From contig JBLGBJ010000008.1 of assembly GCA_047617605.1 (NCBI GenBank), positions 17,866-81,865 of the forward strand: a DNA stretch of 64,000 nucleotides. The letters run 5' to 3'. Made by a program: the position numbers and the translations under genes. Source of the stretch: Pseudohongiellaceae bacterium (lineage in GTDB: Bacteria; Pseudomonadota; Gammaproteobacteria; Pseudomonadales; Pseudohongiellaceae). The first letter of the stretch is position 1, and every line of letters starts with the position of its first letter. The notes under the pieces were generated by a model. That model saw only the letters and a list, made by a program, of their open reading frames with translations, searched no databases and had not been told where the DNA came from. This document shows positions 1 through 64,000 of this stretch, in pieces.

Positions 1-125
1 TGCAGGAGCCAGTAGCCTGACTCCTTTGTCTGGTTAGCAACCAAGAGCTGTTGCAGCTCGTCCTCCGATATAAAAAATTCTGAAGAAGGGTTTCCAAACA
101 TTCCAATCCTTGTTTGAACGCTCAT
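1..125 (-). CDS. hypothetical protein, 5' end only (continues beyond window start)
   Basis: ATG at 125-123 opens a minus-strand frame (MSVQTRIGMFGNPSSEFFISEDELQQLLVANQTKESGYWLL...) that stays open to position 1. It lies 55 nt downstream of the alkaline phosphatase stop. No recognisable motif. Confidence 0.25.
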   Translation of the reverse strand, partial: MSVQTRIGMFGNPSSEFFISEDELQQLLVANQTKESGYWLL

Positions 126-179
126 AGCTCTTCTTCAGGAGAGTTTTTCAACCTGCCCGCCGAAGGGTTTTGGCTTGAT

Positions 180-1775
180 TTAACGGGATTCAAGTTGGCT
201 GGCTTCCATCATGATATGAAAAATAACATGTTGTTCCATAACCCCTCTTACTAAATCTGCTCCTGCGCCAATGGCAAAAATAGCAACGTCTTCACCTCCA
301 TGGGTCTCACTCGCCATGGGGACCACTGTTTCGGAATGATAGCCTTTTGCGGTTGTATCAACGTTGGTTAAATCTACTCTGCCGCTGATGTGTATGTCTT
401 CTTCATAAACATCGTCAGCTGAGCCGCTGTCCTCAATCAAGTGAAATCCTGGACCATTGTTGTAACCTAAAGTTGTGTAGGGCAGGCCATCTTCGGCGAG
501 ACTTAGATCTGTCCTTGTTTCACCGGCACTATCAACTCCTACCACCTTGCCTAAAATAGGATTGCCTCGAGCTGGATAGCCAGCGATTGTAAAGACATGA
601 CTATGGTCCGCGGTGACTATGATTAACGTTTCGCTCAAATCAACCATCTCGACAGCAGTTCTTACTGCCTCAGCGAGCTCGATAGTATCCATGAGGGCTC
701 GATTCGGGTTGGCTGCGTGATGGGCATGATCGATACGTCCTGCTTCGACATTCAAGTAGTATCCTTTGGGATTCTTATCAAGCACTTGGATTGCTTTTGC
801 AGTCATCTCACTAAGGCTAGGTTCGCCTGCAGCATCGTTAAGACGATCCACTGTATATTCCATATGTGATGGATCAAACAAGCCTAACAAATGATCAGTA
901 GTTGCTGGATCGATGTCATTAAACTGCTGTCGGTTCCATACATAAGCTGCATTATCATGGCTATTAATCCATTCCTGGCTCAGATCGCGCCCGTCTAGGC
1001 GCTCGCCCTGGCCATTGGTTTCTGGATCGACGCCGCCTGTTCTAGGGAGAAAACTGCGACGTCCTCCGCCCAATGCTACCTCTATGCCATCGGAATTTTC
1101 TACGTTGTTAGAGAACTCAACTAGCTGCCGAGCAATATCTGCACAATCCCCCGCATTGGATAACCCGCTGGCATCACGGTCATCTTCAAAATTTCTGTCC
1201 ATTGAATGGGCATAATTTGCAGCAGGCGTAGCGTGGGTTAAGCGAGCAGTAGAGACTACGCCGGTAGCAAGCCCGCGCATTTCCGCCCGCTCAAGAAAAG
1301 TAAGAGTCTCGTTGCCAGAAACAGAATCACAGTCACCACGAACCACATTCTGATTGACGCTGATTAGGCCGACGTCGGTTTTAATGCCGCTAGCCATCGC
1401 TGACATGGTGCCAGCAGAATCGGGAACTTGACCGTTAGTGTTATAGGTTTTTGATAGGGCTACATTTGGGAAGCTTTCAAAATACAGCTCGTTTTCCTCG
1501 CCGCTTTCGCCACGAAGTTGCCCTTCGAGGATTCGAGCAGCTGTAATTGTTGAGATTCCCATTCCATCACCAACGAATAAAATGACGTTCTTAGCAACCG
1601 CATCAACCGGGATCTGGTTACGTAGGGCTAGATTGCGGCGAACTGTAGCTTGGCCCTCCTGATACCAAGACTCTGGGGTCTCCTGAGCAGTGGTCGTTGG
1701 TAAACTGCACGCGGAGCTCAGGATGATGAGGCTAAGGAGGCTGGATGTAGGAAAGTATTTAGCGCGTTTATTCAT
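180..1775 (-). CDS. phoA: alkaline phosphatase (PhoA family), exported, probable lipoprotein
   Basis: 531 aa ORF. Signal/lipobox LSSACS. Motifs FVGDGMG and the active-site Ser region VPDSAGTMSAMASGIKT, plus metal-ligand region DHAHH and TADHSH, all typical of the alkaline phosphatase family. Confidence 0.9.
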   Translation of the reverse strand: MNKRAKYFPTSSLLSLIILSSACSLPTTTAQETPESWYQEGQATVRRNLALRNQIPVDAVAKNVILFVGDGMGISTITAARILEGQLRGESGEENELYFESFPNVALSKTYNTNGQVPDSAGTMSAMASGIKTDVGLISVNQNVVRGDCDSVSGNETLTFLERAEMRGLATGVVSTARLTHATPAANYAHSMDRNFEDDRDASGLSNAGDCADIARQLVEFSNNVENSDGIEVALGGGRRSFLPRTGGVDPETNGQGERLDGRDLSQEWINSHDNAAYVWNRQQFNDIDPATTDHLLGLFDPSHMEYTVDRLNDAAGEPSLSEMTAKAIQVLDKNPKGYYLNVEAGRIDHAHHAANPNRALMDTIELAEAVRTAVEMVDLSETLIIVTADHSHVFTIAGYPARGNPILGKVVGVDSAGETRTDLSLAEDGLPYTTLGYNNGPGFHLIEDSGSADDVYEEDIHISGRVDLTNVDTTAKGYHSETVVPMASETHGGEDVAIFAIGAGADLVRGVMEQHVIFHIMMEASQLESR

Positions 1776-1790
1776 TGTCTATGACCCAAA

Positions 1791-1831
1791 TGTGATTTAG
1801 TAATGACATGTTATGGCAATTAGTTTACAGG
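1791..1831 (-). promoter_or_regulatory. Pho-box-like array upstream of the alkaline phosphatase gene
   Basis: Minus strand reads CTGTAAA-CTAA-TTGCCAT-AACA-TGTCATT-ACTA-AATCACA. These are 7-nt half-sites phased about every 11 nt and resemble the E. coli CTGTCAT-N4-CTGTCAT PhoB site. They lie 16-56 nt upstream of the ATG. Confidence 0.4.
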
Positions 1832-2003
1832 AAAATGAAAATAAGGACGCTTTGGAGTTTAGTGCTTTAACACCGAGCTACTGCAACCGAATCATGTTTA
1901 TAATTAGGCTCATAAGCACTTACAACTCATTTATGAGACAGGTTGGGCGTGATAGAGTTAGTCTCTGGCTCGAACCGAGCGATAAATTGTCGTTGAAATT
2001 GAT

Positions 2004-2243
2004 ATGAATACTAGAATTACCTACTGCACTTCTTGAAACTACAAGCCAGAAGCAGATCGTGTATCTGCTGAGATTGAGTCGATTACTGGAGTTTCAGCAC
2101 AGCTTGAAGCGGGCTCGGGAGGTGTTTTTAACGTCTTTTTTGGCGACGACTTAGTTTTTTCAAAATCTGAATTCCAGCGCTTTCCGCACCGCGGGGAAAT
2201 TGCAGCTAAGATTAAGCCTTTACTCGAGCACCCAAAACACTAA
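2004..2243 (+). CDS. selW: SelW/Rdx-family selenoprotein, in-frame TGA (2034-2036) read as selenocysteine
   Basis: ATG 2004, TGA 2034-2036, TAA 2241-2243, all in one frame. Translation: MNTRITYCTS-U-NYKPEADRVSAEIESITGVSAQLEAGSGGVFNVFFGDDLVFSKSEFQRFPHRGEIAAKIKPLLEHPKH. CxxU sits in the position of the Rdx CxxC/CxxU redox motif. The GSGG.F.V..G..VFSK....RFP pattern resembles bacterial SelW-like proteins. A hairpin follows the TGA. Confidence 0.75.
2051..2069 (+). promoter_or_regulatory. SECIS-like recoding hairpin
   Basis: Perfect 7-bp stem AGCAGAT (2051-2057) / ATCTGCT (2063-2069) with a 5-nt loop CGTGT. The stem starts 14 nt after the TGA and the loop 21 nt after it, and the loop contains G and U. 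Confidence 0.6.
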
Positions 2244-2302
2244 ATAATTACCATTTTGAGCAAGCTCGTAAAACTTAATTACTTTATCTAGCAGGAAGAC
2301 TC

Positions 2303-2983
2303 TTGGCTGCACGTATTATCGCTATTACTGGTGCCTCAGGGTCTGGGAAAACATACCTTACCAACGGCTTATTTGAATCTCTGCAAAGCCGTGCCACAAA
2401 CTTGGCGGTTATTCGGGAGGAGTCTTATTACCGAGATCAATCTCACCTGCCAATGCAAGAGAGGCTGGGCGTTAATTACGATCACCCAGATAGCTTAGAG
2501 CATGAACTATTAGTAGAGCATCTGCGAAAACTTAAAGCTGGTCAGGCAGTTGAAGTTCCGGAGTATGATTATGTAGTTCACAATCGAAAGTGCGAGACGA
2601 GCACGGTTTCTTCAGGGCAGATAATTTTGGTAGAAGGTATTTTACTGCTCAGCAATCCTCTGCTTCGAGCGCAGTTTGACGCCACATTGTTTGTAGATAC
2701 TCCTCTGGATGTCTGTTTCGCCAGGCGTCTAGCCCGTGATACGGTCGAGAGAGGCCGCACCGAAGAATCTGTGGTGGCCCAATTCGAGACCACAGTAAAA
2801 CCAATGTTTCATCGATTCATAGAGCCAAATAAATGCCATGCCAAACTTCTAATCAGTGGTGAGAAGGCGCGCAGCGCGATGTTAGCAGAGCTGTCAGTGC
2901 ATCTAGAACCTTTGATCAATGAATTCTCATTGGCCTGCGCCTCTCGGCCACCAGATTCATTCCCTCCAGAGGCTCATTCATGA
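2303..2983 (+). CDS. udk: uridine kinase
   Basis: 226 aa. P-loop [10 protein letters not shown] near the N-terminus and NYDHPDS, VEGILL motifs typical of uridine/cytidine kinase. TTG start with AGGAAG 4 nt upstream. Its stop overlaps the nupC-like ATG (ATGA). Confidence 0.9.
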
Positions 2984-4200
2984 GTGCGCTTATTTGTTTA
3001 CTTGGCATTGCCGTAATCTTTGGGATTGGCTATGCCACCTCAGTCCATCGAGCGAGTGTGAATTGGCGCACTGTCGGGTTCGCCTTATTGTTGCAATTCG
3101 GCTTAGGAGGAATAGCGCTTTACCTTCCTTGGGGGGTCACCCTGTTGCAAGCAGTGTCCACTGGTGTGTCCGCGGTGTTGACTAATGCTCAAGACGGAAT
3201 TGAATTTGTTTTCGGCAGCATAGGCTCGTTCGAGCTTGGGTTTATCTTTGCCTTTCATGTTTTGCCGGTTATTGTATTTTTCTCCTCTTTAGTTGCGGTA
3301 CTTTACCATCTTGGAATTATGGGATGGTTAATCAAAGTTATTGGAGGCGCTTTACAAAAACTGCTAAAAACAAGTAAAGCTGAGTCGATGTCTGCAACTG
3401 CGAACATATTTGTTGGGCAAACTGAAGCGCCGCTAATTGTTCGACCTTATATTGCTACTATGACTCGGTCTGAACTTTTTGCAATTATGGTAGGTGGGAT
3501 GGCCACCGTTGCAGGGTCTGTGTTGGCAGGCTATGCCCTATTGGGTGTAGAAATTCACTATTTGCTGGCAGCCAGTTTTATGGCTGCCCCCGGCGGATTC
3601 CTAATGGCAAAACTGATGCTGCCGGAAACCGAGGAGATCGCTAATGAAACCGGTGAAATCGAACTGGAATTTGAAGAGCATGTAAATGTCATAGACGCGG
3701 CCGCTGCAGGTGCTAGCAGTGGGATGACTCTGGCAATCAATGTTGGAGCTATGATTTTGGCGTTCGTGGGCTTAATCGCCTTACTTAATGCGATGCTCGC
3801 ATGGGGTGGTGCGCTAGTGGGTTTTGATGAGCTCTCGCTGGAGCTGGTGCTTGGTTTTTGCTTTCGGCCGCTTGCGTTTCTATTGGGAGTTCCCTGGGGT
3901 GAAACCCAAATAGCTGGCAGTCTTATTGGGCAAAAGCTAGTTTTTAATGAGTTCGTGGCGTTCGTAGCTTTTACCAACCAGATGGAAGTTCTGAGTGACC
4001 ATACTCAAGCTGTAGTCACCTTTGCGCTTTGTGGGTTCGCCAATTTTTCTTCTATTGGCATCATGTTAGGTGGATTGGGGGTAATGGCACCGAATCGCCG
4101 ATCGGATATTGCGGAATTGGGATTGCGTGCGGTCTTCGCTGGATTCATGGCGAATCTAATGAGCGCAGCGATTGCTGGGTTCTTCATTTCATTGACTTGA
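2980..4200 (+). CDS. nupC: concentrative nucleoside transporter (NupC/CNT family)
   Basis: 406 aa polytopic membrane protein. The conserved [14 protein letters not shown] and GFANFSSIG regions are characteristic of NupC-family transporters. Confidence 0.9.
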
Positions 4201-4285
4201 AGGGGATTTAGATTATGAGGATGGCTTTCAAAACTTGGTCGTGATCTCTTCTTACTACTCTCTGCTTTTTTCTTACCCCTGCTCA

Positions 4286-5221
4286 TTACCTTTTTACTAA
4301 ACCTATTTCCTCTAGCCGCTGCTGTAAAAATTCTCCAGCTGTAATAGGAGGGTATTTGGCGCCATTTTGACCCAAGCACTGTGGCAGGCAGCTAAGGTCT
4401 GCTTTGCTATGTGGGTGCAGAAAGAATGGCATAGAATACCGAGACTTATCTTGTTTATGAGGGTTGACCACTCGATGGACAGTTGACGGTAACAACTCGT
4501 TGGTAAGCCGTGACATCATGTCGCCGGTATCTAGTACTATCTCATTAGGGCCGCTTTCTACAGCAAGCCACTTGCCATCATTATCTAATAATTCCAGCCC
4601 TGAATCAGTGGCGCCCAAAAGCAATGTGAGCAAATTAATGTCTGCATGAGGCGCTGCCCGCATAGCACGTCCAGTGTCCAAGCCTTCCACTTTGGGATAA
4701 TGTAACAATCGGTAAATTGAATTGCCATCGCTGACCATTTCATCGAAAAATGTTCTTTTCAAACCGAGCGCATCGCCTACAACTTCTAATAAAGTTTTAC
4801 TCAGGTTTTCTAACTCCCTGTACATTCCGCCAAGAACAGGTTCGAATTCTGGCAGCTCTTTTGGCCAGACATTTTCGGCGTATGTGCCGATGTATTGGCT
4901 AGTTGAACTAAGTGTTTGGCCAACATGCCAAAATTCTTTTAGATCTGCATGCGGATTGCCTGCCGCGTTCTCTCGCCCAAATGCTGTGTACCCTCTTGCG
5001 CCGCCACTGCCGCTGTCGTACTGAAGTTTCGTTTCAACAGGCAGTTCAAATAGCCGCTGGACTAAGGAATAGGTTTTAGCCATTTCTTCCGGCGATATAC
5101 CGTGATCGCGAATAACGACGAATCCGTATTCCTTGAGGCCTTCAAACAATTCGCGAGTGAACGTCTCTCGATCTGCTTCTAGGTCCAGTAGGCTTAAATT
5201 TTTTATTGCGTCGGACGTCAT
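4286..5221 (-). CDS. 2-oxoglutarate/Fe(II)-dependent oxygenase (isopenicillin N synthase-like family)
   Basis: 311 aa. HxD...H facial triad candidates (PHADINLLTLL ... STVHRV), an N-terminal non-haem dioxygenase-like region, and an RxS-type motif (SRYSMPFF). Its ATG overlaps the cdd stop by 1 nt (TAATG). Confidence 0.8.
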   Translation of the reverse strand: MTSDAIKNLSLLDLEADRETFTRELFEGLKEYGFVVIRDHGISPEEMAKTYSLVQRLFELPVETKLQYDSGSGGARGYTAFGRENAAGNPHADLKEFWHVGQTLSSTSQYIGTYAENVWPKELPEFEPVLGGMYRELENLSKTLLEVVGDALGLKRTFFDEMVSDGNSIYRLLHYPKVEGLDTGRAMRAAPHADINLLTLLLGATDSGLELLDNDGKWLAVESGPNEIVLDTGDMMSRLTNELLPSTVHRVVNPHKQDKSRYSMPFFLHPHSKADLSCLPQCLGQNGAKYPPITAGEFLQQRLEEIGLVKR

Positions 5222-5610
5222 TAGCTTAAGTGCTGCTCTTGGTTAAATGAATGCGGCAGTAGATCGTCAATTGTCGATTCTGTCCGCTTTTCTGAATCAC
5301 ACACAGACAGTACCGTGGCATGAGATGCAAATTCTCGAATAACTTGGCGGCATGCGCCACAGGGCGGTGTGGGAGTCTCGGTTGGTGTGTAGATGACTAC
5401 CGCTGTAATCGATTTAGCGCCTTTTGCTACGGCGGAGCAAATAGCATTCCGTTCTGCGCATTGAGTCATTCCAAAGGAGACATTCTCTACGTTGACACCA
5501 ATATGAACGTTACCCGCCTCGTCTAAAACTGCAGCTGCAACTCTGAATTGGCTGTAGGGGGCATAGCAGTGCTGTATTGCGCCTTTGGCTTGTTTGATTA
5601 GATCCTGCAT
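5221..5610 (-). CDS. cdd: cytidine deaminase (small tetrameric type)
   Basis: CAERNAI zinc/catalytic motif and PCGACRQ second zinc motif. The track ORF runs to 5685, but the ATG at 5610 (MQDLIKQAK...) gives the usual length of about 129 aa. The start is uncertain. Confidence 0.85.
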   Translation of the reverse strand: MQDLIKQAKGAIQHCYAPYSQFRVAAAVLDEAGNVHIGVNVENVSFGMTQCAERNAICSAVAKGAKSITAVVIYTPTETPTPPCGACRQVIREFASHATVLSVCDSEKRTESTIDDLLPHSFNQEQHLS

Positions 5611-5689
5611 ACTCGTATTTTGCCTAATCGAGACCATGATTGCCATGCTATATGGCATTTTCTTGCAAAGATGGGATGGGAACAATACC

Positions 5690-7479
5690 TCAAACTAAGA
5701 GGAAAGGTTTTTCCCCCTGCAGACTGTAGTTTATTTCTGATACTAGCTCTTCGTAGCGGAATGGTTTTGACACAAAGCCATTCATGCCGGCATTTGAACG
5801 GTCCGTTTTGGCGAAATTTGCTGACATGGCTATGACCGGAATATTGGCGTTTCTTATAGCGCTCGCTCTTATCGTCTGTGTTGCCGTAAGTCCATCCATC
5901 TCGGGCATTTGAATATCCATGAGAATCAGGTCGAGGTCGTTATTACTAGCGTATTCAACGGCTTCAGTGCCATTTGTAACGGCGACTACATTGTGGTCGT
6001 CTTTTTCTAGGATCTTTGCCAAAACTATTCTATTAACCGCATTGTCATCGACCACATGAATATCTAACTTAGGCAATAGAAAAGTGGCCTCATGATGTTC
6101 ATGTTTCTCGTTCGCGGCTGCTTCGGTCAGTGGTAGATAGAGTGTAAAACATGTCCCTTTTCCTAACTCAGATTCGAATGAAATGTCCCCGGCCATTGCA
6201 TCGCTCAATCTTTTAACAATGGCTAAGCCAAGTCCAGAGCCACCATATTTTCGAGTGGTACCTGCATCGGCTTGGGCATAGGGTTCGAAGAGCGTAGCCT
6301 GTGTTCCGGCGGGTATTCCTATTCCTGTATCTAGCACTTCAACTTTCAACTGCTTGAACTCTTGGCTTAGAGATACCGAAACAGAGCCTTCTTGAGTTAA
6401 TTTAACGGCATTGCCAATCAGATTAATTAGAATTTGCCGTAACCGGGATTGGTCCCCCTGATAGTTTCAGGCAATTGATCCGCCACTTTGTAACTAATGT
6501 TCAGTTTTTTAGAATAGGACTTAAATACAAAAGGAGAAAATGTTTGGTCAATGAACCTTTTTAAGTTAAATAGCCGGCTTTATAGAATCACTTTGCCTGA
6601 TTCTATAGACGAGATGTCCAAAATATTATTAATGAGTTCTAGTAGAGTTTCACTGGTCTGAACTATGACATTTTTGAAAGTTTGCCGCTGGTCTGGGTCG
6701 GTTGCCTTATTCAGTATTCGGGAAGCGCCAATGATACCGTTTATGGGCGTTCTAAGCTCATGACTCATACTTACAAGAAATACGGTCTTTGCTTTTTCTG
6801 AGTCTACGGCTGTCTTTTCGGCTAATCGCCGAATCGTAATTTCTTCTCGAAGCGAAGAGACCGTATTCTGAAGGTTTCTTTGTGCAACGGATTGAGAGCG
6901 CTTAAATAAAGTTGTGGCGGCCGTAAGAACCAGTACTATAATGCTCGCGTCACTCGCAAAGATAAAGCCGCTATTGGTATTCCTAGCCTGATTCACTAAG
7001 TTAGTTAAGCTATATTGAATTGTTAGGATGTTGTTGGCTTCCAAAAGCCAAACGCTAAGTAAGGTCACAATGCAGATCAGGCACCAATACCAGCCAGTCC
7101 GTGTACCTGATAATAAAATCGACATTGGTGCAATTGGGAACAACCAAAAAATATGAGTTCCAATCAAACCGTAAAGCGCAAGTAAGCGAACAATAACAAG
7201 CCAGTAAACTAATAGGGTAAAATTTGCAGCCCAGAATCTCTGATTAAAAAAGGCCTGCGCCTATACGCCGAGATTGATTACGCTTAGTCCCGCGGCAATA
7301 AATACATTCTCAGACGGAGAACCAAGCTGCCAATTTAACAGCATCATGAAGCATGCAATCGGATTTAGAATTAAAACAGAGACTGAGAAGGCGCGCCTTT
7401 TTCTAAGCTCGGCTGGCTCGGCATCAAAAGGATCGAGTCCGCCATCTTACAAAAATAGGATATGTTTTTTAAAACGCAC
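5690..7479 (-). pseudogene. hybrid sensor histidine kinase/response regulator, disrupted paralog of the gene at 41694-43469
   Basis: Track fragments 6580-7167 (membrane region plus HisKA, SHELRTP) and 5690-6349 (HATPase_c GGSGLGLAIV plus receiver domain) are parts of one gene. It is colinear with the intact paralog from a GTG at 7479. In-frame stops occur at 7447-7449 (TAA), 7261-7263 (TAG) and 6580-6582 (TAA). A 1-nt frameshift lies at the C5 run 6463-6467, inside the conserved D..RLRQILINLIGNAVK N-box region. Confidence 0.85.
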
Positions 7480-7641
7480 GGATAGTCTACTGAAAGAATG
7501 GCATAGCAAAAGTGGAGTTCAAATGTAAGAAAATTTCCTACAAGGTTAAGGGACGGGCCTTTGTGGTAGCTTTTCGGGCTCAATATGGCTCCTGTCTTTT
7601 TTTCATAAGGCATTGATACAACTAGAGATGATTTTACATAG

Positions 7642-8634
7642 ATGAATAAACTAATTTTAGCGAGTTTGGGATTTGCAATTATAGCCAGTCTTGCCAGCTG
7701 CGCGCCGGCGCCAATTGAGGAGTCGACAAATCAACAAGTTCAGGGCAAGGGTGAGGGTAAGGATAACTGGTGGGATTCACTGCCAAGAGCGCAGTGGTCG
7801 CCTTTTGAAAGAATTGCAGTGCAGCAAAATCAAGATTGGTTTCAAGTTTATCGAATTAGAGAGGGGGTTTATGGCATTTATGAAGATGGCCAGTTTGAGG
7901 AGGTTATTTCTTACCTCATCACCGGCAGTGAAAATGCTTTGCTTTTCGATACAGGCATTGGCGTTGGCGATATTTTAGCAATCGTAAAGCAGTTAACCGG
8001 TTTGCCCGTGTCAGTTCTTAACTCTCATACTCACTATGATCACGTAGGGGGGAACTACTTGTTTGAAAAGCTTTACGGCGTTGCCTCCGCTTTTACTGTG
8101 GATCACATGAGCGGCAGAACTAATGACGAGGTAAAAGAATTTATCGGCCCGGGCTGGACCTGGAAATCGCTACCCGATAGCACTACTGTGGATAATTATT
8201 CCAGTGCAGCTTTTTCTATTACTGACTATGTGACCGACGGCTATGAGATAGATCTAGGCGGCCGTGTGTTGGAAGTTATTTTAGTCCCGGGACACACCCC
8301 TGATTCGCTGGTGCTACTAGATCGAAAAAATCGATTGATGTTTATGGGGGATACTTTTTATCCGTCATCTTTGTATGCGCACATGGATGACAGTGATTTC
8401 TTTGATTACGCGAAATCGGCTGAGAAATTAGCGGGCTTTAGAAATGATGTCGATTATTTGCTGCCAGCGCACAATGAACCGCTAGTTGCTGGATATTACC
8501 TAACAGCAATGCGTGATGCGTTCAATGCGATACAGGCGCCAAATGCTCCATTTAGATTGGTCGGCGGTGATCGGGAATATCCATTTGACGGGTTTAGTAT
8601 TATGGTAAGCGAGCCGCCACCTTGGGGTTTATAG
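7642..8634 (+). CDS. MBL-fold metallo-hydrolase, lipoprotein
   Basis: 330 aa. Lipobox LASC. HxHxDH motif (NSHTHYDHVGG) and a downstream GHTPDS histidine, characteristic of the metallo-beta-lactamase fold. Confidence 0.8.
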   Translation: MNKLILASLGFAIIASLASCAPAPIEESTNQQVQGKGEGKDNWWDSLPRAQWSPFERIAVQQNQDWFQVYRIREGVYGIYEDGQFEEVISYLITGSENALLFDTGIGVGDILAIVKQLTGLPVSVLNSHTHYDHVGGNYLFEKLYGVASAFTVDHMSGRTNDEVKEFIGPGWTWKSLPDSTTVDNYSSAAFSITDYVTDGYEIDLGGRVLEVILVPGHTPDSLVLLDRKNRLMFMGDTFYPSSLYAHMDDSDFFDYAKSAEKLAGFRNDVDYLLPAHNEPLVAGYYLTAMRDAFNAIQAPNAPFRLVGGDREYPFDGFSIMVSEPPPWGL

Positions 8635-8657
8635 GTGCCGACCCAAAACTGAGGAAG

Positions 8658-9194
8658 CTAGTGAAGGTGGCTTAAATCTACAAAGCCGTCTTTGTTAGGC
8701 ATTTGAATTTGTGTTAAAGACTCTTTGTTCAAAATAGTCTTTTCTTCGATGATATTATTGAGAAATAATACGTAGGCTGTGACTTGATAGACTTCCTCGT
8801 TGCTCAATGATTTTGGAGCATTTGCGGGCATAGCGCGGCGAATAAAGTCAAACACCGTGCTGGCATGAGGCCAGTAGCTGCCGACAGTGCGCAGCGGGCT
8901 GCTCTCAGAGTGCATGTCTCCGCCTACCAGTCTTGTATTACCGGAAACGCCTTCACCATTTGCGGCGTGGCACGCAGCGCACTTAAGTTCGAACACCGCC
9001 TTTCCAGTCTTTGCTGTGCCGCTGCCAGGCGGAAGGCCGCTTCCATCTGGGCCTGCTACCAAGTCGAAGTCAATAAGCTGAGATTCACTAATTGCTTGGC
9101 CTAACTTCACAGTCTGAGCTTGGCTGTTAGACAGTAAAAGGAATACTGCACTGACTAACAAAAAAACAAATTTAAAAGCTTTAGGCATATACAT
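8658..9194 (-). CDS. monohaem c-type cytochrome subunit of sulfite dehydrogenase (SorB/SoxD-like)
   Basis: 178 aa. Signal peptide and a single CAACH haem-binding motif. Its start overlaps the 3' end of the upstream molybdopterin subunit gene. Confidence 0.75.
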   Translation of the reverse strand: MYMPKAFKFVFLLVSAVFLLLSNSQAQTVKLGQAISESQLIDFDLVAGPDGSGLPPGSGTAKTGKAVFELKCAACHAANGEGVSGNTRLVGGDMHSESSPLRTVGSYWPHASTVFDFIRRAMPANAPKSLSNEEVYQVTAYVLFLNNIIEEKTILNKESLTQIQMPNKDGFVDLSHLH

Positions 9195-10449
9195 TTTTAA
9201 TCTCTCCCGCGGGACTGATGCCCCAGCTTTGAACGCCGTGGTAATGATAAAAGCTGATTAAGCCGCGTTCGGCCAGCAGAGCATCTCGGCTGGGTTGAAT
9301 GTTGCCCGCACTGTCGGTGGCTCGGCTTTGTAAAACGGCGCTGCTTCCATTCCACTGCCAGGGAATGCTGAACCTGACTAGAGCTTTGTCCGCTTGCGGC
9401 GATTCGATTATAGCATCTGCCCAGCTGCGGCCGCCGTCTGCACTAACTTCGACTTTTTTGATGCTCCCAGCACCTGACCAGGCGATACCGGTGACTTTGT
9501 AGACGCCTTTTTGAGGGAGTGACATTTGTCCGGAAGGCGATGTTATAAGTGACTTGGCTCCCATCGGGAAGGTAAATTGTAAGCTTCGTCGATCCGCCAT
9601 GGTATCTGTGTACTTACTAGTCTCGTCTCTAAATTGGCTCGCCTGGCGAGTTAGCTTTAACTGAGTAAGCCATTTAACGCTGATGTTTCCTTCCCAACCC
9701 GGGACAAATAGGCGCATCGGATAGCCTTGCTCTGGCCGAATAGGTTCGCCATTCTGATAGAGGGCGATCAAAACATCATCAAGTGCTTTGTCCAGTGGTA
9801 TCGAGCGGCCCATGCTTGCGCCGTCGGCTCCGACGGCAGCAATCCATTTGGCCTGCGCTTTAATTCCGGCTTCATCAAGTAAGGTTGATAAGAGAATTCC
9901 TGTCCACTGCGCACATGAAACCAAGCCATGCATACTTTGCGCTGAGCCATCGACAGGAGTGTCGCCAAATAAAGTGCCACTGTTGCCTGAGCATTCTAGA
10001 AAATAGGTCTTGCTGACCATCGGGTATTTTAAAAGGTCTTCATACGAAAACACCAAGGGTTGATTAACCAGGCCATTGATAACCAGTTTATGCTGAGCCG
10101 GGTCGATGGCCGGTACGCCAGAATGATGGCGCTCAAAATGCAGGCTGTTCGGAGTAATCGTGCCTTGTAAATGTTGCAGCGGGGAACGCGATGCGCCGCC
10201 ACCAGGATAAAGAGGGTCTGGAGTTCCTGCCATTCTTTGTATCTGACCGGTAAAGGGTGAGGGACTGCCATAAGCGCTAGTTCCTGGTCCTGGCTGCTGT
10301 GACCACTGGGGAATCTTAAGTTTGAGCCCCGCATCTGCTGATAGCGCATTAGTGGCCAGCGCTGAGCCAAGCCCTCCTAATCCTACTTTAAGTAAATGAC
10401 GTCGGTTTATCAGGCCATTGCCGGCCACTCTATCCAATTTATCACTCAT
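9181..10449 (-). CDS. sulfite dehydrogenase / SoxC-SorA family molybdopterin subunit, Tat-exported
   Basis: Twin-arginine signal (INRRHLLKVGLGG). Sulfite-oxidase-type Moco domain (FLECSGNS with the conserved Cys) and a C-terminal dimerisation domain. The track ORF starts at a TTG at 10482; I prefer the ATG at 10449 (MSDKLDR...). Confidence 0.85.
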   Translation of the reverse strand: MSDKLDRVAGNGLINRRHLLKVGLGGLGSALATNALSADAGLKLKIPQWSQQPGPGTSAYGSPSPFTGQIQRMAGTPDPLYPGGGASRSPLQHLQGTITPNSLHFERHHSGVPAIDPAQHKLVINGLVNQPLVFSYEDLLKYPMVSKTYFLECSGNSGTLFGDTPVDGSAQSMHGLVSCAQWTGILLSTLLDEAGIKAQAKWIAAVGADGASMGRSIPLDKALDDVLIALYQNGEPIRPEQGYPMRLFVPGWEGNISVKWLTQLKLTRQASQFRDETSKYTDTMADRRSLQFTFPMGAKSLITSPSGQMSLPQKGVYKVTGIAWSGAGSIKKVEVSADGGRSWADAIIESPQADKALVRFSIPWQWNGSSAVLQSRATDSAGNIQPSRDALLAERGLISFYHYHGVQSWGISPAGEIKNVYA

Positions 10450-11184
10450 AAATTTGCCATTTTTGTTGAGTTGCTGATCCAATCACTATAATCGAGAACT
10501 GATGATAAGTGCACAATAGATATTATGGGTGATAGGTCAAGGTTCTTAGGGTGCCAAGAGAGTAAGGACAATGCAAATACTTATTCATAGGCTTTGGCTT
10601 ACATTTATTTTGGGGCTGGGAAGTGCCCTCGGGGGCATCGTCAATCAGTCCCCGCCACGTCCTAATTCAACGTAATTCGATGAACCAAACCATGAGGTTA
10701 ACTTTACTTAGCCAAGGATGCCTAAAGAGGCTCGAAATGAAAACAAAGTCGGTCATCATGAAATCAAGGGCTACGCTATCACGATCACTATTGCTGCTTA
10801 GCACGCCTCATTATGTATCTTTTGCAGCAAAATCAGTGGTCCCAATGCTTATCCGCTTTCCTGCGTCTTAGAAAATCAAGAAATACTCATTCTAAATATT
10901 GAACTGGCACCCAGCCAAGCTTCTGCGCACGTCGTTGTTTGCGTATTAGAGGACACCGTCGAAACGCAGTCGCGAGCTGCGCCGCTGAGTTATTAGGGCC
11001 AGGTGAGACGTTTTATGAAACACTCCAGGGGATTCATCAAGTGTCACGCAATGCTAGTGATAGCGGCCAGATTAAGTTTTTGCGGCATATATTAAAAACA
11101 GTAGAGCAGGGGATCAGCGTGCCGGTAGAGTCGCGGTTAACTGGTGTTTTTTTTCAATGCTGCCCCTTTGACTTTTTCTGATGC

Positions 11185-11343
11185 TTAGCGAGTTAGCACA
11201 TGCCAGATCACATAAAACCACGAAAAAAAGCCATGTAATATAGCCCATAGAACCGAGTGGTTTACACTCCAAGAAATAGTTATTGCAAGCGCGCTTCCAA
11301 AAGTGATGCCATATCTGGCTGCTTCTTTACTTGAACTAATTAT
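11185..11343 (-). CDS. possible small two-TM membrane protein with non-canonical (ATA/ATT) start
   Basis: Open frame IISSSKEAARYGITFGSALAITISWSVNHSVLWAILHGFFSWFYVIWHVLTR-stop. A strong AAGGAG (11351-11356) lies 7 nt upstream of the ATA at 11343. The frame has no ATG, GTG or TTG. Confidence 0.3.
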   Translation of the reverse strand: MISSSKEAARYGITFGSALAITISWSVNHSVLWAILHGFFSWFYVIWHVLTR

Positions 11344-11425
11344 GCTTTCTCTCCTTTTGACCGGTGACGTTGAAATTGTAATCCTTAAGGCCTGTTGCTT
11401 TGCCGCGTATTATTGAATTTATTGA

Positions 11426-12046
11426 CTATATGCCGTAAATATTCATAACTCGCTTAACTGCCTCTCTGCTTCGCATCCGCTTTTCAAAATCGCTGATGGT
11501 TGGATACTTGCAGAGCTCAACGCCATCACCTTTCAGCCACTGAGTGATTGTGAACAGGTAGGCATCGCAGATTGAATAATCATCTCCCAAAACCCACGGG
11601 CCGAGAAAAATTTCTGATTCAATTAATTCAAAGTAATCGCTCATGTTTTCGGCGACTTTATTTTGCATGGCTAGAATAGATGGATTATCGTCAGCCCATC
11701 TATTGCCTCTGACTCTGTGGGCGTGTGCTACGTGGACGGTGGAGCAGAGATAGAGATTGAATTCTTGGCATTTAGCGAACAGGTAGGGATTGTTAATGGG
11801 GGCTAAGTTGGCGGCAGGATTTGTTTGCGCGATGTAAGCAAGAATCGCAGGGGTCTCAGTGATGATTCCCTCATCCGTCGCTAAAGCGGGCACTCGCCCT
11901 TTTGGGTTGATCTGTAAATATTTATCACTACGTTGTTCGGTGGCAGCGAAATCGATTTCTCTTGCTTCATAAGAAGCGCCTGATTCTTCAAGCGCGAGGT
12001 GAGCTGCAATAGCTACGGACTTTTTAGCAAAGTAAAATATCATCAT
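11426..12046 (-). CDS. glutathione S-transferase
   Basis: 206 aa. The N-terminal thioredoxin-like GST domain (INPKGRVPAL, ITETPAIL) and C-terminal helical domain follow the pattern of bacterial GSTs. Confidence 0.85.
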   Translation of the reverse strand: MMIFYFAKKSVAIAAHLALEESGASYEAREIDFAATEQRSDKYLQINPKGRVPALATDEGIITETPAILAYIAQTNPAANLAPINNPYLFAKCQEFNLYLCSTVHVAHAHRVRGNRWADDNPSILAMQNKVAENMSDYFELIESEIFLGPWVLGDDYSICDAYLFTITQWLKGDGVELCKYPTISDFEKRMRSREAVKRVMNIYGI

Positions 12047-12189
12047 TATTATTTTTATCCCTCGTTGTATTCGTAGTTGTAAAAATTGTTGTAGCGATCA
12101 GTGTAGTCGCGGTTTTAAGAGCGATTGTAACTAGTTTTGTAATCGCCTCCTGGCGCCGATGGTCGAGAAAGCAACGCTGTAGCAACTAG

Positions 12190-13893
12190 TCAATGAGTAA
12201 CTATTTCGAATGTCATGGCTGCACTCCGACTCTGACCAAATTCATCTAAGCTATCAACTTGTATTAAATGTAGTCCTGAGCTCAGATCTTCTGGCAACTT
12301 GATTTCCCAGATATGAGAAGAGCGGCTGACGCCGCTGTAAGCGTTTTCCGTATCTTCATACTTTGACAGATTTTCAATAAAGGGGTCGGCTCGAACTACA
12401 TAACTCATAGCGGCTCTTTCGCCTTTGTCTATCGATGCCCAGACGCTATCGCGGGCGCCACCATCAAAAAGGTTAACGACAATTTTAGTGTTCAGCCGCA
12501 ATGAGCCTCGGTTAAGGGTGGCTGCGCTGGTCTGGGTTAAAGGAGGATCGAGCGTAATCCTGAGTCGCGCATTGGCGTCAGCGCCAAACGGGAAAGGGAT
12601 AAAGTCTGGGATGAGCGAGGTGTCACTGAATCTCAGTACGTAGAAACCATTGGGGTTGCCATCTTCCATTACCGAATCTTTTACACCGCGTGCATCTGTA
12701 AGACCGCTGGTCCAGCCGCTACCTCGCACTTCGGCGAGCGTATGTGCTATCCAAGTTTGACCCTGCCAGCCATGACTGTGATTGACTTCGACTTTCCAAC
12801 TATTGCTGGTGTCGTGTCCGGCAAGGCCGTAGATTTTTGAAAATGGTTTTAATATCTCAAGTAATCTTGAAAAGTTCTCGGTGCTAGGTCCACTATGGGG
12901 CTGAGATTGGCCATCGTCTGCTTCGCTAATTAATGGGATATGCGTCGCGATCACAATAAGCTTGTCCGATGATACAGTAGCTAAATCTTGCTCAAGCCAC
13001 TTAAGCTGATTCTCTGGAATGAACCCGCGGTAACCAGAATTACCAAATTGCTTGCCGGCGCCGGCATACTCGACATTATTCAGAGCAATGAAATGCACAT
13101 TGCCATGATTAAAGGAATAGTAGGTAGGGCCAAAATGGCTTTTATAAGTTTCATTAGCAAAAGTCCCGTTGGGAGATTTGAAATTAATGTCATGATTTCC
13201 AGGAAGATACCACTGGGGTATATCCATCAACCCCATCATTGCCTTGTGTCTGTTATATAGCGCTAAATTGTCATACACGACATCGCCTACAGTGATTCCA
13301 AAATCTACACCGTAGGGGTTTTGGATGAGAGGGTTTATTAGATCTTCACGGAGCATATCTTGGCTTAGTTCATATTTTGCCTGCGTGTCAGCAAACGCAT
13401 GGGCAGTGAATTCGTTGTCTGAACGTGCTCTTGCGATTAGGCCAAAGTTAATGAAACTTGGTAGTGGGCCTGTTGCTTCTATAACCGGCCACTCCCAGGC
13501 AACCGAGGTCCCTGCGATCTGAGTTGGCGTGCCGTCTGGATAGTGTTTATAGAAAAACTGAGGCACATTGTATTCGTCAACGGGGACATCATATTCAGCG
13601 GGTTTTGATATAAACAGTATTTGAGTCGGGTGTATGGCAATTTGGTAGTTACCGCCAGCGTCAGTTTGAACGACGTCACAGCCATTACTGACACTGACTC
13701 CGGCGATGCCGGCTTCTATTCTATCGCGGCGATTGTTGCTATTGGTTTCGATGTAAATGCTGCCACGAATTGTTTCGGCTGTTGCTGTTGAATAATCACA
13801 GTTGGCCCAACTGAAAGAGGCTACAGGTAGAAAAGCCAGAGAGAGTAAAAAGCGGGGCAGTTTAAGGTGGCTGGCGGTGACTGTTAATTTCAT
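12190..13893 (-). CDS. secreted calcineurin-like metallophosphoesterase with N-terminal CarboxypepD_reg-like domain
   Basis: 567 aa with a signal peptide. Metallophosphoesterase motifs FADTQ, GDVVYDN, PGNHD and ATHIP. The N-terminal beta-sandwich region contains QTDAGGNYQI. Confidence 0.85.
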   Translation of the reverse strand: MKLTVTASHLKLPRFLLSLAFLPVASFSWANCDYSTATAETIRGSIYIETNSNNRRDRIEAGIAGVSVSNGCDVVQTDAGGNYQIAIHPTQILFISKPAEYDVPVDEYNVPQFFYKHYPDGTPTQIAGTSVAWEWPVIEATGPLPSFINFGLIARARSDNEFTAHAFADTQAKYELSQDMLREDLINPLIQNPYGVDFGITVGDVVYDNLALYNRHKAMMGLMDIPQWYLPGNHDINFKSPNGTFANETYKSHFGPTYYSFNHGNVHFIALNNVEYAGAGKQFGNSGYRGFIPENQLKWLEQDLATVSSDKLIVIATHIPLISEADDGQSQPHSGPSTENFSRLLEILKPFSKIYGLAGHDTSNSWKVEVNHSHGWQGQTWIAHTLAEVRGSGWTSGLTDARGVKDSVMEDGNPNGFYVLRFSDTSLIPDFIPFPFGADANARLRITLDPPLTQTSAATLNRGSLRLNTKIVVNLFDGGARDSVWASIDKGERAAMSYVVRADPFIENLSKYEDTENAYSGVSRSSHIWEIKLPEDLSSGLHLIQVDSLDEFGQSRSAAMTFEIVTH

Positions 13894-14189
13894 GATTTAC
13901 TCTATAAGACAAGCGAAAAGATAGGGGCTGCAATAGTAATGTTAGGCTGTAGCAAGTTAACCTCAAGCCAAGCCTTTGGAAACACAAAGGGCTTTAAAGT
14001 GTCACTTGCGCGGCGATTCGTCAACTGAACAATTGAGGGTTCTTCAGCATTGTTGATCTGGATTAAATCGGCTGTAAGTCTTTTGCATAAGATGAGGCGG
14101 CAGGACAAGAAAGCTAGGCAAACGTAAGCTTGTGATAAACATAATAAGACTCTATGGTTTTATCATCCGGCTTAATCAGGAGGAATGTA

Positions 14190-14508
14190 ATGAAGCCAAG
14201 AATAAGCATGATCACGCTCGGTGTAGGTGACATAGAAAAATCTGTGGCGTTTTATCGTGATGGGCTTGGGTTTCCTCAGCTCGAAAGTCCGCCAGAGGTC
14301 GCCTTTTTTACTCTTAACGGGACGTGGCTCGGCCTTTATGGTCGTCAAGCCTTAGCCGACGATGCTTTAGTCCCTGGTCAAGCCACCTCAAAAAGTGTCT
14401 TGGGGCGGTTACTCAGGCTATTTTAAAGATCCTGATAGCCATCTCTGGGAATTGACATACAATCCCTTTGAATGGATTGGCCCGGCGGACGCGCCAGCCA
14501 TTTCTTGA
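14190..14508 (+). pseudogene. VOC/glyoxalase-family gene with internal deletion and frameshift
   Basis: AGGAGG SD precedes the ATG at 14190. The N-terminal part is MKPRISMITLGVGDIEKSVAFYRDGLGFP...ALVPG. The conserved C-terminal part (VKPPQKVSWGGYSGYFKDPDSHLWELTYNPFEW) is in a different frame and ends at the TGA 14506-14508. The total of 319 nt is not a multiple of 3. Confidence 0.7.
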
Positions 14509-14524
14509 TTATCAACACTAAACA

Positions 14525-16072
14525 GTGAGAACTCTATTGGAAGATTCTACACCTGTATTAATCGGCGCTGGGCAATTCACCGAACAAGGAGTTGCGCCTC
14601 AGCTTGCTCAGCCACCAATGGGTATTGCAGCGCTAGCGGCTAAGGCTGCGTTAGCAGACTCCGGCTGCGCAACAAAACTAGTCGCTCAGCTAGACACGAT
14701 TGCGGTTATTCGTATATTTCCCGATTCTTATAAAAACCCCCGTGTACCCAACCCTTTTGGGCGCGCCGAAAATCCACCGCGAGCTGTTGCCAGAAGAATC
14801 GGCGCAAATCCTGAGCGGGCTATCTACGGGCAGGTTGGGGGAAATACCCCACAGAAAATGATAAACGAGATGGCCGAGCGCATTAGTTCTGGAGAGGTGG
14901 GCATCGCTTTGCTTACCGGGTCTGAGGCGATCAATACGGCTCAACTTGCAACGCGCAGTGGCATCAATCTAGATTGGGTCGAGCAAGACGAAGGGACCTT
15001 GGAAGATCGCGGGCTTGGTGAGCCAATGTCTACCCAGCACGAGCAGGATCACGGTATAGCGGCGCCTATCTACGCGTATCCGTTGTTTGAAAATGCTATT
15101 AGAGGCAATCTGGGTCGCTCTATAGACACCCACATGCTGGAAATGGGAAAGTTGTTTGCACCATTTTCTCGTGTCGCTGCAAATAATGCCTTTTCATTTA
15201 AAGCGGCACAGCGAACAGCTGAGGAACTTGCTACAGTCACAGTCGAGAATCGTTTCATTGGTTTTCCTTACCCTAAATGGCTGAACGCGCGCGACAGCGT
15301 AAACCAAGGCGCAGCCGTGATTATGACGTCAGTAGCCAAAGCAAGAGAGTTAGGAGTCGACCCATCTAAATGGGTTTTCCTTCATGGTTGTGGGGAAGCT
15401 AACGACAAAATTATGCTTAGCCAGCGGGTAAATTATCATACCTCCCCAGCAATGAAACTGAACTCGGCGAAGGCGTTTGATATGGCGGGTAAGTCTATTG
15501 ATGAAATGGACTTCATAGATATTTATTCCTGCTTCCCTTCGGCAGTTGAGGTTGCCTGTGATGCTTTAAATCTGGCCACGAACGATGCCCGCGGCCTAAC
15601 GGTAACTGGAGGCCTGCCTTTTTTCGGTGGGCCCGGCAATAACTATTCAATGCATGCAATAGCGACGATGATTCCCATGTTAAGGGCCAACCCCGGTAAA
15701 TTCGGTTTAGTTTCCACAAATGGCGGTAGACTCACTAAACATTCAACAGGGATTTATTCAACGACGCCAACGCAAGGAAAGTGGGCTAGAGAGAACCCAG
15801 CCAATTATCAGCCTGCAATAGACGGTGCCACAAGTCCCAGTTTTACCGAAGAGCCAATTGGCCATGCGAAAATAGAAACTTACACAGTGGCCTGTGATCG
15901 AGCGGGGCCGATAGCAGGGATTGTAGTTGGGAGGTTAGACAATGGTACGCGCTTTCTTGCCAACACAAGTTCGGACCCAATCTTTTTGCAGCATTTTATG
16001 AGTCACGATCAACTTGAGACCACAGGGATTGTCGAGTCGGTAAATGGCAAAAACCTATTCAGATCAAATTGA
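14525..16072 (+). CDS. thiolase-like protein (acetyl-CoA acetyltransferase superfamily, long form)
   Basis: 515 aa with a GTG start. Thiolase-like N- and C-terminal halves (IDIYSCFP, GGLPFFGGPGNNYSMHA). The substrate is not inferable. Confidence 0.75.
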   Translation: MRTLLEDSTPVLIGAGQFTEQGVAPQLAQPPMGIAALAAKAALADSGCATKLVAQLDTIAVIRIFPDSYKNPRVPNPFGRAENPPRAVARRIGANPERAIYGQVGGNTPQKMINEMAERISSGEVGIALLTGSEAINTAQLATRSGINLDWVEQDEGTLEDRGLGEPMSTQHEQDHGIAAPIYAYPLFENAIRGNLGRSIDTHMLEMGKLFAPFSRVAANNAFSFKAAQRTAEELATVTVENRFIGFPYPKWLNARDSVNQGAAVIMTSVAKARELGVDPSKWVFLHGCGEANDKIMLSQRVNYHTSPAMKLNSAKAFDMAGKSIDEMDFIDIYSCFPSAVEVACDALNLATNDARGLTVTGGLPFFGGPGNNYSMHAIATMIPMLRANPGKFGLVSTNGGRLTKHSTGIYSTTPTQGKWARENPANYQPAIDGATSPSFTEEPIGHAKIETYTVACDRAGPIAGIVVGRLDNGTRFLANTSSDPIFLQHFMSHDQLETTGIVESVNGKNLFRSN

Positions 16073-16093
16073 TTCACCTAATAAATAACAAAA

Positions 16094-17071
16094 ATGAGAG
16101 CTAGAATGTCAAATCGAGATCAGAAAAGCCTGAAGTCAGGATTTGGAATGAAATCAGAACCATCCGAAGTTCTACATGGCAAAGATTTAAGCGGCAAAGT
16201 AGCTGTTGTTACGGGCGGTTATTCTGGAATCGGACTTGAAACAACTAGGGCGTTGGTTGCAGCGGGGGCCAAGGTCTATGTTCCTGTGCGTACCCCAAAA
16301 AAAGCCACGGAGGCCTTAGCTGGCATCAAAAGTGTGACGGTTGATGCTATGGACTTAGCAGATCTAAACACCGTAAAGCGCTATGCCGCCTCTGTTAAAG
16401 ATCGAGAGTCTCGGATAGATTTTCTTATAAACAATGCTGGCATTATGGCCTGCCCTGAAATGCGAGTTGGCAATAACTGGGAAGCGCAGTTTGCAGTTAA
16501 TCACCTAGGACATTTCGTTTTAACAATGCAGCTCCTACCATTGTTGCTAGCAGCAGGTAACGCTAGGGTTGTGTGTTTGTCATCAATTGGACATCGTCGC
16601 TCTGATGTTTTATGGGATGACATTAACTTCGAATCAACAGTTTATGAAAAGTGGACTGCCTATGCTCAAGCCAAAACAGCCAACGCGCTGTTCGCTAGAG
16701 GTTTAGACATTAAATACAGTGTTCAAGGTCTGAAAGCGCTTTCAGTGCATCCTGGCGGCATACTAACGCCTTTGCAGCGACATTTAGGCAATGAAGAGAT
16801 GCAGGCTCTTGGTTGGGTCGACGCAGATGGTAATCTCACTGAGCAGGCGGCAGCCAGATTTAAGAGCACAACCCAAGGTTCTAGCACTTCACTCTGGGCT
16901 GCAACCAGCGACTTATTCGATGGTGTTGGCGGGGTCTATTGTGAAGACTGTGACGTGGCCAATTTAGCTACCGACGAGTCTCCGCGAGGTGTTGATGTGG
17001 CACCTTGGGCTGCAAGCGATGAAGGGGCTGATCGACTTTGGGAAATTAGCGAAAAAATGTTGAGCAGCTAG
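16094..17071 (+). CDS. short-chain dehydrogenase/reductase (retinol dehydrogenase-like SDR)
   Basis: 325 aa. Rossmann TGGYSGIG, NNAG, and a YxxxK-type region (YAQAKTAN). Confidence 0.85.
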   Translation: MRARMSNRDQKSLKSGFGMKSEPSEVLHGKDLSGKVAVVTGGYSGIGLETTRALVAAGAKVYVPVRTPKKATEALAGIKSVTVDAMDLADLNTVKRYAASVKDRESRIDFLINNAGIMACPEMRVGNNWEAQFAVNHLGHFVLTMQLLPLLLAAGNARVVCLSSIGHRRSDVLWDDINFESTVYEKWTAYAQAKTANALFARGLDIKYSVQGLKALSVHPGGILTPLQRHLGNEEMQALGWVDADGNLTEQAAARFKSTTQGSSTSLWAATSDLFDGVGGVYCEDCDVANLATDESPRGVDVAPWAASDEGADRLWEISEKMLSS

Positions 17072-17147
17072 TTCAATCAAGCGAAGATCAAGCAGCTCTC
17101 AATTTTTATTTGGGTACGACCTTATTGATTCGCCGGAGGAAAGTATT

Positions 17148-18170
17148 ATGGCAGTTCCGAAAATAGCAATAAATGGTTTTGGCCGCATTGGTCGCACTAT
17201 CATGCGTGTGGCAAAAATGCGTGGACACTACGACGTGGTGGCAGTGAATGACTTGGCGAATGCAGATCAATTGGCCTATGCGTTTAAATACGACAGTATT
17301 CACGGCGTATATCCCGGTGAGGTGTCTGCAGATGGGGATCAAATAACTATAGATGGAGATCCATTTAAAGTGCTTTGTGAAAAGGATCCCGCTCGCCTGC
17401 CTTGGAAAGAGCTTGGGGTGGACTATGTTGTAGAAAGTTCTGGTGTGTTTAGGACATTACTCGATTTGAATAAACATTTGGATGCCGGTGCTAAGCGAGT
17501 TGTATTAACAGTACCCTGCAAAGACCCGCTGGATGCGACTTTGGTAACCGGCGTAAATGATCATGTAGTAACAAGTTCAGCGCAGATCATTAGTAATGCC
17601 AGCTGTACAACAAATTGTGCGGCACTGCTGGCAAAAGTTTTACACGAGAATTTCGGGATCAAAAGAGGACTGCTCACTACGGTTCATGCCTATACATCGG
17701 ATCAGCGGTTAATCGATTCTCCCCATAAAGATAAGCGAAGATCGCGCAATGCCGCTACCAACATTGTGCCTACATCAACCGGCGCTGCCCGCGCTATAGG
17801 GCTGGTGCTTCCAGAGTTAGCAGGCAAGTTGGACGGCTTGGCAATGCGGGTTCCTGTACCTGACGGTAGCTTGGTAGATATGACCGTTGAGTTAATCAAT
17901 CCTGTTACTGTCGAATCAGTGAATCTAGCTTTCGCTGAAGCGGCAGCGGGGCCTCTTAAGAATATTTTGGCTTACTCGACTGACGCGATCGTAAGTAGCG
18001 ATATTATCGGTGACTCTCATTCCAGTATTTTTGATTCTCTTCTTACCCAGGTGATGGATGAAACCATGGTAAAAGTAGTTAGCTGGTATGACAATGAGTG
18101 GGGCTATAGCACTCGGGTGGAGGAACTTATCGGTAGACTGGCAAGAATGGACGGGATGTCGGCTAAATAG
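17148..18170 (+). CDS. gap: type I glyceraldehyde-3-phosphate dehydrogenase
   Basis: 340 aa. INGFGRIGR NAD-binding start, catalytic SNASCTTNC, and WYDNEWGYS near the C-terminus. Confidence 0.9.
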   Translation: MAVPKIAINGFGRIGRTIMRVAKMRGHYDVVAVNDLANADQLAYAFKYDSIHGVYPGEVSADGDQITIDGDPFKVLCEKDPARLPWKELGVDYVVESSGVFRTLLDLNKHLDAGAKRVVLTVPCKDPLDATLVTGVNDHVVTSSAQIISNASCTTNCAALLAKVLHENFGIKRGLLTTVHAYTSDQRLIDSPHKDKRRSRNAATNIVPTSTGAARAIGLVLPELAGKLDGLAMRVPVPDGSLVDMTVELINPVTVESVNLAFAEAAAGPLKNILAYSTDAIVSSDIIGDSHSSIFDSLLTQVMDETMVKVVSWYDNEWGYSTRVEELIGRLARMDGMSAK

Positions 18171-18194
18171 CAAGATCAAACCTAGGAGCTCGAA

Positions 18195-18953
18195 ATGGAT
18201 TTCACAAATCAAAAAGTGTTGGTAACCGGCGGTAGCCGTGGAATTGGTCGAGCTGTATCACGGGCATTCGCTGAACGCGGCGCTCAGCTGGCGATTATTT
18301 ACAATAGTAATGTTGCTGCTGCTGAGGCGGTATTGAGCGAGCTACCGGGCGAGGGGCATATAGCTTTGCAGTGTGATATCGTTGATTCTGCACAAGTGGC
18401 TATAGCAGTTGAAAATGTGGCAGAGCAGTTAGGTGGTATTGATATTCTGGTAAATAATGCGGGCATCGGTATTTATCACCCAATCGAATCAACTTCTTAT
18501 GAGGATTGGCAAAAAGCGTGGCAGGATACAATCGCCACAAACCTAATTGGTCCCGCCAACCTTTGCTATTGTGTTGCTCATAAAATGATTGCAGCCGGGG
18601 GCGGCAGGATTGTCAATATCAGTTCTCGCGGTGCATTTAGAGGCGAGCCACTTAAGCCTGCATATGGTGCAAGTAAAGCGGCAATCAATTCGCTAACTCA
18701 GTCACTGGCAATTGATCTTGCCAAGCATCGTATTTTTGTAGGAGCTGTGGCGCCCGGTTTTGTAAACACCGATCTCACCGCTGCAAGGTTGGCAAGCTCA
18801 GAAGGTGACGAGATCAAGGCGCAGAGTCCATTTAATCGTGTGGCAGAGCCGGATGAAGTCGCCTATGCGGTCTTGTTTCTTGCATCCCAAGGGGCCGAGT
18901 TTTCTACCGGTACGATTATTGATGTGAACGGCGCGTCCCATATGCGCAGCTAG
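18195..18953 (+). CDS. SDR family oxidoreductase (FabG-like)
   Basis: 252 aa. TGGSRGIG, NNAG, and the catalytic YGASKAA motif. Confidence 0.85.
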   Translation: MDFTNQKVLVTGGSRGIGRAVSRAFAERGAQLAIIYNSNVAAAEAVLSELPGEGHIALQCDIVDSAQVAIAVENVAEQLGGIDILVNNAGIGIYHPIESTSYEDWQKAWQDTIATNLIGPANLCYCVAHKMIAAGGGRIVNISSRGAFRGEPLKPAYGASKAAINSLTQSLAIDLAKHRIFVGAVAPGFVNTDLTAARLASSEGDEIKAQSPFNRVAEPDEVAYAVLFLASQGAEFSTGTIIDVNGASHMRS

Positions 18954-19223
18954 TAATTCTATTTAAGGGCCGCTCTGTTGCAGGGGCACTTTATATTAGG
19001 AGCGTTCAATATTGGCTTGAGTTTTCCAATTATCTATATCAGATTTGTAACGCGCTAATAGTCTATTTGGATTTTTTTGACGCAGCTATTCTTTAGCTCT
19101 TGACCAGCTATTAGCCAATTATGAGCCAAAAAACGCTGCATCCGGTCATGAGAGGCGTAGCTTAGAATTAATGTGACAGCATAACTAACGATCCACGGGA
19201 ATCATCATCCCTCAGGAGAGCTA

Positions 19224-20861
19224 ATGAAAGCGGCAGAACTATTTATAAAATGTTTAGAAAATGAAGGAGTTAAAGTCATATTCGGCATTCCCGGTGAGGA
19301 AAACATTGATGTTATGGATGCCATTTTAGACAGTACAATCAAATTCGTAACCGTGCGGCACGAACAGGGTGCTGCCTTTATGGCTGATGTCTATGGCCGC
19401 CTTACAGGTAAAGCGGGTGTTTGTTTGTCAACTCTCGGGCCGGGTGCAACGAATCTGATTACCGGCTTCGCCGATGCGAATATGGACAGGGCGCCAATAA
19501 TTGGAATAGCCGCTCAAGGTGCGACCACGCGTATGCATAAGGAAAGCCACCAGATGCTAGATCTAGTGGCTTTGTTCGATCCAATTTCAAAGTACAGTGC
19601 CGAAATAATTCATCCTGATATTGTTGCGGAAATTGTGCGCAAAGCATTCAAAGATGCACAGGCTGAGAGGCCAGGTGGAGCTTTTATTAGCTTTCCTGAG
19701 AATATTGCGGAAGCTACCGTGGCTGAGGGTAAAATACCCTTGCGAGTTCAAAAAGCTGAGATCCCCTCGCCACCAGCGGAAAAAATGGCGCAAGCAGCGA
19801 AAGTAATTTCTGCAGCCAAAAATCCAATTTTAATGGCCGGCAATGGCGTAGTGCGCGGCGGTGCGTGCGATGAGTTAATAAAATTCGCAGAAAAACTGAA
19901 TATTCCTGTTGCGACAACGTTCATGGCAAAAGGCGCTATGCCATTTTCTCACGCGCTTTCTTTGGGTACCGTAGGTCTACAGGCTCATGATTATGTAGCC
20001 TGTGGATTCGATCGCGCCGATGTCATTATTTGCGTAGGTTTCGACATGGTGGAATATCACCCGCATTTATGGCACGAGGGCAAAGACAAGAAAATAATTC
20101 ATATCGACCCAATATATGCTGAGGTGGATGAGCATTATATTTTGGAGGTGGGGGTTGTCGGCGACATTGCTGAAGCTTTGGATGGTATATCAGCTATTGC
20201 TGAGCGAGGTGAGAATAACAATAGCGGAGAGCTACGAAAACTGATCGTCGATGAACTGACAGAGATGGCCAGTGACACTAGTTTTCCAATGAAGCCGCAG
20301 CGTATTCTTTGTGATGTGAGAAAGGCACTGGGCAACGAGGACATTCTGATTTCTGACGTCGGCGCACACAAGATGTGGATAGCGCGCATGTATCAAGCAG
20401 AAGCGCCGAATACCTGCATTATTTCAAACGGCTTTGCATCGATGGGTATCGCTTTGCCAGGGGCTATATCAGCGAAAATGACCTTCCCTGAAAAAACAAT
20501 CATGGCCATCAGCGGCGACGCTGGATTCATGATGAACTCTCAGGAAATCGAAACCGCGCTGCGCTGTAACATTGCAATGATTATTATGATTTGGAATGAC
20601 AGCAAGTACGGACTGATAAAGTGGCATCAAGATAGAAAGTTCGGCAGAGATTCTCATATCGATTTCAAAAACCCAGATTTTGTTAAATACGCAGAGAGTT
20701 TTGGTGCCAAAGGTTACCGAGTCGAATCTGCCGATGAGCTCTTACCGACCATCTATAAAGCAGTGGCAGACAATACCGTTGTGATTATAGATGTGCCGGT
20801 GGATTACTCCGAAAATATGAAGCTGACAGAAAAACTAGGCAATTTGGTGTGCCCGATTTAG
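19224..20861 (+). CDS. thiamine diphosphate-dependent enzyme, acetolactate synthase (AlsS/IlvB)-like
   Basis: 545 aa. N-terminal Pyr domain (FGIPGEENIDVMDA, RHEQGAAFMADVYGRLTG, GPGATN) and C-terminal ThDP-binding GDAGFMMNSQE...NDSKYG motif. Confidence 0.85.
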   Translation: MKAAELFIKCLENEGVKVIFGIPGEENIDVMDAILDSTIKFVTVRHEQGAAFMADVYGRLTGKAGVCLSTLGPGATNLITGFADANMDRAPIIGIAAQGATTRMHKESHQMLDLVALFDPISKYSAEIIHPDIVAEIVRKAFKDAQAERPGGAFISFPENIAEATVAEGKIPLRVQKAEIPSPPAEKMAQAAKVISAAKNPILMAGNGVVRGGACDELIKFAEKLNIPVATTFMAKGAMPFSHALSLGTVGLQAHDYVACGFDRADVIICVGFDMVEYHPHLWHEGKDKKIIHIDPIYAEVDEHYILEVGVVGDIAEALDGISAIAERGENNNSGELRKLIVDELTEMASDTSFPMKPQRILCDVRKALGNEDILISDVGAHKMWIARMYQAEAPNTCIISNGFASMGIALPGAISAKMTFPEKTIMAISGDAGFMMNSQEIETALRCNIAMIIMIWNDSKYGLIKWHQDRKFGRDSHIDFKNPDFVKYAESFGAKGYRVESADELLPTIYKAVADNTVVIIDVPVDYSENMKLTEKLGNLVCPI

Positions 20862-20890
20862 TTTTTTGCGAGTAAAAAAAGGAGATTGCG

Positions 20891-22324
20891 ATGAGGGAAT
20901 TTGGACTTATGGTGCCATCGGCAACATCTGTGGGCGTGCACGAAGTCACCTCTGCGTTTGATGGCAAAGTGGTTGGAAAGGTACCATTAACAGACAAAGC
21001 CGGGGCTGAACAAGCGCTGTGCAATGCCTCTAATGCCTTTGCAGAGCGCTCTAATTGGTTGCCTGCTGAACAAAGGGTGGCGATCCTTGAAAAAACCGCA
21101 AAGCTCATGGGGGACAACCTCGAAGAACTCGTTCAGTTGGCCTTATTAGAGGGAGGCAAACCCTACTCTGATACTAAAGTAGAAGTCCTCAGAGCAATTG
21201 ATGGCGTGAAAAGCTGTGTTGAATGTATTCGCACAGATCACGGCGAAGAAATTCCCATGAGAATAAACCCGGGCTCGGCAAATCGCTTAGCTATGACTTC
21301 CCGTGAACCGATAGGGCCGGTGATGGCGGTGAGTGCGTTTAATCACCCATTGAACCTTATCGTGCATCAGGTCGCCCCGGCGGTTGCATCTGGCTGTCCA
21401 GTTATCGTTAAGCCGGCTTCGGACACGGCGCTTAGCTGTTTTCGATTTGTTGAGTTACTGCGTGAGGCGGGGCTTCCTGATGTTTTCTGCCAGGCCATCG
21501 CGGTAACGGATAATACGATAGGGGAATTTCTGGTAACCGATCCACGCATAGCCTTTTTCAGTTTTATAGGAAGCGCAAAAGTTGGCTGGATGTTGAAAAG
21601 TAAACTCGCGCCGGGTACTCGCTGTGCGTTAGAACATGGCGGGGTAGCTCCGGCCATAGTTGCTGAAGATGCTGATCTGGAGACAGCTCTGCCGTTGCTG
21701 GTCAAAGGAGCGTTTTACCATGCGGGTCAAGTCTGTGTATCTGTACAACGAGTCTATGTGCATGAATCAATCATTGGCGATGTGGCTGATCGGATGACCA
21801 AACTGGTCTCTAAGTTGAAGGTCGGCGATCCTGCTGATCCCGAGACAGAAGTTGGCCCGCTGATTAGGCATAGGGAAACAGAGCGCGTAGAAGAATGGGT
21901 AGACGACGCAGTGACAGGCGGAGCGAAAGTTTTGTGTGGTGCTAAAAAAATAAGTGATGCTTTTTATGAGCCAACTGTTTTACTTAATCCTCCGGAAAGT
22001 GCACAAATAAGTAAGACTGAAGTCTTTGGTCCGGTTGTTTGTCTTTACAGCTATGCGAACATAGAGGAAGCGATAGAACGGGCGAATGGTCTAAGCGTCG
22101 CTTTTCAGGCTAGTGTTATGACAACAAGTCTGGACACTGCCATGTTTGCGTACAAAAACTTGGCAGCATCTGCAGTGCTGGTGAATGATCACACTGCCTT
22201 TCGAGTTGACTGGATGCCATTTGCCGGTTTAAAGCAGTCGGGCTATGGGGTGGGCGGTATTCCATATACTTTTCGAGAAATGCAGGTTGAAAAATTGTTA
22301 GTGATAAAGTCTGCGTCGTTGTAG
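20891..22324 (+). CDS. NAD(P)-dependent aldehyde dehydrogenase
   Basis: 477 aa. ALDH family features include the catalytic-Cys region YHAGQVCVS, the LEHGG Glu motif and the EVFGPV motif. Starts 30 nt after the ThDP enzyme gene. Confidence 0.9.
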   Translation: MREFGLMVPSATSVGVHEVTSAFDGKVVGKVPLTDKAGAEQALCNASNAFAERSNWLPAEQRVAILEKTAKLMGDNLEELVQLALLEGGKPYSDTKVEVLRAIDGVKSCVECIRTDHGEEIPMRINPGSANRLAMTSREPIGPVMAVSAFNHPLNLIVHQVAPAVASGCPVIVKPASDTALSCFRFVELLREAGLPDVFCQAIAVTDNTIGEFLVTDPRIAFFSFIGSAKVGWMLKSKLAPGTRCALEHGGVAPAIVAEDADLETALPLLVKGAFYHAGQVCVSVQRVYVHESIIGDVADRMTKLVSKLKVGDPADPETEVGPLIRHRETERVEEWVDDAVTGGAKVLCGAKKISDAFYEPTVLLNPPESAQISKTEVFGPVVCLYSYANIEEAIERANGLSVAFQASVMTTSLDTAMFAYKNLAASAVLVNDHTAFRVDWMPFAGLKQSGYGVGGIPYTFREMQVEKLLVIKSASL

Positions 22325-22371
22325 GTAATGTCAGTGGTGATATCTAACGGCGGTTGCCAATTATCAATCAC

Positions 22372-22400
22372 CTGTCACGAAAGTTTCATAGTATCGTCAC
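22372..22400 (+). promoter_or_regulatory. orphan Pho-box-like array
   Basis: CTGTCAC-GAAA-GTTTCAT-AGTA-TCGTCAC. Three 7-nt half-sites with 4-nt spacers, and the first half-site matches the E. coli consensus exactly. About 130-185 nt upstream of the terminator at 22531-22557, with no credible ORF between. Confidence 0.35.
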
Positions 22401-22530
22401 GAGAGAGAAATATTTCACGGGTAGGCTTTGCTTAACGTGTTGTTTTACCAAATAGGACAGCCGCCTTAGCTTGGTGCTGCGATGCTCTTTTATCTTTCTC
22501 TCCAGTCGTAAACCCAATCGAATTAGTTTA

Positions 22531-22557
22531 AAGCCCAATTATGTTGGGCTTTTTTTT
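22531..22557 (+). terminator. Rho-independent terminator
   Basis: Stem AAGCCCAA / TTGGGCTT with loop TTATG, followed by a T8 run. Confidence 0.75.
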
Positions 22558-22599
22558 GTCTTTTATAAACTGAAGCTTTAGATAAGTTACTTATTGAGG

Positions 22600-22620
22600 C
22601 CGTAATATTTTTGTAACTAT
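22600..22620 (+). promoter_or_regulatory. Pho-box-like site upstream of phytase
   Basis: CCGTAAT-ATTT-TTGTAAC-TAT, 72-92 nt upstream of the phytase ATG. A weaker match than the other sites. Confidence 0.3.
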
Positions 22621-22691
22621 AAGCCTCTAGGATACCCTGTTCAGGTTTTTAGTTATTCTTCTCTAAAGCCTATGCGCAATTAAGGAATCAC

Positions 22692-23774
22692 ATGGAATTA
22701 ACAGTGCCTTCAATCAAGACTTTTCTTTTTATTGTCACAGTTAACTTGCTGTCCTGCGCTACTGAGGTAGTTGCACCAGCGCCCCCAAAAGCATTCGTGG
22801 TGGTACCTTCATTTGAAACCGAGCCGGTTGCTAACAGAGGTGATTCCGCTGATGATCCAGCCATATGGCTGCACCCGCAAGATATGACCAAGAGCTTAGT
22901 CATCGGTACTGATAAGGGCATGGGATTAGAAGTATATGACCTTCAGGGGCGCCGTGTTCAATCCATAGAAGCAGGCCGCACCAACAACGTCGATCTTAGG
23001 TATTTGAGTGGCAATGCGCGGTGGAGCGCTCTCGCCGCGGCAAGCAACCGAACAACAAATACGATAAGTTTATTTGCTATCTCTGTCAGTGGATATGTTA
23101 CTTGGTTACGCGGCAGTGAAATAGTGACTGGGCTAACCGAGCCTTATGGACTCTGTATGTTTCAGAATGCTGACGGGATGCAAGTGTTTGTTAACGATAC
23201 AGATGGGCGCTATCAGCAGTGGGGACTTAATGAAATAGGCAACAGCTTTGAGTCTGAGAAGCCTGAGTTATCAGCTTCATTGTTACGAGAATTTTCAGCG
23301 CCAAGTCAGCCAGAAGGTTGCGTCGCTGACGATATTAATGAACAGTTGTTCTTGGGTGTCGAGGCGGAAGGTGTTCGCGTGATCGATGCGAGGTTTGACT
23401 CCGCTGTTGAATTAAAGTCGATTGCGGAAATCGACGGAATCATATTGGCAGCGGACGTGGAGGGTATAGCCCTGTACCAGGATGGTGGGCAAGGTTATCT
23501 AGTTGTGTCGAGTCAGGGTAATTATAGCTATGCAGTTTACGACAGATTGGCGCCATTTAGTTATCGCGGTAGTTTTGTTATTGGAAACAATGAACTCAAC
23601 GGAATTGACGGCTCGCAGGAAACCGATGGGCTCGCTATAAGTGCTCAGTTGCGTACAGCTGACTTTCCGAACGGTCTTTTAGTCGTTCAAGATGGTTACA
23701 ATACACGTCCGATTCAGTCGCAGAATTTTAAATATATTTCTTGGGGGGAAATAGAAAAAGCTTTGTCGCTTTAG
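22692..23774 (+). CDS. beta-propeller phytase (3-phytase, BPP family), lipoprotein
   Basis: 360 aa. Lipobox LLSC. BPP-type motifs DDPAIW, GTDKGMGLEVYDLQG and ETDGLAI. Confidence 0.85.
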   Translation: MELTVPSIKTFLFIVTVNLLSCATEVVAPAPPKAFVVVPSFETEPVANRGDSADDPAIWLHPQDMTKSLVIGTDKGMGLEVYDLQGRRVQSIEAGRTNNVDLRYLSGNARWSALAAASNRTTNTISLFAISVSGYVTWLRGSEIVTGLTEPYGLCMFQNADGMQVFVNDTDGRYQQWGLNEIGNSFESEKPELSASLLREFSAPSQPEGCVADDINEQLFLGVEAEGVRVIDARFDSAVELKSIAEIDGIILAADVEGIALYQDGGQGYLVVSSQGNYSYAVYDRLAPFSYRGSFVIGNNELNGIDGSQETDGLAISAQLRTADFPNGLLVVQDGYNTRPIQSQNFKYISWGEIEKALSL

Positions 23775-23944
23775 AAAACATTACAAATTTGTTTCTTTTT
23801 TAAGTCAGTTTCATTTCAGTATTTTTACAGATAGATTACAAAATATAGGTTAAAATTCAATAAAAGTATAGCTGGCGCCTTATAAAATTTAAGCTCAGCT
23901 GAAATATTGAAATTATTTCTCTTCGATGCAGGTTTTAGACCTTT

Positions 23945-23973
23945 TTGTAATCTTCTTGTAATGTCATTTCATT
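23945..23973 (+). promoter_or_regulatory. Pho-box-like array upstream of the TonB-dependent receptor
   Basis: TTGTAAT-CTTC-TTGTAAT-GTCA-TTTCATT. Direct 7-nt repeats at 11-nt phasing, 43-71 nt upstream of the ATG at 24016, in an AT-rich intergenic region. Confidence 0.45.
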
Positions 23974-24015
23974 AATGTCCCTGACAAGAAGTTCAAAAAT
24001 AAGGGGACAAAACCA

Positions 24016-26541
24016 ATGCTCGTTAAACACTTTATTAAAAATAATCTTGCCGTTGCTATCGGCCTTACAGTTTCTGTGGAGTCTTTTGCTCAGTCTCAAA
24101 ACACGATCGAAGAAGTGGTGGTTCGTGGAAGCCGATCAAGCCTGCAAAGTGCAATTCAAAAGCAAAGGGACTCAAACAAGGTTGCCGGCGTTATTGACGC
24201 TGACTCGTTAGGTAATTTTGCGGATACCAACGTTGCCGAGTCACTGCGAAGAATATCCGGTATTATGGTCGAAAATGACCAAGGGGAAGGGCGCTACGTT
24301 ACGGTCAGAGGAATGAATACAGATTTGAACGCTATGACCATCAACGGAGTGAGTACAGCTTCTCCAGAGGATCGGCGCGGAATTACTCTTGATGGAGTGC
24401 CATCAGATCTGCTGGACAGTATGACAGTCTACAAAACTCTTACGCCAAATTTAGATGCAGACACAATTGGCGGAGCAATTGATCTGGAAACAATAACAGC
24501 ATTTTCTTATCCAGATATGTTTGTCAGGATTAAAGCAGAGACCTCCTACAACGAGCTAACTCAGGACAGCAATAATCCAAAATTAGCTGGAACTTTTACC
24601 AATAGATGGCAATTAGGTGAGGGTGAATTTGGTGTTGCTTTGGTTTTAAGCGACCAGACTCGCCGCATAGTTGCACACAATAATGAAAATGGCGGTTGGG
24701 GCGACACGGCACCCAACGACGACTATGAGACTCGCTTCTATGACTTGGAGCGCGACCGACAAGGCGTCGTCTTAGCGCTGGATTATAGGGCGGAGAATGG
24801 AAATTCTTATTTCGCTCATGTATTTCATAACGAATACACAGATACAGAATGGCGTTCAAAGTGGGAAACCAGAGATTCGTTGGAAGATAATGAGCCTGTT
24901 ATCAATGGCAATGTCTTGAGTTATGCAAATGGTCGAGCTGACAGTGAGAGCAGAAACCGAACAGAGCTAAGAGAAATTACATCTCTTCGTTTGGGTGGAA
25001 ACTTCCAGCTTTCCGATAATAGTTTGCTAGAGGTTGAACTGTTTACGTCTGCAGCCGAGCAAGACGATGGGGATCGGCAAGCGGTTGTTTTTCGAAGTTT
25101 GGAGAGCGTTGCCCCCATATTATATGACAACAGTGATTCTAAGCGGCCGACAGTTGTGTTTCCTACAGATCTTTATGCAGCCTCCGCGTTTAAATTGAAT
25201 GCATTCGAGCGTGAATTTGCGCTGAATACGGATGAAGACAATGGCTTAAAAGTTGATTTTTCCAGTCAGTTTACCGACAACACACAGCTTCAATTCGGGG
25301 TAAAGTATCGTTCTCGTGAGAAGACCAACACCTTAAATTTCTGTGGCTATAAGCCAATTGACGACCTTCTCTTATCCAGTGTGGATTTCACGACCGCGCC
25401 GCAATTTTTCAATACCATAACTGGTCCTACAGCAACTTTTGAGCAGGTGAAAGGTTTCATAAGCCAGCTCGGCAGAGGCACTACAGCGCTGTCCGATGGC
25501 ACAACGTGTCAGAACCCAGGTACGGTGTTCGAGTTTAGCGGTGACGAAGAAGAAGAATCTATTGCTGCAGACTGGGTTACCGAAGAAGATGTGCTTTCAG
25601 CTTATGCTATGGGTACGACGGTCACGGGTGATTTGACTTGGGTTTACGGCTTGCGAATAGAGGATACTGATACAACTTATCGAGGCAAAGCATTCGATGG
25701 GGCATTTGCAGGTTTTACGCAGTTTGAAAACAATTATTCATTTCTAGCGCCCTCACTGAATGTTAAGTATGACCTATCAGACAATGAGGTCATGCGCATT
25801 GGTGTTTTTAGATCACTAGTTCGGCCTGGATTTCAGGAATCCAATGCAGGGGCTGTTGTTGATACAGAAGATAATGAAATCGAAGGAGGAAACCCAAAAC
25901 TCGATCCGACTAAAGCATGGAGTTTTGACCTTACTTACGAATATTACTTAGGCACAGACACCTTCTTCAGCACTGGCTTGTTCTACAAATCCCTTACCGA
26001 TGCCGTTGTTGCCGTTGAGTCTACCGATGCACAATTTCGAGGTCAGGTTTTTGATGTGACTAGTACGTTTATAAATACTGATGACAGTAGTATCCAAGGT
26101 TTTGAAATGTCCTTTCAGACCTTACTGGAGAATGGGTTTTTATTCGTAGCGAACTATACCTTCACCGATGGAGAGACCGAACTACCAGCGGATGCGGTAA
26201 ACGGGCAAAGGACGATTCCCTTTTTCAAACAAGCTAAGAACACTGGCAATATATCCATTGGCTATGATAGAGGCCCTTGGGATGTTCGTTTAGCCGCTAA
26301 CTATCGCAGTTCTTTTTTGGACGACATCGGTGATTCACCTTTAGTTGATCGCTATACTGACGACTTTACTCAAGTTGATCTAACGGCCCGATATGAAGTT
26401 AATGAAAACTTAATGATTACGGCAGAGGCGCTCAATTTGAATGATCAGCCCGAACACTACTACTTTGGAAGTTCTTCTCGGCTGTCGCAGTATGACGAGT
26501 ATGGAACGACCTATGGGGCAGGGATTCGTTACAGTTTTTAG
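24016..26541 (+). CDS. TonB-dependent receptor
   Basis: 841 aa. Signal peptide, plug domain (EEVVVRGSR, DSLGNFADTNVAESLRRISGI), beta-barrel, and a C-terminal aromatic residue (...GIRYSF). Confidence 0.9.
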   Translation: MLVKHFIKNNLAVAIGLTVSVESFAQSQNTIEEVVVRGSRSSLQSAIQKQRDSNKVAGVIDADSLGNFADTNVAESLRRISGIMVENDQGEGRYVTVRGMNTDLNAMTINGVSTASPEDRRGITLDGVPSDLLDSMTVYKTLTPNLDADTIGGAIDLETITAFSYPDMFVRIKAETSYNELTQDSNNPKLAGTFTNRWQLGEGEFGVALVLSDQTRRIVAHNNENGGWGDTAPNDDYETRFYDLERDRQGVVLALDYRAENGNSYFAHVFHNEYTDTEWRSKWETRDSLEDNEPVINGNVLSYANGRADSESRNRTELREITSLRLGGNFQLSDNSLLEVELFTSAAEQDDGDRQAVVFRSLESVAPILYDNSDSKRPTVVFPTDLYAASAFKLNAFEREFALNTDEDNGLKVDFSSQFTDNTQLQFGVKYRSREKTNTLNFCGYKPIDDLLLSSVDFTTAPQFFNTITGPTATFEQVKGFISQLGRGTTALSDGTTCQNPGTVFEFSGDEEEESIAADWVTEEDVLSAYAMGTTVTGDLTWVYGLRIEDTDTTYRGKAFDGAFAGFTQFENNYSFLAPSLNVKYDLSDNEVMRIGVFRSLVRPGFQESNAGAVVDTEDNEIEGGNPKLDPTKAWSFDLTYEYYLGTDTFFSTGLFYKSLTDAVVAVESTDAQFRGQVFDVTSTFINTDDSSIQGFEMSFQTLLENGFLFVANYTFTDGETELPADAVNGQRTIPFFKQAKNTGNISIGYDRGPWDVRLAANYRSSFLDDIGDSPLVDRYTDDFTQVDLTARYEVNENLMITAEALNLNDQPEHYYFGSSSRLSQYDEYGTTYGAGIRYSF

Positions 26542-26641
26542 AATTGGATTGAATTCAAGAATTGAGTATGAAGACTAAGCGTTTGGGTAGAGATTAACGT
26601 GGAGTCAAAACTCGAGCAAAAATCGAGTAAAAGGAGGAAAT

Positions 26642-26667
26642 AAAAAAGAGGCCTCGGCCTCTTTTTT
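26642..26667. terminator. bidirectional Rho-independent terminator
   Basis: AAAAAAGAGGCC-TC-GGCCTCTTTTTT lies between the convergent TBDR and cytochrome c genes. Confidence 0.8.
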
Positions 26668-26702
26668 ATTTTGAGTGTAATTTGCGACTAATTTTTAACC
26701 AT

Positions 26703-27074
26703 TCACTTAAGAAGCTCTATCATCTGCGCGGTAATTAGCTCGCCTTCGTTTCCCCAAGCGTTGCTCACATAGTTGATGATCTTAGCCAAGTCCCCGTCGG
26801 ATATGGCTCCTGCGAACGCGGGCATTTCTCCCCGTCCTATAATTAATATAAGTGCTACATCGGCGGGGCTACCTTTTACAACCTCACTGCCTGCTAATGC
26901 CGGGTAGATATTAGCTATGCCCTGGCCGTTGCTTTGGTGGCACTCTACGCAATTTTGGTTGAATAGTTTTTCACCCTCAATATGCTCGTTTGAGTGGGCC
27001 GATGAAGCCATAGCAATCAAAGATATCAGCGTGAAATTGCATCGGTAGTTTTTCATTGAGTAATATAGAGACAT
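26703..27074 (-). CDS. class I c-type cytochrome (monohaem)
   Basis: 123 aa. Signal peptide, CVECH haem motif and a downstream Met ligand region (GRGEMPAF). Confidence 0.8.
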   Translation of the reverse strand: MSLYYSMKNYRCNFTLISLIAMASSAHSNEHIEGEKLFNQNCVECHQSNGQGIANIYPALAGSEVVKGSPADVALILIIGRGEMPAFAGAISDGDLAKIINYVSNAWGNEGELITAQMIELLK

Positions 27075-27191
27075 CTTGTAGCTCGGCCTTTTAATATAGC
27101 ACTAGGTTGTAGAGCTGCGAAACGCTTAGTAGGTAGATACCGCAAAAAAATGCTATAAAATGGTATTTAAAGAACTAATGCTGGGCTCAGT

Positions 27192-28196
27192 ATGTATCGA
27201 TCTTCAAAGCTTTTTATTTTCTTCATTTTTCTATTCCCTGTGTGGACTAACGCTCAAGAACAGTTAGGCCTAGAGGCTGTGTCAGCGCCTATTCCCGACG
27301 GACTTGAGACGGTTGTGTTTTTCAGCCCTGCGGTGGACAGAGAAATGAAGTTCGATATCGTGCTGCCCGCGTCCTATGCAAGCAGTGATCAGAACTATCC
27401 AGTGCTGTACCTGCTTCATGGTTATATGCAAAATTATACGGTTTGGGGACGCAATCTAGCAGCGGCGTATTACTCACGACTAATGGGTGATGTCATTTTG
27501 GTACTGCCTGATGGCGGTAATAGCTGGTTTGTAAACTATGCCAAAAGTGAAAATGGTGAGACTAACAACTGGGAAAATCATATTGTCGAGGATGTTATAG
27601 CCTATGTGGACAGCCACTATCGCACTGAAGCCCGGCGCGAGGGTCGCGCTATTTCGGGCCTGTCGATGGGTGGTTTTGGCGCCTTCGCGCTAGGTCTTCG
27701 GCGGCCTCATTTATTCGCTTCAATTGGAAGTACTAGTGGCGCTCTAAGCTATGCTCGCACAGCTGCAAAGGCTATAAGGGCAGGCGCAGATCGCCAGGCC
27801 AATACAGAAGATTCGCAGCGCGACGCGCGCATCGCGCAGGCCGATGCTTTAATTTCTCAGATAATCAATATCCCAGGGTTTAGTACTCAGACAGAACGAA
27901 CTCCGTCAGGAATTGATTTCGAAACGGCAGAGCAGGCTGATGCCTATGACCCTTTTTCCATTATCTATAAAGTCCCAAAGAGCCAGATGCCTCACATTTA
28001 CATAGATTCAGGAACTGAGGATGGGCTGATCAATGAGGCTCGTGAAATAATGCAAATATTAATTCTAAATGATGTGTCGTTTAATTACATGCAGTCCGAG
28101 GGCAAGCACAATTCGGAATACTGGAGACGCTCAATAGGCCATATGCTCTCTATACAACGAGAGGTAATGCATCGCGCACTGGGGAACCGTCCCTAG
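27192..28196 (+). CDS. secreted esterase (esterase D / putative esterase family)
   Basis: 334 aa. Signal peptide, YPVLYLLHG, and nucleophile elbow GLSMGGFGA. Confidence 0.8.
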   Translation: MYRSSKLFIFFIFLFPVWTNAQEQLGLEAVSAPIPDGLETVVFFSPAVDREMKFDIVLPASYASSDQNYPVLYLLHGYMQNYTVWGRNLAAAYYSRLMGDVILVLPDGGNSWFVNYAKSENGETNNWENHIVEDVIAYVDSHYRTEARREGRAISGLSMGGFGAFALGLRRPHLFASIGSTSGALSYARTAAKAIRAGADRQANTEDSQRDARIAQADALISQIINIPGFSTQTERTPSGIDFETAEQADAYDPFSIIYKVPKSQMPHIYIDSGTEDGLINEAREIMQILILNDVSFNYMQSEGKHNSEYWRRSIGHMLSIQREVMHRALGNRP

Positions 28197-28240
28197 TGCA
28201 ATTTATTTCACCCATCAATTTTTCAGGTAGGGCATAAGGG

Positions 28241-29779
28241 TTGTTGATCGAAGATAACAAACCACTAGTGGTTGTTAAAAATGCAAGCTGTAGGCTTGGC
28301 CGCGACAAGGTGCTGAGTATAGATGAATTTTCTATTAGTCCCGGTGAGCAGTGGTGCATCTATGGCGGCAATGGTGCTGGGAAATCGATACTGGCAGAGC
28401 TGATCGCTGGGCGTCGCCGTGAGTCTTCAAGCTATGTTCACTACCCGCGTTATTTGGATCCTATCTCAGATATTCATATAGTGTCATTTGAAGAGCAGCA
28501 GCGTTTATGGCAGGTAGATAACCGATTGGATATGAGTGAATTTAGCGACAGGGCAGAGGATAAAGGCACGACGGTGGCGATGCTTATTCATTCGGCGCGA
28601 GTGGCAAACTACGCTGATGAGGGTTTGTTTCAGAGCTTAGTAGATACACTAAATTTAGTGCCATTTCTCGATCAAGGTATTCGTTTTTTATCATCAGGGC
28701 AGGTTCGAAAAGCGCTTGTCGCTAGAGCTCTCTATGCTTTTAGAGACGGTTTTGAGCAGCTAATTATTCTGGATGATCCGTTAGAGACCGTGGACATCGC
28801 ATCAAAAAAGAAGATAGAAGGCTGTATTGAATCTATGACTAGCACGCACAATTGTATTTTACAGCTGTGCCGCCGTGAGCAGGATATTTTATCTGGATGT
28901 ACACATCTGGCAATAATGGAATCGCTGAGCATAGTGGCACAAGGAGAATGCCCTGCTATTAAAGCAGGGGGCGAGTACGCCCGCGTAAGTGCTCGACCTA
29001 AACCAATATTCTTGCCAGCGGCGGCTGTGCTAACTGCCGCAGAAGGTGATCCGCAATTACCTTTAATTGAGCTAAATAATGTTGATGCAAGCTATGGTGA
29101 TAACCAGATATTACACAAATTTAGCTGGGCAATGATGCCGGGTGACCATGTCTTAATAGAGGGCCCCAATGGCTGCGGTAAGTCCACCTTGCTGAGTCTA
29201 ATCAACGGTGAAAACCATAAAGCATATGGTCAGGATGTTTCACTTTTTGGTGCGCGCAAAGGCAGTGGTGAAACCATTTGGGAGCTAAAGGCTAAGTTTG
29301 GCGTGGTTTCAAATGAGTTGCACAACAAATATCAAAAGGGGTGGCGGTTACTGGACGTTGTTGTCTCTGGGTTCTTCGACTCTGTTGGCTTGTACGATGA
29401 TAGCGGCGCTCAGCAGGTGGATGAGGCAAAGCGCTGGTTATCCTTGGTTGGTCTAGAAAGTCACGAGGGTCGCTATTATCACGAGCTGTCTTTTGGTCAG
29501 CAACGTTTGGCACTGCTGGCCCGCGCGGTGGTTAAGGGGCCTCGGATTCTTGTACTGGATGAGCCCTGCGTGGGGCTTGACGACTATCACCGCATCCACA
29601 TCCTGCAGTTACTAGATGAAATTGCAAGGGTAACAACCGCGCAGCTAATTTATGTCAGCCATGTAGCTGCAGAAAGACCCCTGTGTCTGAATAGGTCTCT
29701 GAGTTTTGTGTTAAATCGAGTTGGGGCTTATGAGATTGAGCCAGGCTTAATTAGCCCTGCCTCTGCCCCCCTCTCTTAG
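28241..29779 (+). CDS. modF: tandem-ABC ATPase, ModF-like
   Basis: 512 aa with two ABC ATPase domains (Walker A GGNGAGKS and GPNGCGKS; signatures LSSGQ and LSFGQ). No membrane domain and no adjacent permease, as in E. coli ModF. TTG start. Confidence 0.7.
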   Translation: MLIEDNKPLVVVKNASCRLGRDKVLSIDEFSISPGEQWCIYGGNGAGKSILAELIAGRRRESSSYVHYPRYLDPISDIHIVSFEEQQRLWQVDNRLDMSEFSDRAEDKGTTVAMLIHSARVANYADEGLFQSLVDTLNLVPFLDQGIRFLSSGQVRKALVARALYAFRDGFEQLIILDDPLETVDIASKKKIEGCIESMTSTHNCILQLCRREQDILSGCTHLAIMESLSIVAQGECPAIKAGGEYARVSARPKPIFLPAAAVLTAAEGDPQLPLIELNNVDASYGDNQILHKFSWAMMPGDHVLIEGPNGCGKSTLLSLINGENHKAYGQDVSLFGARKGSGETIWELKAKFGVVSNELHNKYQKGWRLLDVVVSGFFDSVGLYDDSGAQQVDEAKRWLSLVGLESHEGRYYHELSFGQQRLALLARAVVKGPRILVLDEPCVGLDDYHRIHILQLLDEIARVTTAQLIYVSHVAAERPLCLNRSLSFVLNRVGAYEIEPGLISPASAPLS

Positions 29780-30348
29780 TTCGATCTCTTTAGTGCGATG
29801 TTCGCATAGCCAACGTTGTTAAGGTAAAAACCATAGCTGTCATTTACGAATAGGTTTAGATTGCCGTCGCAGCTTGCAGTGAAACTGTAATTTCCAGAAG
29901 CATCGTCATAACTTAACTCGCTCACACCGACAAGACTTTGTCTGCTGCAACTCGGTTGCTCGAGCATTAATTCAAACCACTGATTGTCTCGAGAGCGTCT
30001 GCTTAGGCCAACGAATTCAAGGGGCATCAAAGTGTTGCTAAAGCCAAGTTCGTTTAATGCTCCACCGTCTTCATTTATGGCAACAGAGCTATCCGTCCAA
30101 TTGCTCAAAATAGTCACCCCGACTGTGTAATCCGCACCTGCTTCTAGGCGTATGCCGGTGTCGTGATTCATCTCCTTGGTAAAGAAATGGACGGTGCTTA
30201 CGTCTCCGGTACTTAACAGCGTGCCAGTGTCATTGTTTTGAAAAATGGAAACGCTAGGGAGAGAACAACTGGCTAATGTGATTAGGCTTGCGAAGCCTAG
30301 CAGACTGTTCTTAGCGTCCTTGGCTGTGAATTGCCTAATAAATTGCAT
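29776..30348 (-). CDS. lipoprotein of unknown function with PA-IL/LecA-like C-terminal signature
   Basis: I prefer the ATG at 30348, which has AAGGAG 7 nt upstream (the track ORF extends to 30387). Lipobox LASCS. The C-terminal LFVNDSYGFYLNNVGYANIAL resembles [21 protein letters not shown] of P. aeruginosa LecA. Confidence 0.55.
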   Translation of the reverse strand: MQFIRQFTAKDAKNSLLGFASLITLASCSLPSVSIFQNNDTGTLLSTGDVSTVHFFTKEMNHDTGIRLEAGADYTVGVTILSNWTDSSVAINEDGGALNELGFSNTLMPLEFVGLSRRSRDNQWFELMLEQPSCSRQSLVGVSELSYDDASGNYSFTASCDGNLNLFVNDSYGFYLNNVGYANIALKRSN

Positions 30349-30516
30349 AGTGCACTCCTTGGATGTGCTAGAGGCTTTAACTGACACGCGAGCTTAGCCG
30401 TGGAAGGTAAAAGGTAAAAGACAAGAGTTTACCTCTGTCCAGTCTTGTCTTCAATTGAATGCTGCAGTGGCTAGCCTATGGAATTGAGGCTTAGAGATTC
30501 AGCTCAAAAAAGGAGA

Positions 30517-30526
30517 GGGGGGGGGG
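30517..30526. repeat. G10 homopolymer tract
   Basis: Ten consecutive G residues in the 460-bp divergent intergenic region between the lipoprotein gene and the hybrid kinase gene. Confidence 0.95.
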
Positions 30527-30807
30527 CTAATTTCTTCAGGTTGATGCCTTTGGCGGTATTGACTATTAGGATCTGTATTCCCAGCTCTCCTGCAAAAACA
30601 AAAGTTAGAGACGTCTGTCGACCCAAACCCGCCCCCAATACCTCGGCTCGGAGATCTAGGCTCTTCCATCTATCCCCTGACATTGAGGGCATAGCGTGTA
30701 GATCGCTAAAATGCTTATGTTCGATTTCATAGGCCCCTAATCGCTTTGGCATAAACCTCATATCCGGACTATGCTTACATCGCGCACGTTGAAATGAAAC
30801 CTAGCTA

Positions 30808-32982
30808 ATGACCGTTAAGAAAGCTCCTTATGAATTCCTCACTTCTCCAGAAGACAGGCTGCCTGAGATAAACCTCAATTGGCTTACATTGGTCTTTGAA
30901 GGTGAAAACGCCCATCTTGAGCAAGATTATTTAGACAATCATGCGATTGGTGTTCTGCAAATACAGCGAGTTGGCATATTTGTAGGTGCGTTGATGATAT
31001 CAACATTCGGTGTCATGGACTTTTTAGTTTTGGAGGGGGCTCTAGATACGGTCCTCGCTGTTAGATACGGTGTTCTGGTTCCAGCCACATTGCTATTTCT
31101 AGTCTATACCTTCTCTTCCCATTTTACGCGACATGTACAAGGCGCGGTCACCTGCATGGTGACGTTTATGGGGTTTGGATTGTCGGCTATTATCTTGATG
31201 GCACCAGTGGATACTTCACCTTTGTACTTTGCCGGCAATATGCTGGCTATCTTCTTTGCTTATACTTTTTTAGGTCTACGATTCGTTTGGGCCAATTTAG
31301 CTGGGTGGTCCATTTTTATTGCCTTTATAGGTGCAGATTATTTGTTGGGTAAAACTGCATTTGAAGAACAATTCATGCGCGCTAACTTAGCTTTGTCGAC
31401 CTGCTTTCTGGGCATGGTTGTGGCATATAGCTCCGAATTTTTTTCGCGCCGTGATTTTTACTTAAGAAACGTGCTTGAGCTAAGACGAGTTGAATTAGAG
31501 AGAAATCGGAGTGATTTAGAGGCGCGGGTTCATGAGCGAACCGGGCAAGCTTTGGCGGCCGCTAAGGCAAAGACAGATTTTCTAGCTAATATGAGTCATG
31601 AAATTCGCACTCCGATGAATGGGGTGCTTGGCATGCTGGAATTGGTCCAAAGTTCCGAACTATCAGAAGATCAGAAAGAGAAGATAGACACTGCATTCAA
31701 TTCCGCTGAAGGCCTATTGGATATTATAAACGGCGTTTTGGATCTTTCAAAAATTGAAGCGGGTAAAATGCAGATTAAAAACGCAGCTGTGTCTCCTGCC
31801 CTAGTGATAGAAGATGTAGTTAGCCTTTTGGCTCCGCAGTTTCGAGCGAAAAATATAAAACTGATAAATGAGTTATCTCCGGAATCCTACGATTTTTACT
31901 TGATGGATAGCACGCGCTTACGGCAGGTCATTCTTAATTTGGTCGGTAATGCTTTAAAGTTTACCGATCAAGGAATGGTTAAGATTAGCTGTCAGGCAGT
32001 GGGGCAGATGTTGACCATCGAAATCAATGACACGGGCATTGGTATTCTGGATGAGCAGCGAAAGCATTTATTCGATGCCTTTAGTCAAGCTGATAATTCT
32101 TCGGCAAGAGAATTTGGTGGCACTGGTCTTGGGCTCAGTATCTCTAAACAGCTGACTGAGTTAATGGGAGGATTAATTACTGTCGAAAGCAAGTTCTCCG
32201 TCGGTTCACAGTTTAGCTTGAAATTTGAGGTGGAGCCGTGTGTCGTTAAGAACGAGTCTATTAACTATCCAAATTTATTTAAAAACGTTTTCTTTGTGGT
32301 TGAGTCCGAGCAATACAGTCGATCGGTTAGGTTAATGTTAAAACGGCTGGGTTGCACGATTAGCCGGTTAGACGATGCAGAGGTCGTTGTTTCAGACATG
32401 GAGTCAATAGATTGCGGCGCTCTTCCCGTAGTTTTTTTAGGCGACCCCACTGAACCAGCTATAAACAAAACGCAAGGTGCTGTTATACAAAACTTAAGTA
32501 TTCAAAGCTTAAGCTTTCCATTCACCTTGAGCGCTCTAGCCTCTATGCTCAGGAATAGCGACTATAAGCCTGATATAGATGAGCTTCAGAATTCAGAGAA
32601 GAGGTTCTTCAAAAGGCGGGTTCTGCTTGTTGAAGATAATGTGATTAACCAAAAAGTTGCGTGCTCGATGTTGGAACGGCTCGGGGTTAATGCTGATGTC
32701 GCCATGAACGGGCAAGAGGCTATTGAAAAATTTGGCTTAGAGAATTACGACCTGATCTTTATGGATTGTCAGATGCCGGGCATGGACGGGTTTGAAACAA
32801 CTGTTGCTATTCGGGCACAAGAACAAGAGAGGAACTTAAGCAAAATAGTGATAGTTGCGTTGACAGCCAATGCTATGGAAGGGGATAAAAAGCGGTGTTT
32901 GGATTCTGGCATGGACGACTATATGTCTAAACCCATCAGTCTGCCCGGATTAACTCAAGTTCTGGATCGCTGGAGCTTCTGA
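30808..32982 (+). CDS. hybrid sensor histidine kinase/response regulator
   Basis: 724 aa. Multi-TM N-terminus, HisKA (MSHEIRTPMNG), HATPase_c (GGTGLGLSIS), and a C-terminal receiver domain (DLIFMDCQMPGMDG). Confidence 0.9.
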   Translation: MTVKKAPYEFLTSPEDRLPEINLNWLTLVFEGENAHLEQDYLDNHAIGVLQIQRVGIFVGALMISTFGVMDFLVLEGALDTVLAVRYGVLVPATLLFLVYTFSSHFTRHVQGAVTCMVTFMGFGLSAIILMAPVDTSPLYFAGNMLAIFFAYTFLGLRFVWANLAGWSIFIAFIGADYLLGKTAFEEQFMRANLALSTCFLGMVVAYSSEFFSRRDFYLRNVLELRRVELERNRSDLEARVHERTGQALAAAKAKTDFLANMSHEIRTPMNGVLGMLELVQSSELSEDQKEKIDTAFNSAEGLLDIINGVLDLSKIEAGKMQIKNAAVSPALVIEDVVSLLAPQFRAKNIKLINELSPESYDFYLMDSTRLRQVILNLVGNALKFTDQGMVKISCQAVGQMLTIEINDTGIGILDEQRKHLFDAFSQADNSSAREFGGTGLGLSISKQLTELMGGLITVESKFSVGSQFSLKFEVEPCVVKNESINYPNLFKNVFFVVESEQYSRSVRLMLKRLGCTISRLDDAEVVVSDMESIDCGALPVVFLGDPTEPAINKTQGAVIQNLSIQSLSFPFTLSALASMLRNSDYKPDIDELQNSEKRFFKRRVLLVEDNVINQKVACSMLERLGVNADVAMNGQEAIEKFGLENYDLIFMDCQMPGMDGFETTVAIRAQEQERNLSKIVIVALTANAMEGDKKRCLDSGMDDYMSKPISLPGLTQVLDRWSF

Positions 32983-33149
32983 GAGGACCAAAACAGCTGT
33001 TAATTGGATGCCCTGAGCTTTCAGTTAGATCTAATAAAACTTTTAATTTTTAACAAAATCACAGACAATAAAGTACTCGACAATTATGCAGTGAGATTTG
33101 GTGTTTTGCTCTCGCGAGACACTCTTGTGCTAACCACGCTGCAGGGTCC

Positions 33150-33180
33150 TTTAGCCTTCGTTTAGCCTTCCTTTAGCCTC
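33150..33180. repeat. short tandem repeat, about 11 nt x3
   Basis: TTTAGCCTTCG TTTAGCCTTCC TTTAGCCTC in a gene-free gap. Confidence 0.6.
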
Positions 33181-33354
33181 TTATAGAATGCTAAGGTTTT
33201 TAATTAGAGCGTTTTGAAACCCGTATTAGACACATAGACCGTCGCCTTGAAAATGTAATATAAATTGCTTGGCGCTGCTCTTCGCTAGAAAAAAGGATGA
33301 ATTTCAATCAAGCTTTTAGCTATTCATAGACAGGCCTCAAAAATACTTAAGTGG

Positions 33355-33561
33355 GTGGCGATTCCCATAGGTGTGCTTGTCTTCATCGCCCTTATACTGT
33401 TATTCACAGATGTTCTCAAAGCAGATTTATCCTGGGACGACGGCACTAGGTTAAATCCAGTGTTCGCTCTTTTTTTATTGGGCGCTGGAATTCTAGCGAG
33501 CACGTATACCTTTATTTTTGTGTTTATAGCTGCAGTGAAATTGATTCTAAGAGCACCGTAA
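33355..33561 (+). CDS. possible small two-TM membrane protein
   Basis: 68 aa ORF with a GTG start and two hydrophobic helices (IPIGVLVFIALILLF, VFALFLLGAGILASTYTFIFVFIAAV). No clear SD and no motif. Confidence 0.3.
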   Translation: MAIPIGVLVFIALILLFTDVLKADLSWDDGTRLNPVFALFLLGAGILASTYTFIFVFIAAVKLILRAP

Positions 33562-33767
33562 AGGTGCGCAAAGGGCAGTAAAGTTTCCTGCAGAAGTGCA
33601 AAGGGGCGTAATGACGAATGCCTGAATCTGCTTAAATTATAAAACGGTCAGTTAAAATTTAGGATAGTTCTTTTATTGACCAAGTTGTGTCAGAATTCTG
33701 AACGTGCCGCCGTTTAAGCGTGGCTAATAAAAATAGAGCGGCGTTCTGTCGACAAGGAATCTGAGAA

Positions 33768-34166
33768 TTGAGCGGTGAAGTACACTTAGAAAAACTGCTG
33801 GCTTTTTTGCAGCCGAAGTTGCTGGCAGACGAGTTTGTTTTTTGTTCTAGCGAAACAATGAGTTTAGCCGAGGCTTTAGAGTTGGAGCCAGTTGCCACCT
33901 ATCGAGAAGAAGAAGGGCTTAGTCTCGTCTTAACTAAAAGAGCCGCTATGCAAGCGGGTTTCGATTTTTCCCTGGTCTTTAAATGTATCACCCTTACAGT
34001 CCATTCCAGTCTTGATTCTGTCGGACTAACTGCTGCGGTTGCCAATCGCTTATCAAATAATAGTATCAGTGCCAATGTAGTGGCGGCATATTATCATGAT
34101 CATGTTTTTGTCCCATTATCCAAAGCTGAACAAGCCCTTCAGTTACTCACTGATTTTCAGAACTAA
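33768..34166 (+). CDS. ACT-domain-like small protein (DUF2241/ACT_7-like)
   Basis: 132 aa with a TTG start. The pattern L..LL..L.P.L...EFVFCS ... VAAYYHDHVFVP resembles small ACT-domain proteins. Recalled from memory, not verified. Confidence 0.55.
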   Translation: MSGEVHLEKLLAFLQPKLLADEFVFCSSETMSLAEALELEPVATYREEEGLSLVLTKRAAMQAGFDFSLVFKCITLTVHSSLDSVGLTAAVANRLSNNSISANVVAAYYHDHVFVPLSKAEQALQLLTDFQN

Positions 34167-34381
34167 TTACTGCCTATCTTTGCCTAGCTTATTTTCATAG
34201 TCTAGGAGCAAGCGGTGCTGAATCTATTGATAGCTGACTTTATTTAATTCGGCTTTGATACCCGCGATCTTGGCAGTGTCTTAGGTGACTATGTGGCACA
34301 TGCTCAAGGCGTGGGAATCATAGCAAAGGGTCTGTTATGATTGTGCATATTTTGGTTATAGCTGGCTTCATAGGAAGTTGA

Positions 34382-34441
34382 CCTAACCTAAACCCTAAAC
34401 CCTAAACCCTAAACCCTAAACCCTAAACCCTAAACCCTAAA
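34382..34441. repeat. heptanucleotide microsatellite (CCCTAAA)n
   Basis: Seven perfect CCCTAAA units (34393-34441), preceded by degenerate CCTAA and CCTAAA units. It starts inside a TTGACC hexamer (34378-34383) and ends 9 nt before the GGAG SD of the gene at 34461. Confidence 0.95.
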
Positions 34442-34460
34442 TCACTTATAGGAGATATGC

Positions 34461-35039
34461 ATGAAGAAAACACTTTTGGGGCTAGCCTCTGTGGCGATGC
34501 TGATAAATACCGCTTGGGCGGTTGAAGATGTCGATCCCTCGCTGGAAGGAATAGTGAATTTTCTTCAGTATAGCGACAAATTTGCAAGTGCAGGCCAGCC
34601 TAGTGCAGAGCAGTTTGCTGCTATAGCTGAGCAGGGATTTGAAAGAATTGTCTATATAGCCTTTACCAATAACCAGAATGCTTTGCCAGATGCTGACCAG
34701 ATTGTAAAAGGTTTGGGTATGGAATATATGCACGTGCCTGTAACGTTTGATAATCCTCTCCCGGATGACTTTTATGCTTTTGCAGATTCTATGCAGCGAA
34801 ACACGGATAAGAAAACCTTGCTGCATTGCCAGGTGAACGCTAGGGCGACCGCGTTTAGCTTTTTATACAGAGTTATTCATGAGGACATATCGATCACAGA
34901 GGCTAAGGCAGATATGAATATCGTATGGCAGCCGAATGAAGTATGGCGAGACTTTATCTTTGACGTGCTAGCGCAAAATGATATTTCACCAGATTGCGAG
35001 GGCTGCGATTGGACGCCCCCGCCGCCAAGAGAGCAGTAG
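34461..35039 (+). CDS. secreted PTP-fold/DUF442-like phosphatase family protein (tentative)
   Basis: 192 aa with a signal peptide. The candidate catalytic loop HCQVNARAT (Cys...Arg) followed by AFSFLYR resembles DUF442/PTP-like proteins. The C-terminus CEGCDWTPPPP is unusual. Confidence 0.45.
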   Translation: MKKTLLGLASVAMLINTAWAVEDVDPSLEGIVNFLQYSDKFASAGQPSAEQFAAIAEQGFERIVYIAFTNNQNALPDADQIVKGLGMEYMHVPVTFDNPLPDDFYAFADSMQRNTDKKTLLHCQVNARATAFSFLYRVIHEDISITEAKADMNIVWQPNEVWRDFIFDVLAQNDISPDCEGCDWTPPPPREQ

Positions 35040-35150
35040 TTGGCTAATCAGTATTGTCAGCCTAAACGTCAAATGAGGTCGACCATTTGAGGCGCCTACC
35101 TAGTTCCGCAGTCGCCCAAGCTCAATACGGTGAGGCTAAAATCAGTTCGA

Positions 35151-35183
35151 AAAAAAGGCGAGTTCATTGAACTCGCCTTTTTT
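35151..35183. terminator. bidirectional Rho-independent terminator
   Basis: AAAAAAAGGCGAGTT-CATTG-AACTCGCCTTTTTT between convergent genes. Confidence 0.8.
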
Positions 35184-35206
35184 GTTTAGCTAAGGATAAT
35201 CAGTTC

Positions 35207-37042
35207 TTATTCAGAGCCGCCTTCCTCTACATTCTGCCAAGTATAGAAACCCATGAACATCTCTTCCCAGCTCTGCTCACCCCAAACGATCTCGCTGCTT
35301 GGGTCGGGGTTTGAAGGATTTTGAGACGAGTTGTCAAACGCGCCTGTAGCCACGATCTTGGTGCCCGCAGGAACTCTCAGAGGAGTTTCAAGCTCATGTG
35401 CTAGCTGCCAGTTAAATGAGTAGGCCGGCACTGAAAGAAGCATCTCTTCGCTACCGTCTGGATACTGAGCAACAAACTTCATGCGTTTACCGCGAAAATG
35501 CATATGTGGCATCAAGCTGCGAATTTCAGCTTCGTCCTTGACGTAGGTAACCAACTCCATCTCGTGATCTTTAGCTTGTGCAGGAATCGCAAGACTAAAA
35601 GCATTGCCGACTCCGCCTGACATTCTCTTCTCTGGAACCATGCCTTCTTCATAGAAGTAGATACCAATTTCAGTAGCGTCAGTCATTTCCTTGCCAGTTG
35701 TTGTGTAATGCATCTGCAAGTTCAGCTGTGTGCCTGCCTTGAGCAAGCCTCCTACACCTTCAGGATTCAGCTGCACGGCATTACCTGGTGCATAGCCGGT
35801 AACAGAGCCTTGGTCAGGGTCGCCGCCGCCAAGAAGAGTACTTATATCGATTTCAGGATTTTCTCGAAAAATCTTGTCGATGTCTGGGCGTCCACCACCA
35901 GCTACCGACGCAAACAGCTCAGCTCTTACAGCGGTAGCGCGGTCTTCAGGCAAGCTGTTAATAGCAGCGAACAGCGCTTCCTGTGGGTTGGCTGCGCCGC
36001 CTGGTGGGATTACTGTTGTAATAATGTGATGAAGAACCTCAGGAGAGCCGGGCGAGACTTCACTGCCTCGAATCCAGACGTCTTTTTCAAGGCCTAGGTC
36101 GATTGGAATATCCATATAGTCGACGACACCAGTGGCTGGGATAGTTTGCGCAGGCACTACAACAATCAGGTCAGGTTCGCCTAGCGCCCATTTGGTGTCA
36201 GGCCAAACAAGATTTGCTAAAGGGTCCAAGTCTCCCTCGACGACAGAGCCAGCATTCACCCAACGCACAAGTTTCTGCATTTCCTCGTCGCTAAGGTTCA
36301 TTTCATTTTTCATTTTGTGGCCAACTTTATTGTCGATTTGGCCAGGTGGCATGCGTTTTGTCATGACCACTTCGCGAATCATTGGTGACCAACCTTGTAC
36401 AGCCAAGTTGCTGTCCATTGCGAAGGGGGCTATTCCGCCTTCACGGTGACATTCGGCACAGTTCTCAGCAATGATTGGCGCGATGTCTTGAGCATAAGAA
36501 AGATTGGCATGCAGCTCGGCATTGATAAACTCAATCGCAGGACCAGAGGCAGCCACTTCTATAAAATCGTTGTTCTCGCCTTTCACCGCAGCCTGAATAC
36601 TTGTTTCAAGCTGATCGCCGGCAGGGCCACGATAAAGAAGTTCAAAATTGCTAGGGTTGTAGAGAACTACTTCGTCTATGTGTTGAATCCCAAGCATCTC
36701 GGTAACCAGCTGTGCATCATCCATTAGCACGGATGCATCTACGCCTTTGGAGGCTAAGACGCTGGACACGGCGTCCCGGTCTGATTCTAGGCCTGGGTTC
36801 ATCAAGAAAAACGCGACACCAAGATCTGCATAAGTAGCCTGCAAGGCGCTAAATTTACTTAAATCAGTAGTAGCAGTGAACGGCATAATGACAGCAGCAC
36901 TATGATCGTCGTACCAAGCCATGTGCTGAAACGCGCCTTTGTGGTCAATAAGTGCGAAGTCACCGACGCGCTCACCGGCTTGCACTGACAAGGCCGATGC
37001 TGCGATTGCAATCGATAAGACTAATCGTAGAGTTGATTTCAC
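35207..37042 (-). CDS. secreted multidomain redox protein: thioredoxin/AhpC-like fold, CXXCH haem motif, and PHM/DBH-like copper monooxygenase domain
   Basis: 611 aa. GTG start with a GAGGA SD, and a signal peptide. The N-terminal redoxin-like region has no CxxC. IAPIIAENCAECHREGGIAPF is a c-type haem site. His clusters VLHHIITT and PHMHFRGK, with downstream Met residues, resemble the copper sites of type II ascorbate-dependent monooxygenases. Confidence 0.65.
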   Translation of the reverse strand: MKSTLRLVLSIAIAASALSVQAGERVGDFALIDHKGAFQHMAWYDDHSAAVIMPFTATTDLSKFSALQATYADLGVAFFLMNPGLESDRDAVSSVLASKGVDASVLMDDAQLVTEMLGIQHIDEVVLYNPSNFELLYRGPAGDQLETSIQAAVKGENNDFIEVAASGPAIEFINAELHANLSYAQDIAPIIAENCAECHREGGIAPFAMDSNLAVQGWSPMIREVVMTKRMPPGQIDNKVGHKMKNEMNLSDEEMQKLVRWVNAGSVVEGDLDPLANLVWPDTKWALGEPDLIVVVPAQTIPATGVVDYMDIPIDLGLEKDVWIRGSEVSPGSPEVLHHIITTVIPPGGAANPQEALFAAINSLPEDRATAVRAELFASVAGGGRPDIDKIFRENPEIDISTLLGGGDPDQGSVTGYAPGNAVQLNPEGVGGLLKAGTQLNLQMHYTTTGKEMTDATEIGIYFYEEGMVPEKRMSGGVGNAFSLAIPAQAKDHEMELVTYVKDEAEIRSLMPHMHFRGKRMKFVAQYPDGSEEMLLSVPAYSFNWQLAHELETPLRVPAGTKIVATGAFDNSSQNPSNPDPSSEIVWGEQSWEEMFMGFYTWQNVEEGGSE

Positions 37043-37434
37043 AAGATGTTCCTCTAAGTAATTTGTTATTTAAGTCATCTTTAAGTGTACTCAGTTTTTC
37101 CAAGAAATCAGCCCTTTTTTAGTCAAATTGTTACAAACCTACCCAATGCCTCTGTAGGGCAGTCATAGCAGGGGCTTTAGGAACCTAGGGAAAGAGATTT
37201 GAATACTTAGGCAATGCCGCGGAGAGTAAGTGTTACCGCTGGTGGTAACAGACGTTTCGTGGTTTAGTTACTAAAAATTGAAAGCATGAACTTTTGGCCT
37301 AAGTCGTAACCAAAGGTAACGATTTATCGTGATGGCAGGATTGGCAGTTAGATAACAATCTCGATGTGAGTCTGAAGCCTTCCTATGGTAGCTTTACAGT
37401 GTGCTGATTTTGGCCTTCTGAGCATGAGGATGCT

Positions 37435-39198
37435 ATGTACGAAGAAAACTTCTTAGTCGATGCGCTTTACTATCTTTGCGCCGCGGTTATCGCTGTTCCG
37501 CTTTTTAAGAAAATTGGTCTCGGTTCAATCCTGGGCTATCTTTGTGCCGGTGTAGTGTTAGGCCCGCATGTTCTCGGTTTGGTTAGTGATCCAGAAGGAG
37601 TTCTTCATTTTGCTGAGTACGGTGTAATCCTTTTACTGTTCATTATTGGCTTGGAGTTAGCGCCACAAAAGCTCTGGACCATGCGCGGTCAGATTGGCTT
37701 GATAGGAGGCAGTCAGCTGGTGATTTCTGCCGTTGTTTTAACTGGCACTTTCTACCTTAGTGCACTCAGCTTCCAACAATCCTTGGTGCTGGGCTTGGCC
37801 CTTGGCCTATCTTCGACGGCATTCGCAATTCAGCTGATGAGTGAAGAGCGAATTCTTGCCTCCCCTTTAGGCCGCAAAGGTTTCTCTATTCTCCTGCTGC
37901 AAGATTTGGCAGTTATTCCGATTTTACTGCTTGTTGGAGTTTTGGGGCAAAATGGCGGACCGGGCGAAAGCTCTTACCCGTGGTATTACTCGATCGCAGC
38001 CGTTGTTGGTGTCTTGATATTCGGTCGATTCGGGCTAAACCATGTGCTCGCAATGGTGGCCCAAACCAATAATAGAGAGGTAATGACAGCAGCAAGTTTG
38101 CTGATTGTAGTTAGCGTTGCCGTGTTAATGGACACCGTCTCTCTTTCTATGGGCTTGGGCGCTTTTCTCGCAGGGATTATGTTGGCAAATTCTGATTTTA
38201 GGCATCAGATTGAATCAGACATAGAGCCCTTTAAGGGGATATTGCTAGGCTTGTTTTTTATCGCTGTGGGCATGACGCTCAATGTCGATCTGTTTCTGCA
38301 AAACCCCTTTCTGATGCTGTCGGCCGCGTTGGCGCTGATCATCATTAAAACCCTTGTAATCGCGGCGGTTCTTAGAAGAAATCGTGTCTCATATAAAGAG
38401 GGGTTTCAGCTTGGGCTGATCCTTTCGCAAGGGGGGGAGTTTGCTTTTGTAATTTTGTCCGAAGCTTCTCAAGCGGGATTGTTCAGCGCAGAGATATCCG
38501 GCCAAGTTACTCTGGTAGTTGGTTTGTCGATGGCGCTGACATCGCCTCTTGTAGTTCTACACCGTAAAATTTGGCACGCGCGCAGTGAATCTCAGCCGGA
38601 ACAAAATGCGCACTGGGATACTCATGAGCCTGAGGTGATCATTGCTGGGTTTGGACGTTTTGGCCAAATCATCGGCCGAATGCTGGCAGCTCGTCATATT
38701 CCCTTTACCGCAATGGACAAGAGTCCAGCCCATGTGGAATTTGTTAAGCAATTTGGCAATAGAATTTTTTTCGGGAACATGACTCGGCTTGAGCTCATGC
38801 GATCGGCTGGAATTAAGCACGCGAAAATAATGGTTGTTGCTGTAGATGATATCGAAGAATCGCTTGAGATTGTTGCGCTGGTGAAAAAGCAAAATCCAAG
38901 AACGCACATCATTGCTCGTGCAACCGATCGCACTCATGCTCGGCGCTTATTAGCTAGCGGCGTTGAACATGTGATTAGAGATACCTTCGCCAGCAGCTTG
39001 GAGGCGGCGACGAGAACCCTCGAGCAATTAGGTTATCCAGAAGGCCGCGCCCTTGAATTCACCGAAATGTTTCGTAATCACGATGAGACTATGCTGCAAA
39101 ACTCAGTTGAGCATGTAGATGATGTTGATAAGCTTCACAAACTAGCACGTGAGGGCCGGCAAGAGTTGCAAGAGCTTTTCGAAAAAGATAGCCGTTGA
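37435..39198 (+). CDS. kefC: CPA2 cation:proton antiporter, glutathione-regulated K+ efflux (KefB/KefC-like) with RCK/TrkA-N domain
   Basis: 587 aa. N-terminal 12-13 TM Na_H exchanger domain (GSILGYLCAGVVLGP) and a C-terminal Rossmann domain GFGRFGQIIGRML. Confidence 0.88.
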   Translation: MYEENFLVDALYYLCAAVIAVPLFKKIGLGSILGYLCAGVVLGPHVLGLVSDPEGVLHFAEYGVILLLFIIGLELAPQKLWTMRGQIGLIGGSQLVISAVVLTGTFYLSALSFQQSLVLGLALGLSSTAFAIQLMSEERILASPLGRKGFSILLLQDLAVIPILLLVGVLGQNGGPGESSYPWYYSIAAVVGVLIFGRFGLNHVLAMVAQTNNREVMTAASLLIVVSVAVLMDTVSLSMGLGAFLAGIMLANSDFRHQIESDIEPFKGILLGLFFIAVGMTLNVDLFLQNPFLMLSAALALIIIKTLVIAAVLRRNRVSYKEGFQLGLILSQGGEFAFVILSEASQAGLFSAEISGQVTLVVGLSMALTSPLVVLHRKIWHARSESQPEQNAHWDTHEPEVIIAGFGRFGQIIGRMLAARHIPFTAMDKSPAHVEFVKQFGNRIFFGNMTRLELMRSAGIKHAKIMVVAVDDIEESLEIVALVKKQNPRTHIIARATDRTHARRLLASGVEHVIRDTFASSLEAATRTLEQLGYPEGRALEFTEMFRNHDETMLQNSVEHVDDVDKLHKLAREGRQELQELFEKDSR

Positions 39199-39199
39199 G

Positions 39200-40111
39200 T
39201 TAGCGGCTCGCTGTCACGTTCATCTTTATCGAGTAGAGGCTTGTTCTTGCAGTAATGAATAATGTCTTTCCGTCTGCGCCACCGAAGCCAACATTCGCTG
39301 GCATCTGCGGCGTTTGAATAAACTCTATTTGCTCACCTTGAGGGTTGCGCACGCTAATGCCCCCAACCCAAGTTAGATAAACATTGCCGTGTTGATCCAG
39401 AGTCATACCATCAGAGCCTTGGTCGGCGAATTCGATTCTGTTATCGAGAGAACCGTCCGCATTTATATCAAACCGGAAAACCTTTCGAAGCTCAGTACTG
39501 GCAATATAAAGGTACGCCCCATCCTCTGTACCAACTACGCCGTTGGGCTTGGGTATGTCTGTAATCACTGGTACTACATGACTTCGATCTGGGCTGATTA
39601 GGTATACATACTCACCGTCTTGAGAAATCTCTCCAGGGGGAAAGTTGTACCTTGGGTCAGTAAAATAAATGCTGCCGTTGGGGTTAACCCAAAGATCATT
39701 AGGACTGTTGAAAGGCTTGTCAGCATAGCTGTCGACTACTATAGACACGCTGCCGTCTGCGGCCAATTTGCTGATTCGCTGTCCAGACTGCTCGCAGATC
39801 AATAAGCTGCCATCTAAATCCAATGTCAATCCGTTCGCATGATTACTTGGCGAATAAACCGCTGATATCTGGCCGCTAGCGGTCATTTTGTGTACAGTAT
39901 TATTGTTGATGTCGGTAAAAAATAGATTACCCATTTGATCTGCAACAGGGCCTTCAAGAAAGCCGAAACCAGAAGCCACCACAATCACTTGCGCCTGCTT
40001 GGCGATTAGTTGGACTGAAGGCGTGGCAGCATTGGCTGAACAGAGGGCATAGACCGAGCAAAATAAGGACACTGCCGCATACCTTAGGAGAGATTGCTTA
40101 AAATTTTGCAT
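39200..40111 (-). CDS. SMP-30/gluconolactonase/LRE-family beta-propeller protein, secreted
   Basis: The ATG at 40111 (MQNFKQSLLRYAAVSLFCSVYALCSANA) gives a signal peptide. Repeated propeller motifs (GFLEGPV, NGLTLD, PNDLWV, PNGV, DGMTLD). The track ORF extends to 40240. Confidence 0.85.
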   Translation of the reverse strand: MQNFKQSLLRYAAVSLFCSVYALCSANAATPSVQLIAKQAQVIVVASGFGFLEGPVADQMGNLFFTDINNNTVHKMTASGQISAVYSPSNHANGLTLDLDGSLLICEQSGQRISKLAADGSVSIVVDSYADKPFNSPNDLWVNPNGSIYFTDPRYNFPPGEISQDGEYVYLISPDRSHVVPVITDIPKPNGVVGTEDGAYLYIASTELRKVFRFDINADGSLDNRIEFADQGSDGMTLDQHGNVYLTWVGGISVRNPQGEQIEFIQTPQMPANVGFGGADGKTLFITARTSLYSIKMNVTASR

Positions 40112-40420
40112 AGTAAATTGCCTGTGGGGTCGTATAAGCGGTCGCATTGAGAGCCGGATCAAAGAGTGTCTCCAGTGTTGCATAAAAAATAGCATAGAAT
40201 GCGAGTCAATAGTCACAAGAGCACACCGCGGAAGATCCAAATTTTAGCGTTAAAAGACTTTATTGCGGAAGATGTCTCACTCGAAGAGCACAAGTGATCC
40301 CAACGGTCATTGTATAGCGTATAATCACTGTTCCCTATTCAAGTGTTAAATTGCTGACGTCGACTATTGAAGAGACAAGTAAGCTTGGATTAAATTCTAA
40401 TCATTTGCGGCAATAGATTC

Positions 40421-41473
40421 ATGACAAAAGCAGTAATCCTTCTCAATTTAGGTACACCATCTGAGCCCACGGCTAAAGGCCTTCGAGATTTCTACAAGTA
40501 TTTTTTCTCAGACCCTTTCGTATTCGATTTCAACCCAATTGGCCGGTGGCTCCTCAGAAATTTGATCATCATTCCTTTTCGAGCACCTAAAACAGCTAAG
40601 GACTATGCTGAGATATGGATGGAGGGGGGCTCACCGCTAAAAGTCTACGCAGATCGTCTCCAGAGCAGCCTGCAGGGTATGTTTGACGAAGCGGGTGAAG
40701 ATATCGCTGTATTCAATGGAATGGGCTACAGTAAGCCGTTTGTCTGGGATGCAATGGCGGCAATTAAAGAGCAAGGCATAACTGAAATTCTCGTGCTGCC
40801 CATGTTTCCCCAGTATTCGACTGCCACCACCGCTTCGGTATTTCACGAAGTCAAAGAGCAAGCGAAGAAATGGGAGACAGAGCCTAAAATCCATTTCGTC
40901 GACGACCTTTATAGTGAGCCTGCATTCATTCGTGCATGGACTATATTGATCACTAAGCATCTTGAGATTAAGGATTATGATCACGTAATTTTTAGTTATC
41001 ACGGTCTTCCGGAGCAGACGATTAAGAAATACGATCCTGAAAACTATTGTCAATTTGGCGATTGTTGTAAAACTATCACCGCTAAAAACCGACTTTGCTA
41101 CCGGGCTCAATGTGTTCAAACTACCCTAGGAATCGTTGAATCCTTGGGATGGAGCGAAGACAAATATTCCATCGCTTTTCAGTCCAGATTTGGCAAGCAG
41201 CCGTGGATAAAGCCGTATCTTGATGAGCACATGATTGGATTGGTCGAGAAAGGCCTGAAAAAAGTGGCCGTGGTGACTCCGTCGTTTGTCTCGGACTGTC
41301 TAGAAACTATCCATGAAATTGGCATTGAATATAATGAGGAATTCATTGAGGCGGGTGGAGAAGTGTTTCAGCTTGTACCAAATTTGAATGACGATCCAGC
41401 ATGGTTTCGGTCAGTTTATGAAATTTCCAATAAGCATTTAGCATTGATGCCTGTGCCAGAACCTGTTTCTTGA
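40421..41473 (+). CDS. hemH: ferrochelatase
   Basis: 350 aa. N-terminal LLNLGTP, PMFPQYS, and FSYHGLP with the catalytic His. Confidence 0.9.
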   Translation: MTKAVILLNLGTPSEPTAKGLRDFYKYFFSDPFVFDFNPIGRWLLRNLIIIPFRAPKTAKDYAEIWMEGGSPLKVYADRLQSSLQGMFDEAGEDIAVFNGMGYSKPFVWDAMAAIKEQGITEILVLPMFPQYSTATTASVFHEVKEQAKKWETEPKIHFVDDLYSEPAFIRAWTILITKHLEIKDYDHVIFSYHGLPEQTIKKYDPENYCQFGDCCKTITAKNRLCYRAQCVQTTLGIVESLGWSEDKYSIAFQSRFGKQPWIKPYLDEHMIGLVEKGLKKVAVVTPSFVSDCLETIHEIGIEYNEEFIEAGGEVFQLVPNLNDDPAWFRSVYEISNKHLALMPVPEPVS

Positions 41474-41693
41474 GATTGCTCTCAACTTACTTTTTTTGGC
41501 CGCACAATATAGGGAGCTGATTAGAATTTCACGATATTCTACGCGCTTTTAATCAGGGCGCTTTAACCCGCTTTCCATAGTTTGTGATCGGAAAAATTGA
41601 GCCAATAAAGTTCTTCGGTGAAAGATCAGTTTAGGCCTGCGGGTTTATAATTGATAATAAGAATTGATGCATAAACGAGTGACCCCTTAAAAC

Positions 41694-43469
41694 GTGTTTT
41701 TAATAAATCATATTTTCTACCTATGGAATGGCGGCCTTGACCCGAAAAAGGCAGATCCGATCACCCTCCGTGAGCGCAGAACCTTAGCCAGCACTATATT
41801 TTTAGTATTGCCCGTGGCTATCGGTTTGATTGTTTCTAATTTGTACACCGGCGGTGCCCGCGACAATGTCTATATTGCGGCGGCCACCATAATCGTATTT
41901 TTAAGTTTGTATATTCAAGCTTATTTGAACAGACAACTGCTCGCTTCCCAAATCCCTATTTTCGCTTTTTGGGTAGTTATGTGTCTGGCTATGATGACAG
42001 TGGGGGTTGGAGGTAATACCTGGGCTTGGCTGCTTTGTTTACCGGCCATCGGACTGCTGGTTGCCGGGCGCGTGGCAGGAGTCATATGGGCTGTTATTTG
42101 CATTATCACTCTTTGGGTTTTCGCGGTGATGGAGTCCCGGGGTTATTACTTCGAATATGCCCAAGGCATTGGTGCGAAAGCGCCCTTTGCTCTGGCGCTG
42201 GAGGCGTCTCTGGTTTTAACAATGCTCACAGCGGCGGCGTTTGTCTTTAGAAATGGGCAGGTCGTAGCTGAGTTGAAGTTGAATCAAACCGTTAAGCAAT
42301 TAGAAAAAGAAGTGCATGAAAGGACTTTAGCAGAAAATGAAGCCAAACAGTCCGAGCAGGCTAAGTCCACATTTCTTGCCGCGATGAGTCATGAACTTCG
42401 AACGCCGCTAAATGGGGTCATTGGTGCGTCGCAATTGCTTGCTGATGGTGAATTACCTAGCAAGAAAATGGAATTGGTCAATGTCGTATTGCAAAGCAGC
42501 GAAACTCTGCTGGAGCTAATCAACAATGTTCTCGACTTGACTAGGCTGGATTCCAATACCATCGAGCTTGAATCTCTGTCATTAGATTTGAGGGACTTAA
42601 CTGAAAAGACAGTGGCACCGTTAAGCTTTCAATCTCGCGAAAAAAACGTCAATTTCAGCTTGGTAGTCGAAGATGACATTCCGAGCTATGTGTATGGAGA
42701 TCCGATTCGCCTGCGGCAAATTATTCTTAATTTAGTAGGCAACGCAGTCAAGTTTACGAATGCTGGAGAGATTTCCGTCATCTTGGATACGGCATTAGAT
42801 CGGATACGTTTGAGAATTTCTGATACCGGGATTGGCATTTCTAAGCAGGCCCAAGCAAGCCTTTTCGAGCCCTATGTTCAGGCTGATATAACCATTATGA
42901 GAAAATTCGGCGGTTCTGGATTGGGCCTGACCATCGTAAAAAAGCTGGTTTCTTCTATGGAAGGAAAAATTGTAGTTAGCTCTGTGCCTGGTCGAGGCTC
43001 AACTTTCACAGTCTTTCTGCCGCTCAAAGCCGCACCTGCCCCCATCAAGAAGACATCGAGTCGCTCAGACATGACGTTGCCTCAACTTTCAATTGCGGTT
43101 GCCGATGACAACGCGGTTAATCGCATGTTGCTTTCGAAAATGTTGGAGAGTGATGGTCATGACGTGGTAACAATGTCTAATGGGAAAGAGGTCGTTGAGT
43201 ATCTTGCAAATCATGATGTCGATGTCATTCTCATGGATCTTCAGATGCCGGTTCTTGATGGAGTATCAGCACTGCGGAAAATTCGTGCTATGCCTGGGCC
43301 TCGCTCGAAAACCCCTGTCGTCGCCGTCACTGCGAATGTGGTGATGGAAAAGCCCAAGGAAATGATGGCCCTTGGAATGAATGGTTACTTAAAAAAACCA
43401 TTTTTGTATTCAGAACTACGTGAAGTGCTCGTCAAAGCGATTGCACCTAATCCAGACGCTATCGTCTAA
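41694..43469 (+). CDS. hybrid sensor histidine kinase/response regulator (intact paralog of pseudogene 5690-7479)
   Basis: 591 aa with a GTG start. Multi-TM N-terminus, HisKA MSHELRTPLNG, N-box NLVGNAVKFT, G-box GGSGLGLTIV, and receiver DVILMDLQMPVLDG. Confidence 0.9.
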   Translation: MFLINHIFYLWNGGLDPKKADPITLRERRTLASTIFLVLPVAIGLIVSNLYTGGARDNVYIAAATIIVFLSLYIQAYLNRQLLASQIPIFAFWVVMCLAMMTVGVGGNTWAWLLCLPAIGLLVAGRVAGVIWAVICIITLWVFAVMESRGYYFEYAQGIGAKAPFALALEASLVLTMLTAAAFVFRNGQVVAELKLNQTVKQLEKEVHERTLAENEAKQSEQAKSTFLAAMSHELRTPLNGVIGASQLLADGELPSKKMELVNVVLQSSETLLELINNVLDLTRLDSNTIELESLSLDLRDLTEKTVAPLSFQSREKNVNFSLVVEDDIPSYVYGDPIRLRQIILNLVGNAVKFTNAGEISVILDTALDRIRLRISDTGIGISKQAQASLFEPYVQADITIMRKFGGSGLGLTIVKKLVSSMEGKIVVSSVPGRGSTFTVFLPLKAAPAPIKKTSSRSDMTLPQLSIAVADDNAVNRMLLSKMLESDGHDVVTMSNGKEVVEYLANHDVDVILMDLQMPVLDGVSALRKIRAMPGPRSKTPVVAVTANVVMEKPKEMMALGMNGYLKKPFLYSELREVLVKAIAPNPDAIV

Positions 43470-43642
43470 ATGATAGTCATTTGTCTGCTGTTAGGTTCTT
43501 GATGTTAGATCTCACTTCGACACCTTGCCCGGTCACTTTGCATCAAACCTAGTGCCCTACAAGCTATTTATTGATGTAGATCAAAATTTTTCTATACCGC
43601 CTAGTTATTCTGATTTCGTAACCAATGAAAAAGGGGTAACGC

Positions 43643-43771
43643 ATGAAAATCCAAGCTAATGAGCATAATCAAGAACGCGAGGCTCGGCTTGTGCCCGTAA
43701 TTGGCATAATTTTGCTGTGTAGTGTCGGCATAATTACCGGGTCATATTTTGTCGGGAATTTTCTTTTTTAA
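43643..43771 (+). CDS. possible 42-aa single-TM peptide
   Basis: AAAGGGG lies 6-7 nt upstream of the ATG. Sequence MKIQANEHNQEREARLVPVIGIILLCSVGIITGSYFVGNFLF. No homology recognisable. Confidence 0.3.
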   Translation: MKIQANEHNQEREARLVPVIGIILLCSVGIITGSYFVGNFLF

Positions 43772-43997
43772 ATTCCCATTTCAGGGCAGGGTTAAGTTGC
43801 TTTTTAGAAGCAGCATCTTAGCAATGTCTTCATTTGATATTAGATAAGTGTTGGAGTCTGTGCTCTGACCCCCTAAACTCTGAGCGTCATAAACCTACTA
43901 AAACCTACTAAGTAGACACCTTAAACTGCTAGAAGAAAAAGTAGCTAAGGAAGGTAGGATCAGAAAAAGAGATAGAAAAGGCACAAAAAAAAGGTAT

Positions 43998-44026
43998 AAA
44001 AAAGAGAGGCATAGCCTCTCTTTTTT
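43998..44026. terminator. Rho-independent terminator downstream of the molybdoenzyme operon
   Basis: AAAAAAGAGAGGC-ATA-GCCTCTCTTTTTT, 29 nt beyond the stop of the FAD-subunit gene. Confidence 0.8.
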
Positions 44027-44054
44027 ATATCAGAGTAGTAACGCTAAATTAAGG

Positions 44055-45044
44055 TTAAGCGCTAATAGCCCGCTTGACTAAGTTCTGCATAAGCGGAACC
44101 TTAAATCCATTGTGTGCCAACTCTCGCGCTCCCTCAGTCGCCATTTCTCCAACGGACTCAGCGGTTGCTGAATTCTTGGCTTGGCCTTTAATAGCATTTT
44201 CTACGTTGGTAACCCGACGTGGGGTACATTGAACAGCACCGCAGACTATTCTTGAGTCTTCGATGTTGCCAGCGTTCACTTTGAACGCTGCCGCCACGCT
44301 CACTAAAGAAAAATCCCAGACATTTCTATCGGCGACTTTCTCAAAGTAGAAGGTGGCATTTGCCCACGTGGCAGGAATTCTTACCGAGGTCAGTATTTCG
44401 CCAGGTCTGAGCACTGTGGTGTTTACAATGTCGATAGCTGGACCTACAAAGTAGTCCTGTGCAGCAACCTCTCTTTCACTGTTTAGGCTGCGAATAACCA
44501 TCGTCGCATCTAAGGCCACCAAAGCAGGTGCTGTATCTGATGCCGATGCTGCTACGCAGCGACTGGCTTCAAACAAAGAATGCTCGCGGTTCATACCTTG
44601 AGGGGTGTCGGCGTAGCAAAGGTTCCCGCCAGCCCTGTAGCAAGATAGTCCGCGGCGGTAGTACCAGCAGCGTACATCTTGAGATATGTTTCCACCGAGG
44701 GTGCCGATGTTTCGTATTTGCGGGCTAGCGACAACAGCGGCAGCATCTGAAAGAACAGAGTAGCGCTCTTTTATAAGCGGGTTGTTTGTAATTTCAGTTA
44801 GCGTCGAGAGAGCGCCTATTTCGATACCGTTTCCAGTATCGCGAATTCCGCGCATCGATTCTATGGCGCTCAAGTCGATCAAGGCATCTGTTGCCTTGGC
44901 GCGATCTTTGAGCCAGCCGTAGGTGTCTTGACCGCCGCCGACTAACCAACCTCTCTCTGCGAGTCGGTCAGCAATAGCCAGAGCGTCTTCTACCTGTACC
45001 GGCTGGTACAGTTCCATATTTGGCATAACGTCATGTGATGGCAT
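44055..45044 (-). CDS. xanthine dehydrogenase-family FAD-binding subunit (PaoB/CoxM-like)
   Basis: 329 aa. FAD-binding PCMH-type region (LVGGGQD, RNIGTLGGNI) and a CO dehydrogenase flavoprotein C-terminal-like domain. Confidence 0.85.
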   Translation of the reverse strand: MPSHDVMPNMELYQPVQVEDALAIADRLAERGWLVGGGQDTYGWLKDRAKATDALIDLSAIESMRGIRDTGNGIEIGALSTLTEITNNPLIKERYSVLSDAAAVVASPQIRNIGTLGGNISQDVRCWYYRRGLSCYRAGGNLCYADTPQGMNREHSLFEASRCVAASASDTAPALVALDATMVIRSLNSEREVAAQDYFVGPAIDIVNTTVLRPGEILTSVRIPATWANATFYFEKVADRNVWDFSLVSVAAAFKVNAGNIEDSRIVCGAVQCTPRRVTNVENAIKGQAKNSATAESVGEMATEGARELAHNGFKVPLMQNLVKRAISA

Positions 45045-45056
45045 TTTTAGCTAACC

Positions 45057-47492
45057 TCAGAATGTATTGGTTTTAAGAGACTTGGAGCTGTAAGACTTGC
45101 CAGCCAAGTGATTAATGATCATATCCGTCGTTGTTGGCGCGGTATTGAATAGATGACCATCCAGCGCATGTGAAATTGCACTAGCGAGCGCAGCAGCAGC
45201 AGCACCTTGAGTTGGTTCACCTATACCTCGACCTCCCGTCGGGTTCTGTGGGTCAGGAATGTTTACTGCGCCCATTTTCGTCTCAACCGGCACATCCATA
45301 TTGGTTGGTGGCTTGCTTTGATAAAGACCGGTATTTGCTGGTAGGCCATTTTGTGGATCGTAGACGTGACGTTCTAATGCCGTCATGCCTATTCCCCAGA
45401 CCATGCCGCCACGCATCGCGTTATCGAAATTCTTTGGATGAACAACAGTTCCGCAGTCAGCAACTGCGGCGTAATCCAAGATTTCAAATTTGCCAGTGCC
45501 GGTATCCATTTCAATTTCGCAAAAGCCAACCAGAATTCCTGGTGGTTGGCCTTGGCCTGGAATCTTGTCTTTGGCGACACCAATCAAACCTGTTCCAGCT
45601 AGCCCTTGAACAGCACGCTGGGTGATTGGATTGATATCGTCCGGGTACTCATTGCCGCTGAATTTACCGCCTAGATCGATAGCTCTCTGAGCGGCTTCAG
45701 CATAGGTCATGCCTTGTTGCGGGTTTGAGCTTAAATAGACTCTCTCGTCGCCAATCATATAATCATCAGCGGAACCGCCAAGATCATTGGCCGCGATTTC
45801 TTTGAGCTTGCTAATGGCATCTTGCGCCGCTACCCAGTTAGTTCGGGTATGCGTGAAGATGGTATTAGAGCCACCTTGTCCTGAACTATGTGGCAAGTGA
45901 TTGTCGGTGCGTCCTCTAAGGATTTCACAACGTTCCCACGGTACTTGTAGTGCTTGCGCCGCCGCTCGGCAGGTGCCCGCATAGGAATAAGTTCCTAAAT
46001 TACCGACACCGCTGTGAATATAGAGCTTGCCGTCGGTGCCAATGCGCACCAATCCGTCATAGCCACGACCACCAGCACCGTGATAGCCAATGCCAACTCC
46101 GATGCCGCGAACTTTATTGCCGTCGCGTTTTGGTTTCGCAAGCTTTTCATCCCAGCCGAATAATCTTTGGCCATGTTCCAATGCTTCCTTTACAAAGGCA
46201 CTGGTCACCGGCCCCTGGCTGCCGCCTTGGAATCCGTCACTGTTTATTGCATTAACCTTTCTAAAAGCAACGCGGTCCATGCCAATAGCATTTGCCGCTT
46301 TGTCAGCCATAGGGGCTAATACTGCAGCCATCTCGTTCTGTCCCGGGCCGCGCTGGGCACCCCGCGGGGTTGTATTGGTATAGACTGAGATATGTCTAAA
46401 GCGCATTGCTTCTGGCTGGTATGCAACGGTTACGTGTTGAGCAGATGAATTGCCACTGCCGCCACCGGTCATGCCACCATCGTTGACGATGATAAGGTCT
46501 ACAGCAGACACTTTACCGTCTGCTTTGACGCCCATCTTCATCCAGCCTTGCATGCCTGAGCGAGCCGAACCGATATAGAATTCTTGCTCACGTGTGATAC
46601 GCAGCTGAACGGGACGGTTTAAAACCTTAGCAAAATTTCCGGTAATTGCCATATAGGGGTAGGGGCCGATTTTGGAGCCAAAGCCACCGCCGGTTGCCTC
46701 GTTGATGAACACCAGATCACTTGGATCGATGTTCAACATACGGGCAAGGCCATTATCATTGGCACTTTGGCTTTGTGATGAGCCATGGAAATAGCACTTT
46801 CCATTTTCCCAATAAGCCATGCCAGTGCGTGCTTCCAATGAGTGGTGTGGATAGCCCATCGTCACGAAAGGCTCTTCGATTATAGTGGCTGCTTCTGCAA
46901 AGCCGGCTTCTAAATCGCCAAATTCCCATTCGCGAGTAAACTCTGCGCCGACCGGTTCTTTGCCAGCTTTAAAAGCATCAATAGCTGCTTGCGTCCATTT
47001 GATATCTTTTATCTCTGCGCCCACGATAGGGGTTCCCTCAGGACCTTCTTCGCGAGTACGAACAAGAGTATTTCCCTCTGGATAAGCATTTGGGCCGCCT
47101 GGCGCGAGGCTATCTAAGGGGTCTACGCAAAATGCTCGACGCTCGTATTGAATCTTAATTTTGGCGATTGCTGATTCTGCGATTTCTTCTGTGGTTGCAG
47201 CGACCGCTAGGATCGGCTGACCAACGTAGGTGATGTACTCAGATGCCAATGCAGGGTTTGCCGGTGGTGGCACTGGAGGTAGGTCGTCAGCAGTAAAAAT
47301 ACCAACTACACCATCCATACGCATCGCTTCAGACGCGTCTATGCTAATTACGCGGCCGCTAGGCATCGGGCTAGTTAATAATCTGGCAAAGACCATACCT
47401 TCTTTTTTGTAGTCTTCGGCGTATTTAATCTCTCCAGTGACTTTTCCGGGCACGTCGGGTGGGATGAAATCAAAACCTATATGAGTATTCAT
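45057..47492 (-). CDS. xanthine dehydrogenase/aldehyde oxidase-family molybdopterin-binding large subunit (PaoC-like)
   Basis: 811 aa. a/b hammerhead N-terminus and Moco-binding signatures (GGGFGSK, the GxGEP-type motif GIGEPT near the C-terminus). Confidence 0.9.
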   Translation of the reverse strand: MNTHIGFDFIPPDVPGKVTGEIKYAEDYKKEGMVFARLLTSPMPSGRVISIDASEAMRMDGVVGIFTADDLPPVPPPANPALASEYITYVGQPILAVAATTEEIAESAIAKIKIQYERRAFCVDPLDSLAPGGPNAYPEGNTLVRTREEGPEGTPIVGAEIKDIKWTQAAIDAFKAGKEPVGAEFTREWEFGDLEAGFAEAATIIEEPFVTMGYPHHSLEARTGMAYWENGKCYFHGSSQSQSANDNGLARMLNIDPSDLVFINEATGGGFGSKIGPYPYMAITGNFAKVLNRPVQLRITREQEFYIGSARSGMQGWMKMGVKADGKVSAVDLIIVNDGGMTGGGSGNSSAQHVTVAYQPEAMRFRHISVYTNTTPRGAQRGPGQNEMAAVLAPMADKAANAIGMDRVAFRKVNAINSDGFQGGSQGPVTSAFVKEALEHGQRLFGWDEKLAKPKRDGNKVRGIGVGIGYHGAGGRGYDGLVRIGTDGKLYIHSGVGNLGTYSYAGTCRAAAQALQVPWERCEILRGRTDNHLPHSSGQGGSNTIFTHTRTNWVAAQDAISKLKEIAANDLGGSADDYMIGDERVYLSSNPQQGMTYAEAAQRAIDLGGKFSGNEYPDDINPITQRAVQGLAGTGLIGVAKDKIPGQGQPPGILVGFCEIEMDTGTGKFEILDYAAVADCGTVVHPKNFDNAMRGGMVWGIGMTALERHVYDPQNGLPANTGLYQSKPPTNMDVPVETKMGAVNIPDPQNPTGGRGIGEPTQGAAAAALASAISHALDGHLFNTAPTTTDMIINHLAGKSYSSKSLKTNTF

Positions 47493-48076
47493 GCTAATTG
47501 CCCCGAGGCGCGCAGGACGCCATTTAGATAATGTTCATAAGCGCCGCAGCGACAGAGATTACCTGAAAGTGCCTGTCGGGCTTGTGCTTTGGTGGGTTTT
47601 GGGTTGCTGTTCAAAAGAGCAACCGCCGACATCACTTGCCCCGGAGTGCAAAATCCACACTGTGGTGCATTTTCAGCAATAAAGGCTTGCTGAACAGCGT
47701 GCAGAGTTCCGTCGGCAGATTTAACTCCCTCTATCGACATTATCGCTTTGTCTTTAACGTTGTGGGTTAGGACCGAGCAAGAGTAATTTGGCTCGCCGTC
47801 CAGTAGCACTGTGCAGGCACCACATTCGCCTCTATTACAGCCTATTTTGGTTCCGGTTAGATCCAGTTTGTAGCGAAGTGTATAAGCAAGAGTTTCCGAT
47901 GGCATTACATCGACAGGGCGGCTGCGTCCATTAACATTGAGTGTTATCAAGCGTTCGGCCGCAGTCTGTCCCGGTTGGGCATTTGCAGCGAGGTAGAATC
48001 CAGTGCCAGTAGTTGCAGCAGCACCGGAGAAAATGACCCCCTTGATAAAACGTCGGCGAGTAAGTTTTGAGTTCAC
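47489..48076 (-). CDS. (2Fe-2S)-binding small subunit with Tat signal (PaoA-like)
   Basis: 195 aa with a GTG start. Twin-arginine TRRRFIKG. Plant-type ferredoxin cluster CNRGECGACTV and second cluster CGFCTPG...CRCG. Overlaps the large-subunit start by 4 nt. Confidence 0.9.
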   Translation of the reverse strand: MNSKLTRRRFIKGVIFSGAAATTGTGFYLAANAQPGQTAAERLITLNVNGRSRPVDVMPSETLAYTLRYKLDLTGTKIGCNRGECGACTVLLDGEPNYSCSVLTHNVKDKAIMSIEGVKSADGTLHAVQQAFIAENAPQCGFCTPGQVMSAVALLNSNPKPTKAQARQALSGNLCRCGAYEHYLNGVLRASGQLA

Positions 48077-48442
48077 TGACTTTGCTCCGTTTTATTGTAG
48101 TAGAAATGCACCCGCTAGGCGGAAAACGTGCACTGTTGAATACAGTAGTTAAATCTGTCTTTGAGGCTAGTTGTTTTCTGCCCAAAAATCAACTGCATAA
48201 TGACTGTGGCGTTTATAAAATACCTATATAAAATAGATACTTATATGCTCGGAGGTAAAAAGTAACACACTGTTACTACTTCGGTATTCAGGAGGCTGGA
48301 GGAGGTGGCCGCTAAGCGGCTTATCGGCTCCGTCGGGGGCTGGCCTTTCTTGCTAATCTGTCTGCGCTGGATTAGATTTCTTAATGTTATAATTTTCGAA
48401 GTCTTTGGTAATCTTTTACCCCTTAATAATTCTGGAGTTTGC

Positions 48443-50059
48443 ATGCGTTTCACGTTTTTTATGGTGATCAGTTTTAGTTTCTCTACTGTTTGGGCACAGC
48501 CGCTACCTCCCAATTCAGCCATGATCACGGAGTCAATGATCAGTATGGCAGAGCGCTCTAATTTTGAGAGGACTTCTACTTTCCAAGAAGTGGTCAATGT
48601 CATCGATGCGATAGATGCCAAAACCGACCTTATGCATCGTGAGGTTTTAGTGACGACAGTGCAGGGACGATCAGTTCCAATTGTGGTTTTGGCTAACCCG
48701 GCTGTCAACTCTCCAGCAGCGGCGAAGGCCAGCGGCAAACCAATAATCTATCTGCAGGGCAACATCCATGGCGCAGAAGTGGAAGGAAAGGAAGCTTCAT
48801 TGATTTTGATGAGAGATATTTTGTTTGGCGATAAAAAGCATCTGCTAAATAATCAGATCATTGTTTTTGTGCCTATCTACAATGCCGACGGCAATGATGA
48901 TATGACCGCAGATTCAAGGCCAAATCAGGAAATGAGCCCGCTGATGGCTGGCCAGCGTCACGCCCATGGCTACGATCTGAATCGAGATGGGATTGCATTA
49001 GAGGCCCCCGAAAGCGCAGCGCTAATGGAAAGGGTTATCCTGCGCTGGGATCCTGATTTGCTAGTAGATTTGCATACAACCAATGGCACTTGGCATGGCT
49101 ATTCACTTACCTATGCGCCTTCCTATCAGACTGCTGGCGACGGTGCGACGTCTGACTACACGGCCGATGTTATGCTGCCATCAATTAAAGGCACGGTGAA
49201 AGCTAAATTCGACCTGGACTTCAGCTGGTACGGTGGTTTTGACTACCGAGATTGGCCGCCTACGGAGTTGCGAACCTATCATCATGCGCCCAGATATTTG
49301 ACTAATCAGATGGGCCTGCGTAATCGTATGGCTATCTTGAGTGAAACGTTTTCCCATGATCGTTTCTATAAACGGATTCATGCCGCAAACGTTTTTATTG
49401 AAGAAATTTTGGAGTACACCGCTATTCACGGCGAAGAAATTCAGCGCATTAACCGGGCAGCGGATGAACGTGTTGCGGCCAGCGGTTTTGGGCAAGAGAA
49501 AGGGGTAGCTTTTCAAATGGTGCCTTTGGCTGAGCCATTAGATTTGCTCAGTTATAAATACATTCCCTTTGAAAAAGACAGCGGCGAAATTGATTTTGTA
49601 AGAAGCTCCGAATTGGTGGTTACCAAAGGGGTTTTAAACTACAACAGCTTCGAGGCAATTGTCACCGCGACAAAACCGGCTGCCTATGTGTTTTCTGCCG
49701 AGTTTACTGAGGTTGCGGCGAAACTTCGCGAACACGGTATTCCGGTTGAAGTTTTAATCAATGAGCAACTTTTTGTCGGACAGGCATTCTCTGTAGAGGA
49801 GGTGGCTAAGCAGAATTTTGTGCAAAACAACCATCAAAACTCGGTTCTACAGGGAGGTTTTCTGGCGGGGCAGAAAGAGTTCAGTGTTGGTGATTTTTAT
49901 GTGCCAATGAATCATCGGTTAGCGAATATGGCGTTTTATTTGTTGGAGCCACAAGCAGATGACGGGCTGGCGTATTGGAACTTTTTTGATGTTTACTTGG
50001 AGAGCGCTTTAGAGCAAGTCGATGCCGTTGATTACCCGGTGTTTAAGGTGATGCGCTGA
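48443..50059 (+). CDS. secreted M14-family zinc carboxypeptidase
   Basis: The ATG at 48443 has GGAG 5 nt upstream and opens a signal peptide (MRFTFFMVISFSFSTVWAQP). HxxE zinc motif GNIHGAEVEG, and a downstream DLHT region. The track ORF extends upstream to 48305. Confidence 0.85.
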   Translation: MRFTFFMVISFSFSTVWAQPLPPNSAMITESMISMAERSNFERTSTFQEVVNVIDAIDAKTDLMHREVLVTTVQGRSVPIVVLANPAVNSPAAAKASGKPIIYLQGNIHGAEVEGKEASLILMRDILFGDKKHLLNNQIIVFVPIYNADGNDDMTADSRPNQEMSPLMAGQRHAHGYDLNRDGIALEAPESAALMERVILRWDPDLLVDLHTTNGTWHGYSLTYAPSYQTAGDGATSDYTADVMLPSIKGTVKAKFDLDFSWYGGFDYRDWPPTELRTYHHAPRYLTNQMGLRNRMAILSETFSHDRFYKRIHAANVFIEEILEYTAIHGEEIQRINRAADERVAASGFGQEKGVAFQMVPLAEPLDLLSYKYIPFEKDSGEIDFVRSSELVVTKGVLNYNSFEAIVTATKPAAYVFSAEFTEVAAKLREHGIPVEVLINEQLFVGQAFSVEEVAKQNFVQNNHQNSVLQGGFLAGQKEFSVGDFYVPMNHRLANMAFYLLEPQADDGLAYWNFFDVYLESALEQVDAVDYPVFKVMR

Positions 50060-50094
50060 GAGAGCAGGTCAGTAGTGACGAAAAAGCATAGATA

Positions 50095-50450
50095 AGGTAG
50101 GAGAGGTGTCGAAGAAATTACCCCGGTGTCTCTCTTTGACGCTAAAACACTGCTCAGGCACTGCAACTGATTCATCTACGTCAGTCATAAATTTAATACC
50201 CGTATTTACAGTTTTGCCGTAACGCTATTGCTTGGTAAATAAAAAGTTGTAGGGCTAAACAAAGCAATTATCAGCGACCAGCCGTTGATAATTGGTTTGT
50301 AGTCGGCTAGCCCTTACATACTAATCAGTGTCAAAGGGTTTAATGCAAGGTAGGTGCTTGCGTAACTATGTTCAAATTCAGCTACTCGTTTAATTTCCAC
50401 GTCGCAGTAGTTACTCTGGCACCTCCTCAACTTGTTGGCGTTTGATTTTA
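50095..50450 (-). pseudogene. relic of the 3' end of a second Oar-like TonB-dependent receptor gene
   Basis: A 14-nt identity (TCATCTACGTCAGT, 50172-50185 vs 50563-50576) is flanked by codon-periodic similarity to the 3' end of the intact TBDR. The relic reads GKTVNTGIKFMTDVDESV against GRNTGIPFTTDVDDSV. Further upstream similarity is weaker (DVEIKRV vs DVDIRIQ), with stops and frame breaks. Confidence 0.45.
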
Positions 50451-50462
50451 GATATCTGTAAC

Positions 50463-50492
50463 AAAAAAAGGGACCCTAAGGCCCCTGTTTTT
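50463..50492 (-). terminator. Rho-independent terminator after the Oar-like TBDR
   Basis: AAAAAAAGGGACC-CTAA-GGCCCCTGTTTTTT. Imperfect GC stem with flanking A and T runs, 19 nt after the TBDR stop. Confidence 0.7.
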
Positions 50493-50510
50493 TGTTCTCG
50501 TTAGCGCTTA

Positions 50511-53500
50511 CTAGAAGCCGCCAAATTCGTAACGAATACCAGCTTGGATTCTCCAAACACTATCATCTACGTCAGTTGTAAATGGAATGCCTGTGTTTCT
50601 GCCGTTGCCCGGATTGAAGTTAGAATAAACAAACTGAGTTCGGTCTGCGCTTAACGCTGCATCCAAAATTGGAACTGCTTCAGCCACATCACCTACGTCA
50701 ACAAAGCGTTGAACATTTTCGCCGTCATCAAACAAGTTGAGAAGGTTTTCGATATCAAAGAAAAGCTTCAATTTGTGGTCGAAGCTTCCAGGAAGGCGAA
50801 TATCTTGCTGGATGCGGATATCTACGTCTGTGCTCCAGTCTTGTTCAAATTGGTTTCTGCCAGCAATGCCACCGGCATAGCTGTTTAAACCAGACTCTTC
50901 CAAGAATCTAAAAAAGTCACCAGACTGCCCAGACGCAACAAGCGCGCTCATATCAACCAAAGGATCGTTAGGTCCGGTAGGGACGTAGAACAAGTTACGT
51001 TCTTCGTTATCTGAATCACCGAATACGGTTGTCGGCGTGTTGTTGTCATAGGCATAGCTGAACGGACGACCTGAGCGGCGGCGAACGAACATGCCAACTT
51101 GTAGTGGTGTGCCTTCAGTCCAGTAGTGCTCAAAGTTCAATGATAAGACAAAGTTGTGCTCGTTAGCATACTGCGCTGGAGCCAATCGGTTTTGGTTGAT
51201 AATCGCTGTAGCGACTTCTTCAAAGCCAGAAGTTGCTGTTGAGCTTGTAATCGCATTACCGATAGTGGCATCTGTGTAAGCATAACCAAAACGAACATCT
51301 AGTGCAGAGTTAGCAGAGAAATCGAATGAACGATTTAGCTGAAACGAAACAGAGTGAGTTCGCCCGCTTACGCCGTTTGTTAGAAGTATGTCTTGGTCGT
51401 CACGGCCTGCATTACAAGCAGCAGAAACGTTACCGAAGCCTTGGCCAGGCGCGATAAACTGCGCATCACAGCCTGCCAGCAGAGGATCAACAGCAAAGAA
51501 TTGTGGACGTCCATCAGGCAAGAACTGCAGGTTGCCGCCGTCGTCAACTCGTTGAGTTAAAGTCAGGTCAAGGAACTCTGAAGCGTCTTGGGCGTCACTG
51601 TAGATGTAGTCACCTTGAACCTGCCAGCCGTTTAGGAAGTCATTGTTTGACTCAACAAACCAGTTGAAACCTAGATTCCAACGTTGCTGATGCGGAAGCT
51701 GGTAGCTCGGGTCAACCGCGTCGGCGCGGCCGGTGTTAAGTGCTGCCTGCGCTCGCTGTGCTTGCCCAATACAGCCAGGAATGCCAGTGAACGTGCCGCC
51801 CTGTAATACTTGCAAGTCTGCTGCAGCGCAGCTTCTCTCGTCACCAAAACCGATGGCGCCGCCAAAGTTTTGGAAAGCATTAGCGAAGTGAACTGTTGGA
51901 TCGCCACCTGAGAACAAGCCAAAGCCTGCTGTCACTTGCACCGGCCCAAACTGATCGAATGGCAGGTCGTAAGTCAAACCAAGGCGAGGCATCAACAAAT
52001 CTAAACCATCAAATGATTGGTCATTCCTAAAACCGTAACGCTGCTCGTAAACAGGGTTATTGATTGGACTATCGTCAGACGCATAAGTGTCATAACGAAG
52101 GCCCGCGACTACTTGTAGCGCATCAGTCGGCTGCCAAGTGTCTTGCAAGTAGAACGAGTGAATGTCTCTGCCGAATGCCGCGGCAGCGTCATTGATGTTG
52201 CCAGTGAAAGAGCCATTACCGTCAATTGCCTGAGCAGTACCAGCCTGAAGGGCAGCAATGTCAGCAAATTCGAGAGTGCCTGTGCCGTTAGCAACAAACA
52301 GGTTAAACACGTCCAATGAATCACGCTCATAACCTAGAGTAAAACGATGATCGTTCCAAGTGTAATGGCCAGCTATTTTAAGCTGATCTAAGTTGTACTG
52401 TAGGTCGTTGGCGCTGCGGAATGTGCCAGGGCCTGACGTCAATACCACGCTGCCAGCGCCGTCAAAGACTTCAATACGTGGAATGTTGCCGTCCTGAGCT
52501 TCGCCGCCGCCTAGTGGGCCTTGGCTGTCGATTACTTCAAGCTGTGAATAACGGAATTCGGTAGAGAAGTTGCTATTCCAGTCAGAAAACAAACGAAAAG
52601 ACATGGCTTCTTGGTCCGTGCCTTCAGCTTCAAAGTTGTCGCTGAAAGTGAAGCCGTTAAAACCGAAGTCATCTGCTTCTAAGTTTGATTCGGTAAGGTC
52701 TGTATAGGTAAGCTCGGCACGGTGAAAGTCATTAATGTTCCAATCCAGACGGGCGAAATAGCGCTCCGAAGTCTGGGGTAGGTTGCGCACAATACTGCCT
52801 GGATCACGGCCATATTGATTAATCAATATGTCGCGAACTCGGTTAGCATCGTCCACTGTAATAAACTGCTCATTGGCAAACCCGCCGCCGATAGGGCCGT
52901 TATTTTGAGCGGCGCCTTCGTCAGTTTCTTCGTATGATCCATAGAAGAAAAGTTTATCTTTGATGATTGGGCCGCCAAGTTCAGCACCCCAGTTTAGATC
53001 TTCGAAAGGCTCAGTGATCACAGTGTTTCCGTTTATCGTGTCACCTGTGCTGCTATCGTCGTTAAAGAGATAGAAAGTAGAACCTTGCCACTCATTGGTG
53101 CCAGACTTAGTCACAACATTGACGTTACAACCAGTGAAACGACCGTACTGGACATCAATCGGTGCGAACTCAACAGAGGCATTCGCCATGCTGTCAAAAG
53201 GAATAGGGAAAGTGTTTCGGGCTGAATTACCGGAAGCATTCAGACCAAAGCCGTCGGCAGAGGCTACGCCGTCGATAGTAAATGAATTAGAACGGTTGCT
53301 GCCCCCTAGACATGACACGCCAAATCCGTTGCCGCCAGCTGCGCGGCCAACACCAACACGTGGGTCGAGTCGGATAATGTCGCGAACTTGTCGGCTAATA
53401 GAGGGAAGTGCACTTATCTGACCGAGGTCGAAAGAACTGCTTGGCCCAATGGCCAGATTTGCTGATCGCACTGCTGAAGCGATAACAACAATTTCTTCGA

Positions 53501-53891
53501 TGCCAGCTGAGATGTTTTCAAGCGCTACATTAAAGTTTACAGCACCAGAAAGGGTGGTGAAGACATCAGTAATAGTAGTGCTCTGATAGCTGCCAGATGA
53601 AATGCTGATTGTATAGGGGCCGCCAACTGTAAGGTTACGGACGTTAAAGTTGCCGCTGTCGTTGGTTGAAACTCTTCGATTCGATCCAGTCCTGGTATCG
53701 GTCACAACAACTGAGGCGCCTGATTCGGCACTGCCAGATGGATCTGTCACAGTTCCTCTAACGGAACCTGTGATTTCCTGCGCATTTAGTGCGCCAGGGA
53801 GGGTAAGCAACAGCATTGCCGCTAACAGTGCTTTGCCAAAAAAGGCAAATACATTCTGTGAAGAATGTGGGGATATAAATGCGCTTTGCAT
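50511..53891 (-). CDS. TonB-dependent receptor, Oar-like, with N-terminal CarboxypepD_reg domain
   Basis: 1126 aa. Signal peptide, carboxypeptidase-regulatory-like beta-sandwich (ITGSVRGTVTDPSGS...TNDSGNFNVRNLTVGGPYTI), plug and a very large barrel, and terminal ...IRYEFGGF. Confidence 0.9.
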   Translation of the reverse strand: MQSAFISPHSSQNVFAFFGKALLAAMLLLTLPGALNAQEITGSVRGTVTDPSGSAESGASVVVTDTRTGSNRRVSTNDSGNFNVRNLTVGGPYTISISSGSYQSTTITDVFTTLSGAVNFNVALENISAGIEEIVVIASAVRSANLAIGPSSSFDLGQISALPSISRQVRDIIRLDPRVGVGRAAGGNGFGVSCLGGSNRSNSFTIDGVASADGFGLNASGNSARNTFPIPFDSMANASVEFAPIDVQYGRFTGCNVNVVTKSGTNEWQGSTFYLFNDDSSTGDTINGNTVITEPFEDLNWGAELGGPIIKDKLFFYGSYEETDEGAAQNNGPIGGGFANEQFITVDDANRVRDILINQYGRDPGSIVRNLPQTSERYFARLDWNINDFHRAELTYTDLTESNLEADDFGFNGFTFSDNFEAEGTDQEAMSFRLFSDWNSNFSTEFRYSQLEVIDSQGPLGGGEAQDGNIPRIEVFDGAGSVVLTSGPGTFRSANDLQYNLDQLKIAGHYTWNDHRFTLGYERDSLDVFNLFVANGTGTLEFADIAALQAGTAQAIDGNGSFTGNINDAAAAFGRDIHSFYLQDTWQPTDALQVVAGLRYDTYASDDSPINNPVYEQRYGFRNDQSFDGLDLLMPRLGLTYDLPFDQFGPVQVTAGFGLFSGGDPTVHFANAFQNFGGAIGFGDERSCAAADLQVLQGGTFTGIPGCIGQAQRAQAALNTGRADAVDPSYQLPHQQRWNLGFNWFVESNNDFLNGWQVQGDYIYSDAQDASEFLDLTLTQRVDDGGNLQFLPDGRPQFFAVDPLLAGCDAQFIAPGQGFGNVSAACNAGRDDQDILLTNGVSGRTHSVSFQLNRSFDFSANSALDVRFGYAYTDATIGNAITSSTATSGFEEVATAIINQNRLAPAQYANEHNFVLSLNFEHYWTEGTPLQVGMFVRRRSGRPFSYAYDNNTPTTVFGDSDNEERNLFYVPTGPNDPLVDMSALVASGQSGDFFRFLEESGLNSYAGGIAGRNQFEQDWSTDVDIRIQQDIRLPGSFDHKLKLFFDIENLLNLFDDGENVQRFVDVGDVAEAVPILDAALSADRTQFVYSNFNPGNGRNTGIPFTTDVDDSVWRIQAGIRYEFGGF

Positions 53892-54280
53892 TGTCTAACT
53901 CCGGTTGTTCATAAAAGCGCATATTATCATTGAGAAATGTGACAAAGATATTGCTAATCACCCAATTCAATTGGGCCAGACCCATTGATTTTCCTCGATT
54001 ATCCCGCAAGTTTATGAAATAAATGGAATAATCCCGTTGGCTATCTTTTTCATTATTTCCATATCATATAAAAAGTAGAAATTTAAGCAGGTGTTAATAG
54101 CCTGACGGCAGTCATTTTTCCGATGTGTTGCTCTGATATCCTAAAATGATTCAGTGCTTTAAAAAAAGCGCTAAAGACCCATTTTCGCCAATAGGTCTTT
54201 TGAATAAGGATTCGATTACTCTCGCTAGTGACCGCTGTGCGAGCCGAGAGGGCGCCGAGGGGCGATTTTTTTGGCGGGAA

Positions 54281-54325
54281 GCAGGCAGAAGTAGTGCAGG
54301 TAGAAGTAGTGCAGGTAGAAGTAGA
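54281..54325. repeat. 15-nt tandem repeat x3
   Basis: GCAGGCAGAAGTAGT GCAGGTAGAAGTAGT GCAGGTAGAAGTAGA, in the gap between the TBDR and uvrA. Confidence 0.9.
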
Positions 54326-54484
54326 AGCGGCAGCCAGCGGAGGATTAACTGTGACCGCTAATACCCTTTTCTATCTGTTGAGGCCCTATTCCTTCTTTCA
54401 CCCGGCGGGGGATAAATCCGTACCGCCGAGCGTTTTCAGAACAGACCGTTAGCAAATCAATAGCGGTCAAAACCCCCGTTTACA

Positions 54485-57346
54485 TTAAGTTTTCTTGTTA
54501 GCAGCAAGAATCTTCTTAATATAGGTGCCAGTATGGGATTTTTTAGATTCTGCAACGTCCTCAGGGGTGCCTTGGGCGATAATTTTGCCGCCGCCACTGC
54601 CGCCTTCCGGACCTAAGTCGACTATCCAGTCAGCAGTTTTAATAACATCTAAGTTGTGTTCTATAACTATGATTGTATTGCCTTGATCGCGCAGATGATG
54701 AAGCACGGCCAATAGTTGCTTGATGTCGTGAAAATGTAAGCCGGTGGTTGGTTCGTCGAGGATGTATAGGGTCTTGCCGGTGTCTCGTTTTGACAGCTCA
54801 CGGGATAGTTTAACCCGTTGAGCTTCGCCTCCTGAGAGTGTCGTTGCAGCTTGTCCTAGGCAGACATAAGAGAGGCCTACCTCTATCAAGGTTTGCAGCT
54901 TTCGTGCAATGGCAGGCACAGGATCAAAGAACACCCGAGCGTCTTCTATAGTCATGTCTAGCACTTCGTTGATGTTCTTACCTTTATAGCGAACTTCTAA
55001 AGTCTCACGGTTATATCGTTTGCCACGGCAAACATCGCAGGAAACGTAAACGTCTGGCAGAAAGTGCATTTCAACTTTTACCATGCCGTCACCCTGGCAG
55101 GCTTCGCAGCGACCACCCTTAACATTAAAGCTAAAGCGCCCAGGTTTATAGCCTCGAGTTCTTGCTTCTTGGGTGCCAGCAAACAGTTCGCGCACAGGGG
55201 TAAAGATTCCAGTGTAAGTAGCTGGGTTCGATCTTGGCGTGCGGCCAATTGGGCTCTGATCAATATCGACAACTTTATCCAACGCATCGATGCCTTTTAT
55301 CTCGTCATAGGCAGCAGGCGTAAGGGTGGTTGCATTGTTTAGTTTAGTGGCGGCAATGGGATATAGCGTGCTGTTGATCAGTGTTGATTTACCCGAGCCT
55401 GAAACACCGGTGATACAAGTGAATAGTCCGATTGGAATGCTTAAATTGACGTTTTGAAGATTATTGCCATTAGCACCCAGGAGTTCTAAGGTTTTGCCTT
55501 CTTTGTTAACGGTTCGCAGAGCTGGAATCGCTATCGATTCAACACCTGAGAGATACTTACCTGTTAGCGAGCGTTTTGACTTCTTGATGTCCTCGACAGT
55601 GCCTTGCGCAACTATTTCACCGCCATGGACGCCAGCGCCAGGACCAATATCAATTATGTGGTCTGCGTTGCAAATAGCTTCTTCATCGTGCTCAACCACT
55701 ATCACGGTGTTGCCTAAATCTCGCAGATGAAACAGAGTATTCAGAAGACGGTCATTATCCCGCTGGTGAAGGCCGATAGAAGGCTCGTCAAGTATGTACA
55801 TAACTCCCACCAGGCCAGCACCAATCTGGCTGGCTAGGCGAATGCGCTGTGCTTCACCACCTGACAGTGTGTCTGCGCTGCGGCTCAAGGTAAGGTAGTT
55901 AAGGCCAACATCTACTAAGAATTTCAATCTGTCTTGCAGTTCTTTTAGGATTTTGTCAGCGATCTTTGCTTTAGTGCCTGTAAGCTTGAGTTTACGAAAG
56001 TAATCGGAGGACTGTGCCACTGTCATCTCGGTGATGCCTGGCAGATTCAATCCTTTCAGTAAAACAAAGCGGGCATCCTTTTTAAGCCGGGTGCCTGCGC
56101 AGTCCGGACATGACTGCGAGCTAAGATATTTAGACAGTTCCTCGCGCACATGGTTCGACTCGGTCTCTCTATACCGACGCTCCATATTAGGTAGAATTCC
56201 CTCAAACGGATAGCTTCTGGTTACTGTGTCACCACGGTCATTGACGTAGTGAAAGTCGACCACTTCCTTGCCACTGCCGTTTAGAATATAGCTTCGATGT
56301 TTTTGAGAAAGCTCCTCAAATGGGACGTCCACGCTAAAGCCGTAATGCTTGGACAGGGAGTTAAGCATTTGGAAATAGTAAATATTACGCCGATCCCAGC
56401 CGCGAATTGCGCCTTCAGCAAGGGCTAGGGCTTCGTCTACTACTATTCGTGATTCATCAAAAAACTGCTTTAAACCAAGTCCGTCACAGCCGGTGCAGGC
56501 TCCAGCGGGATTGTTAAAGGAGAACAGTCTTGGTTCTAGCTCAGAAATACTGTGGCCGCATTGAGGGCAGGCGAATAACGAGGAGAAGACTAGATCTTCA
56601 GTCTCGTCTTTTTTGCCTTTCTTGTCATCCTCGTCCATAAAACTGACCACCGCTAAACCGTCGGCAAGCTGGATTGCGGTCTCAAAACTTTCAGCTAAAC
56701 GCTGTTCTAAGCCTGGTTTGATTTTCAGGCGGTCGATGACAACATCGATAGAATGTTTCTTATTTTTTTCAAGCTCGGGCGGATACTCAATCTCGCAGAC
56801 TAAGCCGTCTACTCTTGCGCGAATAAATCCGCTGCTGCGAAGTTCGCTAAACACATGTAAATGTTCGCCTTTCCTCTCTCTGATCATAGGCGCTAGCACC
56901 ATGATTCGAGAATCGTCTGGGAGAGCCATGACCTTGTCTACCATTTGGCTGACCGTTTGTGCTTCTAGTTTGACGTTGTGTTCAGGGCAGTGAGGATCGC
57001 CGACCCTAGCGAACAACAGCCTCAGGTAATCATAGATCTCGGTAATTGTGCCGACGGTTGACCTCGGATTATGAGAGGTCGATTTTTGTTCTATAGAAAT
57101 AGCCGGTGATAGACCCTCAATATGATCAATATCGGGCTTTTCCATCATCGACAAAAACTGCCGTGCATAGGTAGACAGAGACTCTACATAGCGCCGCTGG
57201 CCCTCTGCATAAAGTGTATCGAACGCCAAAGACGATTTCCCTGAGCCAGATAGGCCAGTGATAACCACAAGTTTATCTCGCGGAATCGTTACGTTGATGT
57301 TTTTCAGATTATGGGTGCGTGCACCACGTACAACAATCTTATCCAT
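54485..57346 (-). CDS. uvrA: excinuclease ABC subunit A
   Basis: The ATG at 57346 ([17 protein letters not shown]...) matches the canonical UvrA N-terminus. Two ABC modules ([18 protein letters not shown]), zinc-finger Cys clusters and LSGGEAQR signatures. The track ORF starts 42 nt further upstream. Confidence 0.95.
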
Positions 57347-57520
57347 GCAGGTCTCGGTTGGAATGGGGAAACCGGGTATTATCTTCAATTACAACGCTTA
57401 GAGCAAAGGTCCTGACTCTTTGTTGTGTCTTTATAGTTAATTTGCTGGAAAATTTCTCAAGCCAGCGGCCATGAGTTAGACTTATACGTGTATAGGTAAA
57501 TCAAATTTGAGGGGGTCAGT

Positions 57521-58015
57521 GTGGCAAGTCGAGGCGTTAATAAAGTAATTCTGGTGGGTAATGTTGGTAATGACCCTGAAGTTAGGTACATGCCTAATGG
57601 CAACGCCGTGGCTAATGTCTCTATTGCGACGAGTGAGACTTGGAAAGACAAAGGCAACGGTGAGCAGCAAGAAAAAACCGAATGGCATCGAGTAGTTTTC
57701 TTTAATCGCCTAGCCGAAATTGTCGAGCAATATATTAAAAAAGGCAGCAAGCTCTATTTAGAGGGCCGCCTGCAGACTCGTCAATGGGAACAGGATGGAG
57801 TTAAGCGTTATACGACGGAAATCGTGGCTAGTGAAATGCAGATGCTAGATTCTCGCGGCGGCGGTGCAATGGAGCAGGGTGGCGGAAATTCCTTCGGCCA
57901 GTCTCAGCAACCACAAAAGTCATCACAAAGCGCCCCGCAATCAGCGCCTCAAGCGGCTTCTGGGCAGGCAGCGCCATCAAATTTTGATAATTTTGACGAC
58001 GACATCCCATTCTAA
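57521..58015 (+). CDS. ssb: single-stranded DNA-binding protein
   Basis: 164 aa with a GTG start after [22 protein letters not shown]-fold start, a Gly/Gln-rich linker, and the acidic tail DDDIPF. Divergent from uvrA, as in enterobacteria. Confidence 0.95.
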
Positions 58016-58049
58016 GCGCCGTTAAACCTTAAAAAGCCTAAAAGAAAAA

Positions 58050-58072
58050 GGGGCCGCCACTCGGCGGTCCCC
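58050..58072 (+). terminator. probable Rho-independent terminator after ssb
   Basis: GC-rich stem GGGGCCGCC-ACTC-GGCGGTCCCC with one bulge, followed by a weak T-rich tract. Confidence 0.55.
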
Positions 58073-58245
58073 TCTATTTCCAGCGAGAATCCCAGAGAAT
58101 TCCCTGTATTTGGTGGAAAGCACTTGATGAAAAACACGTCTCGACAGCAGAACAACGCTTGACTTACACCTCTTATTGACCGAAGTTAATATTCCCTTAT
58201 TAATAGCCTATGTTGTTAATCTACTTAGATAAATAGGATTTGTGT

Positions 58246-59148
58246 GTGAAGCTGTTTCTGGTTGGTGTGAACAGCCCTACAGGAAAAGAATTGGTCGAAA
58301 TCCTACGCCGTCGTAAGATTCGATTTTTGGCGCCTGCGGATAAGCATTTTGAGCAAGGCAATGAAGTTGCTATCGCCAAAATGATCACTGACTACGATCC
58401 TGATCAGCTCATCAATATGGCAGATTTTATCTCAGGTAATCACAGCGCCCTGAACAGGGCAGAGAAAGTCCAAGATCGCTGCTACCGAATAAATACTTAC
58501 CTGCCTGCCGCACTATCAGAAATCTGTAATCATCTGAATGTCCCGATGATCCATCTTTCAAATCCTTATGTCTTTGATGGCGAGAAGCGCTTAGGCTATA
58601 ACGAAAATGATGAGCCTAATCCGATTGGTGTCTACGGTATTGCGTCTTTGCAAGGGGAGTTAGCAGTTCAGCAACATGCCTCTCATGTGATTATTAGGTC
58701 TGGGTGGTTGTTTGGCAAACATAAGAAAGGTCTTATTAAATCCTGGATTCGTTCGGCTATTAAAAGCGACGGTCAGCTGCAAGTGCAGCGGCGAAGATTT
58801 AGTCCCACCCATACTGGTGATTTAGCGGCGGCGATTTTAGCTATAGCCCAACAGATTGATTGTGCTGCAAATGTTTGGGGGCTTTACCATTACAGTGGTT
58901 TGGAAACTAAAACCGAAAGTGAGTTTGCCGAGCAGACGTTAAAATACGCCGCTAATCATGACGAGCAGATTTATCAGTTATTGGATAATAAAAAAATTAT
59001 AGAGCGCGACGTGCGTTCACCGGAAATTCACAGCGCAACACTTTCAAGTAAAAAGATATCTGACACGTTTGGGATTAAGCAAAAGTCATGGCATGGAGAC
59101 CTTAAGGAAACCGTGAAATCTTTGTATGCCAATAAAAATAAATCTTAG
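58246..59148 (+). CDS. RmlD-substrate-binding-domain protein (dTDP-4-dehydrorhamnose reductase-like), degenerate Rossmann motif
   Basis: About 300 aa. I prefer the GTG at 58246, which has AGGA 7 nt upstream. Overall RmlD-like layout (PMIHLSNPYVFDG, VIIRSGWLFG), but the N-terminal glycine motif reads LVGVNSPTGKEL rather than GxxGxxG. Confidence 0.55.
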   Translation: MKLFLVGVNSPTGKELVEILRRRKIRFLAPADKHFEQGNEVAIAKMITDYDPDQLINMADFISGNHSALNRAEKVQDRCYRINTYLPAALSEICNHLNVPMIHLSNPYVFDGEKRLGYNENDEPNPIGVYGIASLQGELAVQQHASHVIIRSGWLFGKHKKGLIKSWIRSAIKSDGQLQVQRRRFSPTHTGDLAAAILAIAQQIDCAANVWGLYHYSGLETKTESEFAEQTLKYAANHDEQIYQLLDNKKIIERDVRSPEIHSATLSSKKISDTFGIKQKSWHGDLKETVKSLYANKNKS

Positions 59149-59235
59149 AAATTAATCTGCACCGCTTTATCTGATAGTGAAGTGCAATCTTAGTTCTTAA
59201 TTTTAATTAGAGTACCAAGAGTAGACCGCTCAATC

Positions 59236-60450
59236 ATGAACTCATCACTTACACCTGTAGACCTAGCCTTTGCACATTTGTTAAGGACGCTAAAGCCCGT
59301 TACCGAAGACGAAGATATTCCTGTCGAAGAGGCTTTAGGGCGAGTTCTGGCTTGGGAAAACGTAGCGCAGATAAATGTGCCGCCCCATGCCAGCAGCGCA
59401 ATGGATGGCTATGCGGTGCTGGCCAAAGACACTAATCAAGCCCCGCAGCAATTAGCTGTAACGCAGCGTATTGCTGCGGGGCAGGTGGGCACAGATTTAT
59501 CATCTGGACAGGCTGCTCGAATATTTACTGGTGCACCTATGCCGCCTGGTGCTGATGCCGTGGTGATGCAAGAAAACTGTAGTGCCGGCGACGGTAATCT
59601 TACCGTTTTGCAAACCGCAAAGCCCGGCGAGAATCTGCGTAAGGCTGGAGAGGATATTGAGACAGGGGTGATACTATTTCGTCAAGGGCATAGACTTCGA
59701 GCTCAAGATTTAGGTGTGTTGGCATCCACTGGTCAGGCGGAGATACGGGTCCGCCGGAAACTTAAAGTTGCATTGTTAACCACTGGCGATGAGATAATTC
59801 AGCCAGGTGCGAAACCACTTCCAGGACAAATTTACAATTCAAATTATTTCACGCTGCGCGCCCTGCTTGAATCCTTGCAAGTAGAAGTCTTGGATATGGG
59901 TGTGCTTAAAGATGATTTAGAATCCACTCAGACAATGCTTGAAGTCGCTTCAAAATCTGTAGATTGTATTGTGACCACCGGCGGTGTTTCCGTAGGTGAG
60001 GAAGATCATGTCCGAGCGGCTGTTGAGGCGCTTGGTAGAATTGAACTTTGGAAGTTGGCTATTAAGCCGGGCAAGCCTTTTGCTAGTGGAAAGGTTGGCA
60101 ATGCACAGTTTTTCGGACTGCCTGGAAACCCCGTGTCAGCGTTTGTAACTTTTGCGTTATTGGTAAGACCTTCTTTGTTGAAGATGCTGGGCTGCCAAAA
60201 TATTGGCTTTCAATCGTTTTTTATAAAGGCGGGGTTTTCAGCACCCGAGTCTGGCGCGCGACAAGAATATCTTCGGGTGTCTTTAAATGAATCCGACGGT
60301 GAGACGACTTTGGCCCCTTATGCAAACCAAAGCTCGGGGGTTAGTGTATCACTCAGCCACGCTGATGGCTTAGCTGTAGTGCCGCCGCATACCGAAGTAA
60401 AGGTTGGTGCATCGCTTCGATTTATTCCTTTTTCTGAACTTCTTAACTAA
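59236..60450 (+). CDS. moeA: molybdopterin molybdotransferase
   Basis: 404 aa. MoeA signatures SAMDGYA, IFTGAPMPPGADAVVMQE, TTGGVSVGEEDH and LPGNPVSA. Confidence 0.9.
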   Translation: MNSSLTPVDLAFAHLLRTLKPVTEDEDIPVEEALGRVLAWENVAQINVPPHASSAMDGYAVLAKDTNQAPQQLAVTQRIAAGQVGTDLSSGQAARIFTGAPMPPGADAVVMQENCSAGDGNLTVLQTAKPGENLRKAGEDIETGVILFRQGHRLRAQDLGVLASTGQAEIRVRRKLKVALLTTGDEIIQPGAKPLPGQIYNSNYFTLRALLESLQVEVLDMGVLKDDLESTQTMLEVASKSVDCIVTTGGVSVGEEDHVRAAVEALGRIELWKLAIKPGKPFASGKVGNAQFFGLPGNPVSAFVTFALLVRPSLLKMLGCQNIGFQSFFIKAGFSAPESGARQEYLRVSLNESDGETTLAPYANQSSGVSVSLSHADGLAVVPPHTEVKVGASLRFIPFSELLN

Positions 60451-60460
60451 TGGACCTTGT

Positions 60461-61201
60461 ATGCTCGGTTTGAGATTTGCTCTATTGCCTTTGCTGCTAT
60501 GCGTTCTGCTGATTGGCTGCAGTAGTCCTGTCGGTTTGACTGAGGGTGGAGCTAAACGGTCTGGGGAAAGGATCAAAGACCCTCAAATTAGAGTGATTTC
60601 AAGCGCTGAAGTATTTGTTGGAAGCGGTGGCAGTAGAAAAATATCGACGCCGGACCTTCTCTATGCAGCCTTACAGGCTTTAGATGCCGATAGATTGCTT
60701 ACCCCGGTCGATGATAGCGCTCATGCTAAATTCATGCGGGTTCTTGCTACTGAGCCCAATAACGTAATTGCCCTTGATGGCATCCAAAACATAACCTTAC
60801 GTTATTTGCAGCTCGCCGAAGAGGCTATGCGGCGCGGGCTCTTCGTAGAATCAGAAACGATGCTTGATCGTGCCCGGTTTGTTGATCAGGATCATCCTGG
60901 CATAGCTGGAGTAGAGCTGGCTTTAACGGCAGAGATGAAGTCAAATGATCTATTCTTCAGTTTTGATGCTGCCGAAATGACAGATCGAAGCGCACAGACA
61001 CAGCAACGGCTGCAAGAAATTGCCGTTCAAGCAAAACAAGCAGAGGCATTCTTTCTTATTACGGCACCCAATGACGAGCTGGCACGTTGGATGTTCAGTG
61101 TCATGAGAGAGGCCGTATCGGGGTATCGATTACGCGGCAACATCGAACTTGCTGGTCGAACCAGTATTCGTTTGCGGATGCCGACTGAGGCGGAGCAATA
61201 A
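60461..61201 (+). CDS. lipoprotein of unknown function
   Basis: The ATG at 60461 gives the signal plus lipobox MLGLRFALLPLLLCVLLIGCSS. The stop abuts the next gene (TAAATG). The track ORF starts earlier, inside moeA. Confidence 0.6.
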   Translation: MLGLRFALLPLLLCVLLIGCSSPVGLTEGGAKRSGERIKDPQIRVISSAEVFVGSGGSRKISTPDLLYAALQALDADRLLTPVDDSAHAKFMRVLATEPNNVIALDGIQNITLRYLQLAEEAMRRGLFVESETMLDRARFVDQDHPGIAGVELALTAEMKSNDLFFSFDAAEMTDRSAQTQQRLQEIAVQAKQAEAFFLITAPNDELARWMFSVMREAVSGYRLRGNIELAGRTSIRLRMPTEAEQ

Positions 61202-62251
61202 ATGATAATTGAACAAGCACAGACAAGCCGGTGGCAGCGTTTTAAAGAAAAGCTCAATCCAAGTAACGGAGGCTTTAGGAAACTGATTTTATTAGCCTTT
61301 GTCCTGCTTGTGAGTTGGGTATTGTTGATTGGGGTGTACTGGAGCGGTGAGCCAGATCCATTTTCAGTGAGCGACAACGTATCAGATAAGCTAGCGGTCT
61401 CAGGTAACAGTATCGTTACCGGGACTTTGGTGACTGCTACGTTAATAAAAGTGTCAGAGACTATGTTAGATAAATCTGGTGGCTATTTGAGTAACGACGT
61501 GATGCCGCCGGGGCTCTATCTAGATAATATACCCAGTTGGGAGCTAGGGGTTTTAAAACAGGTTCGTGATCTGTCTAGGTCATTGAGAGAAGGATTCAGT
61601 CGTTCTCAGTCCCAGTCTACAGAAGATCCAGATTTACAAATAGCCTTTCCAAGATTCAGTGTTGATAATACAAGCTGGTTATTTCCGGCCGCTGAATCTG
61701 AGTACCGGGTTGCTATAAATAGCCTTTATTCTTACCTTTCGAGAATCTCAGACCCTAGCAATGCGGATGCTCAGTTCTATGCCAGGGCAGACAATTTGGC
61801 GAGCTGGCTATTATACGTTGAATTAAGTTTGGGAAGCCTTTCGCAAAACTTAAGCGAATCTGTCGGCCAGCAGAAAATTAATACCAATACAGCTGGTGAG
61901 AACGGGGCTGCACAATCCACCCCCACTCCAAATGAGCAGAAAAGAAAGACAGCTTGGCTAGAAATTGACGATGTTTTTTATGAGGCGCGAGGTGCGACTT
62001 GGGCGATTATGCATTTCCTCAAAGCTGTTGAGCTAGATTTTGAAGATGTGCTGGCTGATAAAAATGCTACCGCTAGTCTTCGGCAAATAATAAGAGAGAT
62101 GGAAGAAAGCCAGCGGCCGCTTTTTTTCCCAGTCATTTTAAATGGCTCTGGTTTTGGGGTTTTTGCAAATCATTCATTAACCATGGCGAATTATATTTCT
62201 AGGGCGAATGCGGCGATCATAGATTTACGCCGTTTGCTTGAGCGGGGATAA
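61202..62251 (+). CDS. DUF2333-family membrane-anchored protein
   Basis: 349 aa. One N-terminal TM helix. The conserved block MLDKSGGYLSNDVMPPGLYLDNIPSWELGVL matches my recollection of DUF2333. Confidence 0.7.
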   Translation: MIIEQAQTSRWQRFKEKLNPSNGGFRKLILLAFVLLVSWVLLIGVYWSGEPDPFSVSDNVSDKLAVSGNSIVTGTLVTATLIKVSETMLDKSGGYLSNDVMPPGLYLDNIPSWELGVLKQVRDLSRSLREGFSRSQSQSTEDPDLQIAFPRFSVDNTSWLFPAAESEYRVAINSLYSYLSRISDPSNADAQFYARADNLASWLLYVELSLGSLSQNLSESVGQQKINTNTAGENGAAQSTPTPNEQKRKTAWLEIDDVFYEARGATWAIMHFLKAVELDFEDVLADKNATASLRQIIREMEESQRPLFFPVILNGSGFGVFANHSLTMANYISRANAAIIDLRRLLERG

Positions 62252-62356
62252 TTTTTTCTGCGTTACCAAATTTATTTTACCGTCAATGCAATGACAACTA
62301 ACAAGAATAATAATTGTAAAAAAGCTGCATGCTGATACTGATGTCCTAGCTATACA

Positions 62357-62392
62357 GATAAAGATCGCTTGGCTATAGCAGTGATCTTTATC
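62357..62392. promoter_or_regulatory. 10-bp perfect inverted repeat upstream of the SulP gene
   Basis: GATAAAGATC (62357-62366) / GATCTTTATC (62383-62392), separated by 16 nt and ending 34 nt before the TTG at 62426. Confidence 0.35.
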
Positions 62393-62425
62393 TCGATATA
62401 AACCTGAATTAAATAAGAGAATAAA

Positions 62426-64000
62426 TTGGCTAAAAAATCCCTCATAGCTCGTTATATTCCTATGAGCCGCTGGGCGTCTCATTATACTGGCGCTAATTTA
62501 ATGGATGATTCTGTCGCTGCCTTTATAGTGGCGATTATGCTCATACCTCAATCGCTAGGCCTTGCTTTGGTTGCAGGCCTTCCTCCAGAAACGGGGCTTT
62601 ATGCCAGTATTTTTGGGCTGGCGGTTTATTCAGTATTTGGTACCAGCAATACCCTATCTGTGGCGCCAGTGGCTGTTATTTCATTAATGACAGCCGCGGC
62701 ACTTGCAAAACTGCCAATAGAAGATCCGGCCGAAATTTTAAATGCTGCTTTCGTTTTAGCCTTGCTCTCTGGCATTGGCTTGTTTTTCCTCGGCCTATTT
62801 CGGCTTGGCTTTATGGCAAACTTTCTGTCGTATCCGGTCATCAGTGCTTTTGTAACAGCATCCGCTCTCATAATTGGGATGACTCAGTTGGAGCATCTAT
62901 TTGGTATAGAAAGCGAGGGTCATAACTTAATAGGCCTGGGGCTGTCTTTACTTGAATCAATACACGAAACTAATTTAATCGCGCTCGGTCTTGGGATTGT
63001 CTCAATAGGATTTATTATTTGGTGCAAGGCTAAAATGGAATGGCTGCTAGTGAAGGTTGGATTGCCAAGTTATTTCGCAAAGGTGGTGTCCAGAACGGGG
63101 CCTGTCTTTATTGTAATCGCATCAAGTTTAGCGGCTTATATTTGGCGGCTGGATTTACATGGGCTTCAATTGTTGGGAGAAATCCCTAGCGGCATACCAA
63201 AATTTCAGGTCCCACTGATCGACACAGATCTGCTTAGCAGCCTGATAGGCTCAGCGGCATTGATCGCAATTATTGGTTTCGTAGAATCGATATCGGTTGC
63301 CCAAACAATGGCGGCAAAGCGCCGCGAACGAATCGATCTTGATCAAGAGCTAGTCGGTCTTGGCAGTGCCAATATAGTCACGTCTTTTTTTGGTGGTTTT
63401 CCTGTTAGCGGCGGATTTTCTCGCTCGGTAGTAAACTTTGATGCAGGCGCTGCGACACCTGCGGCGGGTTTGATTACGGCAATACTGGTAACTGTGGTTG
63501 CATCGTTTTTCACTCCACTTTTGTTTTGGTTACCGAAAGTTAGCCTAGCGGCGATAATTTTAGTTGCGGTCATTCCACTTATTGATTTTTCTATGTTGCG
63601 CAAATCGTGGCAGTATTCCAAAGCGGATTTTACGGCAGTTTTTTTCACTTTAACCCTGACTTTATTGGTGGGTGTGGAATTCGGAATCGCAGCGGGTGTA
63701 TTAGCCTCAGTACTGATTCATTTGTACAAAACATCACAACCTCATGTGGCGGTGGTTGGCCGGGTGGCGGGCTCTGAACATTTTCGTAATGTTAAACGCC
63801 ATAACGTGGAGACTTTTGAAAACCTTCTTTCTATAAGAATCGACGAAAGCCTTTATTTCGCTAACACTCGTTACCTAGAAGAGCTTATCTTCAAGCTGGT
63901 TTCAAAGCGGTCAAAAGTTGAGCATGTGATCCTGATGTTTACAGCCGTTAACGCGGTTGATATGAGTGCCTTGGAAACTTTAACGAAAATCAACGATACC
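62426..64000 (+). CDS. SulP-family anion (sulfate) permease with C-terminal STAS domain, 3' end outside window
   Basis: The frame is open from 62426 (TTG; alternative ATG at 62462) to the window end, so it is absent from the ORF track. N-terminus ...RYIPMSRWASHYTG..., SulP motifs PQSLGLALVAGLPPETGLYAS and FFGGFPVSGGFSRS, and the start of a STAS domain (HVILMFTAVNAVDMSALETL). Confidence 0.9.
   Translation, partial: MAKKSLIARYIPMSRWASHYTGANLMDDSVAAFIVAIMLIPQSLGLALVAGLPPETGLYASIFGLAVYSVFGTSNTLSVAPVAVISLMTAAALAKLPIEDPAEILNAAFVLALLSGIGLFFLGLFRLGFMANFLSYPVISAFVTASALIIGMTQLEHLFGIESEGHNLIGLGLSLLESIHETNLIALGLGIVSIGFIIWCKAKMEWLLVKVGLPSYFAKVVSRTGPVFIVIASSLAAYIWRLDLHGLQLLGEIPSGIPKFQVPLIDTDLLSSLIGSAALIAIIGFVESISVAQTMAAKRRERIDLDQELVGLGSANIVTSFFGGFPVSGGFSRSVVNFDAGAATPAAGLITAILVTVVASFFTPLLFWLPKVSLAAIILVAVIPLIDFSMLRKSWQYSKADFTAVFFTLTLTLLVGVEFGIAAGVLASVLIHLYKTSQPHVAVVGRVAGSEHFRNVKRHNVETFENLLSIRIDESLYFANTRYLEELIFKLVSKRSKVEHVILMFTAVNAVDMSALETLTKINDT

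What the first reader, a model, noticed from the sequence alone, without database searches (positions are those of the whole stretch)
2004..2243. Unlisted SelW/Rdx-like selenoprotein gene with in-frame UGA and a SECIS-like hairpin
The apparent gap between the alkaline phosphatase and udk genes holds one continuous 80-codon frame if TGA 2034-2036 is read through. It translates as MNTRITYCTS-[TGA]-NYKPEADRV...GSGGVFNVFFGDDLVFSKSEFQRFPHRGEIAAKIKPLLEHPKH.

The TGA sits exactly where Rdx-family proteins (SelW, SelT, SelH) carry the second residue of their CxxC/CxxU redox motif, giving YC-T-S-U here. The sequence downstream of the TGA keeps SelW-like conservation, which random post-stop sequence would not.

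A perfect 7-bp hairpin (2051-2069, loop CGUGU) begins 14 nt after the UGA. That is the geometry expected for a bacterial SECIS element bound by SelB.

Standard ORF callers miss this gene, and the six-frame track did. If it is real, the organism must encode the full Sec machinery.
Basis: partly seen in the sequence, partly recalled or inferred. Interest (0 to 1): 0.8.

Follow-up and report, generated by a model that had tools for sequence, protein, structure and literature searches.

The report
Uncalled bacterial SelW-like selenoprotein gene
The apparent gap between two genes holds a real 79-codon gene for a small SelW-like redox protein whose in-frame UGA is almost certainly read as selenocysteine with the help of a hairpin just downstream. 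This family is already known as the commonest selenoprotein of marine bacteria, so it is a correct catch and not a new kind of thing.

Summary
Window 2004-2243 (+) is one frame, ATG to TAA, with a single in-frame TGA at 2034-2036.

- **Family:** with U replaced by C, the product matches Pfam Rdx (E=7.7e-15) and TIGR02174 above their curated cut-offs. A confident model has the bacterial SelW-related fold (TM 0.80-0.86), with C-T-S-U between strand 1 and helix 1.
- **Conservation of the TGA:** 79 of 80 related genome loci from many phyla carry TGA at this codon. One carries TGC.
- **Translation past the TGA:** downstream dN/dS is 0.04-0.13. TGA ends 11 of 41 ordinary genes in the window, so the code is standard.
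- **SECIS hairpin (2051-2069, loop CGUGU):** it meets the published bacterial SECIS criteria. Across 82 sequences it shows strong covariation and an almost invariant NGU codon in the loop. It is more stable than synonymous recodings.

Not tested: selA, selB, selC and selD were not found in the window or within 10 kb of either end, and the rest of this Pseudohongiellaceae MAG could not be searched.

SelW-like CxxU proteins are already described as the most abundant marine bacterial selenoprotein family. This is a new, unannotated member of a known kind, of modest interest.

The parts
2004..2243 (+). SelW-like (Rdx family) selenoprotein gene: 78 standard sense codons, one Sec codon and a TAA stop
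   Evidence: Continuous frame. Pfam Rdx E=7.7e-15; TIGR02174 above cut-off. Predicted fold matches bacterial SelW-related structures at TM 0.80-0.86. Orthologs keep the same frame.
2004..2006 (+). Start codon ATG, 10 codons upstream of the TGA
   Evidence: In 63 of 83 unique related sequences an in-frame start lies exactly 10 codons before the TGA, and 79 of 83 use ATG. There is no canonical Shine-Dalgarno motif upstream in the window (gttgaaattgatATG), although 61 of 83 relatives have one.
2025..2036 (+). CxxU redox motif: TGC ACT TCT TGA, giving Cys-Thr-Ser-Sec
   Evidence: The motif lies between strand 1 (residues 3-8) and helix 1 (14-28) of the model. [YFH]-C-x-x precedes the TGA in all 87 TGA-bearing sequences.
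2034..2036 (+). In-frame UGA, inferred selenocysteine codon
   Evidence: TGA at the homologous codon in 79 of 80 genome loci and TGC in one. 75 CxxW(=TGA) against 36 CxxC representatives. dN/dS downstream is 0.04-0.13. TGA is an ordinary stop in 11 of 41 window genes.
2051..2069 (+). Bacterial SECIS hairpin: 7-bp stem (2051-2057 with 2063-2069) and 5-nt apical loop
   Evidence: The MFE structure of 2034-2075 is exactly this hairpin, at -8.1 kcal/mol. Across 82 distinct sequences, 86% of cells are paired against 67% in shuffles (0/500) and 21-53% in slid registers, and the covariation score is 0.49 against 0.15. Real hairpins average -7.5 kcal/mol against -3.2 for synonymous recodings.
2058..2062 (+). 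SECIS apical loop CGUGU, with conserved G2059 (+23), U2060 (+24) and U2062 (+26)
   Evidence: G at +23 is 100% conserved, U at +24 is 94% and U at +26 is 99% across 83 sequences. The codon is NGU in 78 of 83 although the amino acid varies: Ser AGU 36/36, Arg CGU 27/31, Gly GGU 15/16. Residue +8 is S, R or G in 68 of 75 Sec forms against 12 of 36 Cys forms, p=9e-10.
2241..2243 (+). Stop codon TAA
2303..4200 (+). Downstream same-strand genes (PRK/uridine kinase-like 2303-2983; CNT nucleoside transporter 2980-4200). Possible co-transcription; context only.
   Evidence: Pfam annotations of identical contigs. There is a 60-nt spacer and no terminator-like site between 2243 and 2303. The neighbourhood is conserved in only 12-18 of 80 loci.

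Best explanation
Window 2004-2243 (+) encodes a 79-residue SelW-like (Rdx family) protein with a thioredoxin-like fold and a Cys8-Thr-Ser-Sec11 redox motif. The UGA at 2034-2036 is not a stop here. While the ribosome sits on it, the hairpin at 2051-2069 acts as a bacterial SECIS element. Its loop CGUGU starts 21 nt after the UGA and presents the conserved G and U. The hairpin recruits SelB-GTP-Sec-tRNA(Sec), selenocysteine is inserted, and translation runs on to the TAA at 2241-2243. The product is most likely a small thiol/selenol oxidoreductase that cycles through a Cys8-Sec11 selenenylsulfide. Shown here: family and fold membership, conservation of the TGA, translation downstream of it, and an RNA-level hairpin signal at a fixed distance. 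Inferred: that the inserted residue is Sec, that SelB binds the hairpin, and the redox activity. The physiological substrate is unknown.
For: (1) Family. Pfam Rdx 55.3 bits against a cut-off of 22.6; TIGR02174 46.8 against 34.2. The AlphaFold model has pLDDT 87.8 and order strand1-helix1-strand2-strand3-strand4-helix2. The top 21 PDB matches are all bacterial SelW-related proteins at TM 0.80-0.86.

(2) The TGA is conserved. A query starting after the codon recovered 80 genome loci, of which 79 have TGA and 1 has TGC, always after [YFH]Cxx. The 'W' printed by some callers was TGA in the DNA in all 4 cases checked.

(3) Translation continues past the TGA. dN/dS is 0.04-0.13 against L001, L002, L008 and L009, and most differences fall at third codon positions. 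There is no in-frame start codon after the TGA.

(4) Recoding is local. TGA ends 11 of 41 ordinary genes in the window, including the next two genes.

(5) SECIS. The hairpin meets all four criteria of the published model (PMC13188914): 5-nt loop, 7-bp stem, G at loop position 2 followed by U, 21-nt spacing, and MFE -8.1 kcal/mol. In 65 of the 78 sequences with a qualifying hairpin, out of 83 unique sequences, the loop starts at +21 or +22. Covariation is strong. The loop codon is NGU in 78 of 83 whatever the amino acid. Real hairpins are more stable than synonymous recodings, with 28 of 74 loci at p<=0.05 and the window at p=0.047. Residue +8 is restricted to S/R/G only in Sec forms.

(6) Literature. 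[quoted passage not shown]
Against: - No selA, selB, selC or selD was found in the window, within 10 kb of either end, or in the flanks of 87 related loci. Sec-decoding capacity of this particular MAG is therefore unverified.
- The window's hairpin alone is only marginally more stable than shuffled sequence.
- There is no clear Shine-Dalgarno motif upstream of the ATG in the window.
- The 79/80 figure comes from the loci most similar to a Sec-form query, so it overstates the Sec fraction of the whole family.
- There is no experimental evidence of selenium incorporation.
Confidence: 0.9

Rival explanations
1. The UGA is decoded, but as something other than selenocysteine. One route would be Cys inserted by a SelB-dependent non-canonical tRNA. 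Another would be near-cognate read-through, so the product would be a CxxC or CxxW protein.
For: The Sec machinery was not found in the sequence available. Nothing computed here identifies the residue that is inserted. That natural variants of the Sec system inserting other residues have been described is my own recollection and was not checked here.
Against: The family alternates only between TGA and Cys codons at this column. The hairpin matches the SelB-type SECIS consensus. Sec is the documented reading for this family (PMC1088965, PMC2398784). Genome-wide reassignment to Trp or Gly is excluded, because TGA terminates 11 of 41 genes in the window.
Confidence: 0.05
2. The gene is a pseudogene: a former Cys-form Rdx gene inactivated by a nonsense mutation, with the hairpin present by coincidence.
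For: The hairpin's stability alone is not significant in the single sequence. The gene is uncalled in public annotation.
Against: The same TGA occurs in 79 of 80 loci across many phyla. dN/dS downstream is 0.04-0.13, with an excess of third-position changes. Stem covariation and the invariant NGU loop codon show selection on the RNA.
Confidence: 0.02
3. The TGA is a sequencing or assembly error, or only the part downstream of it is expressed as an independent small protein, as JGI called it (53 aa) in a relative.
For: JGI called a 53-aa fragment starting at a GTG in L003 and L004.
Against: The neighbouring window proteins are found as exact matches on 18-19 independently assembled contigs. The three such contigs read here (L005, L090, L091) have the same gene layout, and L005 has the identical Rdx gene with its TGA. 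In the window there is no ATG, GTG or TTG in frame after the TGA. The upstream 10 codons and the Cys are conserved together with the TGA in all relatives. A fragment without strand 1 and the redox motif would lack the family's active site.
Confidence: 0.01

Closest known systems
Bacterial SelW-like selenoproteins (CxxU), as catalogued in the Sargasso Sea and GOS selenoproteomes (PMC1088965, PMC2398784); models Pfam PF10262 Rdx and TIGR02174 CXXU_selWTH
   Same: Same domain, length (about 75-80 aa) and CxxU motif position. The in-frame UGA is followed by a coding-region SECIS hairpin with a G in a small apical loop. The source is marine bacterial. The family is mostly Sec forms with few Cys homologs (PMC1794560), matching the 79/80 TGA seen here.
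   Different: Nothing essential differs. This copy comes from an uncultured Pseudohongiellaceae MAG and is absent from its gene calls. In its lineage it sits in a conserved alkaline phosphatase / udk / CNT transporter neighbourhood.
Solved bacterial 'selenoprotein W-related' Rdx proteins: 2FA8 (Agrobacterium), 2OBK (P. fluorescens), 2OKA (P. aeruginosa), 2OJL (Bordetella), 3DEX (Streptomyces SAV_2001), 2P0G (Vibrio cholerae)
   Same: Same fold, with TM 0.80-0.86 and rmsd 1.0-2.9 A to the model. The sequence-level match to 3DEX has E=2.6e-4 and aligns the motif.
   Different: At least 3DEX has Cys at this position (YCTQC in the alignment), so it is not a selenoprotein. Sequence identity is only 20-30%.
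Mammalian selenoprotein W (2NPB) and MIEN1/C17orf37 (2LJK)
   Same: Same Rdx superfamily and thioredoxin-like fold with a CxxU or CxxC motif after strand 1. TM is 0.63-0.70, and the sequence hit to MIEN1 has E=4.7e-4.
   Different: Eukaryotic SelW uses a 3'-UTR SECIS bound by SBP2 and eEFSec, not a coding-region hairpin bound by SelB (established knowledge; PMC1088965 Fig. 7). The relationship is distant, and this gene is not an ortholog.
E. coli fdhF-type bacterial SECIS and the bSECISearch consensus model (summarised in PMC13188914)
   Same: A hairpin lies immediately downstream of the UGA inside the coding sequence. It has a small apical loop with G followed by U in the first positions, spacing within 16-37 nt and MFE <= -7.5 kcal/mol.
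   Different: The stem sequence is unrelated. This family has its own fixed register, with the loop at +22 to +26 built on an NGU codon. SelB binding was not tested.

Membership tests
Rdx / SelW-like family (PF10262, TIGR02174) | Significant profile match above the curated threshold | tested here: met
   PF10262: 55.3 bits against a cut-off of 22.6, E=7.7e-15, covering profile positions 3-73 of 74. TIGR02174: 46.8 bits against 34.2.
Rdx / SelW-like family (PF10262, TIGR02174) | CxxC/CxxU motif in the loop between strand 1 and helix 1 | tested here: met
   C8-T-S-U11. The model has strand 1 at residues 3-8 and helix 1 at 14-28.
Rdx / SelW-like family (PF10262, TIGR02174) | Thioredoxin-like fold in the order strand1-helix1-strand2-strand3-strand4-helix2 | tested here: met
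   Predicted model with pLDDT 87.8 and pTM 0.71. The top 21 Foldseek PDB hits are all SelW-related proteins at TM 0.80-0.86. This rests on a prediction, not a solved structure.
NCBIfam NF041051 SelTWH_Campy (equivalog) | Score at or above the equivalog cut-off of 88 bits | tested here: not met
   78.5 bits, below 88. The gene is related to this subgroup but is not a member of it.
Bacterial selenoprotein gene (SelB/SECIS-dependent UGA recoding) | In-frame UGA aligned with Cys in homologs (Sec/Cys pair) and conserved among orthologs | tested here: met
   79 TGA and 1 TGC among 80 genome loci. 75 CxxW(=TGA) against 36 CxxC representatives. TGA confirmed in the DNA in 4 of 4 'W' cases checked.
Bacterial selenoprotein gene (SelB/SECIS-dependent UGA recoding) | Coding sequence downstream of the UGA under protein-level selection | tested here: met
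   dN/dS is 0.04-0.13. Differences at codon positions 1/2/3 are, for example, 2/2/17 and 1/2/17.
Bacterial selenoprotein gene (SelB/SECIS-dependent UGA recoding) | bSECIS model: apical loop of 3-9 nt, upper stem of 4-16 bp, G in the first two loop positions, 16-37 nt from UGA to loop, MFE <= -7.5 kcal/mol (PMC13188914) | tested here: met
   Loop 5 nt (CGUGU), stem 7 bp, G at loop position 2 followed by U, spacing 21 nt, MFE -8.1 kcal/mol.
Bacterial selenoprotein gene (SelB/SECIS-dependent UGA recoding) | The hairpin is maintained by selection (covariation beyond what the coding sequence requires) | tested here: met
   Covariation score 0.49 against 0.15 in shuffles (0/500) and at most 0.12 in slid registers. 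Synonymous-recoding control: -7.5 against -3.2 kcal/mol. NGU codon in 78 of 83. S/R/G restriction only in Sec forms, p=9e-10.
Bacterial selenoprotein gene (SelB/SECIS-dependent UGA recoding) | The genome encodes selA, selB, selC (tRNA-Sec) and selD | not testable with these tools
   None were found in the window, within 10 kb of either end or in the flanks of related loci.
Bacterial selenoprotein gene (SelB/SECIS-dependent UGA recoding) | Selenium demonstrated in the protein | not testable with these tools
   This needs 75Se labelling or mass spectrometry.

The most novel reading that the evidence does not exclude
In the Pseudohongiellaceae and related gammaproteobacterial lineage, the SelW-like selenoprotein may be a functional part of the pyrimidine-nucleoside salvage cluster it sits in: udk, CNT nucleoside transporter, cytidine deaminase and a 2OG-Fe(II) oxygenase. 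It lies 60 nt upstream of udk on the same strand, with no terminator between them. It could serve as the redox partner of one of these enzymes. That would give bacterial SelW-like proteins, whose function is still unknown, their first concrete biochemical context.
Probability: 0.08. Interest if true: 0.5.

Novelty: new member of a known kind. Interest (0 to 1): 0.25.

Why it matters
The practical lesson concerns annotation. A gene from the most abundant marine selenoprotein family is treated in one of three wrong ways: left out entirely (JGI and NCBI calls on contigs identical to the window), truncated to a 53-aa fragment, or translated with Trp at the active site. All three distort selenoproteome and trace-element inventories of marine MAGs.

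The finding also marks this Pseudohongiellaceae lineage as a probable user of selenocysteine.

The comparative analysis adds one small point. This family has a fixed SECIS register, with an NGU codon at +22 to +24 in the apical loop. That register restricts the encoded residue to Ser, Arg or Gly in Sec forms only, so it gives a simple sequence rule for finding these genes. None of this changes what is known about how Sec is decoded.

Tried and rejected
- **Sec machinery.** ARAGORN found no tRNA in the window and Rfam gave no hit at gathering thresholds. Inspecting all ORFs of 300 aa or more showed no SelA, SelB or SelD. tblastn with E. coli SelA, SelB and SelD, recalled from memory and used only as probes, plus ARAGORN, against the window and 87 loci gave only one weak hit (25% identity to SelB, in L035), probably another translation GTPase. 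Pfam annotations for 10 kb beyond both window ends showed nothing relevant. A blind search of the large protein database with E. coli Sel proteins was considered and dropped, because the hits nearest E. coli would fill the list and could not be tied to this MAG.
- **Other selenoprotein genes in the window.** Six-frame scans for TGA-interrupted ORFs recovered only this gene. The other candidates are antisense shadows or ordinary ORFs that start after the TGA, such as 33768-34166.
- **Genome-wide UGA reassignment.** Rejected.
- **Single-sequence fold statistics as evidence for the SECIS.** Not significant, so comparative tests were used instead.
- **Functional clue from gene neighbourhood.** No neighbour is shared across the family. 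The largest 'cluster' is an antisense shadow ORF in high-GC genomes.
- **Literature.** A search for Pseudohongiella together with selenocysteine found nothing.

Full report
**Observation.** The region between the alkaline phosphatase gene (180-1775, minus strand) and the PRK/uridine-kinase-like gene (2303-2983, plus strand) contains one continuous frame on the plus strand. It runs from ATG at 2004-2006 to TAA at 2241-2243 and is interrupted only by TGA at 2034-2036. The translation is MNTRITYCTS*NYKPEADRVSAEIESITGVSAQLEAGSGGVFNVFFGDDLVFSKSEFQRFPHRGEIAAKIKPLLEHPKH. The hairpin is as described: AGCAGAU at 2051-2057, loop CGUGU at 2058-2062, AUCUGCU at 2063-2069. Its stem begins 14 nt after the UGA and its loop 21 nt after it. 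No ATG, GTG or TTG occurs in this frame after the TGA, and the ORF listing finds no ORF of 30 aa or more there.

**Family and fold.** With U replaced by C, the protein matches Pfam Rdx (PF10262) at E=7.7e-15, scoring 55.3 bits against a gathering score of 22.6 over almost the whole model. It also matches TIGR02174 CXXU_selWTH at 46.8 bits against a cut-off of 34.2. It falls short of the narrower equivalog NF041051 (78.5 bits against 88). An AlphaFold2 model built from a 70-sequence alignment, for P0001, which is 94% identical to the window protein, has pLDDT 87.8. Its order is strand 1 (residues 3-8), helix 1 (14-28), strands 2-4 and helix 2, with the CxxU motif in the loop between strand 1 and helix 1. 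The top 21 Foldseek matches in the PDB are all bacterial 'selenoprotein W-related' proteins (2FA8, 2OBK, 2OKA, 2OJL, 3DEX, 2P0G) at TM 0.80-0.86. MIEN1 and mouse SelW follow. Sequence search of the PDB gives 3DEX and 2LJK.

**Is the TGA conserved?**
- The word-indexed protein search found only three relatives. Two (94% and 90% identical) carry 'W' at residue 11. The third is a 53-aa C-terminal fragment that JGI named 'selT/selW/selH-like putative selenoprotein'.
- In the DNA, the 'W' is TGA in both full-length relatives.
- The fragment's contig L003 is 192 kb and syntenic, with alkaline phosphatase, Rdx, PRK, CNT transporter, 2OG oxygenase and cytidine deaminase in the same order. Just upstream and in frame it has ATG AAG ATA ACG ATT GTC TAT TGC ACC GCC TGA AAC TAC.
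- An exhaustive phmmer search gave 157 representatives. In the motif column, 75 read CxxW, 36 read CxxC, and 35 start after the motif, 26 of them at the same residue as the JGI fragment. Two more distant 'W' members were checked, and both have TGA.
- To avoid bias at the codon itself, I searched one genome per species with an alignment of residues 12-72 only. Of the 80 best loci, 79 have TGA immediately before the match and one (L067, Spirochaetota) has TGC. [YFH]-C-x-x precedes the codon in every case. In 63 of 83 unique sequences an in-frame start lies exactly 10 codons upstream.
- These loci span Gammaproteobacteria, Desulfobacterota, Acidobacteriota, Planctomycetota, Chloroflexota, Verrucomicrobiota and others, and include the cultured Desulfospira joergensenii DSM 10085.
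- Because the 80 loci are those most similar to a Sec-form query, 79/80 overstates the Sec fraction of the whole family. It agrees with the published remark that SelW-like proteins have few Cys homologs (PMC1794560).

**Is the part after the TGA translated?** Against the four closest relatives (L001, L002, L008, L009), differences in codons 12-79 fall at positions 1/2/3 as 2/2/17, 1/4/13, 1/2/17 and 3/5/19. dN/dS is 0.04-0.13. This is protein-level purifying selection on sequence that could not be translated if the UGA terminated. TGA is an ordinary stop in this organism: it ends 11 of 41 long ORFs in the window, including the two genes immediately downstream, and no real gene is split by an in-frame TGA. 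Recoding is therefore local and not a change of genetic code.

**The hairpin.** A recent review (PMC13188914, Fig. 2) gives the bacterial SECIS model as four criteria: an apical loop of 3-9 nt on an upper stem of 4-16 bp; a G in the first two loop positions, usually followed by G or U; 16-37 nt between the UGA and the loop; and MFE <= -7.5 kcal/mol. The window element has a 5-nt loop (CGUGU), a 7-bp stem, 21-nt spacing and MFE -8.1 kcal/mol, and the MFE structure of 2034-2075 is exactly this hairpin. Taken alone this is weak evidence: z is -1.2 on 42 nt, -2.2 on 29 nt and -0.1 on 68 nt. The comparative evidence is strong, in five ways.
1. Among 83 unique TGA-bearing sequences, 78 have a perfect-stem hairpin that meets the geometry, and in 65 of those the loop starts 21 or 22 nt after the UGA. 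The stem sequences are quite different between lineages, for example AGCAGAU/AUCUGCU, GGCCGAC/GUCGGCC, GCCACC/GGUGGC and CUUCC/GGGAG.
2. On an ungapped alignment of 82 distinct sequences, the window's seven pairs are formed in 86.1% of cells. Column shuffles give 67.0% (0 of 500 reach the observed value), and registers slid by 1-3 nt give 21-53%. The covariation score is 0.488 against 0.147 for shuffles and at most 0.121 for slid registers. There are 98 cells with changes on both sides against 31 expected.
3. The eighth codon after the UGA encodes Ser (36), Arg (31) or Gly (16), yet it is NGU in 78 of 83 sequences: AGU 36/36, CGU 27/31, GGU 15/16. G at +23 is invariant and the wobble U at +24 is 94% conserved, where other wobble positions are 33-63%.
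4. When codons 1-15 after the UGA are recoded synonymously with each locus's own codon usage, the mean best hairpin energy rises from -7.5 to -3.2 kcal/mol. 28 of 74 loci reach p<=0.05, and the window sequence gives -7.0 against -2.0 (p=0.047).
5. At the protein level, residue +8 is S, R or G in 68 of 75 Sec-form representatives but in only 12 of 36 Cys-form representatives (Fisher p=9e-10). The RNA signal constrains the protein only where a UGA has to be recoded.

**Organism and annotation.** The neighbouring CNT transporter is identical to proteins of NCBI MAGs labelled Pseudohongiellaceae bacterium (Gammaproteobacteria, Pseudomonadales). On JGI/NCBI contigs that carry exact copies of the window's neighbouring proteins, the stretch holding this gene has no gene call.

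**What could not be shown.**
- No tRNA, Rfam family or Sel protein was found in the window, within 10 kb of either end, or in the flanks of the related loci.
- The window contains no second selenoprotein candidate.
- The window gene has no clear Shine-Dalgarno motif, whereas 61 of 83 relatives have one.
- No terminator-like site separates the gene from udk, 60 nt downstream. The promoter-like matches do not exceed chance.

**Function.** The family's CxxU motif and thioredoxin-like fold point to thiol/selenol oxidoreductase chemistry, as the literature proposes (PMC1088965), but no substrate is known. Neighbour analysis found no partner shared across the family. The alkaline phosphatase / udk / CNT / 2OG-oxygenase context recurs in only 12-18 of 80 loci, all from the gammaproteobacterial lineage, so it may simply be inherited synteny.

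**Comparison with what is known, and verdict.** Bacterial SelW-like CxxU selenoproteins with coding-region SECIS hairpins were described in 2005. [quoted passage not shown] The window gene meets every family feature that could be tested. The gene is a new, unannotated member of a known kind. My confidence that it is a genuine Sec-encoding gene is about 0.9, and the remaining doubt is the unverified Sec machinery and the lack of experimental data. Interest is modest (0.25). The value lies in correcting annotation and in the clean family-specific SECIS rule, not in new biology.

Noticed in passing
window 5690-7167 (-): A sensor kinase appears split into two ORFs with a gap of about 230 nt: a HisKA-only ORF (6580-7167) and an HATPase_c plus response-regulator ORF (5690-6349). 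The same split is called on the contigs that share the window's genes (L005, L090, L091). It could be a genuinely split hybrid kinase or a conserved frameshift or pseudogene.
   Followed up: no
L003 10001-10162; L001 179-418; L002 441-680; L005 1797-2323: Public pipelines handle this gene family in three different wrong ways. Some give no call at all (JGI and NCBI on contigs identical to the window). JGI gives a 53-aa C-terminal fragment starting at an internal GTG. ENA gives a full-length call with Trp at the Sec codon. In the exhaustive search, 75 of 152 short representatives carry this 'W' and 35 are truncated.
   Followed up: yes
A4 columns 4-9 (window 2037-2042); representatives: The two residues after the active-site position differ by form. 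Sec forms are mostly U-N-Y (52 of 75) and Cys forms mostly C-G-Y or C-G-F (21 of 36). In the DNA, the base after the UGA is A in 87% of TGA forms. This could reflect UGA-context effects on recoding or termination, or a structural adaptation to Sec.
   Followed up: partly
window 180-5685 and L003 8297-13560: A conserved gene block surrounds the Rdx gene in the Pseudohongiellaceae-related lineage (12-18 of 80 loci). It runs: alkaline phosphatase, Rdx, PRK/uridine kinase, CNT nucleoside transporter, 2OG-Fe(II) oxygenase, cytidine deaminase. The arginine succinyltransferase (ast) genes lie on the far side of the phosphatase.
   Followed up: partly
L025-L087, about 90 nt upstream of the TGA, minus strand: In 30 high-GC loci a long antisense ORF of 100 aa or more overlaps the Rdx gene. 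It looks like a shadow ORF caused by GC-rich codon usage, not a gene, but an ORF caller could pick it instead of the interrupted Rdx frame.
   Followed up: no
window 44055-48076 (-) and 59236-60450 (+): The window holds a three-subunit molybdenum hydroxylase (xanthine dehydrogenase-type) cluster. The assignment is by eye from the ORF translations and was not checked against a profile library. A sulfite-oxidase-like Mo enzyme with a cytochrome c partner lies at 8658-10482, and MoeA at 59236-60450; both are supported by Pfam annotations of identical contigs. None of them contains an in-frame TGA.
   Followed up: no
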